Shown here: positions 1 to 64,000 of the stretch, one piece after another
Layout of the letters: each line of letters starts with the position of its first letter
How positions within the stretch are numbered: position 1 is the stretch's first letter
NCBI GenBank assembly: GCA_947601655.1
Contig: CANQGG010000005.1
Span: forward strand, 4,309 to 68,308
Direction: 5' to 3'
Length of the DNA: 64,000 nt
DNA from: an uncultured Akkermansia sp.
GTDB taxonomy: Bacteria > Verrucomicrobiota > Verrucomicrobiia > Verrucomicrobiales > Akkermansiaceae
Program-made: the position numbers and the translations under genes
Notes under the pieces: generated by a model
What the model saw: the letters and a program-made list of their open reading frames with translations, nothing else
What the model was told of the DNA's origin: nothing
Database searches by the model: none

Positions 1-208
1 CGGCAAACTCATGAAGATGGCTATCGCACTGGGACGTGATACGCGACCAAATATGAAGATGGGCATCTGTGGCGAACATGGTGGCGACCCTGCCTCCGTG
101 CGCTTCTGCCACACGATCGGGCTGGATTACGTCTCCTGTTCACCGTACCGGGTGCCGACGGCGCGAATCGCTGCGGCTCAGGCAGCCCTGGATGCCCCAA
201 CGCCATAG
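1..208 (+). CDS. ppdK: Pyruvate phosphate dikinase, C-terminal end (truncated by window edge)
   Basis: [40 protein letters not shown] is the conserved PPDK C-terminus. Confidence 0.92.
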
Positions 209-327
209 CTCTCTCTTGAGTGTTGATCCGTCATCCTTCTGAACATGTGCCGCCCCCGCGGTCTGTTCACTTTCTCCTTCGGACTGCCCGACATCGCAAC
301 CGCCTGGTGGTGCGTTTGGAATCGCGC

Positions 328-356
328 TTGCAGGCAAGGTAAAGCTGTGGTAGAAT
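328..356 (+). promoter_or_regulatory. sigma70-type promoter of trpBA
   Basis: TTGCAG-17 nt-TAGAAT with extended -10 TG; supports ATG at 377 rather than 245. Confidence 0.7.
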
Positions 357-376
357 GCGCCCACATTCTGCAAGCC

Positions 377-1570
377 ATGGATACACTACCTCACACAGAG
401 CGACCGGGTTATTTCGGAGAATTCGGCGGGCGCTACATTCCGGAGACGCTGATGCCGCCGCTCTTCGAGGTGCAGGAAGCAGTGGAAAAAATTTTACCGA
501 GTGAGGAATACCGGAGTGAACTGAAACAGCTGCTGGAGGATTACTGCGGGCGTCCCACGCCGGTGACTCCCTGCCGCAATTTATCAAAGGAACTCGGCTT
601 CCACCTTTATCTCAAACGCGAGGATCTGCTGCACACGGGCGCGCACAAAATCAACAACGCTCTGGGGCAGGCTCTTCTGGCAAAAAAGATGGGCAAGGCC
701 CACATCATCGCAGAAACCGGCGCCGGGCAGCACGGAGTGGCGACGGCAACGGCGGCGGCGGAATTCGGCCTGCGCTGCACGGTGTTCATGGGGGCAAAGG
801 ATGTGGAACGTCAGGCGCCGAATGTGCAGCGCATGAAGTTGTTGGGGGCGGAGGTGGTGCCGGTGCAGAACGGCTCCTGCACGCTCAAGGATGCCATCAA
901 TGAAGCGTTGCGCTACTGGATTTCCCACCAGGCGGATACGATGTACGTATTCGGCACAGCGGCGGGACCGCATCCCTTCCCTACCCTCGTGCGAGAGTTG
1001 CAGAAAGTGATCGGCACGGAAGCGCGCGCGCAGATGATCGCACGCATCGGACGCCTGCCGGATTACGTGGTGGCGTGTGTAGGCGGCGGCTCCAATGCTA
1101 TCGGCATGTTCCATCCCTTCGTCGCGGACAAGGAGGTCCGACTCATCGGTGTGGAAGCGGGCGGCACGGGTGAGCCGGGTTGCGAAAATTCTGCGGCCAT
1201 TAATCTCGGCACTCCGGGCGTACTGCATGGCGCGCGGATGATGATTCTGCAAACCGCCGATGGGCAGATCTGCGAATCTTCCTCCATTTCTGCAGGACTG
1301 GATTATCCCGGCGTGGGACCGGAACACGTGCACCTGCACTCTATCGGTCGCGTGCACTACGGCATTGCGTACGACCACGAGGCATTGCAGGCCTTTCGAC
1401 GTCTTTCGCAGGCGGAGGGCATCATTCCCGCTCTGGAATCATCCCATGCGCTGGCCTGGGTTTTCGGACACGCCTCAGAGATTGCCCCTGGGTCTCACGT
1501 GCTGGTAAATCTCTCCGGCCGCGGCGACAAGGATCTCGCGCACGCCCTGCATCACATCCACCTCGACTAA
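377..1570 (+). CDS. trpB: Tryptophan synthase beta chain
   Basis: [24 protein letters not shown] (PLP Lys), [29 protein letters not shown]. Confidence 0.97.
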
Positions 1571-1578
1571 TCTTCGCC

Positions 1579-2355
1579 ATGAAAGCTACCATCCAAGCAG
1601 CCAATGCCCAGGGACGCACTGCCATTATTCCCTTCCTCACGGCGGGTTTCCCCTCGCTCGATACGTTTTGGGATACCCTCGCGCAGGTGGACGCCGCCGG
1701 GGCGGACATCATTGAAATCGGCATCCCCTTCTCCGACCCCGTGGCGGATGGCCCGGTGATTGAGGAAATCAGCCGGGAATCTCTCGCAAAAGGCGTCAGT
1801 CTGCCGTGGGTCGTCAACGGTCTGCTGGAGCGCCGGGGACAATTCCGCGCCAAGCTGGTGCTCATGGGCTACATGAACCCCTTTGTGCAGTACGGGCTGG
1901 AGAAACTCGCTGCGGATTGTGCGGCTGCCGGCGTGAGCGGGTTCATCGTTCCGGATCTGCCACTGGAAGAGACGCCGGAATTTCGCAAAGCCATCGCCCC
2001 TCGCGCCCTTTCGCTCATCACACTTGTCGGTCCGAACACGACCACCGAACGCATGCAGTCTTATGCGCCATACTCTGAGCAGTACGTCTATGTGGTCTCG
2101 GTGCTTGGCACCACGGGCGGCATGAATGCTCACCTCGATGCCATTGCAGACACTATGCGTCGCGCACGCAGTGTATTCAACCTGCCCCTCGCGCTGGGGT
2201 TCGGTCTCCGCGTGCCGGAGCAGCTGAACTCTCTCCCTGCAGATGCACGACCGGATGCCGCCGTTATCGGCACCGCTCTCCTGCAGCACATTCGCGCCGG
2301 AAAGACGCCGGAGAGCTTCCTCTCCCCCTGGCGTACCACCTCAAGAATAGCTTGA
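1579..2355 (+). CDS. trpA: Tryptophan synthase alpha chain
   Basis: ADIIEIGIPFSDPVADGPVI, LMGYMNPF, IVPDLP; directly after trpB. Confidence 0.95.
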   Translation: MKATIQAANAQGRTAIIPFLTAGFPSLDTFWDTLAQVDAAGADIIEIGIPFSDPVADGPVIEEISRESLAKGVSLPWVVNGLLERRGQFRAKLVLMGYMNPFVQYGLEKLAADCAAAGVSGFIVPDLPLEETPEFRKAIAPRALSLITLVGPNTTTERMQSYAPYSEQYVYVVSVLGTTGGMNAHLDAIADTMRRARSVFNLPLALGFGLRVPEQLNSLPADARPDAAVIGTALLQHIRAGKTPESFLSPWRTTSRIA

Positions 2356-2391
2356 TTCTGCCGCGCGCAGTGTGTAGGATGTAGGGAAGAT

Positions 2392-3945
2392 ATGGATGCA
2401 GTGGAACCCACCGGGCAATCAGCCGCGAAAACCGATATTCAAGCCGTCATCTTCATCGGCGCAGGCGCCATCAGCATGATGGTGGCAGAGGCACGTGGCA
2501 CGGATCTCCGCGTGCTGGATGTTCTATCTCAGCCCATTGAACTGGCCAGGGATGTTTTCTCCGGAGGCATCATCCGCCGCGAAACGATGGAGCGCAGCGT
2601 TCAGATTATCCTTGATTATAAGTCTCTTCTGGCAGAGTACGGCGAGTCCCCGCGCATTCGCCTGCTGGGCAGCAATGTGCTGATGGGGTTGCGCTCGCTG
2701 GATACCGTGGTGAACCGTCTGCTGAATTCCTGCGGCCTGCGGATGGAAGTACTCGATGACGGGGAAATGACGCGCCTTTTGTACATCAACATGAAGGAGC
2801 TGCTGGTCAAACGCCCGGAATTGGAGGAAAAATGTGTGCCGGTGCTGCATGTGGGGCCGGGCAACACGCGCCTGCTCCTCTTCGACCATGGTCGCATCAC
2901 CTACTACGCCAGCTACCGCATGGGCGCCCACCGCACCGGCATCGCCATCGGGGACTCCTCCCTCGCCGGTGCGGAGCAGGAATGCTCCCTCATTCGCGAA
3001 CACATTCGCGGCATCGTCGAACAGATGCACCACGATGCAGAGGGCGCCCTCTCGACCACTCCCGAGGTAATGGTCGTGTATGGACCGGACTTCCACCGCA
3101 TCCACGCCCCTATTTTCGCCGGGGCAGAGACCGCCACGCCGGAGCTCAACGAGCTTGTGCAGGATATCGCTCACCTCACGCAATCCCAGCGCACAGAGCG
3201 CTACACTGAGGACTACGCCAGCGTGGGGGCACTGCTTCCCTCCGTGATTTCGTTTCTCGCTGTGGCTCAGGAGTTTGAGGTTCCATCGCTCATCTTCCCT
3301 CAGGAGGAATACAGCGGCGCCTTCCTGCGCAGTCTGCTCCCCTCTCAGCGCGATAACTTCGCCCTGGAGCAGGAGGTGATTCACTTCTCCCTCCTGCTGG
3401 CTAACCGCTACCGTGTGGATCGCGCCCATGCCCAGCACGTCCGCAAACTTGCCGTCTCTCTCTTCGACCAGCTGCAGGAGCTTCACTCTCTCACGCGCCA
3501 CGACCGCTTGCTGCTGAAGGTGGCCGCCATCCTGCACGAGGTCGGCACCTTCATCAATCCCAAAGCCCACCACCGCCACGGGCAATACATCATCCTCAAT
3601 TCAGAAATCTTCGGTTTGTCTCGGCGAGATGTGGAGGTCATCGGAATGCTTGCCCGCTACCACCGCCACGGCGCCCCAACCATCGAGGACCGTTCCTACG
3701 CCGAACTCGACCAGCCGGACCGCCTGCGCGTCCAAAAACTCGCCGCCATCCTGCGCGTCGGCGATGCCATGGAACGCGCTCACTCTCACCGCATCTCCAA
3801 CTTCAGCGTCCGCTTCAACGGCAAACGCCTCGAACTCGTCGTCAGCGGCGTGCATGACCTCACCATCGAAAACCTCGCCCTGCGCTCCAAAGCCGACCTC
3901 TTCACCGCCATCTTCGGCTACGATGTCCAACTCGTGCACGATTAA
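2392..3945 (+). CDS. ppx: Ppx/GppA family exopolyphosphatase with C-terminal HD domain
   Basis: HVGPGNT sugar-kinase/actin-fold motif, AAILHEVG HD motif; own promoter TTGATT-17-TAGGAT at 2352-2380. Confidence 0.85.
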   Translation: MDAVEPTGQSAAKTDIQAVIFIGAGAISMMVAEARGTDLRVLDVLSQPIELARDVFSGGIIRRETMERSVQIILDYKSLLAEYGESPRIRLLGSNVLMGLRSLDTVVNRLLNSCGLRMEVLDDGEMTRLLYINMKELLVKRPELEEKCVPVLHVGPGNTRLLLFDHGRITYYASYRMGAHRTGIAIGDSSLAGAEQECSLIREHIRGIVEQMHHDAEGALSTTPEVMVVYGPDFHRIHAPIFAGAETATPELNELVQDIAHLTQSQRTERYTEDYASVGALLPSVISFLAVAQEFEVPSLIFPQEEYSGAFLRSLLPSQRDNFALEQEVIHFSLLLANRYRVDRAHAQHVRKLAVSLFDQLQELHSLTRHDRLLLKVAAILHEVGTFINPKAHHRHGQYIILNSEIFGLSRRDVEVIGMLARYHRHGAPTIEDRSYAELDQPDRLRVQKLAAILRVGDAMERAHSHRISNFSVRFNGKRLELVVSGVHDLTIENLALRSKADLFTAIFGYDVQLVHD

Positions 3946-4437
3946 CCTCGGCTCTCCCCTACCACTCTGTTGGTACCTCACATAAAGAAGTCGACCAAAT
4001 CCACATAAAATTTCACGCAAACAAAACTTGTCTTGAGGCAATCTCCCTGTCCGGCTTTTTTGACAAGACCTCAACAGTCCGCTTTAAAGGCTTCTCTTTT
4101 TCCCTGCCTTTTTTCCCTATTCTGAGATCAATTTTATAATGTTAGCATTTCTCGCAAATCGCCTCGTCCCAGCCCCCACCGTATCATCACTTTTCCCATT
4201 GCCATCAAATGCTTTGCCGGAGCCTGTCGTCTGACGTTCGCCTGACATAATCAACCGCGCAACCTCTCTATTAAATCTCCATTTTCTGCCACATTTTGCC
4301 ACTCTTTGTCACATAAGCAATAGGGCGAAAGTCCTGGATTTTTCCTCTGAAAAGGTCATGCTTCATTGCTGTCCTCGCAACCAGCGAATCGCATAATGGA
4401 ATCTATGATTCTTGCTTCTTTACTCGCCTTGACCGAT

Positions 4438-4542
4438 ATGTGTTTGATGTTAGCCTTTCATTTCTGAGGCATCAGGTTTCCGAAAATATCTCGTCCCCCG
4501 TTTTAGAGCCTCTTCGTTGACTTTATTTTTGAGAAAATGCGG
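4438..4542 (+). repeat. Dispersed intergenic repeat, copy A (most diverged)
   Basis: catttctgaggcatca...gactttatttttgag aligns with copies at 14948 and 30130; atgtgtttgatgttagcctttc also matches sequence upstream of copy C. Confidence 0.8.
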
Positions 4543-4576
4543 ATGGAAATTTTCAGAGAGATTCGCAAAAAAGGAG

Positions 4577-4604
4577 TTGACATCTGCATGCAGCATGCTA
4601 AACT
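4577..4604 (+). promoter_or_regulatory. Promoter of tRNA-Arg (and possibly tmRNA)
   Basis: TTGACA-16 nt-TAAACT with extended -10 TG. Confidence 0.7.
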
Positions 4605-4647
4605 TTCTCCGCCTTCTACGGAGGATGTGGCTTTTATGCCGCTTCAT

Positions 4648-4721
<74 letters not shown>

Positions 4722-4772
4722 TTGACCGTCGTCATTGAAGTTTTCCGCTATCATTGCGACGGTCTTTTCATC

Positions 4773-5129
4773 GGGGGCGCCTCGGTTTCGACCGAACATT
4801 CGAGGTGCCGGCTGCATGTGGGGGTTGATCGGCTGGCCCCCTTACCAAGCCGCTCAAACATTAAGTGCCTATTCCAATAACGAATACGCCATGGCTGCGT
4901 AATATACGCGCCGGATCCCGCGCCTGACGCCCGCTAGGGCGCCGGATCTTCAACTCAGCGAGCAGTCTCTTGCGGGGGGTACCGCCGTTTGAGCCTCACC
5001 AACAGGTGCCTCGCCTTTTCGGAAGTCGGCGCAGAACTTCCGCATTGGCTAAAGCAGCTTCTGCGCCTGAACATGGAGATGCTTGCATCAAAAATGTCCG
5101 GGACAGGGGTTCAACTCCCCTCGCCTCCA
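4773..5129 (+). ncRNA. ssrA: tmRNA; tag reading frame 4867-4902 encodes (A)AYSNNEYAMAA*
   Basis: GGGGGCG...CGCCTCCA acceptor stem with G3-U70, GGTTTCGAC 5' motif, GGTTCAACTCCCC T-arm, short Ala-ending tag after TTAAGT. Confidence 0.93.
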
Positions 5130-5133
5130 TTTC

Positions 5134-5166
5134 GCCACTTATGTTCAATGAGCATAAGTGGCTTTT
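5134..5166 (+). terminator. Intrinsic terminator after ssrA
   Basis: 10-bp stem GCCACTTATG/CATAAGTGGC followed by TTTT. Confidence 0.7.
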
Positions 5167-5462
5167 CTCTTTCCTTATGGAAAGCGAAAATGTTCAATAA
5201 GCGTGGTGCACAGCGCAAAATCGCGAGGGAAAGCCCTCTACACTTCGCCGCGCCAATTACTATAACACTATCCTCTGCGGTCCTTCTACCCTTTCTGAGC
5301 CGATAGAAACCCCATTGCGAACCGCCTCTCAGCCTTCCTTCACGGGAAACGCCTCAGGGCGGCTCTTTTTCGCCCTTTTCCCCCTGAAACAACAAATGAG
5401 GAATTAGAACGCAAGGCAAGCAATCGACTTGAAAAAAACAGAAGGGTGTGTACAATAGAAGC

Positions 5463-5738
5463 ATGCCTGAGATCCAACAGAAAGAACTTGTTGAGGCAAT
5501 CGTAACGCTGAACAGCACAGTGCTGTATGATGCCGTGGTTGTGACAAAAGATGGCAAGGTGAAAGCCGGAGAAGCGAAAGGAAAGGATACGGCATGTGTG
5601 CTTATGACAGCAGATGAGCTGGGGCGTCGACTATGCGAAGCGGGACTATTTGCGTACAGTGGCAAAGAGCTGAGGGCGTGGGCCAATGAGCTTGACATTG
5701 CACAACTTCAAGCGAAGGCCGATGCGGTGCAGGTTTGA
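5463..5738 (+). CDS. Small hypothetical protein (91 aa)
   Basis: ORF with promoter TTGAAA-16-TACAAT ending 6 nt before the ATG at 5463; no family recognised. Confidence 0.6.
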   Translation: MPEIQQKELVEAIVTLNSTVLYDAVVVTKDGKVKAGEAKGKDTACVLMTADELGRRLCEAGLFAYSGKELRAWANELDIAQLQAKADAVQV

Positions 5739-5771
5739 TTTGCGGATGAACCGGAAACGTGAACTTAAACC

Positions 5772-6680
5772 ATGATGCGCAGGATACTCATACTGATTTT
5801 ACTGTTTGGGGGAGTTTTGTTCGCTCAGTCGCAGGTGCAGAATGTGAACGCTTTGCGAGGGGGAACAGTCGTGCTTGATATCGGGCATTTCATGGGAGGC
5901 GAGGGTGCGAGTGCCCCACAGGCAGTAAATGGAGTTGTGCTGAGAGAGTGCGAATTCTGGTACCGGTATGCTGGGGTAGTGAAACAAGTTGTCGAGCGTG
6001 CAGGATGGCGCTGCGTCATCACGAATCGAGGATTTGCGCCGACTCGCGAACCCTTTGCCAGCATTGCAAAGAGGAGTGGGGTCCTCCAGCTTCAGAAGCC
6101 GGATGCAGGGGGAAAGCGAACCCCGTCCCGCTACCACCCGGATCGCGTGGGGAGCGGCATGGTAAGTGCCGACTACGCTATCTGGAAAAGAGCTGCGTGC
6201 ATCATTTTTCTCCATCTCAACAGTACCGGCAGCCGCTGGACAAGCGGAGGACGCAGTATCATTCTCTGTAATCACTTCAACGGACATGGTCTCGCGAACT
6301 CAATCTGCAACGCCCTGAATAACGAGGTACTCAACCATGGCATGCCTAACGGCGGTCGCGGTTGCTCGGTGGAAGAGCGCCGCGTGGATGCTGACCGTTC
6401 AGCAGGCTGGCTAAACGCCTGCGATGACTCGGGCATCCCGGCGGTGGTGGTAGAGGCCGCATTTGTCAACAACCGCGCGCACGCAGAATACCTCACGCGC
6501 GACGCCGGAGCTCGAGCTTTTGCGCAAGCCATTGGACACGGCGTTGTCAACTTCCTGCGCAGTGACACCACACCTCGCCACGTGCGGGAAAATGAAAACG
6601 TGCCGGACGTTGGTTCCTTCGGCTACGCTGCGGAATCACGTCGTCTGAATGTACCGGGAGCTAGGCGCCTGCTGCATTGA
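5772..6680 (+). CDS. Secreted N-acetylmuramoyl-L-alanine amidase (Amidase_3)
   Basis: Signal peptide; VVLDIGH...E, LHLNS, VVVEAAFVNN zinc/catalytic motifs. Confidence 0.8.
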   Translation: MMRRILILILLFGGVLFAQSQVQNVNALRGGTVVLDIGHFMGGEGASAPQAVNGVVLRECEFWYRYAGVVKQVVERAGWRCVITNRGFAPTREPFASIAKRSGVLQLQKPDAGGKRTPSRYHPDRVGSGMVSADYAIWKRAACIIFLHLNSTGSRWTSGGRSIILCNHFNGHGLANSICNALNNEVLNHGMPNGGRGCSVEERRVDADRSAGWLNACDDSGIPAVVVEAAFVNNRAHAEYLTRDAGARAFAQAIGHGVVNFLRSDTTPRHVRENENVPDVGSFGYAAESRRLNVPGARRLLH

Positions 6681-7563
6681 ACAAGGCCGCGCGCATCGCA
6701 GCCATGTTCGCTGATTTTCCAAACCATTTTTCGAAAGACAGCGCACCCTGTCCCACCAGCATATCTCGACCGTCATAAACCGCACACCCCTTCCCTTTTG
6801 CCGCCCGCTGCAGGGGCGTATCGTGCGTAATGAGGTCGAACACAACATGTCCTTCATGTAACAGCTCTGCTGCTATCGGCAAAGGATCATCCGCAGATAA
6901 CCCAAGACTCGTCGCATTCACGATCATGTCCGCCTCCTGTGCTGCCGCGCGAATCTGTTCTCCATCCAGCATAGAACACGTGGTGATGCACAGTCCGGGC
7001 GCAATCTCACTCAGTCTCGCCGAAAGCTGCTCCAATTCCGGCCGCGGACGATTAGCGAGCATCAGATGATGGCACCCGGATAGCGCGCACTGTATCGCCA
7101 GCGCATTTCCTGCGCCGCCGCACGCGCCAAGTATCAGAATACGCTCTTCTGTCAATTCTCTTCCATTGCGGCCTTTCAATGCGTACTCAAAGCCGGGGCC
7201 ATCCGTGTTGAAACCCTCTATCTTCCCCTCGTGCAGTGCAAGCGTATTCGCCGCCCCGCTGAGTTCGGAAAGTCGATCCACTTGATCCGCTACGGCACGG
7301 GCGTCCCGCTTGAACGGCACAGTCACATTCACCCCAAGAAATTCCAATCTTCGGAGTCGTTCCACAAGACCGCGGAACGCACCGAGATCCTTCGGACACA
7401 GAATACGCACATACGACCCTCCGATGCCGGCAGAACGCATGGCGGCCAACTGCATGGCAGGCGACAGAGAATGGGCAATCGGATTACCTACCACACCCAA
7501 TCGTGGATGGGGAAGCAGAGCAGATTGCGCCTCCAGGTCCTCAATAGTGAAAACGCCCTGCAT
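6661..7563 (-). CDS. aroE: Shikimate dehydrogenase
   Basis: GNPIAHSLSP, NVTVPFK, GAANTL, GFNTDGPG, NATSLG. Confidence 0.93.
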   Translation of the reverse strand: MQGVFTIEDLEAQSALLPHPRLGVVGNPIAHSLSPAMQLAAMRSAGIGGSYVRILCPKDLGAFRGLVERLRRLEFLGVNVTVPFKRDARAVADQVDRLSELSGAANTLALHEGKIEGFNTDGPGFEYALKGRNGRELTEERILILGACGGAGNALAIQCALSGCHHLMLANRPRPELEQLSARLSEIAPGLCITTCSMLDGEQIRAAAQEADMIVNATSLGLSADDPLPIAAELLHEGHVVFDLITHDTPLQRAAKGKGCAVYDGRDMLVGQGALSFEKWFGKSANMAAMRAALFNAAGA

Positions 7564-7582
7564 GAATGAGAAACGAGAAAAA

Positions 7583-7909
7583 TCAATTCTCCGGCGAGCC
7601 ATCCTTGCCAACGTTCTGCACGATCTGGCTCTTCACGATTTTGATGAGCACATTCGGAGCAATCTCCAGTCGTACAGTAGAATCTTTCACCTCACGCACG
7701 ATGCCGAAAATTCCTCCGGCAGAGATGACTTTATCGCCGGGCTTGAGGGCATCCTGCCGGGCTTTAAGTTCTTTCTGCTGCTTGCGCTGGGGACGAATCG
7801 CGATGAAATAAAAAATCACGAAAATAAGAACCAGCGTAATGAGCATCTGGTAGGGATTGCCCTCGGTGGCGGGGGCAGCGGCTTGTGCCAGGATCGGTGT
7901 TATGTTCAT
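7583..7909 (-). CDS. yajC: Preprotein translocase subunit YajC
   Basis: IFYFIAIRPQRKQQK, LKPGDKVISAGGIFG; follows tgt. Confidence 0.93.
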   Translation of the reverse strand: MNITPILAQAAAPATEGNPYQMLITLVLIFVIFYFIAIRPQRKQQKELKARQDALKPGDKVISAGGIFGIVREVKDSTVRLEIAPNVLIKIVKSQIVQNVGKDGSPEN

Positions 7910-9036
7910 GGTATTTGATGGGCTTGGTAACGCGCGATAAAACTGCTTTTGAAAGCAGCGAATTGTCCGGCTGCAATGGCGTTTCGCGCTTGCGCCATGA
8001 GCCTTAGATAGAAATGAAGATTTTGGAACGAGAGCAACCGCTGCCCCAGCACTTCCCCTGCACGGAAGAAATGTCTTACAGCCGCACGGGAGAAGCGCAT
8101 AACAAGTTCATGTCCCTCCGCATCAATGGGACGTTTGTCGTACTTCCAGCGTTCATTCTTAATGTGCATTGGTCCATCCGGAGTAAGCGCCACGCCATGC
8201 CGAGCCAGACGAGTCGGCATCACACAGTCGAACATATCCACACCGCGCTCGATCATCTCCAGGATCTGCACCGGGGTGCCAAGCCCCATCGCATAACGAG
8301 CCTTGTCCTGCGGCAAATACGGGGTCGTGTTCTCAATGGCTCGCAGCATCTCGGATTCCGGCTCGCCCACAGACACACCGCCTATGGCATAGCCATCCCA
8401 ATCCATTGCAGCGAGTTCCTCCGCACAAGCGCGGCGCAAGTCGGCATAAACTGACCCCTGCACGATACCGAAATGCTGCTGCAATCCCTTTCCACTCGTT
8501 GGAACGTGCTGCTGCACCCAAGTTTTGCAGCGCTTTGCCCAGCGAATGGTGTAACCGAGAGATTGCTCGGCATAGCGTCGCTCACAGGGATACGGAGGAC
8601 ACTCGTCAAAAAGCATCGCAATATCGGCTCCAAGGTTCGCCTGAATTTCCATGCTCCTCTCCGGAGTGAGCAGCGTGTAGGCGCCATCAATGTGGTTGCG
8701 AAAACGAACCCCCTCCTCCGTGATTTTGCGAAGCCTCGCAAGGCTCCACACCTGAAAGCCTCCGGAATCTGTTAACATAGGTCGTTCCCATCCGGCAAAA
8801 CGGTGCAGCCCCCCAAGGTCACGAATAAGTTCATCGCCTGGTCGCAAGCTCAGATGATATGTATTCCCTAAAATAATGTGAGCGCCGAGCAATTCCAGTT
8901 CTTCCGGGTGCAGCGTCTTTACCGTCCCCTGCGTACCCACAGGCATAAAAATGGGCGTGGGCACGTCGCCATGCGGCAAGTGGAGCACGCCGCAGCGTGC
9001 CCCGGTAGAATCCGTGCTGTGCAGCTCAAAGTTCAC
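7906..9036 (-). CDS. tgt: Queuine tRNA-guanine transglycosylase
   Basis: TPIFMPVGTQGTVK, LTDSGGFQVWSL, GIVQG, DMFDCVMPTR. Confidence 0.96.
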   Translation of the reverse strand: MNFELHSTDSTGARCGVLHLPHGDVPTPIFMPVGTQGTVKTLHPEELELLGAHIILGNTYHLSLRPGDELIRDLGGLHRFAGWERPMLTDSGGFQVWSLARLRKITEEGVRFRNHIDGAYTLLTPERSMEIQANLGADIAMLFDECPPYPCERRYAEQSLGYTIRWAKRCKTWVQQHVPTSGKGLQQHFGIVQGSVYADLRRACAEELAAMDWDGYAIGGVSVGEPESEMLRAIENTTPYLPQDKARYAMGLGTPVQILEMIERGVDMFDCVMPTRLARHGVALTPDGPMHIKNERWKYDKRPIDAEGHELVMRFSRAAVRHFFRAGEVLGQRLLSFQNLHFYLRLMAQARNAIAAGQFAAFKSSFIARYQAHQIP

Positions 9037-9614
9037 GACACGACAAAACGGGCGGAATAAATCGGCCGACCAAAAGATTCCCAGTGCCGCTGAAAATCGG
9101 TTTTGGGATAAAAAATGGCATCATCCCAATCCACACGCAAAAAAAGCTTTGATACCTTCATACACTCACATACCCATTTGTAATAATCCTCGTGATCGGT
9201 GCGAAAGAACATCTCCCCATCTTTTGCAAGTACACGGTGCAAAACAGGTATGAAATCTGACTGCACAAGACGCTTCTTGTGGTGCTTCTCCTTCGGCCAG
9301 GGATCCGGGAAAAGGTAATGTAATCTCCGCACACTGCCCGGCTGCAGCATCCACTCCAGCACATAACGACTCTCTGCACGCAAGCACCTCACATTCTCCA
9401 GCCCCAATCGATCTGCCCGAGAACACACCTTGCGCACGCGACCCAGGAGCCGCTCAACTCCTAAAAAAAGACGATTGGGGTCGTGCTGTGCCATCGCCAG
9501 CAAAAAACCTCCATCCCCACAACCAAGGTCCACTTCGCAGTCCGTGCCACGACCAAACACCTCACTTACGCTGTAGCGGCGAAAAAAATCTGGTGGTAGG
9601 AAAGCCGTGGGCAT
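9033..9614 (-). CDS. trmB: tRNA (guanine-N7)-methyltransferase
   Basis: EVDLGCGDGGF, LGVE, FPDPWPKEKHHKKRL, RTD; start uncertain (9614 or 9659). Confidence 0.9.
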   Translation of the reverse strand: MPTAFLPPDFFRRYSVSEVFGRGTDCEVDLGCGDGGFLLAMAQHDPNRLFLGVERLLGRVRKVCSRADRLGLENVRCLRAESRYVLEWMLQPGSVRRLHYLFPDPWPKEKHHKKRLVQSDFIPVLHRVLAKDGEMFFRTDHEDYYKWVCECMKVSKLFLRVDWDDAIFYPKTDFQRHWESFGRPIYSARFVVS

Positions 9615-9655
9615 GGTTAAAAATGCGACTCTTGGAGGAAGGAAACCCCGTCGAT

Positions 9656-10681
9656 TCACTCACTCTTCGTCTTCTGCGTCTCCCTGGGCTTCAGGGGTTC
9701 CGCGTGGAAAGGCTGAGGAGCCGTCGTTTTGTTCTTGGGATCCATTGCTGCCAAAAGCTCAGGCGTGACATTAAACGTAAAGGTCCCACTGCGCGCTTGC
9801 CCGGATGCGTCCAAAATGTGATCGAACACACAAACAGGTTGTTTGCCTTGCTCCTCCGGCATCACAAACAGCCCGATTCCCATTCCTGGTTTCTCAGAAT
9901 TGAAAGCGCTATCCTTGATGATGTAGGAAATCGTGTTGCTTCCACGCTTGAGACCTCCGCTTATTGTATCCGCGCGGCGTTCATTGTCGAATTCATGGAT
10001 AGACACTCCGTTGATACGCATCTCAATAGCCCGTCCCGGGCAGTCCACAAATACCTTGCCAATGAGCTCCGGCTTCGAACAGGCAGGGGGTACGGCCGGA
10101 ACTGCACGGTAAGGATGAAACCCATCCTGCTCACGCAGAACAGCGAGATCCCGTGCCTCAAGCCGCTTCAAGACGGCCGGCAGTTTACTAAGGTCAAAGA
10201 AACGCGTTTGGTCAAGCTTCCATTTTTCCCCCTCCTGAACCAGCTCAATGACAAATGCATTCTGGTGCGCGGCAGTTTTGTTGCCCAGCTGCAGCTTGCC
10301 GACGTACGTGGCAGCCAGGGTACGCCCCCCGGCGCTGCCGAGCGCCCCTACATAGCGGAAATTCTCCAAAGGGGGAGCGCTCTGTGCACTACGGAAAAAA
10401 TCACGCGGAAAATTCCCACGCTCCGAGATGACAAGATTATGCACTTTCACCTGCCGGGAAGACGCCGTGCAGGACCGCCAACCGGATTCGTCGCCTCTCT
10501 GCACACTCAATCGCCATGTGTTGTACACGGTCTCCACCAGATCACGTGCCTTCTCCTGGTCCGGAGTGAGAAGAGGAGCCACCTGGGGAGCCTGAGAGGG
10601 CTTCGTGGCGACTGGCTGCTGTCCCTCCAGGAGTGACGTTGTTACAAAACCCATTGCCAGAAAGAAAAATAATATCCTCAT
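9656..10681 (-). CDS. Exported hypothetical protein, first gene of the trmB-tgt-yajC-aroE operon
   Basis: 341-aa ORF with N-terminal signal peptide; promoter TTGCCA-17-TATGTT at 10722-10694. Confidence 0.7.
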   Translation of the reverse strand: MRILFFFLAMGFVTTSLLEGQQPVATKPSQAPQVAPLLTPDQEKARDLVETVYNTWRLSVQRGDESGWRSCTASSRQVKVHNLVISERGNFPRDFFRSAQSAPPLENFRYVGALGSAGGRTLAATYVGKLQLGNKTAAHQNAFVIELVQEGEKWKLDQTRFFDLSKLPAVLKRLEARDLAVLREQDGFHPYRAVPAVPPACSKPELIGKVFVDCPGRAIEMRINGVSIHEFDNERRADTISGGLKRGSNTISYIIKDSAFNSEKPGMGIGLFVMPEEQGKQPVCVFDHILDASGQARSGTFTFNVTPELLAAMDPKNKTTAPQPFHAEPLKPRETQKTKSE

Positions 10682-10747
10682 AAACCCGCCTCAAACATAC
10701 ATCAGGCTTGCCTTTTTGGCAAGAAAATTGCATACTCGACCTGAGGT

Positions 10748-11632
10748 ATGACGCCTTTTGCAGGAAATCAGCAGAAGAACGATGACAGTCAACTCGAACA
10801 GAGTTTGCTGCAGCGTGCGTGTCCGATCGTCTGGAAACGTTTTGCTGATGGACAGGAGCTGCGTGCTTTTTTTTTCACGCCGGCCGAACATTCAGCCGCG
10901 GACAGTTCCCCCGGCGTGCTTTTCTACCCGGGCGGCATGTGGTGCAGAAATCTCATTGATCAGCTTATTCCATGGGCTTTACAACTTGCAGACCGCGGTA
11001 TCCCCTGCCTCGTCCCCGAATTGCGCATCCGGGATACCTACGAGGTAACTGCCGAGGATATTATGGAAGAAGGATTGCAGGTATGGGAGTGGTGCTACGA
11101 ACAAGCAGAAAATCTTGGACTCAATCCAAGGCGTATCACTGTTGCCGGGGTTGATGCCGGAGGTCTCCTGGCGCTCAACGCGGCAATGCAGCCTGTCGTT
11201 TCCGTCCGCCCATGGTGGCAGTTCTGGCGACAAAATAAACTGCCGAATTCGCCGGTTGCCGTCGCCATTTTTCGCGGAATAGTGGACCCGGAAGCTCCTG
11301 AAGCACGAAGCCTGCATGTTGTGCAAGAGTGTACGAATCCGGCAACGGTGAACCCCTTCGTCCTGCTCCGCAAGCACCTGCCACCCCTCTTCTGCGTACA
11401 TGGTATGGAAGACCCACTGCTGGATTTTGAAGGTGTGGAGTTATTCTGCAAAGAGTGGCGGCGCTTTGGCAATACAGCAGAACTTCTCCCATGCCCGTAC
11501 GCCGACCATACTCTCGCGAACTTTGCAGTGAATCCGGCTCTCTTCGAACACATTATGCTTGCATGGGAGGAGTTCATGGTGAGTCACAGTCTGTGGCCTG
11601 AAGACGCCATCGGGGATATCGCCCTCGACTAA
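10748..11632 (+). CDS. Alpha/beta hydrolase (HSL-like esterase fold) with Asp at the nucleophile elbow
   Basis: FYPGGMW oxyanion region, RITVAGVDAGG elbow, HGMEDPL, ADH. Confidence 0.75.
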   Translation: MTPFAGNQQKNDDSQLEQSLLQRACPIVWKRFADGQELRAFFFTPAEHSAADSSPGVLFYPGGMWCRNLIDQLIPWALQLADRGIPCLVPELRIRDTYEVTAEDIMEEGLQVWEWCYEQAENLGLNPRRITVAGVDAGGLLALNAAMQPVVSVRPWWQFWRQNKLPNSPVAVAIFRGIVDPEAPEARSLHVVQECTNPATVNPFVLLRKHLPPLFCVHGMEDPLLDFEGVELFCKEWRRFGNTAELLPCPYADHTLANFAVNPALFEHIMLAWEEFMVSHSLWPEDAIGDIALD

Positions 11633-11703
11633 CTCCCTCAAACGTACTATCTTGCACAATGCACCCCTCTTTTCTCTCCTGAATGACCTAACTCACTTGG
11701 GAC

Positions 11704-11732
11704 TTGATGCAAGACAAAAAAAAAGGTAGAAT
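11704..11732 (+). promoter_or_regulatory. lpxA promoter (leaderless layout; A9 tract in spacer)
   Basis: TTGATG-17-TAGAAT, 6 nt before the ATG at 11739. Confidence 0.7.
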
Positions 11733-11738
11733 CAGCTC

Positions 11739-12521
11739 ATGGCACAAATCCATCCAACTGCGATTATCGACCCGGGAGCCGAGCTCTCTGAAGATGTTGT
11801 AATCGGTCCCTACTGCGTGGTGGGCGATAAGGTACGGCTTGGCAGCGGGTGCATTCTCCACAGCCATGTGGTTCTCGGCGGGCCATCTACGTTCGGTGCG
11901 CGCAATGAATTTTTCCCCTTTGCAGTGATCGGCTTGAAGACGCAAGACCTCAAGTACAAAGGCGAACCTACCTTCCTGGAAGTTGGGGACGACAATGTCT
12001 TCCGCGAGAATTGCAACATCAATCGCTCCACAACGCCTGAGACTAAAACCGTCATCGGCAACAATAATCTCTTCCTTATCAATTCTCACTGCGGTCACGA
12101 GTGCGTGGTGGGCAACCACTGCATCTTCTCCGGTTTTGCCGGCGTGGCAGGACACTGCCATATCGGCGATTGGGCCATTGTCGGAGGATTCGCAGCTCTC
12201 CATCAGTTTGTGCGCGTAGGGGAACACGCCATGATCGGCGGTTGCGCCCGTGTTGCTCAAGATGTACCTCCGTACATGATAGTTGAGGGCTTCCCGGCTG
12301 CCGTACGCGCCGTGAACAGCATTGGCCTGCAGCGTCGTGGAATCTCCGAAGACGACATCCGCGCCCTCAAATTCGCTTACAAGAAGATATTCCTTGTCAA
12401 AGGCTCCAACACTCACGACGGTATTCAAACCGTACAAACTGATCCTACGTATGGATCTAATGCTTTCGTACAGAACCTCATCCACTTTCTCAATGAATCA
12501 GAACGCGGTTATCTCCACTAA
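11739..12521 (+). CDS. lpxA: UDP-N-acetylglucosamine O-acyltransferase
   Basis: IHPTAII hexapeptide repeats, QDLKYKGE, IGNNNL, HCGHEC, HQFVRVGEHAMIGG, AQDVPPY. Confidence 0.95.
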   Translation: MAQIHPTAIIDPGAELSEDVVIGPYCVVGDKVRLGSGCILHSHVVLGGPSTFGARNEFFPFAVIGLKTQDLKYKGEPTFLEVGDDNVFRENCNINRSTTPETKTVIGNNNLFLINSHCGHECVVGNHCIFSGFAGVAGHCHIGDWAIVGGFAALHQFVRVGEHAMIGGCARVAQDVPPYMIVEGFPAAVRAVNSIGLQRRGISEDDIRALKFAYKKIFLVKGSNTHDGIQTVQTDPTYGSNAFVQNLIHFLNESERGYLH

Positions 12522-13192
12522 TGGAACGAGGCATCATCTTTGACCTGGACGGTACCCTTGTGGATTCACTCCCTGGTATTGCAGAAGGTGTGAACCGCGC
12601 ACTGGATGCATTGGGAAAGCCGAGACGCACGCAAGAAGAGGTGCGTGGCATGATTGGGAGAGGTGCGCGCAATCTCTGCGCACAAGCAATTGGTTACGCG
12701 GATGCAGATGAAGCGCCGGCCAATGAGCTGGAGCCCATGCATGAGGCGTTTCGCCTCTCTTATTCATCCTGCTGGCGTGGAAACTACACGCTTCCCTACC
12801 CCGGCATTCCGGAGATGCTGAGCGTTCTCGCCGGACAAGGAGAAAAACTAGCCGTGCTCTCAAACAAACCGCACCACGTCACCGAGCCCATGGTACGTGA
12901 ACTCTTCCCGGACATTCCTTTTAACCCGATCATGGGATTCACGGGAGATTTTCCCCGCAAACCAGCGCCGGATGCCCTGCTGCATATTGCAAAATTGTGG
13001 AAACTCTCTCCGCAGCAAATCATTCTTGTAGGAGATTCAATTTACGACGCCAACACGGCGATCAACGCGGCTTGCCGTTTTGTCGCCGTTGGCTGGGGAT
13101 ACGCCCGGCAGGACGAACTGCGCACCGCTTCCCCTCTTCCTCCGGCGCAGAAAGCTGAGCAACTTCTCTCTCTGCTTCTTCCGGACAACTAA
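12521..13192 (+). CDS. HAD-family hydrolase (phosphoglycolate phosphatase-like)
   Basis: [24 protein letters not shown]. Confidence 0.85.
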
Positions 13193-13629
13193 TCACGGTG
13201 ATAGGGGAGCCCGCCCAAAAGCGTGTGTACCCGGTAAATCTGTTCAAGCAACACCACAAGCGCCAGCTCGTGTTGCATCGTATGACGTCCGAAGGATAGC
13301 ACAAGATCGCTTGCAGCCCTGAGTTCGTCGCTGTGGCCTTCTGCAGCTCCAATCATGAAGGCAATGCGCCGCACCGAGTTCAGCTGCCATTCCTTCCACA
13401 AATTCACCAGCTCCCGCGTGCTCATATTCTTCCCTCGTTCGTCCACCGCTATACGTACATACCCCTCACTCGCGCGCAGTAGCCGAGCCGAAACCTCTTT
13501 CGAACATCCGCCTCGCACATACCGCAATTCCGTTTTGCTCAATCCTCGCAAACGCTTCTTGTACAGCTCCACACCCCTGGCAGCATACTCTAGAGACGGC
13601 TTATCCGCAGCTAGCACTAGCACCTCCAT
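13189..13629 (-). CDS. rlmH: 23S rRNA pseudouridine1915 N3-methyltransferase
   Basis: [39 protein letters not shown]...YHR SPOUT motifs. Confidence 0.9.
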
Positions 13630-13644
13630 AAGAAGAAAGAAAAA

Positions 13645-13741
13645 GCCACCGAGGGCGCCCCGACAGACACAGACCAAATACCGTTGCTACCTCTCGGTCC
13701 TGGCGGGGTTCTCCGGCTGCACCTCCGGGAGCCCCGGCGGC
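13645..13741 (-). ncRNA. ffs: Signal recognition particle RNA (4.5S)
   Basis: Long closing stem GCCGCCGGGG/CCCTCGGTGGC, helix-8 motif GCCAGG-ACC-GAGA-GGT-AGCA, U-run after; promoter TTGACT-18-CAGAAT at 13777-13748. Confidence 0.85.
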
Positions 13742-13839
13742 ACGCGCATTCTGCCACATTTCCCCACGCCGAGTCAAGCCAAATGTGAAACAGCATCCGG
13801 CAAATCCCGGAAAAGGACGAAACAGCGGAGGATTAAGAA

Positions 13840-14556
13840 TCAGCGGATGAAGTTGGTATAAGAACGAGGAAATTCCTCCACTGCCGGAGAAGCGGCGTAT
13901 GCTTTTATCGCGCGGGCTAAATTCCGCCCCAGCTGGTGCATAATAGCCACCCCTTCTGCATCCTGCATAACCTGTTCAGGACTGTTGCCATGCACCTCGT
14001 TCCAATAGAAGGAAGAAACGACGGGCATTTGATTGATGGTAAGGTGTTTTTGGATGGCATCAATCGTAGCGAGAGAACCGGCCCGGCGGCTCGAAGCAAC
14101 GGCAGCGCCGGGTTTGCCGGCAAAGGCGAAACTACCGGCATAGAAAGCCCGATCCAATGCGCAGAGGAGGCGTCCGGACGGGTGACCGTAATAAACAGGA
14201 GAACCGAAAACAAAGCCATTCGCATTTTTTGCCTTGTCAATAAGTTCATTCACCGGATCATCTTTCCAGATGCAGACTCCTGGATGCCTGCGACAATTGC
14301 CACAGGCAATGCAATCCTGCATTGGCCCTGCTCCAAGATGCAGAATTTCCACTTCTACACCGCTCTTTTCAAGCTCCTCTGCCACGAGGGAAAGAGCTGT
14401 ATAAGTGCATCCCTCGCGATGTGGACTACCATTCACAAGCAAAGCGCGCAAACCCTTCTTGTTATCCGGAGCCTCGTCCCCCAGCACTGCTGCCGCGGCT
14501 AAGGCGCCGCCGAGCAAACTTGCCTGAGCCATAAATGTTCGTCGATCGGTGATCAT
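13840..14556 (-). CDS. Flavodoxin-family / iron-sulfur flavoprotein (NADPH-dependent FMN reductase-like) with twin-arginine leader
   Basis: NGSPHREGCT, CIACGNC-X6-C, GSPVYY, RRAG; N-terminus MITDRRTFMAQ; promoter TTGAAA-17-TATAAG 6 nt upstream of ATG 14556. Confidence 0.8.
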   Translation of the reverse strand: MITDRRTFMAQASLLGGALAAAAVLGDEAPDNKKGLRALLVNGSPHREGCTYTALSLVAEELEKSGVEVEILHLGAGPMQDCIACGNCRRHPGVCIWKDDPVNELIDKAKNANGFVFGSPVYYGHPSGRLLCALDRAFYAGSFAFAGKPGAAVASSRRAGSLATIDAIQKHLTINQMPVVSSFYWNEVHGNSPEQVMQDAEGVAIMHQLGRNLARAIKAYAASPAVEEFPRSYTNFIR

Positions 14557-14914
14557 ACCATTCTTATAGACCATAGACATTACATTTTCAAGTAGAATTA
14601 TACGATTGTAGCCCATCCGTCGCACCCCCCTTACCATTGGAAAAGCGCAGCGGCATCTCCTTGAATAAATGCCTCAAAAGCTTGGCATACCCCATACTGT
14701 CCTCTGTTCCATACCACCCGGTTGCCCGTCCGGAGCGTATAATCATCCGTCAATGTCAGCGTCCACGCGTAGTCCCCTCACATCTCTGAGACTCCATGCG
14801 CTTCCCGCACGGCTGTCCCATCAAAACCAGAGCTTTTTAATAACCTGAAGCTCCTTGTGACCAATTTTTCACCTTCCTTTCTCTTTCTCGCCGCAAGGCG
14901 TTCTCTCGTTACTC

Positions 14915-15031
14915 AACAGTTGAACGACAATCTGCATAAAGCAACTCCATTTTTGAGGCATCAAGCTTTCAGAAAATCCTCTTTCTCTGTTTTTAGCCTC
15001 CCTTCGGTGACTTTATTTTTGAGGCATTGCG
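14915..15031 (+). repeat. Dispersed intergenic repeat, copy B (left flank of ape-like cluster)
   Basis: 84-bp core 14948-15031 is 73/84 identical to 30130-30213; 14915-14940 is 22/26 identical to 30045-30070. Confidence 0.9.
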
Positions 15032-15058
15032 CATCTTATCGCATGGCAACAAAAGTAC

Positions 15059-15087
15059 TTGTTTATAAGACATAAATTCGGTATACT
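15059..15087 (+). promoter_or_regulatory. Promoter of the first ape-like operon
   Basis: TTGTTT-17-TATACT. Confidence 0.6.
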
Positions 15088-15174
15088 ATGGCAGATAGCT
15101 TGGGCACGGTCTGCGCTCGGTCGAGTCAGGGCTCACTCCACTTGTTTCGGTTTTGTTCATTAAGGCAGGGTATC

Positions 15175-16317
15175 ATGAAATCCGTTATCATCGAGGACGT
15201 GCAAATGGTGTGTCACGTGGGCGACACGCCGACCCATGTACTTGAAGTCCTGCAAAGCGGAAAAATACCGACCATGGATACCGAGGTAGTGGGAGGGCGC
15301 AATGTTCCGGTAGCCCATGTCCACACACCGCTACCCACCCCGAAGAATCCCATCTTTGCCACTCGTACCAATGCATTGGTGCAATACTGCGCGGAACGCT
15401 TGTCCACCACCCACCTGAATGTTGCTCCGGAGAGAATTGGTGTGGTGCTGGGCAGCAGCAACGCCGGAATTGAAGAATTCCACTCCGCCTACCGGAACGG
15501 CCCCTTGGCAGAAGAAGACTGGCAGCGCCTAGAACCCGGCAATGTTTCTGCCTGCGTGGCAGAATTCCTAGGAGCCAAGGGACCAGTGTACACCATCAGC
15601 ACGGCCTGCTCCTCTGCCGGAAAGGCATTAGCGGCGGCGGCCCGTTTACTAAAAGCCGGCGTATGCGATGTCGTGATAGCCGGCGGGGGAGATGCCTTGT
15701 GCCGCTTTGCATTGGAAGGCTTCCATGCTCTGCAACTTATCGACACCAAGCCGTGTGAACCGTTCATGCTCAACGGAGGAAGAATCAATCACGGAGAGGG
15801 GGCCGCTCTTTTCGTACTGACCTGCCGTCCTGCGCGGCGGGGAGACATCGTTCTGAGCGGCTATGGAGAAACAGCCGATGCGCACCACACAACCACCCCG
15901 GAGCCTGGTGGCGCCCAAGCTGCACGAGCGATGCAACTGGCCCTCCATATGGCCGGCAAGCAACCGGCAGATGTCGATTATATCAACATGCACGGCACTG
16001 GTACCGATGCCAACGACACCATGGAGCTGAATGCTCTTACCGCCGTGTTCGGAACGGCATGCCCTCCATGCAGCAGCACTAAACCTTTCACCGGGCACTG
16101 CCTGGGAGCGGCAGGTGCTGTGGAAGCCGCCGTATGTGTAGCCTTGTTACAGGCCGATACTGACCAATTGCCGAGAGTGGCCCCTTCTTCCATCCCCGGC
16201 GGTTACGAGGCCATCAACTTTTTTTCAAATGCCGGACGTCCTGTGCGCTGTTGCATGAGCAACTCTTTTGCCTTCGGCGGCAACAATGTATCTCTCCTTC
16301 TGACCCGCCATGACTGA
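15175..16317 (+). CDS. Beta-ketoacyl-ACP synthase (ApeO-like)
   Basis: Cys-His-His triad: ISTACSS, NMHGTGT, KPFTGHCLGAAG; SNSFAFGGNN. Confidence 0.88.
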   Translation: MKSVIIEDVQMVCHVGDTPTHVLEVLQSGKIPTMDTEVVGGRNVPVAHVHTPLPTPKNPIFATRTNALVQYCAERLSTTHLNVAPERIGVVLGSSNAGIEEFHSAYRNGPLAEEDWQRLEPGNVSACVAEFLGAKGPVYTISTACSSAGKALAAAARLLKAGVCDVVIAGGGDALCRFALEGFHALQLIDTKPCEPFMLNGGRINHGEGAALFVLTCRPARRGDIVLSGYGETADAHHTTTPEPGGAQAARAMQLALHMAGKQPADVDYINMHGTGTDANDTMELNALTAVFGTACPPCSSTKPFTGHCLGAAGAVEAAVCVALLQADTDQLPRVAPSSIPGGYEAINFFSNAGRPVRCCMSNSFAFGGNNVSLLLTRHD

Positions 16318-16747
16318 CCTTCCTCCTCCGGAGAAACTGCTTCCGCACCGTGGCAACATGCTACTGGTGAAAAGCTTGGAATATGCAGACCTGAAAAACA
16401 TGCGCAGTACTGCCCTAGCAGAGCTGGGGAAAGACTGCCTGTTTTACGATCGTGGCAGAAATGGCTTACCCTCGGAAATTAGTATTGAAATCATGGCTCA
16501 GGGCGCCGGGTTGCTGTACGGCTACCGCGAATATTTGCAGGGCAAATCAGGAGGAGAATGTGCCATGATTCTCTCCATCAAGAGATACGAGATTTTCTGC
16601 GACACCATCCCTACGGATACACCGCTACGTACCACCAACGAAATCACCTCGGAGGAATACCCCATCAGCGTATGCGACTGCGAGCTTCATCTCGCGGAGA
16701 GCAATATCCTGCTTGCCCACGCAGAAATAACCGCTTACAAACCCTGA
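16310..16747 (+). CDS. Hotdog-fold 3-hydroxyacyl-ACP dehydratase subunit (ApeP-like)
   Basis: LLPHRGNMLLV, IEIMAQ. Confidence 0.8.
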   Translation: MTDLPPPEKLLPHRGNMLLVKSLEYADLKNMRSTALAELGKDCLFYDRGRNGLPSEISIEIMAQGAGLLYGYREYLQGKSGGECAMILSIKRYEIFCDTIPTDTPLRTTNEITSEEYPISVCDCELHLAESNILLAHAEITAYKP

Positions 16748-16759
16748 CCCACACCCGAA

Positions 16760-17185
16760 ATGCTTTCTATCACAGTAGAACACACTGTTGCATTTCATGA
16801 GCTGGACCCCATGAACGTGGTCTGGCACGGCAACTATGTCAATTTCTTTGAACTGGCGCGCGCGGCTCTGCTCAATAAGATAGGATTGAGTTACACGACG
16901 ATGTACAGCCTCGGCTACATCTGGCCGGTTGTGAAACTGCAATGCAAATACATACGCCCCGCACACTTGGGCCAACGGCTGACCATACAAGCTCGTATTA
17001 CAGACTACCGTGACACACTCACCATGAAATTTTCTATACACGATGCCGCGAGCGGAGAGCTCATCACCAAAGGAGAAACCATGCAAATGGCTGTATGCCG
17101 GGACACGGGAGAAAGTACGCTTGTCTCCCCCGACTGCATGGTGGAAATTATAGAAAAATACCTCCATACAGCCACGCCTGCATGA
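16760..17185 (+). CDS. Acyl-CoA thioesterase, YbgC/FadM family (ApeK-like)
   Basis: FHELDPMNVVWHGNYVNFFELAR. Confidence 0.85.
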   Translation: MLSITVEHTVAFHELDPMNVVWHGNYVNFFELARAALLNKIGLSYTTMYSLGYIWPVVKLQCKYIRPAHLGQRLTIQARITDYRDTLTMKFSIHDAASGELITKGETMQMAVCRDTGESTLVSPDCMVEIIEKYLHTATPA

Positions 17186-17937
17186 ACAGCCCTGCAGCAG
17201 CAGAGTTTCGCCCTTGTATCATCATCCCCTGTTACAACCACGGGAGAGAACTGGCAGGCTTCCTGCCGGATGTCGCCATCCATGCCCTTCCTATTATCAT
17301 TGCAGACGATGGCAGCAAGCCGGAAGAAGCCGCATTGGCTGCGGCGGCTGCCGCAGCCCAAGGCGCTACTTTTCTGCGGAGTGAAGAAAACCTCGGCAAG
17401 TGGGGAGCCATATGCCGCGCGGTAACTTACGCCACTGAGCAGGGCTACACACACGTCTTGCAGTGCGATGCCGACGGACAGCACGAATCGGCGGCCATTC
17501 CCCAATTCTGCCGTCTGGCACAGCGTAATCCAACCGCCCTCATCTGCGGTACCCCTGTGTATGGAGATGACGTTCCTAGAGCACGACTGAAAGGGCGTGG
17601 CGTCTCTAATTTTTTTGCCAAGCTCGAAACTGCCTGGGCATGTAGATTGGACACCATGTGCGGCTTCCGTCTCTATCCACTACAGCAGCTGACGGATATA
17701 TTGCGCAGAAAAAACATCATGTCGGGCATGCCGGGAGACATTGAAATACTGATACACTTCTACTGGAGCGGGTGCCGTATCATCCCTCAGCCGGTGCGCG
17801 TACGCTACCCGAAGGAGGGGCGTTCCAACTTCCGCATGCTGAGGGATAACGTACTCATCTCATGGGCCCACACGAAACTTTGCACGGCCGCACTGCTGCA
17901 CCCGTGGCGGCTGTGGAGAGCCCATAGGCCACGCTAA
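17182..17937 (+). CDS. Family 2 glycosyltransferase (N-terminal half of ApeJ-like)
   Basis: IIIPCYNH, ADDGS, NLGK, QCDADGQH, DTMCGFRLYP; ATGA overlap with thioesterase. Confidence 0.85.
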   Translation: MNSPAAAEFRPCIIIPCYNHGRELAGFLPDVAIHALPIIIADDGSKPEEAALAAAAAAAQGATFLRSEENLGKWGAICRAVTYATEQGYTHVLQCDADGQHESAAIPQFCRLAQRNPTALICGTPVYGDDVPRARLKGRGVSNFFAKLETAWACRLDTMCGFRLYPLQQLTDILRRKNIMSGMPGDIEILIHFYWSGCRIIPQPVRVRYPKEGRSNFRMLRDNVLISWAHTKLCTAALLHPWRLWRAHRPR

Positions 17938-20074
17938 GCCCCAGACAAATAGCCATACCCATATCGTGAGTCACACTGAAGGAGGTGAAGGCCAGCACTC
18001 CAAACATACACAGTGTGGTAGAGAAGGACAACCCCACTGCCACACCAGTACGAGCGTTGCGAGGCAGTCCCGCACAGAAAATGGAGTAGTCGTACCCTAA
18101 ACCAACCACCAAAAAGCAGGCCAGCACATGGAAAAGTGACAGAGGCACCCCCAGCCACGCTAATCCGGCAAACACAGATACGACACCAGCCACGGGAGGC
18201 CCGCTAATCAGCAGCGCCGCACGGAAGCCATAAAAACACAATTGTACCAGCATCCCCAGCAGAAGCACCCCTCCCAGTTGCCACATCAGCAATACGCGCC
18301 AGCGGCGTATGTGCGCCTCCAGCTCTGCAAAGCGATCTGCCGGCTGCACATACTTCCCAGCATATTCCGTCAATCGTTCCCTGTACTTGCCGGGCACCAA
18401 CACAGTGCCGCAGCGTGCATCCCACAAGGAGGCCAAATAAGCAAACGATGGGCATGCCGCAAACAGCTTATCAGGCGTCAATAGCTGCAGGGATTTCGGC
18501 AGATCTAACGGCAATTCGTCGGCAAAGCGATCAGACAACGCCTGCACCATGGCAAAGTTCTGCTGCTGGCGCGCGGCGGATGGTACCACGGAGGCTACAC
18601 ATGTGATAGGAATTCCATCCTTTGCTAAACGTTCGGCCAATTGTTCCTGCCGTTGTAACACCTGCTCTTCATTGTCGCCATGAACCAAGAGCACGCCGAC
18701 GCCTTGTTCCATACCGTTAAGTTCTGCCATTTTACGTTCCGCAGCCAACAAATCGGCAGGGGGTTCGTAAAAACTACGCAAGTCATCGCACACCGTCAAA
18801 CGGCACAATGCCAGTCCCGCCAATACCAAGGCAAGCAGCCAGGGCACCAAACCGTGCACGCGCCACCGCTGCTGTGCTTTCTCCGTAAAACGCAGCAATG
18901 CAGGCGAAACCGGCACCGGCACATGCCTCGCATACGCGCGTGGGTACACCGCAAAAATAACTAGGATGGCCGTGCATAGTCCCACCACGGATACGGTGGC
19001 TATCTGCCCCAATAAATCAATACCCGACGAGTAAAACATAGCATAGCCCAAACAACTGGTGGACAATCCCAATAGCAACGAAATCGCCAAGCCCCGACCT
19101 ACCCGGGAATCGGCATTGAGGCTGTGCGCCACCAAATAATGCACCATGTAATCCGTAGATATGCCCACCAGAGAGCATCCAAACACCAAGGCCAATATGT
19201 GCACTTCGCCATGTATGGCAACTACGGCAGCTACGGAAACCAACGCGCTGCACAACACAGTTAACACCATGATCAGCAAGCCTCGTAAGCTGGAAAACAC
19301 CCATAAAAACACAAACATGACCATCACGGTAGAGCATATGCCCAACCAACTCATGGCCGAAGAGGCGGACGAGGCCGCCAAAAATGTATGCACCGGAGTA
19401 CCGCTTATCCGGACCTCCAAGACGTGGCATTGCTCCATCAACGGCTGCAAATAACGAGCCAGCTCCGCAGGGGAACCCTGCACGGATTCCGGCAACAGCA
19501 AGGGGATGTAGCCGTAATATTTGCCGTCTCGCTGTGCCAGCAACAGATCGCCTTGGGGCACAAAGGCACCGCGCTTCAATATCGGACTCTCCAGCAAAAA
19601 AGTAGTGGCAAAGGCGTACGGATCTTCATCCGCTGCGTAGAAGCTCAACGACACAAATCCATATAAATTTGCCATACCTTCCTCGTGCAGTTCCTCAAAA
19701 CGTTCTTGCTCCAACATGCAGCGATGCCTCGCAGAAAGCAACTGAAAACGGTAGGGGCGAAAAGCCTCTTTCAATTCATCAAGGGTGCTCTTACCCAATG
19801 CAGGCTGCACCCCGGCCGGCAAATCGGCACAAAGAGAGCTCAATCGCTGCGTCACCTCTTGCTCACTGTCACCCTCTGCCAACAAATGGATTTGCCTGCC
19901 ACCGGCGCGAGCCATTCGCTCGAATGCAGCTCCACCGGGGCTGTCAGTTTGTGGCAACAGGGCCAAAAAATCAGTCTGCACATGCACACCTTTCAGCAGC
20001 AATATCACCGCTGTTGCCGTCAACAACAGCAACAACGCTCCCAGCGTACCATATCGCTGCAATTTTTCGAACAT
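17855..20074 (-). CDS. MMPL/RND-like lipid exporter (ApeM-like)
   Basis: Two repeats of TM clusters with GISTDY and GLGYDYSIF motifs. Confidence 0.8.
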   Translation of the reverse strand: MFEKLQRYGTLGALLLLLTATAVILLLKGVHVQTDFLALLPQTDSPGGAAFERMARAGGRQIHLLAEGDSEQEVTQRLSSLCADLPAGVQPALGKSTLDELKEAFRPYRFQLLSARHRCMLEQERFEELHEEGMANLYGFVSLSFYAADEDPYAFATTFLLESPILKRGAFVPQGDLLLAQRDGKYYGYIPLLLPESVQGSPAELARYLQPLMEQCHVLEVRISGTPVHTFLAASSASSAMSWLGICSTVMVMFVFLWVFSSLRGLLIMVLTVLCSALVSVAAVVAIHGEVHILALVFGCSLVGISTDYMVHYLVAHSLNADSRVGRGLAISLLLGLSTSCLGYAMFYSSGIDLLGQIATVSVVGLCTAILVIFAVYPRAYARHVPVPVSPALLRFTEKAQQRWRVHGLVPWLLALVLAGLALCRLTVCDDLRSFYEPPADLLAAERKMAELNGMEQGVGVLLVHGDNEEQVLQRQEQLAERLAKDGIPITCVASVVPSAARQQQNFAMVQALSDRFADELPLDLPKSLQLLTPDKLFAACPSFAYLASLWDARCGTVLVPGKYRERLTEYAGKYVQPADRFAELEAHIRRWRVLLMWQLGGVLLLGMLVQLCFYGFRAALLISGPPVAGVVSVFAGLAWLGVPLSLFHVLACFLVVGLGYDYSIFCAGLPRNARTGVAVGLSFSTTLCMFGVLAFTSFSVTHDMGMAICLGLSVAYGLSTAATGAAVRPCKVSCGPMR

Positions 20075-20682
20075 CAAATCTTAAAAGGTTCTGAGGGTAC
20101 TTTTTGCCCATGTTTTACAGACTTAAATTGCACAACAACGTGGCCTTGGCACGCAGATTCGTACTCCACACGGCATACATTCCCCTTTTCCACCTCCACC
20201 AACAACATGTGCAAATCCATTTCCGCACGCCTGGCCTGCAAGCCCAACACTGTTTTATCCCCACTCATGCCGTACGTTACGCGGAAAGCTCGCGTAAGGT
20301 CTTCCAACTTCTCCGGGGCAGCGCCGTCAAAAAAAACGGTTGTGTATTGTGCCGCAGGACTACCGGATAAATCGGTGCGCCTTAATTCCTGACCTTTAGA
20401 TCCATAGAGCACTAAACTTTCTTTAGAAATAATCATGGCGTTCCGCACCGGCGACTCCGTACGCCACATCATCCCCACGCCACGGCGAAATTCAAAGGTA
20501 CCCCGGCTGCGCAATACACGCCCTGACGGCATGATACGCACTTGCTCAAAACAGGCCGTGGTGTACGGGGCAAAATTAAAATCGGCATGCAAGCGTTCAA
20601 AGTTGCGTACCTCTGTCGTGGGGAACCCCGTCGGCATCGCTACCGATGCACCTGCACATAACAGCATTAAAAAAAATTTCAT
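20074..20682 (-). CDS. LolA-like outer-membrane lipoprotein carrier (ApeL-like)
   Basis: Signal peptide; FEQVRIMPSGRVLRSRGTF, GMMWRTESP. Confidence 0.72.
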   Translation of the reverse strand: MKFFLMLLCAGASVAMPTGFPTTEVRNFERLHADFNFAPYTTACFEQVRIMPSGRVLRSRGTFEFRRGVGMMWRTESPVRNAMIISKESLVLYGSKGQELRRTDLSGSPAAQYTTVFFDGAAPEKLEDLTRAFRVTYGMSGDKTVLGLQARRAEMDLHMLLVEVEKGNVCRVEYESACQGHVVVQFKSVKHGQKVPSEPFKI

Positions 20683-21590
20683 GCCCAATACGAATAAAAG
20701 TTAAACCAATTAGCGGGGTAAAGCAAGCACCACTCCTCCAGCGTATGCACAAATTCATGGGCAAGCTGAGCAGTTTTAGCGCCGCCTCTCTCTCGGCTCA
20801 GGCAACGCACATGCAAATCGTACATTCCGCAATGTTCAGCCAAGCAAAATGTAAAGACCGGGCAGCGCAAAGCCGCAGCCCAGCTAAAGCAGCCACGGGG
20901 AAAAGCAGTTTTGCACCCCAAGAAAACTTCTTGCAACTCTGCACGTTGTCCCTCCCGCCACAGGCGATCGCCGGCCATCACCACAATGGCTCCGGCCTCC
21001 AGCTTCTGCGCCATCAGAATCGACATCCCTACCCCAAGCCCATGCACGTCGTGCACGAACAAATCGCTGCAGCTGGCATAGCGGCTTTGCATGCGCATAA
21101 ATACCTCGGTAGCGGCCGTATCCATGAATACATGAACTTCGCCTCCGCCTTTTTGCGCAGGCTCTGCAAAAAGCACACGCAACATATCAAAACAGCCCAA
21201 GTGAGACGCTATGCAAAATACCCCTTCGCCGCGGCGGTAACACCCCATGAGCTCCTGCGCTGCCTCGGGGGTGCAAATACGCACGCGCTCCCGTTCAAAC
21301 AGGCCCATGCGGCAGGCCAAGCGGTCTGCTATGGTGTATGCAAAGGTCAATAAATGGCAAAACGAAGAACAGCCGCGCCGCCCGGTATAAACGCGCCATT
21401 GTTGCAAAAAAGAAGCAGACGCTCGTCTTGCACGACGCAAAAACGGGTACGCAAACAGCATTACCACCCACACCAAGCAACGGCATGCGCGTTGCCCCAA
21501 ACAGCGGTATACCCACATAAGCAGTGAAATGCCCACTTTGCACACCGGCACCTCACGCTGGGAGACAGCACTGGCTAACTCCGCCGACAT
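20679..21590 (-). CDS. LpxL/HtrB-like acyltransferase (C-terminal half of ApeJ-like)
   Basis: ASHLGCFD (H-X4-D), MAGDR, FPRG, WFNFY. Confidence 0.8.
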   Translation of the reverse strand: MSAELASAVSQREVPVCKVGISLLMWVYRCLGQRACRCLVWVVMLFAYPFLRRARRASASFLQQWRVYTGRRGCSSFCHLLTFAYTIADRLACRMGLFERERVRICTPEAAQELMGCYRRGEGVFCIASHLGCFDMLRVLFAEPAQKGGGEVHVFMDTAATEVFMRMQSRYASCSDLFVHDVHGLGVGMSILMAQKLEAGAIVVMAGDRLWREGQRAELQEVFLGCKTAFPRGCFSWAAALRCPVFTFCLAEHCGMYDLHVRCLSRERGGAKTAQLAHEFVHTLEEWCLLYPANWFNFYSYWA

Positions 21591-22648
21591 TGCAAAAGGG
21601 AATACTGGTATTTACCCAATGCATGCCATTCGTCACAGAGGCTCAACCCTGCTTCGTGCACACATTCAGTCATTTCTGAGGCAGTGTAAAACTTGCTGTT
21701 ACCATTAGCCATGCAGGTGAAATACAGGGAGCCCTGAGCGAGAGAATAGGCGGCGGCTTCAAATGTTTGCTTGTCAATAAAAGGCTCTGCAATAAAAATG
21801 GAGCCCCCGGGGGACAAAGCTGCCGCAGCTTTACGCAAGATGCTCACTATTTGTTCGTGCGAGAAACAATCCAAGAATTGAGACATCCACACCACTGTGG
21901 CACCACTCGGCCATGCGGCATCGCTAAGCACATTAACGGAAGCGAAACGGCAATGCTCCCCTGCCCAAGCCAGATTTTTCTGCGCCATGGCGTTCTGCTC
22001 GGGTAAATCTATAATAGTTACAACGGATTCGGCAGATTGCTCCAGCAGTGCACGAGCAAACTTGCCAGTATTACCGCCTACATCAAACACCAGACTCAAA
22101 TCCGCATGGGCTCTCATCAAGCTAATCGCCTCTGCGAAAAACGCATCGGAGTACAAGTGATCAAAAGCAAACCAACTGGAACGTGCCGGCTCCGGTAGTT
22201 GAAAAAGGCCTTCATATATCGTCGGCCAAGCGCCAAATACCTCCAGCCCGCAGGGGCGAGACTGTTCCAGCGACTCGCCCAATCGCTCCGCCCCCGCATA
22301 GCACACATCTGCCACAAAATTAAAATTGCGACTTGTCATTTCGTCCTCCACGAGACAATACGCCACATCGGTGGCTGTCACCTCGCCCTGTGCATCCTCC
22401 GCCAACACCCCGGCCGTCACCCCGGATTCCACCAACACATCGGCCACATAACGCCCGTATTTCTGCTGCAAATCGCGACGGCTGCAGCCATTACATGCCA
22501 GCAAATGCTTCAGCATACCCAAACGCATCATCGCGCGAACAGACTGAAAGACAAGAGGTCCAAATGCAATACGCTGCGCATCGGCCAATGCTCTGATCAT
22601 TCGGGGAGGGGTATGTCTGTTTCGGTAGTTCCTCAACATGGGTAACAC
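21575..22648 (-). CDS. SAM-dependent methyltransferase (Methyltransf_2-like)
   Basis: FDVGGNTG, IDLP, WMSQFLDCF; GTG start 6 nt after TTGAGC-17-TACGAT. Confidence 0.85.
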   Translation of the reverse strand: MLPMLRNYRNRHTPPRMIRALADAQRIAFGPLVFQSVRAMMRLGMLKHLLACNGCSRRDLQQKYGRYVADVLVESGVTAGVLAEDAQGEVTATDVAYCLVEDEMTSRNFNFVADVCYAGAERLGESLEQSRPCGLEVFGAWPTIYEGLFQLPEPARSSWFAFDHLYSDAFFAEAISLMRAHADLSLVFDVGGNTGKFARALLEQSAESVVTIIDLPEQNAMAQKNLAWAGEHCRFASVNVLSDAAWPSGATVVWMSQFLDCFSHEQIVSILRKAAAALSPGGSIFIAEPFIDKQTFEAAAYSLAQGSLYFTCMANGNSKFYTASEMTECVHEAGLSLCDEWHALGKYQYSLLQCRRS

Positions 22649-23126
22649 ATTTGTATCGTAATATGGGCTACAAACTTGCTCAAAATTTGTACCACAACTT
22701 GGTTACTTCTTCAAGTGCATTCATCTGGATTGCCTTAATAATACGGTCACTGGATTGCCACTCTTCGTGAGTCTTGACAATATGAGAAAAGCAGGATGCC
22801 TCATAAATCAGACATGAGCTCATTCTCATATCATTCAAAATGAGCGAACAAACAATCTAAAGCTACTCGCTTCCAATGAAATAAAGCACAAAAAAACTTC
22901 GGTAAGCGTTTTTTGAAGAAATGCGGCAGGGCAAACGCATTAGGAAATGCGTTTGCCTATGTACGATTTGGGGAGTTCCCGCGCGAAGCGCGCGAATAAT
23001 TTTGCGAAGAGCGCTTGTTGTCATGATTTTTGATGCGTGTAAACGATCATATCAGTCCATAAGATCATTTTCTCTGTTGATCAAATTCTCTCAAATGCGT
23101 TTGCCCCGAGGAATGCGGCACGGAGG

Positions 23127-23155
23127 TTGACAAGGCACATGTGTGATGTTACACT
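23127..23155 (+). promoter_or_regulatory. Promoter of the ACP operon
   Basis: TTGACA-17-TACACT, 10 nt before the ATG at 23166. Confidence 0.8.
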
Positions 23156-23165
23156 CCTGCGTACC

Positions 23166-23438
23166 ATGACAGACTCAACAGAAAACCTTATCAGCGAGCT
23201 TCAGAAGCTCGTGGTAGAGGCTCTCGACTTAGAAGATATTTCCCCCGAAGAAATTGGTGCGGATACTCTGCTTTTCTCTGATAACGGGCTGGGTTTAGAT
23301 TCCATTGATGCCATGGAGCTGGGTGTGGCGCTTAAAAGACGTTATAAAATAACGATCAACGCCGAAACCGAAAATGTGGACCAACATTTTGCCACATTGG
23401 CCTCACTTGCAACCTTCATCCGTTCTCAAACAAACTGA
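23166..23438 (+). CDS. Acyl carrier protein 1 (ApeE-like)
   Basis: GLGLDSIDAMELG phosphopantetheine site. Confidence 0.9.
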   Translation: MTDSTENLISELQKLVVEALDLEDISPEEIGADTLLFSDNGLGLDSIDAMELGVALKRRYKITINAETENVDQHFATLASLATFIRSQTN

Positions 23439-23474
23439 ACGCCTGCCAACAACTTACACCGCGATAGCATAAAG

Positions 23475-23726
23475 ATGACCAACAAAGACATAGACACGTA
23501 CGTGCGCACGCTGCTGGAGCAAAATTTTGATTGCGACACCAGCATTTTGAACAACGAGACCAACCTGTTCGAGACCTACGACTTAGACAGCATTGATGCC
23601 GTGGATCTGATTGTAGAAGTACAAAAGAAGTACGCTGTCAGCCTCTCTGCGGAGGATTTCAAGGGCATCCGTAACTACGGTGAGTTAATAGACGTCATCA
23701 CCAAAGCCGTAGCTAAGGCAAACTGA
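23475..23726 (+). CDS. Acyl carrier protein 2 (ApeF-like)
   Basis: YDLDSIDAVDL. Confidence 0.9.
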   Translation: MTNKDIDTYVRTLLEQNFDCDTSILNNETNLFETYDLDSIDAVDLIVEVQKKYAVSLSAEDFKGIRNYGELIDVITKAVAKAN

Positions 23727-23734
23727 CGCGGCAC

Positions 23735-24304
23735 ATGCGCCTTGCGCTCAAAATAGTAGCCATACTTGCCATGGTACTCTACCCACTTCTTATATTGTGG
23801 GTTTTGTATTATCAGCGTGAACACCTACCGATAGCATGTTTGGTTGGTATAGTTGTGCTGGTGACTGTTGCCCTGCTGTGCCGGAACCGAAGCAAGCGTA
23901 AGATGCTAATAACGCTGACTGCATTGCTAATACTGGGGGCTGTAAGAATATCCGACAACCCGCAGTATTTCAAGCTGTACCCTCTGATGATATCCGGCTT
24001 ATTGCTGTTTCAATTTGCGTGGTCTCTTCGTTATCCGCCCAGCATGATAGAGCAATTTGCCCGACTGGCACAACGCGGCATAAAGCTTTCCCCGCAAGCC
24101 TGTGCCTACTGTCGCAAGGTGACGTGGGTTTGGGTGGGATTTTTCTGCCTCAACATCGCGCTCTCTGCCCTAACCGCGCTTTACGACAGCTGGGGGCTGT
24201 GGGCTCTTTACAACGGTGGCATTTCGTACGTGCTTATTGGCCTGCTAATGGGCGGAGAATGGCTGGTACGCCGCTACATGCAAGCCAAAACGGCAAATAA
24301 ATAA
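23735..24304 (+). CDS. COG4648-type membrane protein (ApeG-like)
   Basis: YP...SMIEQFARL, YCRKVTWVW, WALYNGGISY, GEWLVR. Confidence 0.8.
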   Translation: MRLALKIVAILAMVLYPLLILWVLYYQREHLPIACLVGIVVLVTVALLCRNRSKRKMLITLTALLILGAVRISDNPQYFKLYPLMISGLLLFQFAWSLRYPPSMIEQFARLAQRGIKLSPQACAYCRKVTWVWVGFFCLNIALSALTALYDSWGLWALYNGGISYVLIGLLMGGEWLVRRYMQAKTANK

Positions 24305-24314
24305 AAATCCAGCC

Positions 24315-26009
24315 ATGATTCTTCCCTCCGCCTATTTTCGAGCGTCCATACCGACAGACCAGGCGGTTTTCCGTATTAAAAACCGCACCATCACTCACCG
24401 GCAATACAGGCAACATACGGAGCAACTAGCCCACGTACTCGCCCAAATAAAGTCGCAAACAGTGGCATTGATGACGGAAAACAACTACTTCTTCGCTGTA
24501 GCGCTCATGGCGGCGTTGCACGCCGGGCTCAACATCATCCTCCCCGGCAACATCTGTGCCGCCACTGCTCAAAAGCTGCAAGAAGAAGGGGTCATCGTGG
24601 TATCGGACCTCGCTTTAACCGGAGCCATCCCCATTTGCGGGCATCAAAATGCCGGGCACTCCCTGCCCGCATTTGCACCGGCCTCTGCCCACCTGTGGTT
24701 TTATACCTCCGGCAGTAGCGGCGAGCCAAAACGCATTCACCGCACCTTTGCCAATTTGGAAGAAGAGCTTCGGTTGCTGCAAGACATTCTGCCGGAAGGC
24801 GAAGAGGCCGAGGTATTCTGCACGTCGTTTTTCCACCACGCCTACGGCATTATTTTTGGTTTACTGCTGCCGCTGAGCCGGGGCATCTTGTGCGATACGG
24901 CGGCGTTTGTCTCTCCGGTAGATTTCCTGGCGCGAGTTGATAAACTTACCCCGCCCCGAACGCTGGCATGGGTAGTAACCACACCCTCCTTCATCCGAGT
25001 CTGGGCAGCCAACACAGATCTATGCAAGATTAGCCCGCGCCCCTTACGTATTCAATGTGCAGGGGCACCGCTCCCTATGGAGGCGGCAGCACACATTCAA
25101 CGCAAGACCAATGCCACGTTTGTGGAAATTTATGGCAGCTCAGAAGCAGGTCTTGTCGCTCATCGCAACCCACTCGCCACCCGAGAATGGACGCCTTTTC
25201 GCGGAGTAGCACTCACCCCTTCCGCCGATGGAAGCATGTGCATTGACAGCCCTTGCATCCCTCCGGGCGAGCATGCATACCCCGGCGATAATGCCCAATT
25301 GCTACCCAACGGCAATTTTTTACTGCTGCCACGGACCGACAACGTGGTAAAAATTGCAGATAAACGCATTTCATTGTGTGAAATAGAGCAGCACCTGGAG
25401 GACTCCGAGTTCGTAGAACAAGCTGCTGTCTTGAAACAAGAGAGAAAAACGCGCTCGATTTTGGCTGCGGTAGTAGTGCCCACCCCTGCAGGTATGGGGC
25501 TTTTGCGCCAACAAGGAGGCCAAGCCTACCGCAAAGCCCTTGCCGGGCATCTGGCCCAGCGTCTGCCCGCCGTGCTTATCCCAAAAAAATGGCGTTTCAT
25601 GGGCAATATGCCTACTAATTCTCGTGGAAAAACGGACACTGCAACACTTCATCGATTATTCGACACCAAAGACTATTTACCGGTGCTGACCACCTTAGAC
25701 GCCACTCCTGAACGCTTGGTTGTTAAAGCTCTCTATCTAAAAGACAGTCCGTGGGTGGCGGGGCATTTTCCGGGGCGTCCCATTGCTCCCGGTGTTCTTA
25801 TCTTGTGCAGCCTTTCCACGCTAACAAAGCAGCATTGGGGTACAGACATTCGCTGCATTCAACGGATTAAATTCAATAATCCCGTGGTTCCCGGAGACGA
25901 AGTGTACCTCATTCTCAGACGCAGAGAAGAACGGCTGAACGTTCTGCTGAGTCGCACGCCCGATGGCAGCACCCCTGCTTGCAAAGGCATTTGCCATTTG
26001 GCAAACTAA
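24315..26009 (+). CDS. AMP-dependent acyl-ACP synthetase fused to a C-terminal FabA/Z-like dehydratase (ApeH+ApeI-like)
   Basis: FYTSGSSGEPK, EIYGSSE, PKKWR; C-terminal GHFPGRPIAPGV. Confidence 0.82.
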   Translation: MILPSAYFRASIPTDQAVFRIKNRTITHRQYRQHTEQLAHVLAQIKSQTVALMTENNYFFAVALMAALHAGLNIILPGNICAATAQKLQEEGVIVVSDLALTGAIPICGHQNAGHSLPAFAPASAHLWFYTSGSSGEPKRIHRTFANLEEELRLLQDILPEGEEAEVFCTSFFHHAYGIIFGLLLPLSRGILCDTAAFVSPVDFLARVDKLTPPRTLAWVVTTPSFIRVWAANTDLCKISPRPLRIQCAGAPLPMEAAAHIQRKTNATFVEIYGSSEAGLVAHRNPLATREWTPFRGVALTPSADGSMCIDSPCIPPGEHAYPGDNAQLLPNGNFLLLPRTDNVVKIADKRISLCEIEQHLEDSEFVEQAAVLKQERKTRSILAAVVVPTPAGMGLLRQQGGQAYRKALAGHLAQRLPAVLIPKKWRFMGNMPTNSRGKTDTATLHRLFDTKDYLPVLTTLDATPERLVVKALYLKDSPWVAGHFPGRPIAPGVLILCSLSTLTKQHWGTDIRCIQRIKFNNPVVPGDEVYLILRRREERLNVLLSRTPDGSTPACKGICHLAN

Positions 26010-26812
26010 GGTCGAGATTCTCCGCAAGGCTCCCTCTGTTCATTCGCTCCCGGCACTTCTAAAATGCAGGCGGCTGTTTGTTGAGACAAACGTACGGCCG
26101 CGGCATGATGACTTTCCCCCGGTTGCACATCGGCATGTATCGGGGGGAGCATATTAAGGCTAAAACGAGGACAATGCTCTCCCACATACCACCAAGGGTA
26201 TTCTTTGGTAAGAAACGGCATATCCGTTTGGATGCGAATCGGCTGTAAGGGAGCCCCTGTCAACAAGCTCATATGAAAGGCACCGCGCTGCATGTGACTT
26301 TTAACCCCGGGTGTGGTGCGTGTTCCCTCAGGGAAAATGATGATGTTGAAGCCTTGCTGCAGGCATTTTTTTGACTGTTGCAAGAAATATGAGATATCCC
26401 CATTATTGATGATACAAAGTCCCCGCAAAATGGGGCGCAAAAAGCGCCAACGCAGCAATTTAGGTTTAACCACCAACTTACAACCGGGTATAATGGATGC
26501 CAAAATCACCACATCAATCAGCGAAGGATGGTTGGTCACCACAATGGAGTTCCGTAACTGCGCCATTTTAGCACGCTCCGGTACATGCAGGGATAAATTG
26601 CGTGTTACCCGTAACAACAAGCACATCAGCTTCCAGGACCACTGCAACACACGCATCCCCACCAACACACGGCACCGCTCATTCAAAAAGGGACTCACCA
26701 ATAAAAGAAACAAGGAGATACAAGCTCCTCCCACACCAAAGCACACATAGTCCAACACCGCCAGCACGCAACGCACCCGTGTGGACAAACTCATGGGCGG
26801 CACCGGTTTCAT
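26006..26812 (-). CDS. 1-acyl-sn-glycerol-3-phosphate acyltransferase family (ApeD-like)
   Basis: NHPSLID, FPEGTRT. Confidence 0.85.
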   Translation of the reverse strand: MKPVPPMSLSTRVRCVLAVLDYVCFGVGGACISLFLLLVSPFLNERCRVLVGMRVLQWSWKLMCLLLRVTRNLSLHVPERAKMAQLRNSIVVTNHPSLIDVVILASIIPGCKLVVKPKLLRWRFLRPILRGLCIINNGDISYFLQQSKKCLQQGFNIIIFPEGTRTTPGVKSHMQRGAFHMSLLTGAPLQPIRIQTDMPFLTKEYPWWYVGEHCPRFSLNMLPPIHADVQPGESHHAAAVRLSQQTAACILEVPGANEQREPCGESRP

Positions 26813-27366
26813 ATTTGCTGCAAAAGTTCATTCACCGTATGAGGCAATGGTCGCAAAACGCTATGGGATTCAAGCACTACCGCAACGGCACTCACGACTT
26901 CCTGCTCCATTTGCTGTTCGTCGCCATACACAAACAGGCAGGGGCCATCGGCACTGCGTAAAGCGGCCTCAAACATCCCCATTCGCAAGGTATCTTCGCC
27001 CGCAGCCAAGGTGGTACTATTATCGCAATTGCCGGTTACCAAACCCAACAACGAAGCCGGGGCATTGTGCACCGACACAGAAAAACCGGCGGGCGACATC
27101 TCCCCGTATTGCTCATATTCAGCAAACAGGTTCAAAGTTCGGGCTATCTCACCATAGCGGCTGGCATACACCACCGGGTACTGCAACACCTCCTCGCCCA
27201 CAACCGCCGCCACACGAGAGACGCAACTAAGCACAGCACGGCTCAGGCGACTCATACGCCGTGGCAAACTCTTAGGCAAAGATGCCATCGGCGGTCGTTC
27301 TGCCGCATCGCCCGGTTGCCAAACCTCGGCATGCCGCACACGGTATGGAAGCATCAGCTCGGCCAT
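26809..27366 (-). CDS. Ketosynthase chain-length factor (ApeC-like)
   Basis: RRMSRLSR, ASRYGE, SPAGFSVSVHNA; no catalytic Cys. Confidence 0.82.
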   Translation of the reverse strand: MAELMLPYRVRHAEVWQPGDAAERPPMASLPKSLPRRMSRLSRAVLSCVSRVAAVVGEEVLQYPVVYASRYGEIARTLNLFAEYEQYGEMSPAGFSVSVHNAPASLLGLVTGNCDNSTTLAAGEDTLRMGMFEAALRSADGPCLFVYGDEQQMEQEVVSAVAVVLESHSVLRPLPHTVNELLQQI

Positions 27367-28583
27367 CTGCGGAATATCAAGCTCGTATTGATGCCACCAA
27401 AAGCGTAGTTATTGTTCATCACATACTCCGCATCCAAACAGCGTCCCGGACCGGTGATATAATCCAGCCCGACACACTCGGGATCCAGCTCGTGTAAATT
27501 GAGGTTCGGATGGTACCACCCCTCGCGCATCATCATGATGCTCACCATAGACTCCAACGCACCGCAGGCGCCCAGCGTGTGCCCGGTGTATCCTTTCACC
27601 CCAGAGGCAGGCACAGCATTCTCAAACACAGATCTTGTGGCTATTGCCTCTGCGCTGTCTCCCGTCCTAGTGCCTGTTCCGTGCAAGTTGATATACCCGA
27701 TGTCCTCAGGGGACAAACCGGCCATTTGCAAAGCCTCCATCATGGCACCCTTCATCGTTTCGGCATTGGGGGACGTGATATGGGTCCCATCGGAGGTATA
27801 GCCAAAGCCCACCACCTCGGCGTAAATACGGGCCCCTCGGGCCTTGGCATGCTCCAGCTCCTCAAGCACCAGGGTGCAGGCTCCCTCGCCCAACACTAAG
27901 CCGTCGCGATCCTTGTCGAAGGGCGCAGGCGTACTCTCAGGACTCTCATTGCGTGTACTGGCGGCAAACAAAGCATCAAATACCGCCAACGCCAGCATAT
28001 TACAACGCTCTGCACCGCCGGCCAACATCACATCTTGACGCCCCATGCCAATAGCCTCGTATGCCGTGCCGATGGCCACACTGCCCGAAGTACAAGCCGT
28101 ACTGCTGTTGATGATGCGCCCTTTTGTCGCAAAGAACAGAGAAATATTTACCGCGGCTGTATGCCCCATCAACTTCACGTAGGTGCTGGAGGTGATCTCG
28201 CGTGCATTCTTCTCTTTCAACAACTTCACACACGGATCAAAGGCCGACATAGAACCAATGCAAGACCCATATGCCACGCCCGTGCGACTACTGCCTATAA
28301 CGCCATCCCCCAATAGCCCGGCGTCCGCCAAGCTACGGCGCGTGCAATCTACCGCCATTACTGAAAGAGAGGACATGGTGCGCAACTGCTTGCGCGTAAA
28401 ATCCGCGGGCGGAGCATAGTTCGACAATGGGGAATATAGGTACGAGCGCAGGCCTTGGTACGCCTCCCAGCCCACCATGCACTGTGTTGCATTTTTACAG
28501 CTCCTCAGCGTTCGCATCATTTTCTCCTGCGTTTCCCCCAATGTAGAAATCGCAGCCATACCAGTCACAACTACCCTTTTCAC
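27354..28583 (-). CDS. Beta-ketoacyl-ACP synthase II (ApeR/FabF-like)
   Basis: STACTSG, NLHGTGT, KGYTGHTLGACG, NNYAFGGIN; GTG start. Confidence 0.9.
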   Translation of the reverse strand: MKRVVVTGMAAISTLGETQEKMMRTLRSCKNATQCMVGWEAYQGLRSYLYSPLSNYAPPADFTRKQLRTMSSLSVMAVDCTRRSLADAGLLGDGVIGSSRTGVAYGSCIGSMSAFDPCVKLLKEKNAREITSSTYVKLMGHTAAVNISLFFATKGRIINSSTACTSGSVAIGTAYEAIGMGRQDVMLAGGAERCNMLALAVFDALFAASTRNESPESTPAPFDKDRDGLVLGEGACTLVLEELEHAKARGARIYAEVVGFGYTSDGTHITSPNAETMKGAMMEALQMAGLSPEDIGYINLHGTGTRTGDSAEAIATRSVFENAVPASGVKGYTGHTLGACGALESMVSIMMMREGWYHPNLNLHELDPECVGLDYITGPGRCLDAEYVMNNNYAFGGINTSLIFRRWPS

Positions 28584-29338
28584 ACCAAACCTCCGTTTAC
28601 ATTGATAACCTGGCGAGTAATATATCCCGCTCCATCCGACATAAGGAAAGATACGGCAGCGGCCACCTCCTCCGGCCGCCCAGCTCGCCGCAGCGGTATC
28701 ATTTTCTGTACATCGTCCATCGACAAATCAGCTGTCATATCCGTCTCGATAACACCGGGAGCCACACAATTCACAGTAATTTTGCGTTTGGCCAACTCCA
28801 GTGCTAGCGCTTTTGTGGCACCGATAATGCCGGCCTTAGCCGCGCTGTAATTTACCTGCCCTCGGTTCCCGATCACCCCGGATACGGAGGATATGGTAAT
28901 GATCCGTCCCCCTTGGCGACTCTGTATCATCGGCATCACACAAGGGTGTATCACGTTGTAAAAAGAATCCAAATCAGTACGCAACACCTTGTCCCACATG
29001 TGAGCCCCCATCGCGGGAAACGGAGCATCAGCCGCCACGCCAGCATTGCTTACCACACCATAATACGCCCCGTGCGCCTCAATGTCAGCTTCCAGTACGG
29101 CGCGAGCTTCCTCCCTCTTTGCCACATCAAACATCAGCACACGGCATGCCGTACCATTTGATCGCAACCGATCCGCCAAATTTTCGCAGGTCTCGCGGCT
29201 CTGCTTCGCGTGCAACACCAACGAGTATCCATCCTTTGCCAGCTTTTCCGCCACTGCCAGCCCAATTCCTCGACTAGCCCCGGTTATCAGACACCATTTT
29301 TCGTCCATCATACGAAATCTTACAGTGTCTGCTGCCAT
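28580..29338 (-). CDS. 3-oxoacyl-ACP reductase (ApeQ/FabG-like)
   Basis: TGASRGIG, SNAGV, NYSAAKAG, VAPGVIETDM; promoter TTGACC-17-TATAAC 6 nt before the ATG. Confidence 0.92.
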   Translation of the reverse strand: MAADTVRFRMMDEKWCLITGASRGIGLAVAEKLAKDGYSLVLHAKQSRETCENLADRLRSNGTACRVLMFDVAKREEARAVLEADIEAHGAYYGVVSNAGVAADAPFPAMGAHMWDKVLRTDLDSFYNVIHPCVMPMIQSRQGGRIITISSVSGVIGNRGQVNYSAAKAGIIGATKALALELAKRKITVNCVAPGVIETDMTADLSMDDVQKMIPLRRAGRPEEVAAAVSFLMSDGAGYITRQVINVNGGLV

Positions 29339-29426
29339 ACGTTCGTTATACCATGCAGTCTGATATTGGTCAATGATTTTCAGATTGAAGGATTAAATGC
29401 TGGCGCTTCTTCTCCAAAGGTCATGA

Positions 29427-29991
29427 TTGAGGCTCGCTATGAAGGAAGGTGCGGTGGGAGTCGTGACGCTGCTCAAGGAAAAGGGAATCGACCCCGGAGA
29501 ACTTCAAGTCGTGAATCCGGAGAAAATCGAGCCGCTGCTGAAACTCGGCGCCCGCATCCCCAAGGACATGACGGATCGGATCACGGAGGATTCCATACCT
29601 CTCGGACATGGTTCACGTCCCGCCAGACTCGACGAGGACTACGTTGACATCATCCAAATCCTCAAACCCACGGTTACAAACCGAATCTGATGGCATGGGC
29701 AAAAGGAAACGGCGGCGGTGGAGGTCTCAACATCAATGCTTTTCTTACGTTTTTCAAAACAGGCGAGAATCTGAATGAGACGGACGAAAACGGCAACTCC
29801 CTCCTCGGCAACTACGTTTCCTCTGCAAAATATGCGTGGAGAATTGCCCAGGTTCTGTCTGCTTTATTAAAGCAGGAGCAAAACTTAACCATAAGAACAA
29901 AGCCGGCAAATCCATCTTGCAGCTCGCGAAAGAGCATGAACTGGAGGGTCGCTTCATCGAACTCCTCAAGGAGCACGGCGCAAAAGAGTGA
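29427..29991 (+). pseudogene. Fragmented ankyrin-repeat gene
   Basis: Three frames: ...LLKEKGID...LLKLGA*, LNETDENGNSLL, then shifted KAGAKLNHKNKAGKSILQLAKEHELEGRFIELLKEHGAKE*. Confidence 0.6.
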
Positions 29992-30044
29992 GGGGGAGGC
30001 AGCCTTTCGTTTCCACGTAGCACCCCAGCGGTTTCATGCTATTT

Positions 30045-30213
30045 AACAGTCGAATGACAATCCGCAGAAAACGGTTCTATTCTCGCTTGATTGCTCATTT
30101 TGGGCGGCATGTATTTGATGTTATCCCTTCATTTTTGAGGCATCAAGCTTTCAGAGAATTCTCTACCCTCCTTTTTAACCTCCCTTCGGTGACTTTGTTT
30201 TTGAGGTATTGCG
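30045..30213 (+). repeat. Dispersed intergenic repeat, copy C (right flank; longest copy)
   Basis: Shares the core with copies A and B, 30045-30070 with B and 30109-30129 with A; followed by GTATTGCGG tandem. Confidence 0.9.
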
Positions 30214-30326
30214 GGTATTGCGGGCATTGCGATTGCTCAAAGAGGGTGATTTTGCAGCTTGTAATGGAAGAAAAAGTATGCTAGGATGATCGTTCCCTCC
30301 TGGGGTAGTTCTGAAAACGGGAACCT

Positions 30327-32423
30327 ATGTATATCAATCGGGAAATATCATGGCTTGAGTTTGACCGACGTGTGCTGGAGCAGGCGGCTCGAGAGAATTT
30401 GCCACTATTGGAAAGATTGAAATTTCTGGCGATATCGGCGAGCAACCTGGATGAATTCTATCAAGTCCGCGTGGGAGGATTGCGGTTGATGCAGCAGAGT
30501 GGACAAGCCCTGCCAGACGCGGCAGGACAGACGCCGGCGGAGCAACTCGAAAGCATCTGCACGCGGGCAAAAGAAATCATGCAGCGGCAGTATGAGCTCA
30601 TGAACACGCTGTTGTTGCCTCTGATGCGAGAAGCAGGAATAGCGCCAATTCCCTTGAAAGACCTTAACGAGGCTCAGCTCAGCTCGCTGGGGACGCTATT
30701 TATGCAGCAGGTGGCGCCTCTTCTCACCCCTCTGGCGTTAGAAGAAGAGCGGGCCATCACCTTGCCGAACCTCAGTCTGGCGCTCGGAGTGGAGTTGGCA
30801 GGACAGGAAGCAGACAAGAGTCGACTTGCAGTCGTGGCTCTGCCGGAAGTGCTGCCGCGACGCGTCCATGCTGCCTGTTTGGAGGAAGATGGCTATGTGC
30901 TGCTCGAGGATCTCGCGGCACATTTCATCGGCATGCTTTTTGAAGGTGAACGCATTCTCCACTGTACCCCTCTACGAGTTACACGCAACGGAGACGTCGC
31001 TGTGCAAGAGGAGGAAGGGGTGGACTTTGCATGGGAAATGAGCAAAGTGCTCGTGGCACGCAAATTCTCTGATTGCGTGCGCATGGAACTACCGGAAGGA
31101 GTAGATGACGCCTTCGCACTGAAGCTCGCGCAGAAGATCGGAGCGGAAGAACAGACGATCTACCGCCTACCCGGCTATCTGCGTCTTGCGGATTTTGGCC
31201 GCATGGCAGAAGAGCCCGGACATGAGCGTCTCAAGGTTGTGCCATGGGAACCGAATCCTCCTGCGGACGTCGATCCCTCGCTGAGCATGTTTGACAACAT
31301 CTCGCGCGGAGATATTCTCATCAACACACCGTTTGAGAGCTATGAGCCTGTTGTAAGACTTGCAGAGGAAGCTGCGGAAGATCCGGATGTACTCGCCATC
31401 AAGCAGCTGCTCTACCGCACGGCAAATAACTCCCGCTTTATTACAGCCCTATGCCGCGCCGCTGAACGCGGCAAACAGGTCACCGCCCTCGTGGAGCTCA
31501 AGGCTCGCTTCGATGAAGGACACAATCTTGCCCAGGCAGAACAATTGCAACGCGCCGGCGTGCAGGTCATCTACGGGGTGAAGGGATTCAAAACCCATGC
31601 GAAAGCCATGCTCATCGTACGACGGGAAAATGGCGTCCTGAAGCGATACTGCCACATCGGCACCGGCAATTACAATGAAAGCACCGCCCGTGTGTACGGA
31701 GATCTCTCCTTGCTCACCTGCGAGGAAGCCATGGGAGCGGACATTTCGCAGTTTTTCAATTGCGTCACCGGTCTCACGCAAATGCGGAGATTCCGCAAGC
31801 TATATCCATCTCCGGCCCTTATGAAGGAGCGTCTGCTGGAACTCGTGCGCGCGGAGACACAGCGTGCATGCAGAGGTGAAACTGCACGTATCCTCGCAAA
31901 GATGAATTCGCTCAACGACCCGGACATGATGAAAGCTCTGGAAGAAGCATCCTGCGCCGGTGTAGAGCTTCAGCTCAACATACGCGGCATCTGCTGCTGG
32001 GTACCCTCCACAGAGGAAGGTCGCCGCCACACGCGTATCGTCAGCATTGTGGATCGCTACCTGGAGCATGCCCGCATCCTATGCTTCCACAATGGGGGTG
32101 ATGAACTCGTGTTCATCACCAGCGCAGATTGGATGAGTCGCAACCTTGATCGACGGGTGGAATTAATTGCACCTATTGAAAACAAACGTCTGGCACACCG
32201 TGCAGTGGAAATCCTGCATGCTTGCATGCGCGATAATGTGCAAGCCTCCATCATCCTGCCGGATGGTTCGTCCAGGCCTGTCGCTCCCGATCCGAATGAA
32301 CTTCCTTTCCGGATGCAGGAGTACCTTCAGCAACAAGCTCGCAAACGCGCCCGCTCCCTGGGAAAAAACAGCCGCACCATCCTCGTTCCACATAAGCCAA
32401 AAAACTCAACCCCAACAGCATGA
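30327..32423 (+). CDS. ppk1: Polyphosphate kinase 1
   Basis: NREISWLEFDRRVL, SNLDEFYQVRV, VELKARFDE, KTHAK, HIGTGNYN, SIVDRYLEH; promoter TTGTAA-17-TAGGAT at 30259-30287. Confidence 0.96.
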   Translation: MYINREISWLEFDRRVLEQAARENLPLLERLKFLAISASNLDEFYQVRVGGLRLMQQSGQALPDAAGQTPAEQLESICTRAKEIMQRQYELMNTLLLPLMREAGIAPIPLKDLNEAQLSSLGTLFMQQVAPLLTPLALEEERAITLPNLSLALGVELAGQEADKSRLAVVALPEVLPRRVHAACLEEDGYVLLEDLAAHFIGMLFEGERILHCTPLRVTRNGDVAVQEEEGVDFAWEMSKVLVARKFSDCVRMELPEGVDDAFALKLAQKIGAEEQTIYRLPGYLRLADFGRMAEEPGHERLKVVPWEPNPPADVDPSLSMFDNISRGDILINTPFESYEPVVRLAEEAAEDPDVLAIKQLLYRTANNSRFITALCRAAERGKQVTALVELKARFDEGHNLAQAEQLQRAGVQVIYGVKGFKTHAKAMLIVRRENGVLKRYCHIGTGNYNESTARVYGDLSLLTCEEAMGADISQFFNCVTGLTQMRRFRKLYPSPALMKERLLELVRAETQRACRGETARILAKMNSLNDPDMMKALEEASCAGVELQLNIRGICCWVPSTEEGRRHTRIVSIVDRYLEHARILCFHNGGDELVFITSADWMSRNLDRRVELIAPIENKRLAHRAVEILHACMRDNVQASIILPDGSSRPVAPDPNELPFRMQEYLQQQARKRARSLGKNSRTILVPHKPKNSTPTA

Positions 32424-32965
32424 AATACCTCGCAGAGGGATTCCGAAGCTATGCCAAATTCACCGGACGCAGTACACGTGCCGCGTTTTGGGAATTTGTC
32501 GGCATCACCCAGGCAATCATGGTCATCCTCCTTTTACCGGCATTTTATGCGCTCGTGCAGTTCTGGGTATACGTCAACGAGCAGGCAGAGTACTTGGACT
32601 TTGCCGTAAGAGTCATTACCGACCCCATCCACACACTGCCGGGAGCAACAGAGAATCTGCGCGATATAATCTGGCGCATGGCTGAATGCTACTTCTCTGA
32701 ACCATGGACAACCAGCCCAGTCGCTATGTGGAGCCTCGTCGTTGCGGGAGCCTGGGCGCTCATCATCGCCCTACCCACCCTCGCAATCACTGTTCGTCGC
32801 CTGCGCGACGCCGGAGCCAGTCTATGGTGGACTCTTCCACCGCTCCTCACTTTCATTCCCGTCTCTCCCCTGGGGCAAATCGGGCTGCTGCTGAGTTTGA
32901 TTACTCTCATTGAGTGCTGCCGCGGCTCACAACTCCCGCCGGCGCCAGTGCAACCACACGCATAA
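32420..32965 (+). CDS. DUF805 membrane protein
   Basis: YAKFTGRSTRAAFW...PTLAITVRRLRDAG. Confidence 0.8.
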   Translation: MKYLAEGFRSYAKFTGRSTRAAFWEFVGITQAIMVILLLPAFYALVQFWVYVNEQAEYLDFAVRVITDPIHTLPGATENLRDIIWRMAECYFSEPWTTSPVAMWSLVVAGAWALIIALPTLAITVRRLRDAGASLWWTLPPLLTFIPVSPLGQIGLLLSLITLIECCRGSQLPPAPVQPHA

Positions 32966-33983
32966 AACCGGGGAAAAGCCGGACGAATAGCTTGTAGAGG
33001 ACAAGGCAGACCACGAGAATGACCCACGGCGCAAGATGCGTTTGCAATAGGGTGAAATGCCCACTGTAATCCCCGGTAAGCAAAAGTCGCAGCCAGTGTA
33101 GTAGGATAAAATGGGTGACGTACACAAAGAACGCAGCAGGTCCCCATTGCGCCACGAAATGGCATACGCGTGGAAAGTATTTGGACAGAAGAGCTCCTAT
33201 ACTCAGGGTGGTCGCTACACCCAGCAACACGAGCGCACTGCTCTGCACCGGCGGATAAAATCCCCAGAACAATACTCCGGGCAGCAAGATAAGCGAACAC
33301 GCCGGCGCGATCCATGCGTGCGAACTTACGACCTTGGTGAGCCTATCGCCATCCGCATAGCGTCGGATGAGCAGCCCGGCAGAAAAAAAACCAACGGCAA
33401 GCACGCTCTCGTAAAGTCGGAAGGGCAGCCATGTCACCCCGCTCATCCTCCGACTTGAAGCGGCTTCGGCATCGGCCCAGCAAAGAACATCCGAAGCGGC
33501 AAAGCAGAAGAGAATAAGCATGAACATCGCCTTGCCTGGCAAACGCTGGATTGTTGGAGCAAAGAAAGAAATGATGATCAACGTACGCAGATACCAGAGC
33601 GGCACGTTCGAAATATCCCAGTAGCACCAGTGCAGCAGACCCATCTCCTGAAGAGGAAGCTGCCACGTGAGCCAACTCCAGTCTCCGACAGTTAATTCAT
33701 TCCAATGCATCAACGGATGCAGAAGTACAAGTGAGATCAGCGTCCAAAACACATACGGCACCAGTAACCGCTTCGTACGAACCCAGTCCACCCACTGCCC
33801 GGCTCTCACCGCGTGCGTGAAATACCCGGCCATCAGGAAGAAAAAAAAGATCAGACTCCGATAATTGAAAAGATCTGCAACGTAAGGAAAGTATCCGTAC
33901 GGTCGATCGCAGTGGCGCACAATCACGCAGAAAGCCGTAAAAATGCGGCAAAAATCAATCCATTCGATTCTCTTGCTTGGCAT
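32907..33983 (-). CDS. Acyltransferase_3 (OafA-like) membrane O-acyltransferase
   Basis: RIEWIDFCR...IVRH, FFFLMAGY, RTKRLLVPY, PLWYL, YVTHF. Confidence 0.8.
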   Translation of the reverse strand: MPSKRIEWIDFCRIFTAFCVIVRHCDRPYGYFPYVADLFNYRSLIFFFFLMAGYFTHAVRAGQWVDWVRTKRLLVPYVFWTLISLVLLHPLMHWNELTVGDWSWLTWQLPLQEMGLLHWCYWDISNVPLWYLRTLIIISFFAPTIQRLPGKAMFMLILFCFAASDVLCWADAEAASSRRMSGVTWLPFRLYESVLAVGFFSAGLLIRRYADGDRLTKVVSSHAWIAPACSLILLPGVLFWGFYPPVQSSALVLLGVATTLSIGALLSKYFPRVCHFVAQWGPAAFFVYVTHFILLHWLRLLLTGDYSGHFTLLQTHLAPWVILVVCLVLYKLFVRLFPGFMRVVALAPAGVVSRGSTQ

Positions 33984-34046
33984 TTTATTATCGCAGGAAA
34001 CGGTCCGGCAGATGCGCCCCGGGGCAATGAAGGAAACCTAAAGAAA

Positions 34047-34913
34047 TCAAATCTGATCCGAATCATCCGTCGTCTCCTCGTCATCCTCTTCGTCGTGTAC
34101 TTCCAGAGCACGGCGCATCTTACGAGTAAGGAACGGACGCAGGATAAGACCGTAGAGCAGATAGCAGAGGAAAAAAAGCGCCGGTGCAATCCACGGGAAG
34201 CACACCAGAGCACCCACCGCTATCACCGCAAGCAAGATGGCTGTGATGGTACCACGTTTACGGAACGTGATATGCTTGAAGCTGGGGTAAATGACACGAC
34301 TCATCATCAGCAATGCCACAATCGCCATTGCTACCGCCATTGTGTACTGCCAGGGCTGAGCAATGACGAGATTGCGGTTCGTCGTGATGTCAATGACAAG
34401 GTACATAGCGCTCACCACAGCACCGGCTGCCATCGGCACAGGCAAACCGACGAAATCCGAACTCTGGTTCGGCTTGCGGGGAGCGGCGGCCATGCAGTTG
34501 AAGCGTGCGAGCCGCAACGCCGCGCACAGTAGATAAAGTACGGCGATGCCGTCTCCCAAATACGGCACAGGCAATTGAAAAAGAACGGCTCGTGCCAACA
34601 GCATCGCAGGAGCGATACCGAAAGACACCACATCTGCTATCGAATCAAACTCTCGACCGAACGGGCCATCCGCCCGGCAGAGGCGTGCCACACGTCCATC
34701 CAGCAGGTCAAAGGCACACGCCGCGAATATCAGGTATGTCGCCTGACGGTAGTATTCGAAAGCCTCCGGGGTGCCTGAGTCAAACTGCATACCCTTGAAG
34801 ATCGTCAAAATCGAGAAAAAGCCGCAAAGCAAATTCCCAGCCGTAAGCATATTCGGCAAAATGGGAATCTTCGGCTCATCCGGGTATTGAGGGAGTGTGG
34901 AGTTATCACTCAT
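34047..34913 (-). CDS. pssA: CDP-diacylglycerol--serine O-phosphatidyltransferase
   Basis: PNMLTAGNL, DLLDGRVAR, GREFDSIADVVSFGIAP, LRLARFN; start may be TTG at 34943. Confidence 0.88.
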   Translation of the reverse strand: MSDNSTLPQYPDEPKIPILPNMLTAGNLLCGFFSILTIFKGMQFDSGTPEAFEYYRQATYLIFAACAFDLLDGRVARLCRADGPFGREFDSIADVVSFGIAPAMLLARAVLFQLPVPYLGDGIAVLYLLCAALRLARFNCMAAAPRKPNQSSDFVGLPVPMAAGAVVSAMYLVIDITTNRNLVIAQPWQYTMAVAMAIVALLMMSRVIYPSFKHITFRKRGTITAILLAVIAVGALVCFPWIAPALFFLCYLLYGLILRPFLTRKMRRALEVHDEEDDEETTDDSDQI

Positions 34914-34939
34914 GACGGGTGGTGTAGGGGTAAAGATAT

Positions 34940-37744
34940 TCAAAGAATCAGAGCGGAGCGAGCAGCAGCAAGAAGTTGATCCTTAGCTTCAACCTTGTTG
35001 CCGGATCCACGTGCCATATCAGACTTGCCCCCACCTTTACCCGAAACGATGGGTGCAAGGGAACGAATGAGCTCTCCGGCTGAAAGTCCGGCAGCTTGAG
35101 CTTCCTCCCCGCAATACGCCCCGAGTTGAAGACTCCCCTTATCACAGACAACGAGGAAAGCGGCTCCGGTAAATTGCCGTTTACGCAAACCGTTGAAAAG
35201 TTCGGTGAGCAGATCTGCTCCACCCTCTGCAGAGAGTACAAGGCGCGATCCGGTGAGTTGCTCGGCAAGTAGGGCATCTGCCTCTCGCGAGGCCGCAGCG
35301 GTCTTCGCCTTTTTCAAGCGTTTATCTGCCTCCTGAGCCGCTTCCTTGAGCACGGCGACATAGCCAAAGAATTGATCAAGCAGAGTATTCACCGTCCTTA
35401 TATCCTTTGCTTGGAGCGCCTTCACGCCGGGTTGATCATCATTCGTGGGCACGGGCACCGTGTCCTGTCCGAGCTCGGCTAACTTCGCATTGACCGAGGT
35501 GACTTTCTCAAGCGCTTCCTTGCACTCCGGCAAATGGCGCTCGATCATCTCGCGTACGGCAGCATAACCGGCGCCGCCGCAGGAAGCCTCAATACGGCGT
35601 ACCCCGCTCGCTATGGCGCCCTCGCTGCGGATCTTGAAAAAGCCAATCGCTCCGGTGTGGCGCACGTGGGTACCACCGCAGAGTTCCATGGACACGCCGT
35701 CGAACTTCCCATCTTCACCGCCCATTTGGACCAATCGTACAGTGTCGCCGTACTTATCACCGAAGAATTGGCAGACTTCCTTGTGTTGACGGATTTCGTT
35801 CATCGCGTGTTCGGCAGCAGACACAGGCAGGTCCTGCGCTACCCAATCGTTCACGAGTTCTTCCACTCGGCGCAGTTGGTCCTTGGAGATGGGTGAGCTG
35901 TTCACATCGAAACGCAGGCGATCAGCTTCTACAAGCGACCCCTGCTGAGCAACATCCTCGCTCACCACCGTGCGCAGAGCGCGATGCAGCAAATGTGTAG
36001 CGCTATGGTGGGCTTCAACAGCACGCCGCCGTTCGGTATCCACAGCGAGTCGCACCTTCGCCCCCACGGCAGGCTTGACTCCATCCGCGACGGAAATGAG
36101 ATGCGCACGAGCTTGTCCCACCTGCTGCACGCCGAGTACCGGGCAGCTTTCCCCGGAACACTCAAGAGTGCCTGCGTCACTCACCTGTCCACCCATCTCA
36201 GCATAAAAAGGAGTCTGATCCGTGATCACAAAGAAAAGACCGTCCTGCTCGTGCAGTTCAATCACTGTGGCCTCACAAGCATCCTGCTCGTAACCGACAA
36301 ACTGCGTGCGTTGATCAGTGTGAATGTCCAGCGCACGCACGATTTGTTTCTTGCGGGCAGCTTTGGCGCGTTGTCGCTGTTCTTCCATGAGTTCCTCAAA
36401 GCGGACAGAATCCACGGTGATACCGCGCTCGCGCGCCATAAGTTCCGTGAGATCAATCGGGAAACCGTACGTGTCATACAGCTTGAAAGCGAAATCGCCG
36501 GAGATGCTTCCTGCTGCCGCGACTTCTTTGTCGAAGAGATACAACCCGCGATCCAGTGTCTCGTTAAATCCTGTTTCCTCCCGCAGCAACACTTCCTTGA
36601 TGGTAGCAGCACGCTCTCGAAGCTCCGGAAACACGTCCCCCATTTGCTCCTGCAGTGTGTCCACCAGTTGCGAAAGGAACGGCTGGGTGAGTCCAAGCGA
36701 GCGCCCATAGCGTACAGCGCGACGAAGGATGCGGCGCAGCACGTAGTTGCGTCCGTTGTTGCCCGGCAGAATGCCATCGGCAATGGAGAAAGAAAGCGTG
36801 CGTATGTGGTCGGCTATCACGCGGAAGGCAACACTCTGCTGCAGGGCTTCCCGCCGTTCCGGCAGAGCATCCTCGGGATAAAGATCGGCATAACGCAGAC
36901 CGCAGATTTGCTCTAATTTGGAGAAGATAGGGGCAAAAACATCGGTGCTGTAGTTGGAAACGCGTTGCGAAAAGTCGGTGAAGTTTTTGGTGCACTGCAT
37001 CATGGCGCAAGCACGCTCAAAACCCATACCGGTATCCACGTGGCGCGCCGGAAGGTTCCGGAAGCTCCCGTCCTTCTCCGCGTTGTACTGGATGAACACG
37101 AGGTTCCATATCTCAATGCATTTGTCACTGCCGGCGTTCACCAGTGTTCCCTCAGTGTCCCCCTCCGGCGTGAGATCCACATGCAACTCCGAGCAAGGCC
37201 CGCAGGGCCCCGTCTCTCCCATCATCCAGAAGTTGTCGTGCGCATTGCCATTCACCACATGCACCTTCGGATCCATTCCCTTGCTCGCAAAGAGCGCCGC
37301 CCAGGCATCATACGCCTCCTGGTCGAATTCACCGGGATCTCCCTCCCCGGGAGCATACACCGTAGCATAAAGACGCTGCACAGGGAACCCCCAACGCTCC
37401 ACAATAAGTTCCCAGGCCCACCTAATTGCCTCCTTCTTGAAGTAATCGCCAAATGACCAGTTGCCCAACATCTCGAAAAAGGTGTGGTGGTAAGAATCCT
37501 GCCCCACATCCTCGAGATCATTGTGCTTGCCGCCGGCACGAATGCACTTCTGCGTATCCGTGGCACGCGCCGGTCGCCATGGCGGGGTCCATACCCCCAG
37601 AAAATACGGCACGAATTGATTCATCCCCGCGTTTGTGAAAAGTAACCCCGGGCTCTGCGGCATCAGCGACGCAGAAGGCACTATGGTATGTTGCTTCTCA
37701 CGGAAAAAATCTAAAAAACTCTGCCGGATTTCTGCCGATGTCAT
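34940..37744 (-). CDS. alaS: Alanine--tRNA ligase
   Basis: LLFTNAGMNQF, HHTFFEMLGNWSFGDYFK, HSATHLLH, ELCGGTHV, GGG; promoter TTGCCA-17-TATGCT supports ATG 37744. Confidence 0.97.
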   Translation of the reverse strand: MTSAEIRQSFLDFFREKQHTIVPSASLMPQSPGLLFTNAGMNQFVPYFLGVWTPPWRPARATDTQKCIRAGGKHNDLEDVGQDSYHHTFFEMLGNWSFGDYFKKEAIRWAWELIVERWGFPVQRLYATVYAPGEGDPGEFDQEAYDAWAALFASKGMDPKVHVVNGNAHDNFWMMGETGPCGPCSELHVDLTPEGDTEGTLVNAGSDKCIEIWNLVFIQYNAEKDGSFRNLPARHVDTGMGFERACAMMQCTKNFTDFSQRVSNYSTDVFAPIFSKLEQICGLRYADLYPEDALPERREALQQSVAFRVIADHIRTLSFSIADGILPGNNGRNYVLRRILRRAVRYGRSLGLTQPFLSQLVDTLQEQMGDVFPELRERAATIKEVLLREETGFNETLDRGLYLFDKEVAAAGSISGDFAFKLYDTYGFPIDLTELMARERGITVDSVRFEELMEEQRQRAKAARKKQIVRALDIHTDQRTQFVGYEQDACEATVIELHEQDGLFFVITDQTPFYAEMGGQVSDAGTLECSGESCPVLGVQQVGQARAHLISVADGVKPAVGAKVRLAVDTERRRAVEAHHSATHLLHRALRTVVSEDVAQQGSLVEADRLRFDVNSSPISKDQLRRVEELVNDWVAQDLPVSAAEHAMNEIRQHKEVCQFFGDKYGDTVRLVQMGGEDGKFDGVSMELCGGTHVRHTGAIGFFKIRSEGAIASGVRRIEASCGGAGYAAVREMIERHLPECKEALEKVTSVNAKLAELGQDTVPVPTNDDQPGVKALQAKDIRTVNTLLDQFFGYVAVLKEAAQEADKRLKKAKTAAASREADALLAEQLTGSRLVLSAEGGADLLTELFNGLRKRQFTGAAFLVVCDKGSLQLGAYCGEEAQAAGLSAGELIRSLAPIVSGKGGGKSDMARGSGNKVEAKDQLLAAARSALIL

Positions 37745-37860
37745 TGCGCCACACAGCATACACCATGTTCTTTCCCTTGGCAAGAGTGAGATACGTCACA
37801 GTTAACCTTTGGGAATTTTCCTCTTGCTTTATCGGAATACTCTGCTAAATAATGAAGAGT

Positions 37861-38466
37861 ATGAAATACAAAATCCTCATTACAATGGGGCTCAGCGCCA
37901 TGTGCGCCGGAAGCCTTTTATGCGCCGCAGAAGTAAGACAGTTGCCTGCACCGGTAATCACGGGTGGCATGCCTCTGATGGATGCCATCAACAAGCGAGT
38001 TTCAGGACGTCTTTACGACAAAACTAAGAAGGTGGATGATCAAACGCTCAGTGAGATTCTCTGGGTAGCATGGGGGAAGAGCGCCTCCGGCAAGCGGACG
38101 ATACCCACGGCCAGGAACCAGATGAACATGAAGCTCTACCTGCTCACTACAACGGGGACTTGGATCTACAAGTCGGCAGAGAATACTCTGGAGAAAGTGA
38201 ACGATAAAAACCTCATTCCGCTCACAGCCACGCAGCCTTTTGTCAACGATGCACCGGTTCACCTGCTCTTTGTAGCAAAGGATGACGCCTGGGGAAAATG
38301 CCACGTGGGCTCCGCTTACCAGAATGTCTACCTGTACGCTACCGCAAAGGGTCTGGCAACGGTCGTGCGAGGACTTATTGACGACAAAGCGCTCACAGAA
38401 GAGCTGGGGCTGACCGACGGGGAAAGAGCCATCATTCACCAGACGGTGGGGTGGCCGGAGAAGTAA
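37861..38466 (+). CDS. Nitroreductase/SagB-family flavoprotein with signal peptide
   Basis: LMDAINKRVSGR, RTIPTARN, GSAYQNVYLYATAKGLATVVRG. Confidence 0.75.
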   Translation: MKYKILITMGLSAMCAGSLLCAAEVRQLPAPVITGGMPLMDAINKRVSGRLYDKTKKVDDQTLSEILWVAWGKSASGKRTIPTARNQMNMKLYLLTTTGTWIYKSAENTLEKVNDKNLIPLTATQPFVNDAPVHLLFVAKDDAWGKCHVGSAYQNVYLYATAKGLATVVRGLIDDKALTEELGLTDGERAIIHQTVGWPEK

Positions 38467-38551
38467 CCTCGGATGAGTTGTTGCCGCCTGTTTACGCACG
38501 TTAGTGAAGAAAATTGCACGAAGGCAATGTTAGAGCTAAGGTGTGGGGTGT

Positions 38552-38776
38552 ATGAAAACGAATCTGCTTTACTTCATATTCGGCATCGCAGCCTGCTCTG
38601 CCATGCGTTCGCTGTCGCAATGTTCCTGCGTGAAAGAATGGCGTAGCAAAGCCATGGAAAAGGGGCGCGAAATGGGGCAGCGAGCGAAGGACACTTGGAA
38701 TCACATGAGAGATGAAGCCAGGGAAAAAGCTTGCAACTGTGCAGCTCACGCCCAGACTGACGATGCGCAGGTTTGA
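38552..38776 (+). CDS. Small membrane-anchored hypothetical protein (YtxH-like layout)
   Basis: N-terminal hydrophobic segment plus charged helix; promoter TTGCAC-17-TAAGGT at 38514-38542. Confidence 0.55.
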   Translation: MKTNLLYFIFGIAACSAMRSLSQCSCVKEWRSKAMEKGREMGQRAKDTWNHMRDEAREKACNCAAHAQTDDAQV

Positions 38777-39476
38777 TACAGAGAAACCGGACATCGAGCA
38801 CAGGCATCATGCACTGGGGGAGCGCCACAAGACCTCCTCCGGTGCGCGGTGTCTGTTACAATTAGTCGCCATTTGCGGATTCTTTGCGATGTCACTGAAT
38901 TCGTGCATCAGTGACCAACAAATGCAAAATCGGGCGGCCATTTATCCTGCCTACGCCCCTCAGTACGGTCGTCCTTCTTCTCCGCCACGAATTGTGCGCG
39001 TCTCGGAGGCCGCACGTAACGGTATTCCCCCGGGTGGAGAAGACGTCGTACCGGGCGATTACGCATCTTTCCGTAACAGCATTGATTATCGCACCACCTT
39101 TTCCACGTGGCGGGATGACACCTTGCTGAACAGCGACGGTCAAAAGAGCGTGGTCATTGAACTTGGCAACCAGCGCGGTCAGTGCTTCGTCAACGGAGCC
39201 GTAGCCATGGACTTCCCGGTCTGCACCGGCTCGGGGAAACACCACACCCCCACTGGCATCTTCCACATCACACAGAAAGATCGCGACCACAGATCCAATC
39301 TCTACCACTGCGATATGCCTTACTTCATGCGTCTCACCGGTGACGGCATCGGAATGCATGTCGGTGACGTTTTTCGCGTTCCGGCTTCCCACGGTTGTAT
39401 TCGCATCACTCGCGCCGCCTGCATGGATCTCTTCCGCACCCTCCCCCACGGAACCGAGGTGTGCATCCGAGACTAA
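38763..39476 (+). CDS. L,D-transpeptidase (YkuD) family, probable lipoprotein
   Basis: TPTGIF, MPYFMRL, GIGMH...ASHGCIRI; lipobox-like LNSC; start uncertain. Confidence 0.8.
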   Translation: MRRFDTEKPDIEHRHHALGERHKTSSGARCLLQLVAICGFFAMSLNSCISDQQMQNRAAIYPAYAPQYGRPSSPPRIVRVSEAARNGIPPGGEDVVPGDYASFRNSIDYRTTFSTWRDDTLLNSDGQKSVVIELGNQRGQCFVNGAVAMDFPVCTGSGKHHTPTGIFHITQKDRDHRSNLYHCDMPYFMRLTGDGIGMHVGDVFRVPASHGCIRITRAACMDLFRTLPHGTEVCIRD

Positions 39477-39558
39477 GTCAGAAAAGGCGTGAAAAATGGG
39501 CGCCACTTGAACTTGTTTCGTTCTTCCCAAGTGAAAAACCTTATGTTATGATGGGCGC

Positions 39559-40821
39559 GTGAGTGAAAAAAGGCCCATCAATGTGCGGCGCAAAGAGGTG
39601 ATGCCGCAGGTACGCGAAGAAGTACAGCGTTACCGCAGCGACCTCATTGAAGGCATACGTGCGGGGGGGAATGTGCTGCAACTTCCTGGATTAGAAATCA
39701 GGTTGGCGAAGGCATTTGGATTTTGTGACGGTGTGCAACGTGCGATTGAAATCGCGTACGCTGCCTGCCACGTGATGAAGGGAAAGCGCATTTGGCTTAT
39801 CGGTGAAATCATCCACAACCCTGAAGTCAATGCCCGACTTGAGGCTCTCGGACTGCTGCACCTTCCATGGAACATCAATGGAGAAGGCTACGAGCACCTT
39901 GGCGCACAGGATGTGGTCATTATCCCGGCATTCGGAGTTTCTGTCAAACTGCGGAAACTTCTGGAAGAGCGAGGCGTACAGCTTGTTGACAGCACCTGCG
40001 GAAACGTGATTAAGGTGTGGCAGCGCGTTCGCTCGTACGCGCGGCGCGGCATCACCAGCATCATCCATGGAAAATCTCGCCACGAGGAGAGCATGGCCAC
40101 GGCATCCCACTCCCGCGGAGAAGATGGAAAGGGACGTTTCCTCATCATTTACAACGAGGAAGACGCCCGCATCGTCGCGAACTACATCGTACACGGCGGA
40201 GACAGAGAAACATTCCTCACGCATTTTGCAGGTTGCTACTCACCGGAATTCGATCCGGACGCGGACTTGCTGGAAATTGGCATGGCAAACCAAACTACCA
40301 TGCTAAAGGGAGAAACCACACGCTTTCAGCAGATGCTCCGCGATGCTGTGCAGCAGAGAGATGGATCGACAGAACGTTTCCACGCATTTGATACCATCTG
40401 CGGTGCCACGCAAGATCGCCAGCAAGCGCTGCTTGATCTCCTGGAAGAAAAACCGGACTGCGTCTTCATTATTGGCGGCTACAACAGCTCAAACACCTCC
40501 CATCTCGCGCAGATCGCAGCTCGACAACTCCCCACTTACTTCGTCCGAGACTCCGCCTGCTTACCTGATCTGCTACACGTGCGAGGATTCAATATCGACA
40601 CCCGAACAGAGGAAGATATCCCCCTGCAGGATGTTGCACGCGATTTTTCACGTACCTGGAGAATCGGTCTTACGGCCGGCGCTTCCTGCCCGGCCAACAT
40701 CATAGAAGGCGTCATTCTTCGCTTAGCGGAACTGCGAGGCGCAATGTCTGAGGGCGTACTTATTTCACCGGTGATTGAACCGGCGACGCAGACCGTTAAA
40801 AAACCGCATAGGGAACGGTGA
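39559..40821 (+). CDS. ispH: 4-hydroxy-3-methylbut-2-enyl diphosphate reductase
   Basis: FGFCDGVQRA, IIHNP, DSTCGNV, HEE, DTICGATQDRQ, GGYNSSNT, TAGAS. Confidence 0.93.
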   Translation: MSEKRPINVRRKEVMPQVREEVQRYRSDLIEGIRAGGNVLQLPGLEIRLAKAFGFCDGVQRAIEIAYAACHVMKGKRIWLIGEIIHNPEVNARLEALGLLHLPWNINGEGYEHLGAQDVVIIPAFGVSVKLRKLLEERGVQLVDSTCGNVIKVWQRVRSYARRGITSIIHGKSRHEESMATASHSRGEDGKGRFLIIYNEEDARIVANYIVHGGDRETFLTHFAGCYSPEFDPDADLLEIGMANQTTMLKGETTRFQQMLRDAVQQRDGSTERFHAFDTICGATQDRQQALLDLLEEKPDCVFIIGGYNSSNTSHLAQIAARQLPTYFVRDSACLPDLLHVRGFNIDTRTEEDIPLQDVARDFSRTWRIGLTAGASCPANIIEGVILRLAELRGAMSEGVLISPVIEPATQTVKKPHRER

Positions 40822-42774
40822 ATTCACCGGTGCGTCAGATTCATCGGTCGAGGGTCTGTTTTGCCTGCTATGAACCCCTGTCTTCGTATCAGAGGATGTT
40901 CCTGGGGAGGCGTTGACATAAAATGATCTGAGAGGAGCGTAACCTCTTTGTTCCATGAGCGAATCCCATGCCCGCGGCAGAACGATGCGCCGTACTGCCC
41001 ACGCACCGCCCGGCAGACACATTGCTTTATTGCGGTTTGCGTCGCCGGTAACAAGAATGGCAGTCTTTCCCTGCTGCATGGCGGGTACAGTGCAGATAGA
41101 TTGCTGCCTGGTCCACACCAGCCAGGGAGGCGTTGGGGTGTCCTGAGCGTTCTCATTGTGAGAAATACGGGCGACATGCCGATGGAAAGGGTAGGAGGAA
41201 GGATTGAACGAACTGCCCGGGTTGGCATAATAATTGGCAAAAGCACGCTCCTGCAGGGGCACACGTGCCAACCGGACAATCGCCTCCTCCAGCTTTTCTT
41301 TACTGAGAAATCCACCGTGCATAAGATCCTGCGCCACGGGCTCTGTGATAAGAAAAACGCGATACACAAACGGCATCCCGCTACCGAGAGCAAACTGTTG
41401 CTTCTGAGTGGCTTCCCATGCAAGGAGTTCCACGATCTTCTGCGCATCCGTTGTAGCGGGCGAGAGATTATTGCCCCAGCAGAGAGCAGAGGCGACGGTG
41501 AGAGTATTGTCGTTCACCGCAAAGCCGCACTGCATTTGGTGCGTACGCCAACCGAGGCGCAAAGTTGCCTCCTCATCCTCAGCGAGGCACCATGGCATTA
41601 GATAACCAAAGGTGCCCATACGATTTTTCTTCACCTCATAACCGCCGAAATTAATGAGCGCAAGGTTCATGAAACGACCTAACACTGCGTTACGTTGCGC
41701 AGAAATCTCCCCCTGGGCATGATCGAGCGCAAGCTGACGAGAAATGGGACCTCCCAGCCAGCAATAGGGGTTCCACGCGTGCGTACTGGAAAGCGTGCGC
41801 CGGAAATCCCCATCGCAGAGCGCTTGCGTGAGTGCCACAAGAACCGGCATGAATTCCGGCGGACACCCCGCCATCACGCCGTTCACGGCTACCTGTTGCA
41901 CCGTAACGACGCGCTGCGACGGAGGCACTACGGCGACGGGAGCGCCGGGTTCCGCATCGCTGAAGCGCAAGAATTCCGCCACGGCTTGTGGTGTGGGCGG
42001 CAGAATGGGCAGTCCATCCGTCCAGCCCATGGAGGTAAAATGGCGATTCACCTCGGCAACGGAGCCGGAAAATACAATTCCTTTCTGCACGGCACCGGTA
42101 TTCTGTGTAACTTCGGCTTTTTCAGCCTCGGTAAAAGGAGTGGTGAGAGCCTTCTCAATCTGCGGCCAGAGCACCTTGCGGGTGTTCTCGATAAGCTGCT
42201 GCTCTGTATCGGATGCAAATGCACCGGGATACACCGCCACTCGGGCAACGCGCACCCCCGCCGCCCGTGCCGTTGATTTTGCCTGAGCTACAAATCCCGG
42301 AGCGGCAATCATTACCGATGGGAGTCCGGCATGTTCCGCCGCGATACAGGAGCCCATCTCCCTGGGTGTACAGAGACCACATCCGCCATTACCGGACACC
42401 ACGGCATCCACGTGCTTCTCGCGCAGTGCCGCCATGAACTCCTCCTTTTGCCGGCGTTTCACCCCCGATGCAGGCCAGGGTCCGGCGCTTCCGATTTCAC
42501 CAAGCATTATCACGTGCGCCTGCGGATATTTTGCCAGGATCAGTCGCTTAAGTTCCGGATGTGTCACACGTGCCATAAAGCTACCACCCACCAAGGCAAT
42601 CGTCTTTCCCTGCAGGGTATCAAGTCTGGGCGCCTGCCGCACTGGCTGCACCTTTTCCTCTCCCACAGGACATAAGACATCCACGCTCTCCTCCACTCTG
42701 CAGACACCATCCCCACACTCCTGTGCTGCCAGTAATCCGACACTCAGCAAAATCATGGTTAATATAAACCGCAT
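40765..42774 (-). CDS. Secreted UGSC-family-like CxxC protein fused to a conserved uncharacterised domain
   Basis: Signal peptide; APRLDTLQGKTI, GNGGCGLC, GWTDGLPILPPT, NGVMAGC; family assignment from memory. Confidence 0.6.
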   Translation of the reverse strand: MRFILTMILLSVGLLAAQECGDGVCRVEESVDVLCPVGEEKVQPVRQAPRLDTLQGKTIALVGGSFMARVTHPELKRLILAKYPQAHVIMLGEIGSAGPWPASGVKRRQKEEFMAALREKHVDAVVSGNGGCGLCTPREMGSCIAAEHAGLPSVMIAAPGFVAQAKSTARAAGVRVARVAVYPGAFASDTEQQLIENTRKVLWPQIEKALTTPFTEAEKAEVTQNTGAVQKGIVFSGSVAEVNRHFTSMGWTDGLPILPPTPQAVAEFLRFSDAEPGAPVAVVPPSQRVVTVQQVAVNGVMAGCPPEFMPVLVALTQALCDGDFRRTLSSTHAWNPYCWLGGPISRQLALDHAQGEISAQRNAVLGRFMNLALINFGGYEVKKNRMGTFGYLMPWCLAEDEEATLRLGWRTHQMQCGFAVNDNTLTVASALCWGNNLSPATTDAQKIVELLAWEATQKQQFALGSGMPFVYRVFLITEPVAQDLMHGGFLSKEKLEEAIVRLARVPLQERAFANYYANPGSSFNPSSYPFHRHVARISHNENAQDTPTPPWLVWTRQQSICTVPAMQQGKTAILVTGDANRNKAMCLPGGAWAVRRIVLPRAWDSLMEQRGYAPLRSFYVNASPGTSSDTKTGVHSRQNRPSTDESDAPVNSPFPMRFFNGLRRRFNHR

Positions 42775-42888
42775 GCTCCTCCTATAACACGACTAAAGGG
42801 TGAAGACAAGAAAGTTACGACACAGCAAACGCATTTTCCTGCGTTTACCCTTGCCCCGAATAACACGTTCTGTTAGAATGGTGCTGGC

Positions 42889-43401
42889 GTGTATCGTTTT
42901 CTTCTCTTACTTTTTGGATTTCTCCTTCTGCAGGGATGCCAGCAGCAGGAGATGCGCTACACGCCGAATTACGTATACCGTAAGGGCTACACCGTCAAAC
43001 TTGTGTATGGCAGAGCCATCGCTCCTTCCCATGCGCCGCCGCGCATCAAGCGCGCCATCGCTGCTGCCAACAAGATCGTCGGTAAACCCTACCGCCGTGG
43101 TGGTGGGCACGGCAGACACCTTGACTCTGCCTATGATTGCTCTGGATCCGTTGCTTTCGTGCTGCGCGAAGCTGGTATGCTGCGTGCCGGAACTCATCCC
43201 ACCTCCGGAGATTTCTTGCGTTGGGGCAGACCGGGTTATGGGAAATGGCTTACAGTATACACAAAGCCAGGTCACGTCTTCTTGATTATCGCGGGTGCCA
43301 GATTTGATACAACGGGCAGCGGAAGGGGAGTTGGACCGCGTTGGTACACGAAGTCACGTGGATGCAGTGGATTCAAAGTGCGGCATATCCCTGGCTATTG
43401 A
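42889..43401 (+). CDS. NlpC/P60 peptidoglycan endopeptidase lipoprotein
   Basis: Lipobox LQGC; KPYRRGGG, YDCSGSV, HVFL; promoter TTGCCC-17-TAGAAT. Confidence 0.85.
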   Translation: MYRFLLLLFGFLLLQGCQQQEMRYTPNYVYRKGYTVKLVYGRAIAPSHAPPRIKRAIAAANKIVGKPYRRGGGHGRHLDSAYDCSGSVAFVLREAGMLRAGTHPTSGDFLRWGRPGYGKWLTVYTKPGHVFLIIAGARFDTTGSGRGVGPRWYTKSRGCSGFKVRHIPGY

Positions 43402-43453
43402 CACGTTCGACATATTCCGGAACAACATTATTCGAAAGGGGGCAAGAAGAAAG

Positions 43454-43810
43454 ATGGCTGAAAAAGACCAAACGAAGCGAGAATATGGCACCCAGCGATT
43501 AGATGACATCATGCGCAGATGGGGTTTGAGCAACCACGACATGGTGCTGGTTGGGGGAGCTTCGGAACAGTTAACGCATAAGCAAGTGCAACGTGCACGC
43601 AATGGAAGGAAACTGACATTTGGAATGATGCAGAAAATAATGCGGGTATTGAACGAGGCAGTGCGAAAGAAAATCTCTCCGGAAAGGGCAGAAGAGTTTC
43701 ACCCTTACCTGCACCGGGAGTTATTTTCGTACGCAAAGGGATATGATGCGGCGTGGATGGACCCAAACCGCACCCTTTATCCTGAAAACACAGAGAACGA
43801 GCAGCCATGA
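43454..43810 (+). CDS. Hypothetical protein, possible HTH DNA-binding fold
   Basis: 118-aa ORF coupled (ATGA) to xseA; LTHKQVQRARNG resembles an HTH recognition helix. Confidence 0.55.
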   Translation: MAEKDQTKREYGTQRLDDIMRRWGLSNHDMVLVGGASEQLTHKQVQRARNGRKLTFGMMQKIMRVLNEAVRKKISPERAEEFHPYLHRELFSYAKGYDAAWMDPNRTLYPENTENEQP

Positions 43811-45168
43811 CAGAAAGCGAAGAAGCTTGGAGTGTAAGCAATTTGCTCAGCTTTCTCAAAAATACCGTGGAAGGAGCCGTCGGCACCTGCAGAGTGGTCG
43901 GAGAAGTAAGTGGCTGTCGACAACCAAGCAGTGGACATATCTATTTTACACTCAAAGATTCGAGTGCTCAGCTCTCCTGCGTGGTCTACCGTTTCCGAGC
44001 AGGCCTGTTTACCGCACATTTGAAGGAGGGAATGCTGGTACAACTCACAGGCACTCCGACCGTTTGGGAAGGGCGCGGTTCGCTGCAGTTTATTGTCTCA
44101 CACGTGAGGGAAGCTGGGGTAGGTTCCCTCCAGCAACAATTTGAAGCGCTGAAGGAGAAACTCCGAGCTGAAGGTCTCTTTGCCCAAGAACGTAAACGCA
44201 AGTTGCCCCGCTACCCTCGGACGGTGGGATTGGTAACCTCCGCCACAGGAGCGGTAATTCAGGATATGCGACACAGGCTGGAGCAACGCGCACCGTGGAT
44301 TCGCGCGTACCTGCTGCCGGTTCCGGTGCAGGGGAAAGGCGCGGAGCTGAAACTGGCAGACGCGCTGCGCCGATGGAGTGAACCAGAAAAGCATGGGCTG
44401 CCAGCGGTGGAATACATCATTATCGCACGCGGCGGCGGATCGCAGGAAGACCTCAACTGTTTCAACCAGGAAATCCTCGCTCGCGCCATTGCCGCCTGCA
44501 GTGTGCCTGTCGTCTCTGCTGTCGGCCATGAAACGGACTTCACCATCGCTGATTTCGTGGCAGATCTCCGAGCTCCGACCCCCACTGCGGCCATTGAGCT
44601 AACCACTCCGGATGCCTCTGCTCTGCATGCCATGCTGTGCGAGACTGAAACCCGTCTGCGGCATACTGTGCGTCGAAGACTCGAGAAGGCTCATCTCGAA
44701 CTGCGCGTGCTGGAGAGCGGCGCCCTGCGTCATCCTCTCGATCTGCTGGCACCGCACGTCCAGCGCATCGATATGTTCCAGGAAGAACTCATCGACAGCA
44801 CAAAACGACGACTTACCCATGCTTTGCATACGCTGGATCTCTACCACTCCCGCATTAACATTCCTCGCTTACTTGCCATCGTGGAGCGAGGGCAAGAACA
44901 GCTAGCTGCGATACGGCAGAAAATCGCGATGCAACTCAATATTGTTCTGAATCGTCAACGTAGCGCTCTCGACCTGCAGGAACAACGCTTGCTCGCCGCA
45001 AGTCCGCATCATGCTCTCCAGCGAGGCTTTACCCTCGTGTACAGCGAGAGAGGCACCCTCATCAAACGTGCGACGGATGCTACAACACGGCTCCGAATTC
45101 AATTTGCCGACGGCTCTATTGACGCCCTTCCTCTTAATGACGCACAGAAGCAGAGCACTTCTTCTTGA
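43807..45168 (+). CDS. xseA: Exodeoxyribonuclease VII large subunit
   Basis: SGHIYFTLKD, GAVIQD, RGGGS.EDL..FN, SAVGHETD, RAPTPTAA. Confidence 0.95.
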   Translation: MTESEEAWSVSNLLSFLKNTVEGAVGTCRVVGEVSGCRQPSSGHIYFTLKDSSAQLSCVVYRFRAGLFTAHLKEGMLVQLTGTPTVWEGRGSLQFIVSHVREAGVGSLQQQFEALKEKLRAEGLFAQERKRKLPRYPRTVGLVTSATGAVIQDMRHRLEQRAPWIRAYLLPVPVQGKGAELKLADALRRWSEPEKHGLPAVEYIIIARGGGSQEDLNCFNQEILARAIAACSVPVVSAVGHETDFTIADFVADLRAPTPTAAIELTTPDASALHAMLCETETRLRHTVRRRLEKAHLELRVLESGALRHPLDLLAPHVQRIDMFQEELIDSTKRRLTHALHTLDLYHSRINIPRLLAIVERGQEQLAAIRQKIAMQLNIVLNRQRSALDLQEQRLLAASPHHALQRGFTLVYSERGTLIKRATDATTRLRIQFADGSIDALPLNDAQKQSTSS

Positions 45169-45211
45169 CTTTTTGCACCACTGCGCTAAACTTGCGCGCA
45201 CATATTTTACC

Positions 45212-47062
45212 ATGAACGCGTACAGAACTCACACCTGCAATCAACTTCGTCCATCCCACATCGGTGAGCGCGTCTCGCTCGTCGGCTGGGTCGATACTGT
45301 GCGTGATCACGGCGGCGTGATCTTCATCGATCTGCGGGATCGCGAGGGCAAGACCCAGGTCGTCTTCCACCCGGAAGTGGATCCGGAGCTGGTAAAACAG
45401 GCGGAAATATTGCGCGTGGAAAGCGTCATCTGTGTGGAGGGCAAAGTCGTGGGGCGTTTGAAGACGGATGAGGTAGATGCCACTAACCCGGATTTAGCAA
45501 CCGGAGAAATTGAGGTAGAGGCGGATGGAATGAAGGTGTTGAACCGCGCAGCAGTGCTTCCTTTCCAACTGGATCGCCACGTGGCAAACGAAGATCTTCG
45601 CCTCAAGTACCGTTTCCTGGATCTGCGACGCCCGGAAATGCAGCGCAATATAATGCTGCGCCACCGCATTACCAAAACGACGCGTGATTACCTTGATGAG
45701 CAGGGTTTCCTGGAAATTGAGACCCCTATCCTTTCCAAAAGTACGCCGGAGGGGGCGCGCGACTTCCTCGTGCCAAGCCGCCTGAGCCCCGGTACATTTT
45801 ACGCGCTGCCACAAGCTCCGCAGCAGTACAAGCAACTACTCATGGTGGCGGGGTTGGAGAAATATTTCCAAGTGGCTCGTTGCTTCCGCGACGAAGACCT
45901 CCGGGCCGACCGCCAACCGGAGTTCACACAAATTGATATCGAGGCTTCTTTCATCACCCCGGAGAATATATACGGATGGGTGGAAGAAATGCTTCAGCGC
46001 GTCTTCCGCGAAGCCATCGGGCGAGAAATCTCCATCCCCTTCCCTCGAGTCACGTGGCATGATGCCATGAATCAATTTGGCTCTGACAAACCGGATCGTC
46101 GCTTCGGCATGAAGCTTACTGACTGCTCGGATATTTTTGCTAAGAGTGACTTCCGTGTGTTCGCCTCCGCAATTGCCGAGGGCGGCGTGGTGAAAGCCAT
46201 TAATGCCAAAGCATTTTCACCCTCTGTGGGTCAGGTGGACTCCCTCACGCAAACGGCGGTGGAAGCCGGGGCCAAAGGGCTTGCCTACATCAAAGTGCGG
46301 GATGTGAACGACCGCGACGGCTGGAAGAGCCCCATCACGAAGCGTCTCTCAGATGCCGAAATCAGCGCGTTGAAAGAGCGCCTCAACATTGAAGACGGTG
46401 ACTGTATTTTCTTCGCCGCAGGTCCGTGGGAACAGAGTTGCACCATACTTGGTCGCGTGCGCTTGGAGTGCGCAGAGTACATGGAGCTGCTCAAAGACAA
46501 CACGGACGTAGATCTCTTCTGGGTCACGCGTTTCCCGCTCTTTGGCTGGGACGCGGAAACACAGCGTTTCTGTGCCATCCACCATCCCTTCACACGTCCG
46601 GTTCCGGAGGATGTGGAGAAGGTTCTGCGCGGGGAAATCTCCACGGATTTATGTGCTGAAGCATACGACATTATCCTCAACGGCAACGAATTAGGAGGTG
46701 GTTCTATCCGTATCCACGAACGTGACCTGCAGGATGCTACCTTCCGCGCCCTTGGATTGGATGAAGCAACCATCCAAGAGCAGTTCGGACACCTGCTCTC
46801 TGCTTTCTCCTTTGGAGCTCCGCCGCATGGCGGTCTCGCGCTGGGACTGGACCGTGTGGTGATGCTGCTGGGTAACTGCTCCTCGATCCGCGAAGTTATA
46901 GCCTTTCCGAAGAACAACCGCGGAGCGGATCTTATGAGCGATTCTCCCGCTCCGGCAGAACAGAATCAGCTGCGCGACATCCACATTCAGATCAAGCTGC
47001 CGGAGAAGCTGCGCGTTAAGCTGGAAGCGAACGCCAAGTGCGAGACGCCGCCTGAAAAATAG
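45212..47062 (+). CDS. aspS: Aspartate--tRNA ligase
   Basis: YRTHTC, RDHGGVIFIDLRD, TPEGARDF, FRDEDLRADRQPEFTQ, PPHGGLALGLDR. Confidence 0.97.
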   Translation: MNAYRTHTCNQLRPSHIGERVSLVGWVDTVRDHGGVIFIDLRDREGKTQVVFHPEVDPELVKQAEILRVESVICVEGKVVGRLKTDEVDATNPDLATGEIEVEADGMKVLNRAAVLPFQLDRHVANEDLRLKYRFLDLRRPEMQRNIMLRHRITKTTRDYLDEQGFLEIETPILSKSTPEGARDFLVPSRLSPGTFYALPQAPQQYKQLLMVAGLEKYFQVARCFRDEDLRADRQPEFTQIDIEASFITPENIYGWVEEMLQRVFREAIGREISIPFPRVTWHDAMNQFGSDKPDRRFGMKLTDCSDIFAKSDFRVFASAIAEGGVVKAINAKAFSPSVGQVDSLTQTAVEAGAKGLAYIKVRDVNDRDGWKSPITKRLSDAEISALKERLNIEDGDCIFFAAGPWEQSCTILGRVRLECAEYMELLKDNTDVDLFWVTRFPLFGWDAETQRFCAIHHPFTRPVPEDVEKVLRGEISTDLCAEAYDIILNGNELGGGSIRIHERDLQDATFRALGLDEATIQEQFGHLLSAFSFGAPPHGGLALGLDRVVMLLGNCSSIREVIAFPKNNRGADLMSDSPAPAEQNQLRDIHIQIKLPEKLRVKLEANAKCETPPEK

Positions 47063-47102
47063 ATTCGTCCTTCCCTCTCTTTGCTCCCCGGTACCCAATA
47101 CC

Positions 47103-48245
47103 ATGAAGATCTACGTCATAGCTGGGGAAAAAAGTGGCGACAAACAGGGGGCGCTGCTTATGAAGGAGTTGCTTGCTCGGCGTCCGGATACTGAGTTCTA
47201 CGGACTGGGAGGCAGCGAGATGCACGCCGTGGCAGAGGGGGTGCGCGACTGGGCGGAACAAGCCGCGGTCATTGGCGTAGTAGAGGTGCTACGCCATGCC
47301 CGGTTCTTCCTGCGCGAACTTAAGGCTATGGAAAGGCGGATCGCAGAGGATAAACCGGCTCTACTTATTCTTATTGACTACCCCGGCTTCAATCAGCGAC
47401 TCGCCGAACGTGTGCACAAACGCTGCCCTGACACTAAAATCGCGTGGTTTATTGCCCCGATGGTCTGGGCCTGGCACAAGGGACGCTTACCAAAGCTTGC
47501 ACGTGATTTGGATCTCATGCTCTGCACCTTCCCCTTTGAGAAGATTCATTTCGAAAATGCCGGACTGCGCACGGAATTTGTAGGGCATCCGCTGGCAGAT
47601 GATATCGCCGCCACTAAACAGAGCGACAAACGGGAGGAGAATCTTATCGGTCTCTTCCCCGGTTCTCGCTCTCGCGAGATAGAAAAACATTTCCCGGTTT
47701 TCCTGCAGCTCATCCGCAGAGCGAAGGAGAAACACCCTGAATGGCATTTTGAAGTCTCTGCCAGTAACCCGCGGCTGGAACTTCAGATGCGCAAAATCGC
47801 AGCACATGAAGGTTTCCGTGATGCTGATCTCCCGCCCATCGGCGTCGGTACTTACCACGAGCTCATGGATCGCGCCACAGTGGCGTTGGTTACCTCCGGC
47901 ACAGCCACGCTCGAGGCGGCCTTGCATGACCTACCCTTTATTCTCGTCTACAAAGTAGCGTGGGGAACGTATATACTCGGTCGTCTGCTGCTCACTATTC
48001 GTTTCATCGGTATGGTGAATATTTTGGCCGATGCACCGGTAACCACGGAGCTTATCCAGCACGATTTTTCCCCACAGCGCTGCATGCAGGAACTCGAAAA
48101 GCTCATGCTTCCTGAACAACGCAAAGAAACCCTGCGTAATGTGCAAGCTGCTGTTTCCTCCCTCTCAAGACGAGGGGGCGCTGCAGCCCAGGCAGCTGAA
48201 GCTATTCTCTCTCTCCTTGAACAAAAGGGAATTCCTCGTTCGTAG
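47103..48245 (+). CDS. lpxB: Lipid-A-disaccharide synthase
   Basis: AGEKSGD, IDYPGFN, PFE, VGHPL, LFPGSR..E, SGTATLE. Confidence 0.94.
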   Translation: MKIYVIAGEKSGDKQGALLMKELLARRPDTEFYGLGGSEMHAVAEGVRDWAEQAAVIGVVEVLRHARFFLRELKAMERRIAEDKPALLILIDYPGFNQRLAERVHKRCPDTKIAWFIAPMVWAWHKGRLPKLARDLDLMLCTFPFEKIHFENAGLRTEFVGHPLADDIAATKQSDKREENLIGLFPGSRSREIEKHFPVFLQLIRRAKEKHPEWHFEVSASNPRLELQMRKIAAHEGFRDADLPPIGVGTYHELMDRATVALVTSGTATLEAALHDLPFILVYKVAWGTYILGRLLLTIRFIGMVNILADAPVTTELIQHDFSPQRCMQELEKLMLPEQRKETLRNVQAAVSSLSRRGGAAAQAAEAILSLLEQKGIPRS

Positions 48246-48349
48246 CAAAAAAATTCTAACCACTTGTAGAAAATGAGGAGAAGTTTTCGTCCCTCCCTGT
48301 GGAGGGGAAGTGTGTCTTCCCCCTCTCAATCACCAAAACCTAGATCAAC

Positions 48350-48913
48350 ATGAAATCACTCCTACTCACACTGATGGCTGCTGCTATGCCGCTCATGGCA
48401 CAGGAAGCAGCGCCGGCCCCCCAGCCTGCGCAGCCCTGCCCCTGCCACAAACCGCACTTCAAGCACATTCTTGCCAAGTTTGATGCAAACAAGGACGGTC
48501 AGCTCGACGACCAGGAAAAGGCTGCCATGAAAGAAGCCTTTGAAGCCCGCAAGGCCGAATTCGAAAAGAAAATTCTCGAAAAGTTTGATGCGAACAAGGA
48601 TGGTCAACTTGATGACCAGGAGAAGGCTGCTATGAAAGAGGCCTTTGAAGCTCGCAAGGCCGAATTCGAAAAGAAGATCCTCGAGAAGTTTGATGCGAAC
48701 AAGGATGGTCAACTTGATGACCAGGAGAAGGCTGCTATGAAGGCAGAATTTGCTGAGCGGCGCGGACCACGCCATCGCGGGCATGGTCCCGCTATGCGCT
48801 CCCCACGCCGTGGTGGCTGCTGCGGCGCTCCTGGTCCCCAGGGACGGCGTCCTGCCCCCCAAGGCTGCCCGTGCTGCGCACCCCCTCCTGCTCCGGATCC
48901 CGCGCAGGACTAA
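48350..48913 (+). CDS. Secreted EF-hand repeat protein
   Basis: Signal peptide; 3x FDANKDGQLDDQE Ca-binding loops. Confidence 0.85.
   Translation: MKSLLLTLMAAAMPLMAQEAAPAPQPAQPCPCHKPHFKHILAKFDANKDGQLDDQEKAAMKEAFEARKAEFEKKILEKFDANKDGQLDDQEKAAMKEAFEARKAEFEKKILEKFDANKDGQLDDQEKAAMKAEFAERRGPRHRGHGPAMRSPRRGGCCGAPGPQGRRPAPQGCPCCAPPPAPDPAQD
48476..48742 (+). repeat. Intragenic 105-bp tandem repeat (~2.6 copies)
   Basis: Units start at 48476, 48581, 48686; each encodes KFDANKDGQLDDQEKAAMKEAFEARKAEFEKKILE. Confidence 0.9.
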
Positions 48914-48945
48914 GCAGTCTTTCACATACGACATATATATTCAAA

Positions 48946-48979
48946 CCGAGCCGCTCACCACAAGCGGCCCGGTTTTTTT
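48946..48979 (+). terminator. Intrinsic terminator
   Basis: CCGAGCCGCT/AGCGGCCCGG stem followed by T7. Confidence 0.75.
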
Positions 48980-49417
48980 CTTCTTCATCACGGGGAGTCA
49001 GCTACCTTGAGCCCTCCTGATGCACTCGCATATTTTTCCCCATCAGCATTCAGAAAAATTTCCTCTTTCTCCTCCGGTAAAACGATCGAAACACTCTCAA
49101 ACAAGAAATATTTAATTCCTCTCGTAAGGAATAAGTGATGACTGTTCGTCCCAATACTCATGATATCCACGAAGGTCATCAAAAACACTGTCTCCGAAAG
49201 AAAAAAGTCCCACTTCTTTAATCTTCCGGGAGGACAAAGCAGATCGTGAAGTGAAGGAAAACGCTTATCCGGGACTGCGGTACTTTTTTATGTGCCCCCG
49301 CAATGTGCCCCTAAATGTGCCCCCTCTTTACCACACACTCCAACCTCTTGCCAGGATAGAAAAACGTCTGTCAGTCGCTTACAACTTCTGACAGACGCCA
49401 AAATACTTGTCTTTTGC

Positions 49418-49491
49418 TTGCGGGAGCAGGATTTGAACCTGCGGCCTTCAGGTTATGAGCCTGACGAGCTACCTGGCTGCTCCATCCCGCG
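49418..49491 (-). tRNA. Initiator tRNA-fMet(CAT), CCA not encoded
   Basis: CGCGGGA/TCCCGCA with C1:A72 mismatch; CTCATAA loop; promoter TTGACA-17-TAGAAT at 49554-49526. Confidence 0.93.
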
Positions 49492-49594
49492 ATTTGATTA
49501 GAGCTGCGCCGCGCACAGCGAGGGGATTCTACTGTTCTTTGAGGGAGATGTCAAGCCAAAAGTTAAATTTTTTCTTGAAAAGGGGAAACGAAGC

Positions 49595-49623
49595 TTGACA
49601 GAGAAAGGGTGAGAGCGTACCAT
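49595..49623 (+). promoter_or_regulatory. gcvTHP promoter (leaderless layout)
   Basis: TTGACA-17-TACCAT, 7 nt before the GTG at 49631. Confidence 0.75.
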
Positions 49624-49630
49624 CTCCGCC

Positions 49631-50713
49631 GTGAGTAACGAAGCAATGAAAAGCACTCCGCTGTGCGGAAAGCACGTACAGCTTGGTGCAAAAATGGTAC
49701 CCTTTGCAGGGTGGAATATGCCGGTACAGTACGACGGCATTTTGGCAGAGCATCACGCCGTACGCACAGATTGCGGCGTGTTTGACATCTCCCACATGGG
49801 ACAGTTCATTGTAACTGGAGCTGGTTCTCAATCATGGCTGAACGGGATGTTCACCAACAATATTGACAAGCTGGTGGATGGAATGGGACAATATTCCATG
49901 ATGCTCAATGATCGTGGTGGAGTGATTGACGATTTGATCATCTACCGCCTGGGAGAAGAAAAATTCTTCGTGGTGGTGAACGCTTCGATGATCGATGAAG
50001 ATTATGCGTGGCTTGTGGCCCACAAACCGGAAGACATCACACTTGAAAATAAAAGCGAGGATTATGTGGGTCTTGCCGTGCAGGGGCCGAAGTGTCAGGA
50101 GGTATTTGCCAGACTATGCCCAGGTGTGCAGCTGCCGGTACGCAACGGGATTCTTCCCTTCACAGCGGAGGGAGATGAGCTGATTGTTTGCCGGACGGGC
50201 TACACCGGTGAGGATGGTTTTGAGTTTTTCTGCCCGGCGGCACACGGGGTGAAATGGTTTGAGAAAGTGATCGCCTGCGGCGCGAAACCCTGCGGTCTTG
50301 GCGCGCGAGACAGTCTGCGTTTGGAAATGTGCTATTCTCTGAACGGCTCCGACCTCTCACCGCAAAAGACGCCGCTGGAAGCGGGACTTTCCTGGTGCTG
50401 TGACTTGACGAAGGATTTTATCGGGGTACAGACCCTGCGCGAGCAGAAAGCAAATGGTCGCCCTACAGCGTTGGTAGCGATCGAATACACCGAAAAGGGT
50501 GCACCTCCCCGCCATGGATACGAAGTTCAGCTGCCGGATGGCACCCCACTGGGTGAACTTTGCAGCGGAGTTCTCTCCCCCACGCTTGGTAAGGGCATCG
50601 CCATGGCCTACGTGCCGACGCAGTACGCAAAAGCCGGCACGGAGGTGCGCGTTATAGTGCGCGGCAAAGGTGTCCCAGCGGTAATCATTAAGAAACCTTT
50701 CCTGAAAAAATAA
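49631..50713 (+). CDS. gcvT: Glycine cleavage system aminomethyltransferase T
   Basis: FAGWNMPVQY, FDISHMG, DDLI, RTGYTGEDGFE, GLGARDSLRLE. Confidence 0.96.
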   Translation: MSNEAMKSTPLCGKHVQLGAKMVPFAGWNMPVQYDGILAEHHAVRTDCGVFDISHMGQFIVTGAGSQSWLNGMFTNNIDKLVDGMGQYSMMLNDRGGVIDDLIIYRLGEEKFFVVVNASMIDEDYAWLVAHKPEDITLENKSEDYVGLAVQGPKCQEVFARLCPGVQLPVRNGILPFTAEGDELIVCRTGYTGEDGFEFFCPAAHGVKWFEKVIACGAKPCGLGARDSLRLEMCYSLNGSDLSPQKTPLEAGLSWCCDLTKDFIGVQTLREQKANGRPTALVAIEYTEKGAPPRHGYEVQLPDGTPLGELCSGVLSPTLGKGIAMAYVPTQYAKAGTEVRVIVRGKGVPAVIIKKPFLKK

Positions 50714-50757
50714 CCTTTCTTCTATTTCCTACAAAATACTCCCAAAAAACAAAAGCC

Positions 50758-51141
50758 ATGAGCAAAGTACCTGCTGAACTTAAATATTCCGCCGAGCATG
50801 AATGGGTAAGCTCCGCCGTGGACGGCGTAGTGACCCTCGGCATCACCGATTTCGCGCAGTCCGAGCTGGGTGATGTGGTCTACGTGGATCTGCCTGAGGT
50901 GGGCAACACCTACGCTGCTGGTGATTCTATCGGCGCGGTGGAGTCCGTGAAAGCTGCTTCCGACATTTACACTCCGGTGTCCGGCGAGATTGTGGAAGTC
51001 AATGAAGAGCTGAGCAATGATCCTGCCATCGTCAACCGTGATGCGTTTGTGGCCGGCTGGATCTGCAAGATCCGCCTCAATGCTCCGGATGAGCTGGACG
51101 GTCTTATGGATGCTGCAGCCTACACCGACTTCTGCAAGTAA
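50758..51141 (+). CDS. gcvH: Glycine cleavage system H protein
   Basis: HEW, GITDFAQSELGDVVY, ESVKAASD lipoyl-Lys. Confidence 0.96.
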   Translation: MSKVPAELKYSAEHEWVSSAVDGVVTLGITDFAQSELGDVVYVDLPEVGNTYAAGDSIGAVESVKAASDIYTPVSGEIVEVNEELSNDPAIVNRDAFVAGWICKIRLNAPDELDGLMDAAAYTDFCK

Positions 51142-51228
51142 GAGATGATTTTGAAGTGAGGTGCAGGAGCAGACTTTCATGAGTGCTGCTCCTGCGCTTC
51201 ATTTATAGATGAAACAACAATACCTGTT

Positions 51229-54039
51229 ATGATCAGCGCCCAACAATCTTTTATCCCCCGCCACCTCGGACCATCTGAGTCCGAGATTCAAGCTATGCTA
51301 CGGGAACTCGGCTTCGACAGTCTTGAAAGCATGACAGCAGCCGTCGTGCCCGCAGATATCCGCCTGAAGCAACCGTTGAATTTGCCCGCGCCTCTGCCGG
51401 AGCAGGATGCCCTGAGCAAACTCAGGAAAATTCTTGCGGCCAACAAGCCGGCGAAAAGTCTTATTGGTCAGGGGTATTTCGGAGCTTATATGCCGGCGGT
51501 TATCCAGCGTAATGTGTACGAAAACCCGGGTTGGTACACGGCATATACACCGTACCAGCCGGAAATAGCGCAGGGACGCCTGGAGATGCTCATGAATTTC
51601 CAGACGATGATCGCCGGGCTGACGGGACTGCCGATCGCGAATGCTTCCATGCTGGATGAAGGTACAGCCGCGGCGGAGGCGGTGCACCTTTGCATGAGTT
51701 CGAAAAATAGTGCGCGTTCCTTCTTTGTGGCAGATTCCTGCTACCCGCAGACGATCGATGTGATCCGCACACGTTGCGAAACCACGGGGGTAGACCTCAT
51801 CGTGGGTGATTGGAAAGAGTTTGACCCCGCCTCGGTCTCCGGGTTGGCGGGGGTGCTTGTGCAGTACCCGGATAATCTCGGCAGTGTGGAGGACTACGCT
51901 GCGTTCTTCGAGCGCTGCCATGCCGTGCGTGCTCTCTGCTGCGTGGCGGCGGACATCCTGGCTCTCACCAAGCTTCGTGAGCCCGGATCTTTCGGTGCGG
52001 ATATCTGTGTGGGTTCCACACAACGCTTCGGCATCCCTATGGGCTACGGAGGTCCCGCTGCAGCTTTCATGGCCTGCACGGATGCTCTCAAGCGCAAGCT
52101 GCCGGGACGTTTCATCGGACGCTCCGTGGACCGCGATGGCAAGCCTGCGTACCGCCTGGCCTTGCAAACCCGCGAGCAACATATTCGCCGCGAAAAAGCG
52201 ACCTCCAACATCTGCACGGCGCAGGTACTCACGGCTCTGTTGAGCACCTTCTGCGCAATGTACCACGGACCGGAGGGCATGCAGTTTATTGCCGGCACGG
52301 CGCAGCGACTCGCCGCTGCTTTCGCCGCCTCGGTGAGTGCGGTGAGCGAGCTGCGGATTATTTGCCCACGCTTTTTCGATACGGTGGCAGTGAGCACCGG
52401 GAAACAGGCGGATCATTTCGTGGCTGCCGCTCTGAGCGCCGGGTACAATATTCGCAAGGTGGATGAGGACATCGTGAGTGTTTCTTTCGACGAGACCTGC
52501 ACGGATGAAGATTACATCGCGCTCTGCGGGGTGTTTGGCGCAAAGCCGGGAGAGATCGGCGAGGCTCCGGCAGATGAACGCACGATGCCCTTCTGCACAG
52601 AAAAATGCTTCCACCTTTTCCACTCGGAAACAGAGATGATGCGCTATATCCACGGGTTGGAGAGCAAGGATCTCGCGCTCAATGAGGCAATGATTCCTCT
52701 GGGTTCTTGCACTATGAAGGCCAACTGCGCCGCCGCAATGATGCCCATCACCTGGGATGAAGTGACGCAGCTGCACCCCTTTGCCCCGGCAGATCAATGT
52801 GCAGGGATGCGCGCAATGCTTCTGCAACTGGAGGATTGGCTGGCGACGATTACCGGGTTTTCCGCTGTCTGCTTGCAGCCGAACTCTGGCGCGGCGGGTG
52901 AGTACGCCGGATTGCTGACGATCCATCGTTACCAGGCAGCTCATGGCGAGGGACATCGTCACGTCTGTCTCATCCCGACGTCGGCACACGGCACCAACCC
53001 CGCTTCCTCTGCGATGGCGGGTTTCACCGTGGTGCCGGTGAAGTGCGACGAACAGGGTAATATCGATATAGATGATTTGCGTGCTCAGGCCTCTGCTCAC
53101 CGTGATGAACTTGCAGCTCTGATGGTGACCTACCCCTCCACCCACGGGGTATACGAAAAAAGCATTGCAGATATCTGTGCAATTGTCCACGCCAACGGCG
53201 GACAAGTTTACATGGACGGCGCCAATATGAACGCCCAATGCGGTCTCACGAATCCGGCCACCATCGGCGCAGACATCTGCCACCTGAACCTGCATAAGAC
53301 CTTTGCGATGCCGCACGGCGGCGGCGGTCCCGGTGTGGGACCCATCTGCTGCGCCGAGCATCTCGCGCCTTTCCTGCCGGGGCACACCGCCGATTCCCGC
53401 GGTCGCAACCAGGGAGCGGTGAGTTCAGCGGAGTTTGGGTCGGCATCCCTCGCGCCGATCACATGGATGTATATCGCGATGATGGGGGAGGAAGGCCTGC
53501 GCAAGGCGTCACAGGTCGCGATTCTGAATGCCAATTACGTCTCACACAAGCTGGCAGACTTCTTCCCGACTCTCTATTCTGGAGAAGATGGACTGGTGGC
53601 TCATGAGTGCATCCTCGATACGCGCCCGATGCTTGCCAAGAGTGGTCTCACCATTGACGACATGGCGAAACGCCTGATGGATTACGGCTTCCATGCTCCG
53701 ACAATGAGCTTCCCGGTGCACGATACGCTGATGGTGGAGCCTACGGAATCTGAGAGCAAGGGCGAGCTGGATCGCTTCGTGGAAGCGATGATCGGGATCC
53801 ACCGCGAGATGAATGCCGTGGCAGATGGGGTGATGCCGCTTGCGGACAATGTGCTTTCCAATGCTCCGCACACGGTGCAGGAAGTCTGCGCCGACAGCTG
53901 GAAGCACGAATACTCCCGCAGCGCTGCCGCGTTCCCTGTGGAGAGCTTGCGCCGCCATAAATTCTGGCCTTCCTGCTCCCGCGTGGACAACACTTACGGT
54001 GATCGCAACTTCTGCTGTACCTGCGACACGATCGAGTAA
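51229..54039 (+). CDS. gcvP: Glycine dehydrogenase (decarboxylating), single chain
   Basis: YTPYQPEIAQGRLE, IRREKATSNICTAQ, PLGSCTMK, HLNLHKTF, TESESK.ELDRF. Confidence 0.97.
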   Translation: MISAQQSFIPRHLGPSESEIQAMLRELGFDSLESMTAAVVPADIRLKQPLNLPAPLPEQDALSKLRKILAANKPAKSLIGQGYFGAYMPAVIQRNVYENPGWYTAYTPYQPEIAQGRLEMLMNFQTMIAGLTGLPIANASMLDEGTAAAEAVHLCMSSKNSARSFFVADSCYPQTIDVIRTRCETTGVDLIVGDWKEFDPASVSGLAGVLVQYPDNLGSVEDYAAFFERCHAVRALCCVAADILALTKLREPGSFGADICVGSTQRFGIPMGYGGPAAAFMACTDALKRKLPGRFIGRSVDRDGKPAYRLALQTREQHIRREKATSNICTAQVLTALLSTFCAMYHGPEGMQFIAGTAQRLAAAFAASVSAVSELRIICPRFFDTVAVSTGKQADHFVAAALSAGYNIRKVDEDIVSVSFDETCTDEDYIALCGVFGAKPGEIGEAPADERTMPFCTEKCFHLFHSETEMMRYIHGLESKDLALNEAMIPLGSCTMKANCAAAMMPITWDEVTQLHPFAPADQCAGMRAMLLQLEDWLATITGFSAVCLQPNSGAAGEYAGLLTIHRYQAAHGEGHRHVCLIPTSAHGTNPASSAMAGFTVVPVKCDEQGNIDIDDLRAQASAHRDELAALMVTYPSTHGVYEKSIADICAIVHANGGQVYMDGANMNAQCGLTNPATIGADICHLNLHKTFAMPHGGGGPGVGPICCAEHLAPFLPGHTADSRGRNQGAVSSAEFGSASLAPITWMYIAMMGEEGLRKASQVAILNANYVSHKLADFFPTLYSGEDGLVAHECILDTRPMLAKSGLTIDDMAKRLMDYGFHAPTMSFPVHDTLMVEPTESESKGELDRFVEAMIGIHREMNAVADGVMPLADNVLSNAPHTVQEVCADSWKHEYSRSAAAFPVESLRRHKFWPSCSRVDNTYGDRNFCCTCDTIE

Positions 54040-54067
54040 CGAACGCACAAAATCAAGTCATTCCACA

Positions 54068-54101
54068 GCTCGCAGGGCGCCCCGCCTTGCGAGCCTTTTT
54101 T
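54068..54101 (+). terminator. gcv operon terminator
   Basis: GCTCGCAGGGCG/CGCCTTGCGAGC stem followed by T-run. Confidence 0.8.
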
Positions 54102-54575
54102 TGCGAAGTTCTCCCCTGCTCTCCTATTCCACGCAGCCCTTGAGAAAACTCCTGATTCTAACATTCACCAACTCAATGCAGCAAGATCTGACGTCAAGCA
54201 TCCAAGACAAACGCATTTGAGAGAAGTGAAGCAACAGAGAAAATACTCTTGTTAACTGATATCATCGTTGATACGCACCAAAAATCATGACAGCAAGCGG
54301 TCAATCATGATGAGGGCTCTCAAGAAGTCCCTGCACACGTTCATCATTCAAAAAAAACTGCGCAACACGCACATTATCAATACATGGTACATGAGCAAAC
54401 GCATTTCAAATGCATTTACCCTGGTCAAGCACCTAATTTGAAACGTCCTCAACAACTAACTGAATCATGGATTTTCTCAATTACAGGGATACCTCCACGA
54501 ATACGAGGAACGGCAAAGGAACGAGGCAGCCCGCTCCCTAAACATCCGGACAACGCTCCTCCATGCAAACCTGAC

Positions 54576-55892
54576 TCATTTGCGACGACTGCCGACTTGT
54601 TTCTTAGGCGACAGGTGAAGCTTCACCTGAAACACCTTGTTAGCTTCTGCGTCTCCCCAGCTCTCGCATGTCATCACGCCGGAGAGCGTCCCATCCGGCA
54701 TCAGTGAGAGACGCATAAGCGCATCCTTAGCATCAAAAACCTCCGCCGTCTGCACATCCGGATCATAGCGTCCATGGAAAATACGAACCACACAAGGAAT
54801 CGCCTCTCCGGGTTTGGTCGGTTCAGCGCGCCCCGTCACCTGCATTTCCACTTGCGGCAAGTCGGTATCGCTCAATGTGCCAACAAACTGGAACGCCTCC
54901 GGGAACACTTTTCCCCTGGAGACGCGAAGAGAAAACTTACCAAAAGCATCTCCCCTCTTCCACTCTCCCTCATAGAGCGCAGCATCGTAAAGCAAGTCTG
55001 CGCAGGTCTTTTCCCATGCTGCTCGAGCTTCCTCCCGTTGCTGCGCACGCTTCTCAGCCTCCTCACGCTCGGATTGCATCCTCAACAAGGTCTCACGCGC
55101 AGTCTGTTCCCGCCCCCTGATATAAGGCTGCGCAGCAGCGCAAAATGCCTTTATCTTTGCCTGTAATTCGCTGCGCACTCGCTCCTCAAACCCGGCGGTA
55201 TAAATAACGGCGCCCTGAGGGAGAGTCTGAGAGGCTATCATGGGCTGCAGAGCCTTTAGAGGCGCCGCGTCAAAATTGACATCACTGAAACTCCATCGTC
55301 CGTCCTTTTCGGTTGCACGCATGGTGACGGGAATCTCCACCACCGTATTCACCGGAGTGTGAAGGTGGTAGAGAGGACGCTGCGCAAGCTCCTGCACTGC
55401 ATCGGCTATGCTCTGCAACTCCGGAGGCAGCGGCTTCACTTCTCGATCTTCATCCCTCAGCGAATCAGCCTGCGCCCCAACCTGCAGCAAAAAATGAGCA
55501 TCCGGCAGCATAGCCTGATTCATTACCCGATTGATTTGCTTACGATCCTCATCAAAATTCCTCGGAGATTCCTCTGCTTCGTACAAATCTTCCTGCACCC
55601 GCAACAACGCACGCGCCGCGATCTGAACAGATCCATCCTCCTCCGCTTTCATGTCCATCTTCAATTCCTCCAGCTGCACCATGGGATAATCCGCCAACAA
55701 AGGCAAGATTTGTTCGCGCACCAGAGACTCCTCAGGCGCAGCCGGCTGCACATGCTCCATGGGGAGTTGCAAAACCCCATCATTAGCATCCGCCTTCTCA
55801 GGCTTCTCCTTCTGCTGATCCTCTCGACACGCCGACGGCAGGAGAGCGCAAAGCAGGACACATGCTGCCACCCTGACCCATCGCTTCGTCAT
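54576..55892 (-). CDS. Hypothetical lipoprotein
   Basis: 438-aa ORF; signal peptide ending LPSAC. Confidence 0.7.
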   Translation of the reverse strand: MTKRWVRVAACVLLCALLPSACREDQQKEKPEKADANDGVLQLPMEHVQPAAPEESLVREQILPLLADYPMVQLEELKMDMKAEEDGSVQIAARALLRVQEDLYEAEESPRNFDEDRKQINRVMNQAMLPDAHFLLQVGAQADSLRDEDREVKPLPPELQSIADAVQELAQRPLYHLHTPVNTVVEIPVTMRATEKDGRWSFSDVNFDAAPLKALQPMIASQTLPQGAVIYTAGFEERVRSELQAKIKAFCAAAQPYIRGREQTARETLLRMQSEREEAEKRAQQREEARAAWEKTCADLLYDAALYEGEWKRGDAFGKFSLRVSRGKVFPEAFQFVGTLSDTDLPQVEMQVTGRAEPTKPGEAIPCVVRIFHGRYDPDVQTAEVFDAKDALMRLSLMPDGTLSGVMTCESWGDAEANKVFQVKLHLSPKKQVGSRRK

Positions 55893-55906
55893 CCGTCCCT
55901 CTGTGT

Positions 55907-56530
55907 TTAATTGGTCTCTGCAGCGTTGCTTTCCACAGCGTCGTCACTCACAATTCCAGGAAGATAATTGCCTGTACGCTGCCAGTGATGCAACGCAATT
56001 CCGGCGTAAAACGCTACAATGAAAAGGATGATAACGTACAAGGTCTTTGCCAATCCGCCCCCGGCCCCGGGACGCTTGTATTTAGCCGCCATGGTCTTGA
56101 GTTGCTTGGCATCCAGCGCCGCCCCCTTTGCCGTCGCTGTGCTCCGACGCAGTGGACTCTTCTTCGCGGCGCCGGGTCGTCCGGTTGCCTGCTGCTGCGG
56201 AGCCGTTGCGTCTCCCTGTGGATAAGGCGCATTCGTCTGCGGATCATAACACACCCCGACCGTACCAAGCACGTAATCAACGCCCGGCATCATGTACTCC
56301 GCCTGCACAGGTCTCCCGTTCTGGAAGACCCCATACCCGCTCTGCAGGTCCTCAATAACATACCCTTCCGGCTGACACACCACACGCGCATGAACCGGCG
56401 CTACCCCGGACTCTGCCGGTAATAAAACCGAGCTCGTGGGAGCACTCCCTAGTACGACCTCCGTCCCCGGCTCCACCGGCAACTCAAAAGCGTACACCTG
56501 ATTCTGATTCTTGATGTAGATGCGTGGCAT
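55907..56530 (-). CDS. FHA-domain protein with C-terminal TM helix
   Basis: VLGSAP, VAPVHAR, IEDLQSGYGVFQNG; TM near C-terminus. Confidence 0.75.
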   Translation of the reverse strand: MPRIYIKNQNQVYAFELPVEPGTEVVLGSAPTSSVLLPAESGVAPVHARVVCQPEGYVIEDLQSGYGVFQNGRPVQAEYMMPGVDYVLGTVGVCYDPQTNAPYPQGDATAPQQQATGRPGAAKKSPLRRSTATAKGAALDAKQLKTMAAKYKRPGAGGGLAKTLYVIILFIVAFYAGIALHHWQRTGNYLPGIVSDDAVESNAAETN

Positions 56531-56671
56531 ACTTCTGTAACTCTCCGCCGAGTATACCACAGTCCCCCCCTCCCCTTGCAAGCGCAAATAATCATTCTTT
56601 CCTCATCTCTGCGAGAAAAATAGTCACTCTGCCCTGGAATCTGATCCCCATCGATCCCCTCCAACCGCACA

Positions 56672-56901
56672 AAACGAGCCATGCAGTCGATAAACTGCAT
56701 GACCCAGCCAATCGGGCAAGCGGGATTCTACCCGTCCCTGCTGACCGCTCCGCGGTTTCCCTCGCAGAAGTTTCTGCTCGGCAGCAGGGGCGACGCTCCA
56801 CCGCGTCGCTCCCACTCGGGGTCGTGGGTTCGAATCCCGTAAACAAACGAGCCATGCAGTCGATAAACTGCATGACCCGGCCAATCGGGCAAGCGGGATT
56901 C
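56672..56901 (-). mobile_element. 173-bp non-coding palindromic element at the tRNA-Pro 3' end, bounded by 57-bp direct repeats
   Basis: 56672-56728 and 56845-56901 are 56/57 identical (tRNA 3' 17 nt plus terminator); internal 22-nt inverted tRNA T-arm copy at 56818-56839; mobility is inferred. Confidence 0.65.
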
Positions 56902-56958
56902 GAACCCACGACCCCTTGCACCCCATGCAAGTGCGCTACCAGACTGCGCTACTGCCCG
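56885..56958 (-). tRNA. tRNA-Pro(GGG), CCA not encoded
   Basis: CGGGCAG/TTGCCCG acceptor, CTTGC-ATGGGGT-GCAAG anticodon arm; promoter TTGACA-17-TATACT at 57025-56997. Confidence 0.95.
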
Positions 56959-57056
56959 TTTGAATAGAAAGCCTGAAGAACAAAGCTGACGGACGGAGTA
57001 TAGTGGCGGATTTTGCTGTTGTCAACACATTTTTTTCATGCTAAACTCGCTGCGCT

Positions 57057-58100
57057 ATGAGAAAGGTCAGAACAGCGGTGGTGGGAGCAAGCGGGTACAC
57101 CGGACAGGAGCTTCTGCGGATTCTTCTGCTCCACCCGGGTGTGGAGTTGGTATGCGCCACATCGCGCCAGTACGCCGGGAAGGCCCTCAGCGATGTCTTC
57201 CCTCGTTTTCGAGGGGTCCCCGGTGCAGAGTTGCACTTTGCGGCGGCGGATGCAGCTGCCGTTGCTGCCAGCGGTGCGGAAGCCGCTTTTTTGGCCTTGC
57301 CGCATGGAGTATCGGTCGAATATGGGAGAGCCCTTGTGGAAGCCGGGCTGAGGGTGATCGATCTTTCGGCAGATTTTCGTCTCAATGATCCGGCGATCTA
57401 CGAAGAATTCTACGGCAAACCGCATGCAGATGTTGCATTGCTACGTGAAGCGGTGTATGGCATGCCGGAATGGCATCGCAACGAAATTGAAAAAGCACGC
57501 ATCGTAGGCTCCCCGGGGTGTTACCCCACGAGCATCATCCTGCCACTCGTACCACTGTTGCGCGCCGGTCTTATCCAACCGCAGGAGATTGTGGCATCCA
57601 GTGGAAGCGGCGTTTCCGGCGCGGGTCGCAAGGCGGATGTCACCTACCACTTCTGCGAATGCAACGAGAGCATGCGCGCCTACAGCGTGCCTCGCCACCG
57701 CCATCTCTCCGAGATTGAACAGGAGCTCTCCCTCGCCGCCGGTTGCCCGCTGCGCATTACCTTCATTCCCCATCTCATGCCGGTGAACACAGGGATCCTC
57801 ACGACTCTGGTAGCAAAACTTGCGCCCGGCGCGACGGTGGAAAAAATCGGCGCCTGCTACCGGGAAGCGTACGGGAAGGCGCCCTTCGTGCGTCTGCTGG
57901 GAGCGGGAGTTCCGGCGGACACCAAAAACGTCACCCGCACAAATTTTGTGGACATCGGCTGGGCAGTGGATGATAGAACGGATCGTGCCATTCTGATGAG
58001 CGCAGAGGATAACGTCATCAAGGGAGCGGGGGGACAGGGAGTGCACGCTTTTAACATCATGTTCGGCCTTCCAGAGACCACCGGGCTCATGCTGCTCTGA
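57057..58100 (+). CDS. argC: N-acetyl-gamma-glutamyl-phosphate reductase
   Basis: VVGASGYTG, ALPHG, DLSADFRL, PGCYPT, SGVSGAGR, DNVIKGAGGQ. Confidence 0.96.
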   Translation: MRKVRTAVVGASGYTGQELLRILLLHPGVELVCATSRQYAGKALSDVFPRFRGVPGAELHFAAADAAAVAASGAEAAFLALPHGVSVEYGRALVEAGLRVIDLSADFRLNDPAIYEEFYGKPHADVALLREAVYGMPEWHRNEIEKARIVGSPGCYPTSIILPLVPLLRAGLIQPQEIVASSGSGVSGAGRKADVTYHFCECNESMRAYSVPRHRHLSEIEQELSLAAGCPLRITFIPHLMPVNTGILTTLVAKLAPGATVEKIGACYREAYGKAPFVRLLGAGVPADTKNVTRTNFVDIGWAVDDRTDRAILMSAEDNVIKGAGGQGVHAFNIMFGLPETTGLMLL

Positions 58101-58134
58101 CCCCATTGTAGCGCAATCCAAACCGACACAAGTC

Positions 58135-59529
58135 ATGAAATCGGTTCTCCTCATCGTGGATGACGAACGCGCAACGCGCAGCGTACTCAGCCAGGCACTG
58201 GAGGAGAGCTATGAAGTGTACAGCGCGGCGAATGGAAAAGCTGCTCGTGCCGTACTCGAGAGCGAGCCGGTAGACATCCTGCTCACTGATTTGCGACTCG
58301 GCGGCGAAAGCGGCATGGATCTCATCGACTATGCCATGCAGCTGGAGCGACCGCCCACCTGCATCATGATGACAGCCTACGGTAGCCGAAATACCGCTGC
58401 CGAGGCAAAAAAACACGGCGCTTACTACTTTCTGACGAAGCCGCTAAATCTGGATGAGGTGGAGCTTCTTCTGCGCCGCGCCGACCAGGCAAGGCGACTG
58501 GAAGCAAACAATCTCGAACTCACTCAGCAGTTGCGCCCGGCCCGGGGACTGGATGCCATGCTGGGGACGAGTCCAGCCATGCGCGCTCTTTTTGACCGCA
58601 TCCGCCAGATAGCGCCCACAAATGCCACAGTTCTTATCGAGGGCGAAACCGGCACGGGCAAGGAACTCGTCGCGCGAGCTCTTCATTCTCTTTCCCCGCG
58701 GAGTAAGAGCGGAAAATTTGTAGCGGTCAACTGCGCTGCCCTCTCTCCGCAGCTTATGGAAAGCGAGCTCTTTGGCCATGAAAAGGGCGCCTTCACGAAT
58801 GCCATGCAGCGGCGTATTGGGCGTTTTGAGGAGGCCAATGGCGGCACGCTTTTCCTGGATGAGATCGGGGAAATGGACGTCCCGATGCAGGTAAAGCTCT
58901 TGCGCGTGCTGGCCGAACGCTGCATCGAGCGTGTAGGCAGCAATGAATCCATCCCGGTGGATGTGCGCATCGTCGCTGCTACCAACCGTGATCTGCAAGC
59001 CATGGTAGATAACGGACAATTCCGCCTCGATCTCTATCAACGCCTCAATGTCGTGGATCTGCGGTTGCCCCCCCTTCGTGGGCGCGCTGAGGATATAGTC
59101 CTCATGGCGAATGCTTTTGTGCACAGCATCGGTGAGGAGAACAATAAATCGAGCCTGCATCTCAGCCGCGCGGCTCTCGATATGCTGCGCCACTACGACT
59201 GGCCGGGGAATGTACGCCAGCTCCGGGCCGCGATTGAGCACGGCGTTATCCTGTGCGAGGGTGAAACCATAACCCCGGGTGATCTGCCCGAATTTTTGAA
59301 CGGCCACTCCACCCCCGCACCGCAGGAGAAAACGTCCCAAACTCCCCCATTAGCCCCCAACGATCTGAATCTTGATCGCATTGTTCGAAGCACCATTTTT
59401 CGGGCGTTGGAAACTACGAATGGCAACCGCAGCGCCGCCGCCAGACTGCTGGGCATTGATCGTCGAACCCTTCAACGTCACCTCACCGCATCTCCGCAAT
59501 ACTACAAAATCTTTACCCAAAAATCATGA
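58135..59529 (+). CDS. NtrC-family sigma54-dependent response regulator (REC-AAA+-HTH)
   Basis: LIVDDE, LLTD, GETGTGKE, ESELFGHEKGAFTNA, LFLDEIGE, WPGNVRQL, Fis-type HTH. Confidence 0.9.
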   Translation: MKSVLLIVDDERATRSVLSQALEESYEVYSAANGKAARAVLESEPVDILLTDLRLGGESGMDLIDYAMQLERPPTCIMMTAYGSRNTAAEAKKHGAYYFLTKPLNLDEVELLLRRADQARRLEANNLELTQQLRPARGLDAMLGTSPAMRALFDRIRQIAPTNATVLIEGETGTGKELVARALHSLSPRSKSGKFVAVNCAALSPQLMESELFGHEKGAFTNAMQRRIGRFEEANGGTLFLDEIGEMDVPMQVKLLRVLAERCIERVGSNESIPVDVRIVAATNRDLQAMVDNGQFRLDLYQRLNVVDLRLPPLRGRAEDIVLMANAFVHSIGEENNKSSLHLSRAALDMLRHYDWPGNVRQLRAAIEHGVILCEGETITPGDLPEFLNGHSTPAPQEKTSQTPPLAPNDLNLDRIVRSTIFRALETTNGNRSAAARLLGIDRRTLQRHLTASPQYYKIFTQKS

Positions 59530-59807
59530 GTACCCGCACCGTCAAAAATGAACCGGTCAGCTTTGAGAAAGCCATGCAGCGTCTCGAAAGCATCGTAGGA
59601 GAACTCGATTCTCCCGATACCGAACTGGAGAAAATCATTTCCCTCGTGGAGGAGGGCCTCTCGCTGATCCGTAGTAGCCGTAATATGCTGAAAAACGCCG
59701 AGGAACGTATTCGTATCCTTGAGGAATCTGAGAATGACGCGCTCTCAACTCCTCAAGATTCCCCTAAAACAGCACTTCCTCAGGAAGATGGATTCTCCTT
59801 GCTCTGA
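59526..59807 (+). CDS. xseB: Exodeoxyribonuclease VII small subunit
   Basis: SFEKAMQRLESIVGELD...LE..ISLVEEG. Confidence 0.9.
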   Translation: MSTRTVKNEPVSFEKAMQRLESIVGELDSPDTELEKIISLVEEGLSLIRSSRNMLKNAEERIRILEESENDALSTPQDSPKTALPQEDGFSLL

Positions 59808-61713
59808 AACCCCGCTTCCGCCGCTGCTCTCCGGCATCCATTCGCCGGCGGACGTTAAGGCTCTCCCGGAGGAGAGTCTTGGCGAGCTCGCGTCTGAAAT
59901 TCGGCAGGTACTCATCAATACCCTTTCCCACACCGGCGGGCACCTGGCACCAAACCTTGGCGTGGTGGAGCTGAGCATTGCCCTGCACCGCGTCTTTGAG
60001 ACGCCGAAAGACAAAATTCTCTTTGATGTCTCGCACCAGAGCTATGTGCACAAAATGCTCACCGGACGGGCCGAAAAAATCGGCAGTATTCGGCAATTCG
60101 AGGGCATCTCCGGTTTCATGAAGCGCAGCGAATCTCCGCATGATGCCTACGGTGCAGGACACGCCGGCACGGCGCTTTCCGCCGCCCTCGGCATGGCTGC
60201 TGCCCGTGATCTCGCCGGGGAGGATTACCACGTCGTCGCGGTGGCAGGAGACGGCGCCTTCACCTGCGGCACAACTCTGGAGGCACTCAACAACATCTCG
60301 ACTACGACTCGCCGCTTTATTGTTGTACTCAATGACAACGAATGGAGCATTGACAAAAACGTGGGAGCTCTCTCCCGCTATTTCTCCTCCCTGCAAGAGA
60401 CCCAGGCTTACGCCTGGCTGAAGGAGCGTGCGGATTACTTCCTCAAAAATCTCGCGGGCGATAAAGCACGCGAACAGGCTGTACGCCTTATGACCGCCGC
60501 ACGCAGCCTCATTTCCCCGCTGAGTTTCTTCCGTGAACTCGGCCTCACTTACTACGGCCCAATTGATGGGCACGACATCCGCCGTCTCATCCGTGCTCTT
60601 CGCATCATTGCGCGGCTGCATGAGCCCGCCATCCTGCACATCATCACCCGCAAGGGGAAAGGTTACGAACCGGCAGTCCAAAATCCCACCAAGTTTCACG
60701 GTGTGGGTAGCTACGATATTCCGAGCGGAGCCACTCCGAAAAACAGTAAACCGACCTATTCTGAAGTCTTTGGACAATGTCTGTCTCGACTTGCGGACAA
60801 GGACGACAAAATTCTTGCCCTTACTGCCGCCATGCCAAGCGGCACAAAGTTGGACACATTCCGCACCAATCACCCGCAGCGTTTCTTCGACGTCGGCATT
60901 GCAGAAGAACACGCCGCTCTTTTCTCCTGCGGCCTCGCCTCGCAGGGCTTCAAACCCTTCCTCGCCATCTACTCCACCTTCATGCAGCGTTGTGTCGACA
61001 TGATTGAGCACGACGCCGCCCTGCAAAACCTCCCCGTGCGTTTCTGCATGGATCGCGCAGGACTCTCCCCGGATGACGGCCCAACCCACCACGGTCTCTT
61101 CGATATCGCAATGCTGCGAGCCATCCCAAGGCTCATCATGATGCAACCGAAGGATGAAGCAGAGCTCTGCCGCATGCTTGCCACTATGCAGGGCATCTGT
61201 GATGCTCCCTGCTCCATCCGCTATCCGCGAGGCTCCGGTGAGGGCGTGCCCATCCCGGAAGAGCCGGAATCCCTCCCCATTGGCAAAGCTGAGGTCATCG
61301 CGTGTTCTGAGCGTGATACCGTAGCGCTCGTGGCCCTTGGCAACATGAACAGCACCGCTGCTCGCCTGCGCGAATTGTTGCAGGAACGCGGCATCTCCAG
61401 CAGTCATATTAACGCACGCTTCATCAAGCCTCTGGATGCAGATTGCCTCACAGAGCAAGCGCGTCGCTGCCGTCTGATTGTCACGCTGGAGGACCATGTG
61501 GTCACGGGAGGATTCGGATCAGCTGTAGAAGAGTTGCTGATTCATGAGCAATGCGGGGCAGATATCCTTTGCATCGGCTGGCCGGATGCCTTTGTGGAAC
61601 ACGGCAGCGCCGATCGACTCATTGAGCGCCACGGGCTCACCCCTGAGGCCATCCTTCCCCGAGTGCTGCGCCGCCTCGGCGTAGAATCGTCTTCTCCCTC
61701 TTTTACCCCGTGA
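59788..61713 (+). CDS. dxs: 1-deoxy-D-xylulose-5-phosphate synthase
   Basis: GGHLAPNLGVVEL, FDVSHQSY.HK, GDGA, LNDN, DVGIAEEHA, DGPTHHG. Confidence 0.96.
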   Translation: MDSPCSETPLPPLLSGIHSPADVKALPEESLGELASEIRQVLINTLSHTGGHLAPNLGVVELSIALHRVFETPKDKILFDVSHQSYVHKMLTGRAEKIGSIRQFEGISGFMKRSESPHDAYGAGHAGTALSAALGMAAARDLAGEDYHVVAVAGDGAFTCGTTLEALNNISTTTRRFIVVLNDNEWSIDKNVGALSRYFSSLQETQAYAWLKERADYFLKNLAGDKAREQAVRLMTAARSLISPLSFFRELGLTYYGPIDGHDIRRLIRALRIIARLHEPAILHIITRKGKGYEPAVQNPTKFHGVGSYDIPSGATPKNSKPTYSEVFGQCLSRLADKDDKILALTAAMPSGTKLDTFRTNHPQRFFDVGIAEEHAALFSCGLASQGFKPFLAIYSTFMQRCVDMIEHDAALQNLPVRFCMDRAGLSPDDGPTHHGLFDIAMLRAIPRLIMMQPKDEAELCRMLATMQGICDAPCSIRYPRGSGEGVPIPEEPESLPIGKAEVIACSERDTVALVALGNMNSTAARLRELLQERGISSSHINARFIKPLDADCLTEQARRCRLIVTLEDHVVTGGFGSAVEELLIHEQCGADILCIGWPDAFVEHGSADRLIERHGLTPEAILPRVLRRLGVESSSPSFTP

Positions 61714-62264
61714 ACACGCGCGATACGGGCACCGTACTCCGACTTTACCCTTACGGCGAACACGGAGCTGTAGTCTGCTGGTGTACAGCCCGGCACGGTA
61801 TGCTTCGCACCGCCGCACGCAATGCCTTCAAACCGGGTGCGGGCATCAATGGCACTGTCGACCTCTTCCATGAGTGTGAACTCGTGTACCGTACCCCCTC
61901 CCGCGGCGACCTCTGCTCCCTTGTTTCCGCCGAGCTCATCACCCCACGGCTGCCATTGAGGGGAAACATCATGCGGCTGCGTATGGCGGCGTATATGACT
62001 CGCCTGCTTCTGCACACGGTAGAACCCGAGGAAGAAGACCCCCGCTGGCATGAACTCATCTCCAAAGCTCTTGACTATACTGCCACCGCCGAGCCCGCCC
62101 CGCGCACTATCTTTCATTTTGAGGAACGCCTTGCCGACCTGCATGGTCTGCTCTCTCCCCAACTGCCTGCCTACCGCGCGTTGCAACAGCATTTCTCCCG
62201 CCTTCCAACTGACAGAGCGGAGCTCCTCTCCCGCCTCTCTGATACTCACAGCGGCACAGATTGA
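61710..62264 (+). CDS. recO: DNA repair protein RecO (short form)
   Basis: N-terminal OB fold (VLRLYPYGEHG..V...T..HG), FEERL. Confidence 0.72.
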   Translation: MNTRDTGTVLRLYPYGEHGAVVCWCTARHGMLRTAARNAFKPGAGINGTVDLFHECELVYRTPSRGDLCSLVSAELITPRLPLRGNIMRLRMAAYMTRLLLHTVEPEEEDPRWHELISKALDYTATAEPAPRTIFHFEERLADLHGLLSPQLPAYRALQQHFSRLPTDRAELLSRLSDTHSGTD

Positions 62265-62343
62265 ATTTGAAGCCTCCCGCGCGCGGCAATGCCCCTTATT
62301 TTGTCTTGGCAAGTATACGAAAATACGGTAGGATGAAGGGGCA

Positions 62344-63174
62344 ATGAATGCGAAAGAGAACATATTGCTCGTGATTCCCGCCCGGTACGCTTCGACACGG
62401 TTGCCCGGCAAACCTCTGGTCAAAATAGCGGGGGTGGAGATGATACGCCGCGTGGCGGACATCGCAGCCTGCATTTGTCGGCACAATGCAAATTGCGAAT
62501 ATGTAGTAGCAACAGATGATCAGCGCATTATAGATTTCTGCCAAGGAATGGAAATTCCTGCCTGCATGACTTCGGAAACCTGCCGGAGCGGCACGGAACG
62601 TTGCCGGGATGCCGTCTCTCTCCGGGAAAATTCACCGCAATTCATTATCAATCTGCAAGGGGATAATCCCCTCTGCCCGCCATGGGTGATCCAGCAACTC
62701 ATTGATGCCTGGCGCAGCGAAGCGGGAGATGTCTTCACCCCCTGCATTCGTCTCAGCTGGGAAGAGTACGATCGCCTTGTGGAAGCCAAGCGAAACACTC
62801 CTTACAGCGGCACCACGGTACTGGTGGATGCAAAAGGATACGCATTGGCTTTCTCCAAGAATATCATCCCCGCCATCCGCAAGCCGGAAAAGGCGCGCAT
62901 GGCAAATTTGCTCAGTCCGGTGAGGCGTCACATTGGTTTGTACGCGTACACCCGCGAAGCTTTGGAAGCATATTTCAACCTGCCGGAATCGCCATACGAA
63001 GCCGGGATGGTGGAGGGGCTGGAACAAATGCGCTTTTTGTATCATGGGATGAGGGTCAAGATAGTAGAAACGGATTATCGCGGGAGAAAAAGCACATCCG
63101 GCGTGGATTCGCCGGAAGATGTGGCGCGAGTAGAGGATATTCTGCGAGAATACGGTGAATTTGATCTGAGCTGA
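62344..63174 (+). CDS. kdsB: 3-deoxy-manno-octulosonate cytidylyltransferase
   Basis: IPARYASTRLPGKPL, SGTER, NLQGD.P, HIGLYAY, LEQMR, VD..ED; promoter TTGGCA-17-TAGGAT at 62306-62334. Confidence 0.92.
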   Translation: MNAKENILLVIPARYASTRLPGKPLVKIAGVEMIRRVADIAACICRHNANCEYVVATDDQRIIDFCQGMEIPACMTSETCRSGTERCRDAVSLRENSPQFIINLQGDNPLCPPWVIQQLIDAWRSEAGDVFTPCIRLSWEEYDRLVEAKRNTPYSGTTVLVDAKGYALAFSKNIIPAIRKPEKARMANLLSPVRRHIGLYAYTREALEAYFNLPESPYEAGMVEGLEQMRFLYHGMRVKIVETDYRGRKSTSGVDSPEDVARVEDILREYGEFDLS

Positions 63175-63214
63175 GAGCCGGTCTCTCGGGCGCTCCCTTC
63201 TCTGCACATCAAAT

Positions 63215-63916
63215 ATGAGCACGTCCCCGCAACACATCGCCATCATCATGGATGGGAACGGTCGTTGGGCAAACCGACGGGGACTGCCACACGCAGCCGG
63301 GCATCGAAAAGGAGGCGAAGCCGTGCGCAGAGTTGTGGATGCTTGTATTGAGCATGGAATCCCATGGCTTACCCTATACGCTTTTTCGACGGAAAACTGG
63401 GGACGACCGCCGGAAGAGGTTCAAGGTTTGATGCGTATGCTCAACCGCTTCCTGAAGCAAACACTCCCTGAAATGATGGAGAAAGGGGTGCAGCTGCGTG
63501 CTATCGGCGAATTAGACATGCTGCCGCCAGCGTGTCGCAGGCAGCTCAGCGTATGCATCAGAGAAACAGAACACAACAAGAAGCTCGTGCTTACCCTTGC
63601 CCTCTCGTACGGATCAAGGCAGGAAATCACCCGCGCTGCCCAGCGTCTCGCGGCTATGGCTGCGGAGGGCAGGTTGAATCCTGCAGATATCACCCCTGAG
63701 CTTCTCGCCTCCCATCTCGATACTGCAGGCATGCCGGATCCCGACCTTCTCATTCGAACCTCCGGGGAAATGCGTCTATCCAATTATCTCTTATGGCAGC
63801 TGAGCTATGCCGAGTTGTGGGTGACGCCGGTGCTCTGGCCGGACTTTGGGAAGGAGGAGCTGGATGCTGCTCTCGATGATTATGCAGGAAGGCAACGGCG
63901 CTACGGGAAACGCTAG
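63215..63916 (+). CDS. uppS: Undecaprenyl diphosphate synthase
   Basis: HIAIIMDGNGRWA, YAFSTENWGRP..EV, IRTSGEMRLSNYLLWQLSY. Confidence 0.96.
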   Translation: MSTSPQHIAIIMDGNGRWANRRGLPHAAGHRKGGEAVRRVVDACIEHGIPWLTLYAFSTENWGRPPEEVQGLMRMLNRFLKQTLPEMMEKGVQLRAIGELDMLPPACRRQLSVCIRETEHNKKLVLTLALSYGSRQEITRAAQRLAAMAAEGRLNPADITPELLASHLDTAGMPDPDLLIRTSGEMRLSNYLLWQLSYAELWVTPVLWPDFGKEELDAALDDYAGRQRRYGKR

Positions 63917-64000
63917 TGTGAGGATTTTGCTGAATGAGTCGGCACATCCCTCCGTGCGGCGTGGTCAATGGCACTCGTGCGACGAATGACCTTTTCGCCG

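Follow-up and report, generated by a model that had tools for sequence, protein, structure and literature searches.

The aryl polyene (APE) lipid locus of Escherichia coli, the CFT073-type apeA-apeR cluster, is a single co-directional operon; E. coli D8 (NZ_CP010151.1, 2130824-2145845) represents it in the present comparison, with functions taken from PMC8253772, which describes ApeGLMN as conserved across APE clusters. Structures of the APE ketosynthases (KSs) are available from A. baumannii and Xenorhabdus doucetiae (7F27 for ApeR; 7F28 and 6QSP for the ApeO:ApeC pair), and mutation of Tyr135 in A. baumannii ApeR (AbApeR) reduces activity (PMC8358021). APE-type clusters with a common parts list, many of them with an ApeH-ApeI fusion, also occur in other bacteria of gut and environment (Gastranaerophilales, Succinivibrionaceae, Solimonas and other Verrucomicrobiota). 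The flexirubin (flx) and xanthomonadin systems have a type II FAS-like assembly of aryl polyenes and LolA/RND export in common with the locus described below.

The window, a stretch of 64,000 nucleotides from an uncultured animal-gut Akkermansia, carries at 15175-29338 what is very probably a bona fide, apparently functional APE lipid cluster, arranged as four short convergent/divergent operons. The cluster falls inside the already known APE family and represents no novel type of system. A Pfam and NCBIfam profile search, together with the catalytic motifs, found all sixteen of its open reading frames (ORFs) present, intact, full-length and of the types listed in the first-pass annotation, whose count of a single dehydratase was nevertheless wrong: there are two dehydratase domains, the second fused to the adenylating enzyme. 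The features are as follows.

14945-15031, plus strand: left copy of an 87-nt dispersed repeat, outside the pathway (direct repeat, 86% identity to the right copy)
15175-16317, plus strand: ApeO-type elongating ketosynthase, which pairs with the chain-length factor (PRK09185, 352 bits; 43% identity to E. coli ApeO)
16310-16747, plus strand: ApeP-type 3-hydroxyacyl-ACP dehydratase, hotdog fold (PF22817 ApeP-like, 25.8 bits; 25% identity to apeP, E 1e-8)
16760-17185, plus strand: ApeK-type 4HBT thioesterase (PF13279, PF03061; 42% identity to E. coli ApeK)
17179-17937, plus strand: GT2 glycosyltransferase, equivalent to the N-terminal half of E. coli ApeJ (PF00535)
17855-20077, minus strand: ApeM-type RND/MMPL transporter (weak MMPL and HpnN matches; 28% identity to E. 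coli ApeM, 545 aa)
20074-20688, minus strand: ApeL-type LolA-like periplasmic carrier (PF03548 LolA, 39 bits; weak similarity to E. coli ApeL)
20679-21590, minus strand: acyltransferase, equivalent to the C-terminal half of E. coli ApeJ (29% identity over 298 aa, E 6e-28)
21575-22648, minus strand: ApeB-type SAM-dependent methyltransferase (NF053543 FlxJ, 342 bits, missing the cutoff of 560; PF00891; 42% identity to E. coli ApeB)
22649-23126, no strand: divergent intergenic region that separates two of the four transcription units, with the lowest GC in the block
23127-23438, plus strand: ApeE-type ACP (NF006617 PRK09184, 77 bits, above cutoff; 49% identity to E. coli ApeE)
23475-23726, plus strand: ApeF-type ACP (PF00550; NF003757, 65.9 bits; 37% identity to E. 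coli ApeF)
23735-24304, plus strand: ApeG-type (COG4648-like) membrane protein, 189 aa (41% identity to E. coli ApeG across 106 aa, E 7e-21)
24315-26009, plus strand: ApeH-type adenylating acyl-ACP synthetase (residues ~1-450) fused to an ApeI-type dehydratase (~469-552) (PF00501, PF13193, PF07977, PF22818)
26006-26812, minus strand: ApeD-type PlsC/LPLAT acyltransferase, HX4D at residue 95 (PF01553; 35% identity to E. coli ApeD)
26809-27366, minus strand: ApeC-type chain-length factor, 185 aa (PF13723, 105 bits; PDB 6QSP_B, 7F28_A; best match in the E. coli locus, apeC)
27354-28583, minus strand: ApeR-type homodimeric ketosynthase (NF006587 PRK09116, 589 bits, cutoff 470; 51% identity to E. 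coli ApeR)
28580-29338, minus strand: ApeQ-type 3-ketoacyl-ACP reductase, FabG2 (TIGR01831, 379 bits, cutoff 339; 61% identity to E. coli ApeQ)
30127-30213, plus strand: right copy of the 87-nt dispersed repeat, outside the pathway, 727 nt past the end (29400) of the block shared with G149, a genome introduced below

Two proteins have no Pfam match: the 189-aa membrane protein, which resembles ApeG, and the 303-aa protein resembling the C-terminal half of E. coli ApeJ, which matched no NCBIfam model either and carries an HX4D-like motif, HLGCFD, at residue 130. Within the E. coli ape locus the top match of each of the sixteen proteins is the expected gene, the counterparts being ApeB, C, D, E, F, G, H and I (fused), J (split in two), K, L, M, O, P, Q and R, so that 16 of the 18 E. 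coli functions are shared, at protein identities of 25-61%. The GT2 protein, which shows 39% identity to the stretch of ApeJ that positions 9772-10485 of L134 encode, lies in a frame open from 17095 with its likely start at the ATG at 17179, and the ApeE-type ACP has an uncertain start codon, either TTG at 23127 or an ATG 39 nt downstream. The catalytic motifs are intact, including the Ser/Tyr/Lys of the ketoacyl reductase (KR), the DSID serines of the ACPs (residue 59 in the ApeE-type protein), HX4D in both acyltransferases, and TSGSSGEPK, YGSSE and GHFPG in the fusion protein, which combines 30% identity to E. coli apeH with 35% identity to apeI.

The assignment to the ape type that the first-pass annotation had proposed is borne out by this gene-for-gene match to E. 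coli apeB-apeR and by the condensing enzymes: for both KSs and the chain-length factor (CLF), the PDB matches to ApeR, ApeO and ApeC, which are the best in the structural database, far exceed those to FabF/FabB. The ApeR-type KS (Cys-His-His triad C164/H301/H335) scores 462 bits against 4EWG and 422 bits against 7F27 (AbApeR), with FabF at most 256, and the ApeO-type KS (triad C145/H273/H308) scores 221 bits against 7F28_B and 203 bits against 6QSP_A, with FabF at most 161. The CLF matches the ApeC structures weakly (41 and 31 bits) and lacks about 55 aa relative to E. coli ApeC, a difference that counts against the APE reading. A placement of the KS and CLF outside the APE clades was looked for and not found: in the KS tree all ApeR-type sequences, including E. 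coli ApeR, form a 100/100 clade separate from FabF, within which those of Akkermansia, 15 in number, group in a 100/100 clade of their own. Cys164, Tyr135 and Phe202 of AbApeR (PMC8358021) are all kept in the Akkermansia enzyme, and the aryl-stacking Tyr135, which is Ile or Val in FabF, is invariant across the 15 Akkermansia copies. The ApeR-type KSs of Gastranaerophilales, Succinivibrionaceae, Solimonas and other Verrucomicrobiota are 49-56% identical to that of Akkermansia, and the gene order of their clusters is different.

It is scarcely credible that the locus belongs instead to a neighbouring family, be it flexirubin/dialkylresorcinol, xanthomonadin or the ladderane-like PVC clusters. 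The methyltransferase and KR are related to those of flexirubin and xanthomonadin, and together with the LolA-like protein they score on the flexirubin models FlxJ, FlxB and LolA2, but these scores are sub-threshold, and no protein of the cluster reaches the cutoff of a flexirubin-specific NCBIfam model, whereas the NCBIfam equivalogs PRK09116, TIGR01831 and PRK09184, which are generic for APE clusters, all pass theirs. DarA/DarB, TAL, a radical SAM enzyme, a desaturase and, as the first-pass annotation had stated, a halogenase were not found in or beside the block; the cluster also lacks the XanB2-type chorismatase, and its parts correspond one for one to E. coli apeB-R.

The cluster also differs from its E. 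coli counterpart. ApeH and ApeI are joined in a single 564-aa protein, the two halves of ApeJ are the GT2 protein and a separate acyltransferase encoded on opposite strands, four convergent/divergent units replace the single operon, and the host lacks UbiC. The comparison with apeA-R found in the cluster neither the ApeA lipoprotein nor ApeN (a LolB-like DUF3261 protein), both present in E. coli, and this absence, like the Pfam matches of ApeP and ApeI that fall just under their gathering scores, counts against the APE reading. Both clusters are alike in having no enoyl reductase (ER), PPTase or starter-forming gene. If the missing ApeA and ApeN are taken with the loss of ApeM, ApeL and ApeG in the related species G017, which shows that decay happens in the genus, the locus could be regarded as a silent or decaying relic that yields no product in this host. 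Such a relic is improbable, because its ORFs are full-length with catalytic motifs intact, its proteins align to their orthologues in G149 (a rabbit-gut MAG from a distantly related Akkermansia species) with 97-100% coverage and 86-97% protein identity, overlapping stop/start codons are preserved, and a KS protein of identical sequence is present on 7 contigs drawn from several samples.

For a functional APE lipid cluster, we infer the chemistry, starter acid, anchor and physiological role by homology with E. coli and Xenorhabdus. The ApeH half of the fusion would activate an aromatic acid and load it onto the ApeE-type ACP, by analogy the starter carrier, after which the ApeR-type KS and the ApeO:ApeC KS-CLF pair would elongate it with malonyl units, each beta-keto group being reduced by ApeQ and the products dehydrated by the ApeI domain and ApeP. 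Because no enoyl reductase is encoded in the block (by its ORF list and the Pfam/NCBIfam profile search), the expected outcome is a conjugated polyene. ApeB would methylate the ring and ApeK release the chain; ApeD, the GT2 protein and the ApeJ-C acyltransferase would attach it to a (glyco)lipid anchor; and ApeG, ApeM (RND) and ApeL (LolA-like) would transport the product to the outer membrane, where APE lipids may quench oxidants.

The aryl starter in this scheme is assumed, because the genome, a MAG of 94.9% completeness whose missing 5% might hold a starter-forming gene, encodes no pathway to 4-HBA, 3-HBA or 4-coumarate that could be recognised. UbiC (PF04345), the Rv2949c-like lyase (PF01947), the FkbO/XanB2-type chorismatase (PF21168) and PAL/TAL (PF00221) are absent genome-wide by a profile search in which the positive controls matched, so that the earlier observation of no ammonia-lyase or chorismate lyase holds for the whole genome. 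It is possible, if rather unlikely, that the same machinery serves another chemistry, with a starter other than 4-hydroxybenzoate such as an aromatic scavenged from the herbivore gut (e.g. a plant phenolic) or a non-aromatic acid, in which case the product would be unlike known APEs. These absences speak for such a starter, as do the adenylating domain's mere 30% identity to E. coli ApeH and the variant-B clusters of the genus, adjoining which no starter gene was found either; but a gene's absence from a MAG carries little weight, a classical APE would result if 4-HBA itself were taken up, and both the strict conservation of Tyr135 and the presence of an ApeB-type ring methyltransferase favour an aryl head group.

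The cluster is core neither to the genus nor to the family. It is present in 15 of 154 Akkermansia species representatives (~10%), with A. muciniphila lacking it, in none of 16 sampled genomes of the same order, and phylum-wide in 25 of 401 species at an identity of at most 56%. The literature agrees with the first-pass annotation in that no described APE product from the Akkermansia lineage was found there. The antiSMASH 'arylpolyene' region of A. muciniphila ATCC BAA-835 (1,642,673-1,683,848; PMC6828834, PMC9315967, PMC11559365) was considered as the same cluster and rejected, since it shares only the genus and the antiSMASH label and is a non-homologous locus elsewhere. It holds a single divergent KS, whose partial alignments with the two KSs of the window show 27-31% identity, beside an SDR, an Acyl_transf_3 protein and a class I/II aminotransferase; it has no CLF, ApeR, ApeH, ACP, LolA or MMPL, and no ApeR orthologue was found in A. 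muciniphila.

The first-pass annotation had also called the cluster acquired, an outcome that stands on grounds other than the two it gave. The block is literally more AT-rich than its flanks (53.1% against 55.3% GC), but trivially so: the genome has 54.1% GC (sd 3.1%, windows of equal size), and 30.5% of its windows are at or below the cluster value. The block is also literally repeat-bounded, with homology to the G149 cluster beginning directly after the left copy of the 87-nt repeat, at 15032. This repeat is ruled out as an island-specific attachment site because at least 11 good copies are dispersed through the genome and it was not found at the junctions of the near-identical G149 cluster copy, and as a dispersed element it has no weight as a cue for acquisition.

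Acquisition is supported instead by the patchy distribution, the cluster-less sister species and the comparison with G149. The cluster DNA of G149 and of the window's genome (G000) is 89.9-92.8% identical over 14.2 kb and in every one of the 16 genes, even those with little conservation (MMPL, LolA), while about 210 bp of the divergent intergenic region (22899-23108) do not align. The ppk genes of the two share 69.1% identity at the DNA level and 71% at the protein level, and the genomes about 72-74%, with a median of 72% in a 200-kb sample in which 1% of the aligned fragments reach 89.9%. Because the cluster identity of 90-93% far exceeds this genomic level and the G149 copy sits between different flanking genes, recent transfer within the genus is indicated, the G000 cluster having been exchanged recently with G149 or both copies having come from a recent common donor. 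The argument is built on MAGs, in which contigs may be mis-binned; both cluster contigs have Akkermansia housekeeping flanks.

A purely vertical history, in which the cluster was ancestral to part of the genus and repeatedly lost, and in which purifying selection produced the likeness between G000 and G149, would be consistent with the monophyly of the Akkermansia copies, with the 12 variant-B species, which largely follow the ppk tree, and with a KS identity between variants A and B (65-73%) in a range similar to that of ppk (63-66%). Against the high identity of all 16 genes and the differing flanks it is nonetheless highly improbable, as it is against the trees: in that of ppk, G000 pairs with the cluster-less G042 and G149 with the cluster-less G046, and the G000-G149 distance is 0.08 for the KS as against 0.70 for ppk, compared with 0.49 and 1.01 for G000-G017. 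The recent movement is thus within the genus, whereas the phylogeny points to a single entry of the cluster into Akkermansia, long ago, because the Akkermansia copies are monophyletic (100/100) on a long stem, of length 0.47 in the KS tree, and no close donor of this clade was found among ~185,000 species genomes.

The ORF listing and translation of the window give 16 intact ORFs at 15175-29338, which are arranged as four short units, and within each of these units the stop and start codons overlap.

Gene units of the cluster
15175-17937, forward strand: unit 1, KS-DH-TE-GT2
22648 down to 17855, reverse strand: unit 2, MT-acyltransferase-LolA-RND
23127-26009, forward strand: unit 3, ACP-ACP-membrane protein-adenylase/DH
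29338 down to 26006, reverse strand: unit 4, KR-KS-CLF-PlsC

The protein types that the first-pass annotation had assigned to the 16 genes are borne out by agreement with Pfam and NCBIfam profiles. A check of the catalytic motifs found all of them in place: both ketosynthases (KSs) have the Cys-His-His triad, the KR has Ser/Tyr/Lys, each ACP has its DSID serine, both acyltransferases have HX4D, the adenylating enzyme has motifs A3 and A5, and the hotdog domains have their His motifs. The gene list in that annotation had a single DH, but the cluster holds two dehydratase domains, one of which is a C-terminal fusion on the adenylating enzyme. Among the NCBI models for a "second FAS-like" cluster, PRK09116 (KS, ApeR-type; 589 bits, cutoff 470), TIGR01831 (FabG2, KR; 379 bits, cutoff 339) and PRK09184 (ACP; 77 bits, cutoff 70) score above their cutoffs, and PRK09185 (KS; 352 bits) lies under its cutoff of 407. 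The chain-length factor (CLF) at 26809-27366 scores 105 bits with PF13723, and the ApeP-like and ApeI-like hotdog domains score slightly under their Pfam cutoffs, with apeP and apeI as their top E. coli matches. A 303-aa and a 189-aa protein have no Pfam match at E up to 10, and it took an alignment to E. coli ApeJ and ApeG themselves to place them. The promoter and terminator scan of the region was uninformative, the promoter counts being no higher than in shuffles.

When all 16 proteins are compared with the annotated ape locus of E. coli (strain D8), which encodes an aryl polyene (APE) pathway, the top match of each is the expected gene.

Matches of the cluster proteins in the E. coli ape locus (amino acid identity)
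KS at 15175-16317: ApeO, 43%
DH: ApeP, 25%
TE: ApeK, 42%
GT2: N-terminal half of ApeJ, 39%
303-aa protein (no Pfam match): C-terminal half of ApeJ, 29%, E 6e-28
RND transporter: ApeM, 28%
LolA-like protein: ApeL, weak
MT: ApeB, 42%
ACPs: ApeE and ApeF, 49% and 37%
189-aa membrane protein: ApeG, 41%
564-aa protein: ApeH and ApeI, 30% and 35%
PlsC-like protein: ApeD, 35%
CLF: ApeC, 29%
KS at 27354-28583: ApeR, 51%
KR: ApeQ, 61%

The only E. coli genes left unmatched among the cluster ORFs are apeA (a lipoprotein) and apeN (DUF3261, LolB-like). Of the export module, the cluster ORFs include orthologues of ApeG, ApeL and ApeM, and the same ORFs gave no match to ApeN/DUF3261. The two loci share the lipid-attachment proteins ApeD, ApeJ and ApeK, with ApeJ split into two genes in the Akkermansia cluster; the FabG2-type ApeQ and the ApeI/ApeP pair, with no enoyl reductase; and, as predicted from motifs that include those for AMP binding, the two tandem ACPs (ApeE, ApeF) together with the adenylating acyl-ACP synthetase ApeH.

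Structural matches and phylogeny agree with this assignment. The ApeR-type KS scores 462 bits against PDB entry 4EWG and 422 bits against A. baumannii ApeR (7F27), compared with 256 bits or less for FabF; the top PDB matches of the ApeO-type KS are the ApeO chains 7F28_B and 6QSP_A; and those of the CLF are limited to the ApeC chains of 6QSP and 7F28. The KS at 15175-16317 and the CLF at 26809-27366 are therefore predicted to form an ApeO and ApeC heterodimeric KS-CLF pair. The first-pass annotation had named a position of the KS and CLF outside the APE clades, for example among ladderane or other FAS-like types, as evidence against its reading, and this is not what the comparisons show: in a maximum-likelihood tree every ApeR-type sequence, that of E. 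coli among them, groups in a 100/100 clade separate from FabF, within which the 15 Akkermansia sequences, that of the window among them, form a nested 100/100 clade, and the genome's own FabF falls outside. In ApeR, Tyr135 stacks on the aryl group, and its mutation lowers activity in A. baumannii (PMC8358021). Both Y135 and F202 are kept in 15/15 Akkermansia ApeR copies, and position 135 is Ile or Val in FabF-type enzymes; Phe202, with which Tyr135 stacks in ApeR, is universal and so does not discriminate between ApeR and FabF.

Two related pathways were rejected on gene content. For flexirubin, the TAL (FlxA; PF00221) was not found in the genome, the block has no extra ORFs for DarA/DarB, and the flexirubin models score under their cutoffs (FlxJ 342 against 560, FlxB 270 against 340, LolA2 16 against 125); the ladderane reading was rejected on the same kind of grounds. 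The cluster is, as the first-pass annotation had proposed, of the ape type; it is a canonical and, from its sequence, apparently functional member of a very widespread known family, which the finding extends without opening a new one.

Genetic studies in E. coli (PMC8253772) and structural studies (PMC8358021) allow a pathway to be proposed by analogy. An aromatic acid would be adenylated by the ApeH domain and loaded onto the ApeE-type ACP, after which malonyl units would be added by ApeR and by ApeO:ApeC, with reduction by ApeQ and dehydration by ApeI and ApeP. None of the 16 cluster ORFs is ER-like, either in Pfam and NCBIfam or in the comparison with the E. coli locus, and because an enoyl reductase is lacking from the cluster the product is expected to be a conjugated polyene. 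Methylation of the ring would fall to ApeB; the chain would be freed and joined to a lipid or glycolipid anchor by ApeK and ApeD together with both halves of ApeJ, and ApeG, ApeM and ApeL would carry the product to the outer membrane. The product expected of the family is a yellow aryl-polyene carboxylic acid linked to a lipid of the outer membrane.

The first-pass annotation had also described the block as acquired, more AT-rich than its flanks, and bounded by repeats. The difference in composition is there as measured (53.1% GC in the block, 55.3% in the flanks), but it fails as a cue to acquisition, since 30.5% of same-size genome windows have a GC content as low as that of the block or lower, and GC as an island signal was rejected on comparison with the genome mean of 54.1% (sd 3.1% for same-size windows). 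The block does lie between two directly repeated 87-nt sequences (14945-15031 and 30127-30213, 86% identical), but these repeats were rejected as att sites because they are dispersed and are missing where the near-identical cluster of G149 joins its flanks, G149 being another Akkermansia species, represented by a rabbit-gut MAG. The genome has at least 11 copies, which are 79-89% identical; three are in the window (4459-4541, 14945-15031, 30127-30213), all on the forward strand, and the pair closest to the cluster is found 113-144 nt upstream of two forward-strand genes, those for the ApeO-type KS and for ppk, the right-hand flanking gene. The repeat is a dispersed intergenic element rather than an island boundary; it has no Rfam family and is possibly a lineage-specific mobile element of a promoter-like or MITE-like kind. 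A tRNA and then a tmRNA lie upstream of the cluster (4648-5132, with the tmRNA at 4773-5132), as does a small SRP RNA at 13644-13739. Because most of 5482-13791 is common to G042, an Akkermansia species without the cluster, in rearranged order, the cluster does not belong to an ssrA-linked island. The stretch from the KR gene to ppk holds a pair of small ORFs next to each other at 29427-30046 (87 and 118 aa; no Pfam match at E up to 10), which look like remnants of a decayed ankyrin-type gene; close to the variant-B clusters of other Akkermansia lies an ankyrin-repeat gene that is intact (L099:293-2149).

The claim that the pathway was acquired is upheld by its patchy distribution and by a comparison of the cluster with its surroundings, in which all genomes are MAGs. 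Counted at E <=1e-90, 15 of the 154 species representatives in Akkermansia have an ApeR orthologue (10 of the 107 of high quality), as do 25 of 401 genomes across the phylum, the latter with identities of at most 56%; the 16 genomes sampled from the same order have none. The top matches beyond the phylum (Gastranaerophilales, Solimonas, Succinivibrionaceae) are 52-56% identical, as are those in other Verrucomicrobiota, and a search for a recent donor outside the genus gave no candidate. The Akkermansia clusters have two gene orders: variant A, in the window, in G149 and in a third species, G017, and variant B, in which the half from ACP to KR is inverted, in 12 species that mostly make up one clade in the ppk tree. 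The copy in G017 (4007-9657 of L086, from contig C57) keeps the biosynthetic genes without ApeM, ApeL and ApeG, and its gene content identifies it as a putative natural export-less variant or a decaying copy.

The window cluster aligns to the G149 copy over 15032-29400 with a DNA identity of 89.9-92.8%, whereas the ppk genes of these genomes share 69.1% identity as DNA and 71% as protein. Of 200 one-kb fragments sampled from G149 (200 kb in all), only 97 align to the genome of the window (G000), with a median identity of 72%, and only 1% of those reach 89.9%; the genes beside the G149 cluster correspond to other G000 contigs at 70-87% identity. In the ppk tree G000 pairs with G042 (ppk protein 90% identical, about 80% genome identity) and G149 pairs with G046, and both of these sister species have FabF only, with no ApeR orthologue. 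The tree distance between G000 and G149 is 0.08 for the KS and 0.70 for ppk; between G000 and G017 it is 0.49 and 1.01. The simplest reading of these sequence comparisons is that of a patchy accessory cassette, mobile within Akkermansia, which would have entered the genus once long ago and been lost many times, and of which a 14.4-kb block would recently have been exchanged between the two species or received by way of a shared donor. No integrase or transposase was found at the cluster borders, and an empty-site test with the flavodoxin-like gene and ppk as flanks gave no clean empty site, the flanks in G042 being on separate contigs in rearranged contexts. Identity between G000 and its nearest relative G042 is itself a mosaic (L082/L083), about 78-81% over most of the window region and 91-96% at adjoining segments matching G000 contigs C46 and C52, which suggests frequent recombination among these Akkermansia species.

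The source of the aromatic starter is a requirement of the pathway rather than a feature of the cluster, because in E. coli too it sits outside the cluster. Known supplies are 4-HBA via UbiC, 3- or 4-HBA via XanB2, and coumarate via TAL. In the 94.9%-complete genome, with named control genomes positive in every search, UbiC (PF04345), the Rv2949c-type chorismate lyase (PF01947), the FkbO/Hyg5/XanB2-type chorismatase domain (PF21168) and the aromatic ammonia-lyases (PAL/TAL; PF00221) were not found, so the earlier remark that the block has no ammonia-lyase or chorismate lyase holds genome-wide. The cluster neighbours in other Akkermansia species are housekeeping genes only (QueC, CysS, a GDSL lipase, a radical SAM protein). 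Given both results, uptake from outside may supply the acid, an enzyme of an unrecognised type may make it, or the gene may be in the 5% of the genome that the MAG lacks. It is conceivable, but rather unlikely, that cluster-bearing Akkermansia have no aromatic starter of their own and build the lipid from phenolic acids that come from plant material eaten by the host or from microbes nearby, the pigment being diet-dependent and the cluster a 14.4-kb cassette moving between species in animal guts. If this were true, any antioxidant or immune-modulating effect would also depend on diet, and the head group could differ from those of all described APEs.

No BGC family is more widespread in Gram-negative bacteria than that of the APE clusters, and Akkermansia, a candidate probiotic genus, has been studied intensively and has envelope lipids that act on host immunity. 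An APE cluster of this kind is carried by about 10% of Akkermansia species, none of which is A. muciniphila, and this gene-based potential pinpoints the lineages that could make an oxidant-quenching outer-membrane pigment. As the first-pass annotation had supposed, no product is known from the lineage: a literature search found no paper on either the cluster or what it makes in Akkermansia. Counts of arylpolyene calls by antiSMASH in MAGs of gut Verrucomicrobia have been published (PMC9769736), and "one arylpolyene BGC" has been reported from antiSMASH in A. muciniphila (PMC6828834, PMC9315967, PMC11559365). From sequence comparison, that region is assigned to a different locus from the APE cluster. 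In the type strain it spans 1,642,673-1,683,848 and centres on a single divergent KS of 404 aa, which is 27-31% identical to the window KSs in partial alignments, and no other ape functions are present within 10 kb on either side. The "arylpolyene" label on A. muciniphila genomes thus refers to an unrelated single-KS locus, and a recurring annotation is corrected. Some modest interest is added by the patchy mobile cassette, by this difference in label, and by a starter source that is not among the known families searched in the 94.9%-complete genome. Among the ORFs at 6071-12035 of L142 (1,653,001-1,673,000 of A. muciniphila ATCC BAA-835), the neighbours of the lone KS are an SDR, an Acyl_transf_3 membrane acyltransferase, a 229-aa protein without assigned function, and a class I/II aminotransferase with a serine-palmitoyltransferase-like fold; the locus may represent a separate lipid pathway.

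Follow-up and report, generated by a model that had tools for sequence, protein, structure and literature searches.

Architecture of the tRNA-Pro locus

The window, by which we mean the whole 64,000-nt stretch of Akkermansia DNA that was analyzed, carries an intact tRNA-Pro(GGG) gene followed by a 173-bp unit (Table 1). Read in the sense of the tRNA, the order is the tRNA itself, a terminator-like hairpin (T1), an inverted copy of the T-arm, a four-helix core, a direct copy of the tRNA running from the middle of the T-loop to the 3' end, the trailer, and a second terminator (T2). The unit starts 40 nt past tRNA-Pro, and its fold and both terminators lie on the tRNA strand. Its 3' end matches that of tRNA-Pro at 17 of 17 positions, and the match takes in a further 40 nt of trailer and terminator. 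The core is thereby placed between two minus-strand terminators, and a terminator and promoter scan of the plus strand found neither type of signal.

Table 1. Features of the tRNA-Pro locus and of the unit that follows it (positions in the window)
Feature	Position	Strand	Basis or remark
tRNA-Pro(GGG), intact, host of the element	56885..56958	-	ARAGORN; Rfam tRNA model, 59 bits
Promoter-like site of tRNA-Pro (TTGACA-17-TATACT)	56997..57025	-	11/12 consensus matches; ~39 nt upstream of the tRNA
Direct repeat, tRNA-proximal copy: last 17 nt of the tRNA (56885-56901), trailer, terminator T1	56845..56901	-	
Terminator-like hairpin T1, immediately after the tRNA	56848..56879	-	Terminator scan
5-nt spacer between inverted arm and repeat	56840..56844		Sequence reading
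Inverted copy of the host variable loop, T-stem, T-loop, and first 4 nt of the T-stem 3' strand	56818..56839	+	22 nt, 100%
Helix P5, CCCAC...GTGGG	56811..56828	-	Sequence reading; host tracking counted
Helix P4, GCGACGC / GCGTCGC	56790..56809	-	Compensatory changes in all 6 pairs
Helix P1 (56736-43 with 56782-89) around hairpins P2 (56744-56) and P3 (56760-81)	56736..56789	-	Covariation, folding
TACCCGT, conserved left end of the core at the T-loop break	56729..56735		GGGATTCTACCCG invariant in 13/13 aligned copies
Spare direct copy of the last 17 nt of the tRNA (antisense on the plus strand)	56712..56728	-	
Direct repeat, distal copy, with second terminator T2 (56675-56706)	56672..56728	-	

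An earlier note, made from the sequence alone, had described most of these parts, and every repeat and hairpin on its list is found where it placed them. The two direct repeats are present at 57 nt with one mismatch, and a repeat finder extends them to 62 nt at 95%; as claimed, they consist of the tRNA 3' end plus the terminator, with identity to the tRNA ending at TTC|GAA in the T-loop. The repeat finder also returns the perfect 22-nt inverted copy, whose counterpart in the tRNA is 56894-56915. This inverted copy can pair either with that segment or with 56721-56728, in the latter case closing the fold. Of the P5 arms, one is antisense and the other sense to the 5' strand of the host T-stem. 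At the opposite end of the core, TACCCGT together with the preceding GCGGGATTC mimics a T-arm, the mimic reading GCGGGTA|GAATCCCGC.

The direct repeats are separated by 116 nt, a stretch that folds on either strand. Minimum-free-energy DNA folding recovers the core as the note had drawn it, with P1 around P2 and P3, then P4, and the closing helix CGGGATTC/GAATCCCG, again on either strand. The core folds better than expected by chance on both strands (z = -4.3 and -5.4), with none of 200 shuffles folding as well. The internal loop of P3 is a 2x2 TC/TC loop, which on the tRNA-sense strand is a tandem G.A.

One listed feature falls outside the unit. The note had pointed to a GATCCCC-N3-GATCCCC pair at 56643-56659, just beyond the repeats; the pair does exist (2 of 100 shuffles give one), but it is not counted in the element here because it lies outside the conserved unit and is common to same-species contigs only. 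The two copies, GATCCCC-ATC-GATCCCC, stand ~60-70 nt upstream of the start of an FHA-domain gene (55907-56587, minus strand), and may belong to the upstream region of that gene rather than to the element.

No hidden tRNA or tmRNA was found on the plus strand of the locus, and an Rfam scan of the locus gave only tRNA matches; weak matches to MIR950, CcsR1, and tRNA-Sec were set aside as noise. The small open reading frames within the unit are merely overlapping random frames, and no integrase is encoded in or beside it. We also rejected the idea that the repeat is multi-copy within the genome, the core being single-copy in the 2.46-Mb assembly to which the window belongs. Elsewhere in the window, a tmRNA gene (4773-5129; tag peptide AYSNNEYAMAA) lies directly after tRNA-Arg(ACG) (4647-4722).

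A covarying family confined to Akkermansia

Many genomes of the same genus, for the most part assembled from herbivore-gut metagenomes, have ~70%-identical cores behind tRNA-Pro. Thirteen copies were aligned to a four-helix structure as the seed of a covariance model (R1). In this alignment 91% of the helix cells pair, and compensatory changes are seen in 21 of the 26 pairs. Of 101 Akkermansia species genomes, 64 have matches to R1, which number more than 150 in all and reach eight in a single genome. When R1 was run against 301 Verrucomicrobiota genomes, only one of 148 genera, Akkermansia, gave matches, and there were none in the other 147; no core was found in the phage, plasmid, and viral collections. 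Across 67 distinct model-aligned copies, 92% of the cells are paired and double changes occur in 25 of the 26 pairs, a level reached by none of 500 shuffles and well above slid controls (35-46%).

Matches to a looser pattern outside Akkermansia (in genomes, viral contigs, and soil and other metagenomes) are attributed to chance, because none of them scores with the covariance model. Outside records labelled Akkermansia, the model scores on only a few metagenome contigs, the majority duplicating contigs of Akkermansia metagenome-assembled genomes, and on L133; the latter, a 'Clostridia' contig from goat caecum, is probably mis-binned. The unit thus belongs to a conserved, covarying family of gene-less modules that is confined to Akkermansia.

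Which strand folds, and as what

Watson-Crick pairs account for 1,419 of 1,534 helix cells. On the plus strand, only six cells are G.T, and a further 14 are A.C, so that the tRNA-sense strand would have wobble pairs at those 14. That strand also shows a tandem G.A motif, 5'-CGAG-3', at the recurrent 2x2 TC/TC internal loops, and many of its loops are of the GNA or GNRA type. Taken together, the tandem G.A motifs, the loop types, and the 14 versus six wobble-compatible cells indicate the tRNA-sense strand. For an RNA under selection, such a scarcity of wobble pairs is nonetheless unusual. It may reflect a constraint acting on the DNA, or correction of the hairpins through template switching; a young and homogenized RNA family would be the alternative reading.

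The almost purely Watson-Crick covariation is what might be expected if the unit were a folded single-stranded-DNA recombination site, like an integron attC or the attP of CTX phage, that delimits cassettes in tRNA-anchored arrays. The tRNA-sense strand would then fold as a replica of the duplex from the T-arm to the 3' end, with the core bulging out at the T-loop. The GNA triloops and tandem sheared G.A motifs on one strand are in keeping with such a site, as are the ability of both arms to pair and so rebuild the target duplex, and four arrays with defense-type or accessory genes between copies (see below). However, most copies flank no cargo, and where there is cargo its junctions are ordinary T-loop junctions, not positions within the fold. 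Nor did our searches, which covered tyrosine integrases, Y1 transposases, and reverse transcriptases, yield a recombinase candidate, and the E. coli counterpart of the unit, discussed below, is known as an RNA. We regard a single-stranded recombination site as very unlikely. The conserved motifs are also unlike the R-box consensus of integron attC sites.

Arms tailored to the host tRNA

Among the scored copies, 36 lie 3' of tRNA-Pro(GGG), 17 behind tRNA-Gly(GCC), and nine behind tRNA-His(GUG), and diverged variants follow tRNA-Asp, tRNA-Cys, and tRNA-Ala. Units are single or tandem, with spacings of 168-208 bp from start to start. Except in the Ala-type units, the direct copy in each unit corresponds to the last 14-17 nt of its own host tRNA, and it starts in the T-loop except with Asp and Ala hosts; each copy of the element also has an inverted copy of the T-arm of its own host. 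The left arm matches the host 3' end for Pro, Gly, and His, and by eye for Asp and Cys. The earlier note had asked whether copies at other tRNAs would carry inverted arms changed to match each host; such copies exist at Gly, His, Asp, Cys, and Ala, and it is both arms, not one, that change. Both arms are copies of whichever tRNA precedes the unit.

The order of parts is shared across hosts. In the orientation of the window, the first parts are the antisense host 3' end (lacking in Ala-type units), the core helices P1-P4, and the antisense of the T-stem 5' strand and variable loop. A loop follows, then a sense copy reaching into the T-loop and sometimes continuing through the whole acceptor strand, the spacer, the terminator, and the real tRNA. 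From this order, the CCCAC that comes directly after P4 is assigned to the host T-stem and not to the core. The antisense T-stem is exact in 58 of 60 copies, and the host variable-loop 5-mer has its exact antisense in 31 of 35 Pro copies and eight of ten His copies. Between these two antisense parts, all 60 copies have an un-complemented TC dinucleotide, a feature for which simple copying does not account.

The borders of the duplication vary. Asp-type copies break off where the T-stem meets the variable loop and not in the T-loop; in Ala-type units, which have no antisense 3'-end copy, the repeat boundary is inside the terminator hairpin. From copy to copy, the length of the direct repeat varies between ~10 and 150 nt, and the repeat takes in species-specific terminators; its median of 30 nt means that about half of the copies duplicate the terminator as well. 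As a separate observation, three element copies in two genomes (L192:3280-3480, L192:4030-4330, and L193:3880-4330) have a second structured insert of ~95 nt (AGCCCCCGACGGCTGTAAGGGGG...GAGTGCGAATC) in the P5 loop, between CCAA and AACC, as a small nested element.

Host switching and turnover

A tree of 78 cores places the Gly-linked copies almost in one clade, and the Pro- and His-linked copies interleave, with at least four switches. This interleaving shows that the core changed its host tRNA several times, moving between tRNA-Pro and tRNA-His loci, with the arms re-tailored at each move. His and Pro copies of different genomes are 98-100% identical from GGGATTCTACCCG to GCCCACTCC, and in these same pairs the left 10 nt and the P5 stem are host-specific (CCCC...GGGG for Pro, CAACC...GGTTG for His). 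His copies retain the Pro-type GAATCCCGC beyond the T-loop, a trace of their origin. The cores at other tRNAs, the host-matched arms, and the several Pro/His switches support the claim in the earlier note of a tiny, gene-less, tRNA-associated, non-autonomous element that is able to colonize tRNA genes.

The number of units differs between strains of one species. Contigs with an identical ArgC from other samples have either one unit (L333) or two tandem units (L332), with flanks that are otherwise identical, and an assembly artefact is ruled out by independent ENA assemblies of the same species that have the locus with one or two units. The allele in the window could be derived from the two-unit allele by recombination in the 15-nt start of the repeat; one- and two-unit alleles are compatible with both homologous recombination and site-specific models. 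In three genomes (G009, G013, and G019; loci L046, L047, and L048) the tRNA-Pro site has no unit. We note that four independent assemblies of the window's species (L334-L337) break inside or beside the tRNA-Pro gene, and that one same-species contig begins 2 nt past the center of the T-loop (ACCCACGACCCC...); short-read assemblies are fragmented at tRNA-Pro by the combination of inverted and direct repeats.

The 3' part of the tRNA appears at the locus three times in succession, as a direct, an inverted, and again a direct copy, with two hairpins as the pivots. This arrangement could also be a functionless by-product of a tandem-inversion-duplication that began at the palindromes of the terminator and T-arm and was then homogenized by gene conversion. 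Correction of quasi-palindromes can itself produce a 'covariation' made up of Watson-Crick pairs only, and homologous recombination changes copy number. Such a process does not account for 90-nt cores that are homologous across six different tRNA genes and 64 species, nor for the conserved mismatches and the Pro and His cores that are 98-100% identical across genomes, and we give this origin little credence.

Likeness to the tRNA-linked repeats of Escherichia coli

The earlier note missed a precedent for this kind of element: the tRNA-linked repeats (TLRs, or RtT) of E. coli share its anatomy. The TLRs were described by Egan & Landy in 1978 and by Rudd in 1999 and have been reviewed (PMC8144298); 22 are described at ten E. 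coli loci, most without a known function, and they contain 18-19 nt of the 3' end of the upstream tRNA or rRNA (PMC8144298). Those of the rrn operons (the sRNAs RrA, RrB, and RrF) arise by read-through and have a terminator on either side (PMC8144298). A mobilome preprint reports raised coverage of tyrT-rttR, which it ascribes to RNA/DNA hybrids and not to circles.

At the tyrT-tyrV locus of E. coli K-12, we found 178-bp units, each with a direct 3'-end copy and a 22-nt inverted copy of the T-arm, the inverted copy lying 64-67 nt from the T-arm of the tRNA itself. In the segment inspected (L338; NC_000913.3, 1286700-1287700), the inverted copy of the tRNA-Tyr T-arm is 86% complementary; two papers on TLRs emphasize only the direct 18-19-nt copy. 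In the Rfam consensus of RtT, the two copies form a closing helix around a stem that bears two hairpins, and 9 nt of the acceptor end are left unpaired as a tail. When the unit in the window is folded in the tRNA sense it adopts the same topology of closing helix, two-hairpin stem, and acceptor tail.

The likeness extends to several levels. Both are gene-less units of ~100-180 nt behind a tRNA or 5S gene, often tandem and of similar length (178 bp compared with 173 bp here). In both, the unit ends with the final 17-19 nt of the gene before it, the match beginning in the T-loop, and the direct copy forms a helix with a 22-nt inverted copy of the T-arm, which closes a two-hairpin stem and leaves a 9-nt tail; the rrn members and the unit in the window both lie between two terminators. 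Nevertheless, there is no similarity of sequence or covariance model, so that the likeness is one of architecture and does not demonstrate homology. The RtT model (RF00391, threshold 45 bits) scores 133-138 bits on E. coli tyrT but gives no match to 56300-57200 even at E = 10, which makes the unit a member of a new family of the TLR kind and not of RF00391. Akkermansia belongs to another phylum, and its core has the extra helices P4 and P5. There is direct evidence in Akkermansia of host switching, of copy-number change among strains, and of occasional cargo. The E. coli counterpart is known as an RNA, whereas an RNA product of the Akkermansia unit is putative. With moderate confidence, we interpret the unit in the window as a tRNA-linked repeat of the E. 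coli tyrT kind that represents a new, Akkermansia-specific family.

Other families of repeats are less similar. REPINs and REP sequences, mobilized by RAYT/Y1 transposases, are likewise short, gene-less, hairpin-forming, non-autonomous, and vertically persistent, but the Akkermansia copies are strictly tRNA-linked, are few, and have arms copied from the host tRNA, and Y1 is absent from several genomes with the element, among them the element-rich G054, G106, and G049 and the genome of the window. Islands and cis-mobilizable elements at tRNA genes, such as the tycheposon arrays of Prochlorococcus (bioRxiv 10.1101/2020.12.28.424599) and the ssrA islands of Dehalococcoides (PMC3146451), share with it direct repeats of the tRNA 3' end, arrays that grow at the tRNA gene, and, in some arrays, defense-type cargo. 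They differ in that the Akkermansia unit has 173 bp and no gene, a repeat of variable length, and no cognate integrase that we could find; conversely, its inverted T-arm copy and covarying multi-helix core are not features of att sites. A literature search returned nothing specific on Akkermansia repeats, T-loop miniature elements, or integrase-less tRNA elements.

Cargo and the search for a helper enzyme

The note had proposed that an integrase or a Y1 transposase mobilizes the element in trans. Across the genomes of the genus, the distribution of the element is not followed by that of any integrase, reverse transcriptase, or Y1 transposase, and the proposal is not borne out. A strong Y1 match is found in 37 genomes, 33 of which have the element (odds ratio ~9), but Y1 is absent from 31 element-positive genomes, including the window's own; with Y1 missing from many element-rich genomes, its enrichment is probably phylogenetic. 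A retroelement route (SINE-like and target-primed) was rejected as well, since the distribution of reverse transcriptase is unrelated to that of the element: RVT_1 occurs in 30 of 101 genomes and is absent from the element-rich G003, G021, G054, G096, and G106 and from G000. One group-II-intron-type reverse transcriptase of 506 aa (G049:C33:69030-70365) lies ~600 nt from an element copy, and may be that of an intron inserted beside the hairpins or terminator of the element.

Four arrays have genes between element copies, and no integrase is present in any of them; segments with defense-type or accessory genes lie at L191, L192, L193, and L049. The cargo includes a 689-aa ankyrin protein; Fic with T5orf172; AbiEi with an AAA_15/AAA_21 ATPase with a GmrSD_N nuclease; and an ISL3 transposase, and Sel1 is also found between copies. 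The cargo junctions read as the reverse complement of the tRNA 3' end followed by GAA. In one genome (G054:C37), the gene for a 353-aa tyrosine recombinase stands right after an element copy (L211:1598-2659). Whether or not they have the element, 100 of 101 genomes encode homologues of this protein at 50-60% identity, with as many as 16 in a single genome. Of 30 homologues inspected, 29 lie away from any tRNA or core, and we rejected the protein as a helper because the distribution of its family is unrelated to that of the element. More generally, a family of ~340-aa tyrosine recombinases is greatly expanded in Akkermansia (homologues L213-L241), many with in-frame stops.

These data bear on whether the unit is a minimal non-autonomous integrative element, in effect an attP-only mini-circle inserted and excised in trans by a tyrosine integrase of the T-loop class, with the repeats as attL and attR. 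Direct repeats that equal the tRNA 3' end and start in the T-loop are what such insertion would leave, and the tandem arrays, the junctions of the integrase-less cargo, and the recombinase gene beside the copy in G054:C37 can all be read in its favor. On the other hand, homologues of that recombinase are present in genomes with and without the element and mostly away from tRNAs and cores, and a conventional island at tRNA-Ser in the same genome as the window encodes an integrase but lacks such a core. The length of the repeats, from ~10 to 150 nt with species-specific terminators, does not suit plain integration at the T-loop, as the note had envisaged it. Moreover, in a filled and empty pair (L038 and L046, whose flanks have diverged) the terminator stays beside the tRNA and the insert is distal. 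A jump from Pro to His would also leave a chimeric tRNA, and the host tRNAs are intact. We consider an integrative element of this type unlikely.

A model for spread and expression

Our preferred reading remains that of a TLR-like family, and we propose that the Akkermansia unit propagates at the level of DNA and that read-through probably also yields it as an RNA. At the DNA level, the unit would be a selfish or neutral module, multiplied locally by unequal homologous recombination between long direct repeats. On rare occasions it would colonize another tRNA gene having a similar T-arm, and its arms might then be taken from the new host by template-switching or recombination that pivots on the T-arm and terminator hairpins. 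A dedicated enzyme encoded by the element would not be involved. At the RNA level, the unit would be transcribed in the tRNA sense through read-through of T1, as for the rrn TLRs of E. coli. Because the unit ends with the same 3' end, trailer, and terminator as the tRNA, we propose that its RNA would be matured at the 3' end like the tRNA, giving a structured RNA of ~140 nt. The layout with two terminators would also suit the alternative raised in the note, a read-through RNA that could pair with the T-arm. Two features count against the model: T1 looks competent as a terminator, so read-through may be low, and a second terminator is present in only about half of the copies.

A broader and more speculative reading, to which we attach only a small probability, is that TLR-type units, including both E. 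coli tyrT and the Akkermansia family, constitute a general class of protein-less elements that target tRNA gene ends by base pairing and have their arms rewritten from the target at each insertion. The antisense and sense arms would then serve as a guide that can be rewritten and that base-pairs with an exposed tRNA gene, either as single-stranded DNA or as RNA; the conserved core would provide a host enzyme with a handle or be catalytic itself.

Implications

TLRs have been on the E. coli map since 1978 without an accepted origin or function (PMC8144298). The same architecture is now seen in a distant phylum, built around a core of unrelated sequence. To what is available from E. coli, Akkermansia adds more than 150 diverged copies, strong covariation, and six host tRNAs, as well as filled, empty, and multi-unit alleles and documented host switches. 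In practical terms, the units cause breaks in assemblies at tRNA loci, and they have no annotation in a medically interesting genus. The recurrence of this architecture leaves two alternatives, either a common mechanism that builds such units where tRNA genes have hairpins, or repeated selection for a structured RNA that is tethered to tRNA-processing signals, and the Akkermansia family makes these alternatives testable.
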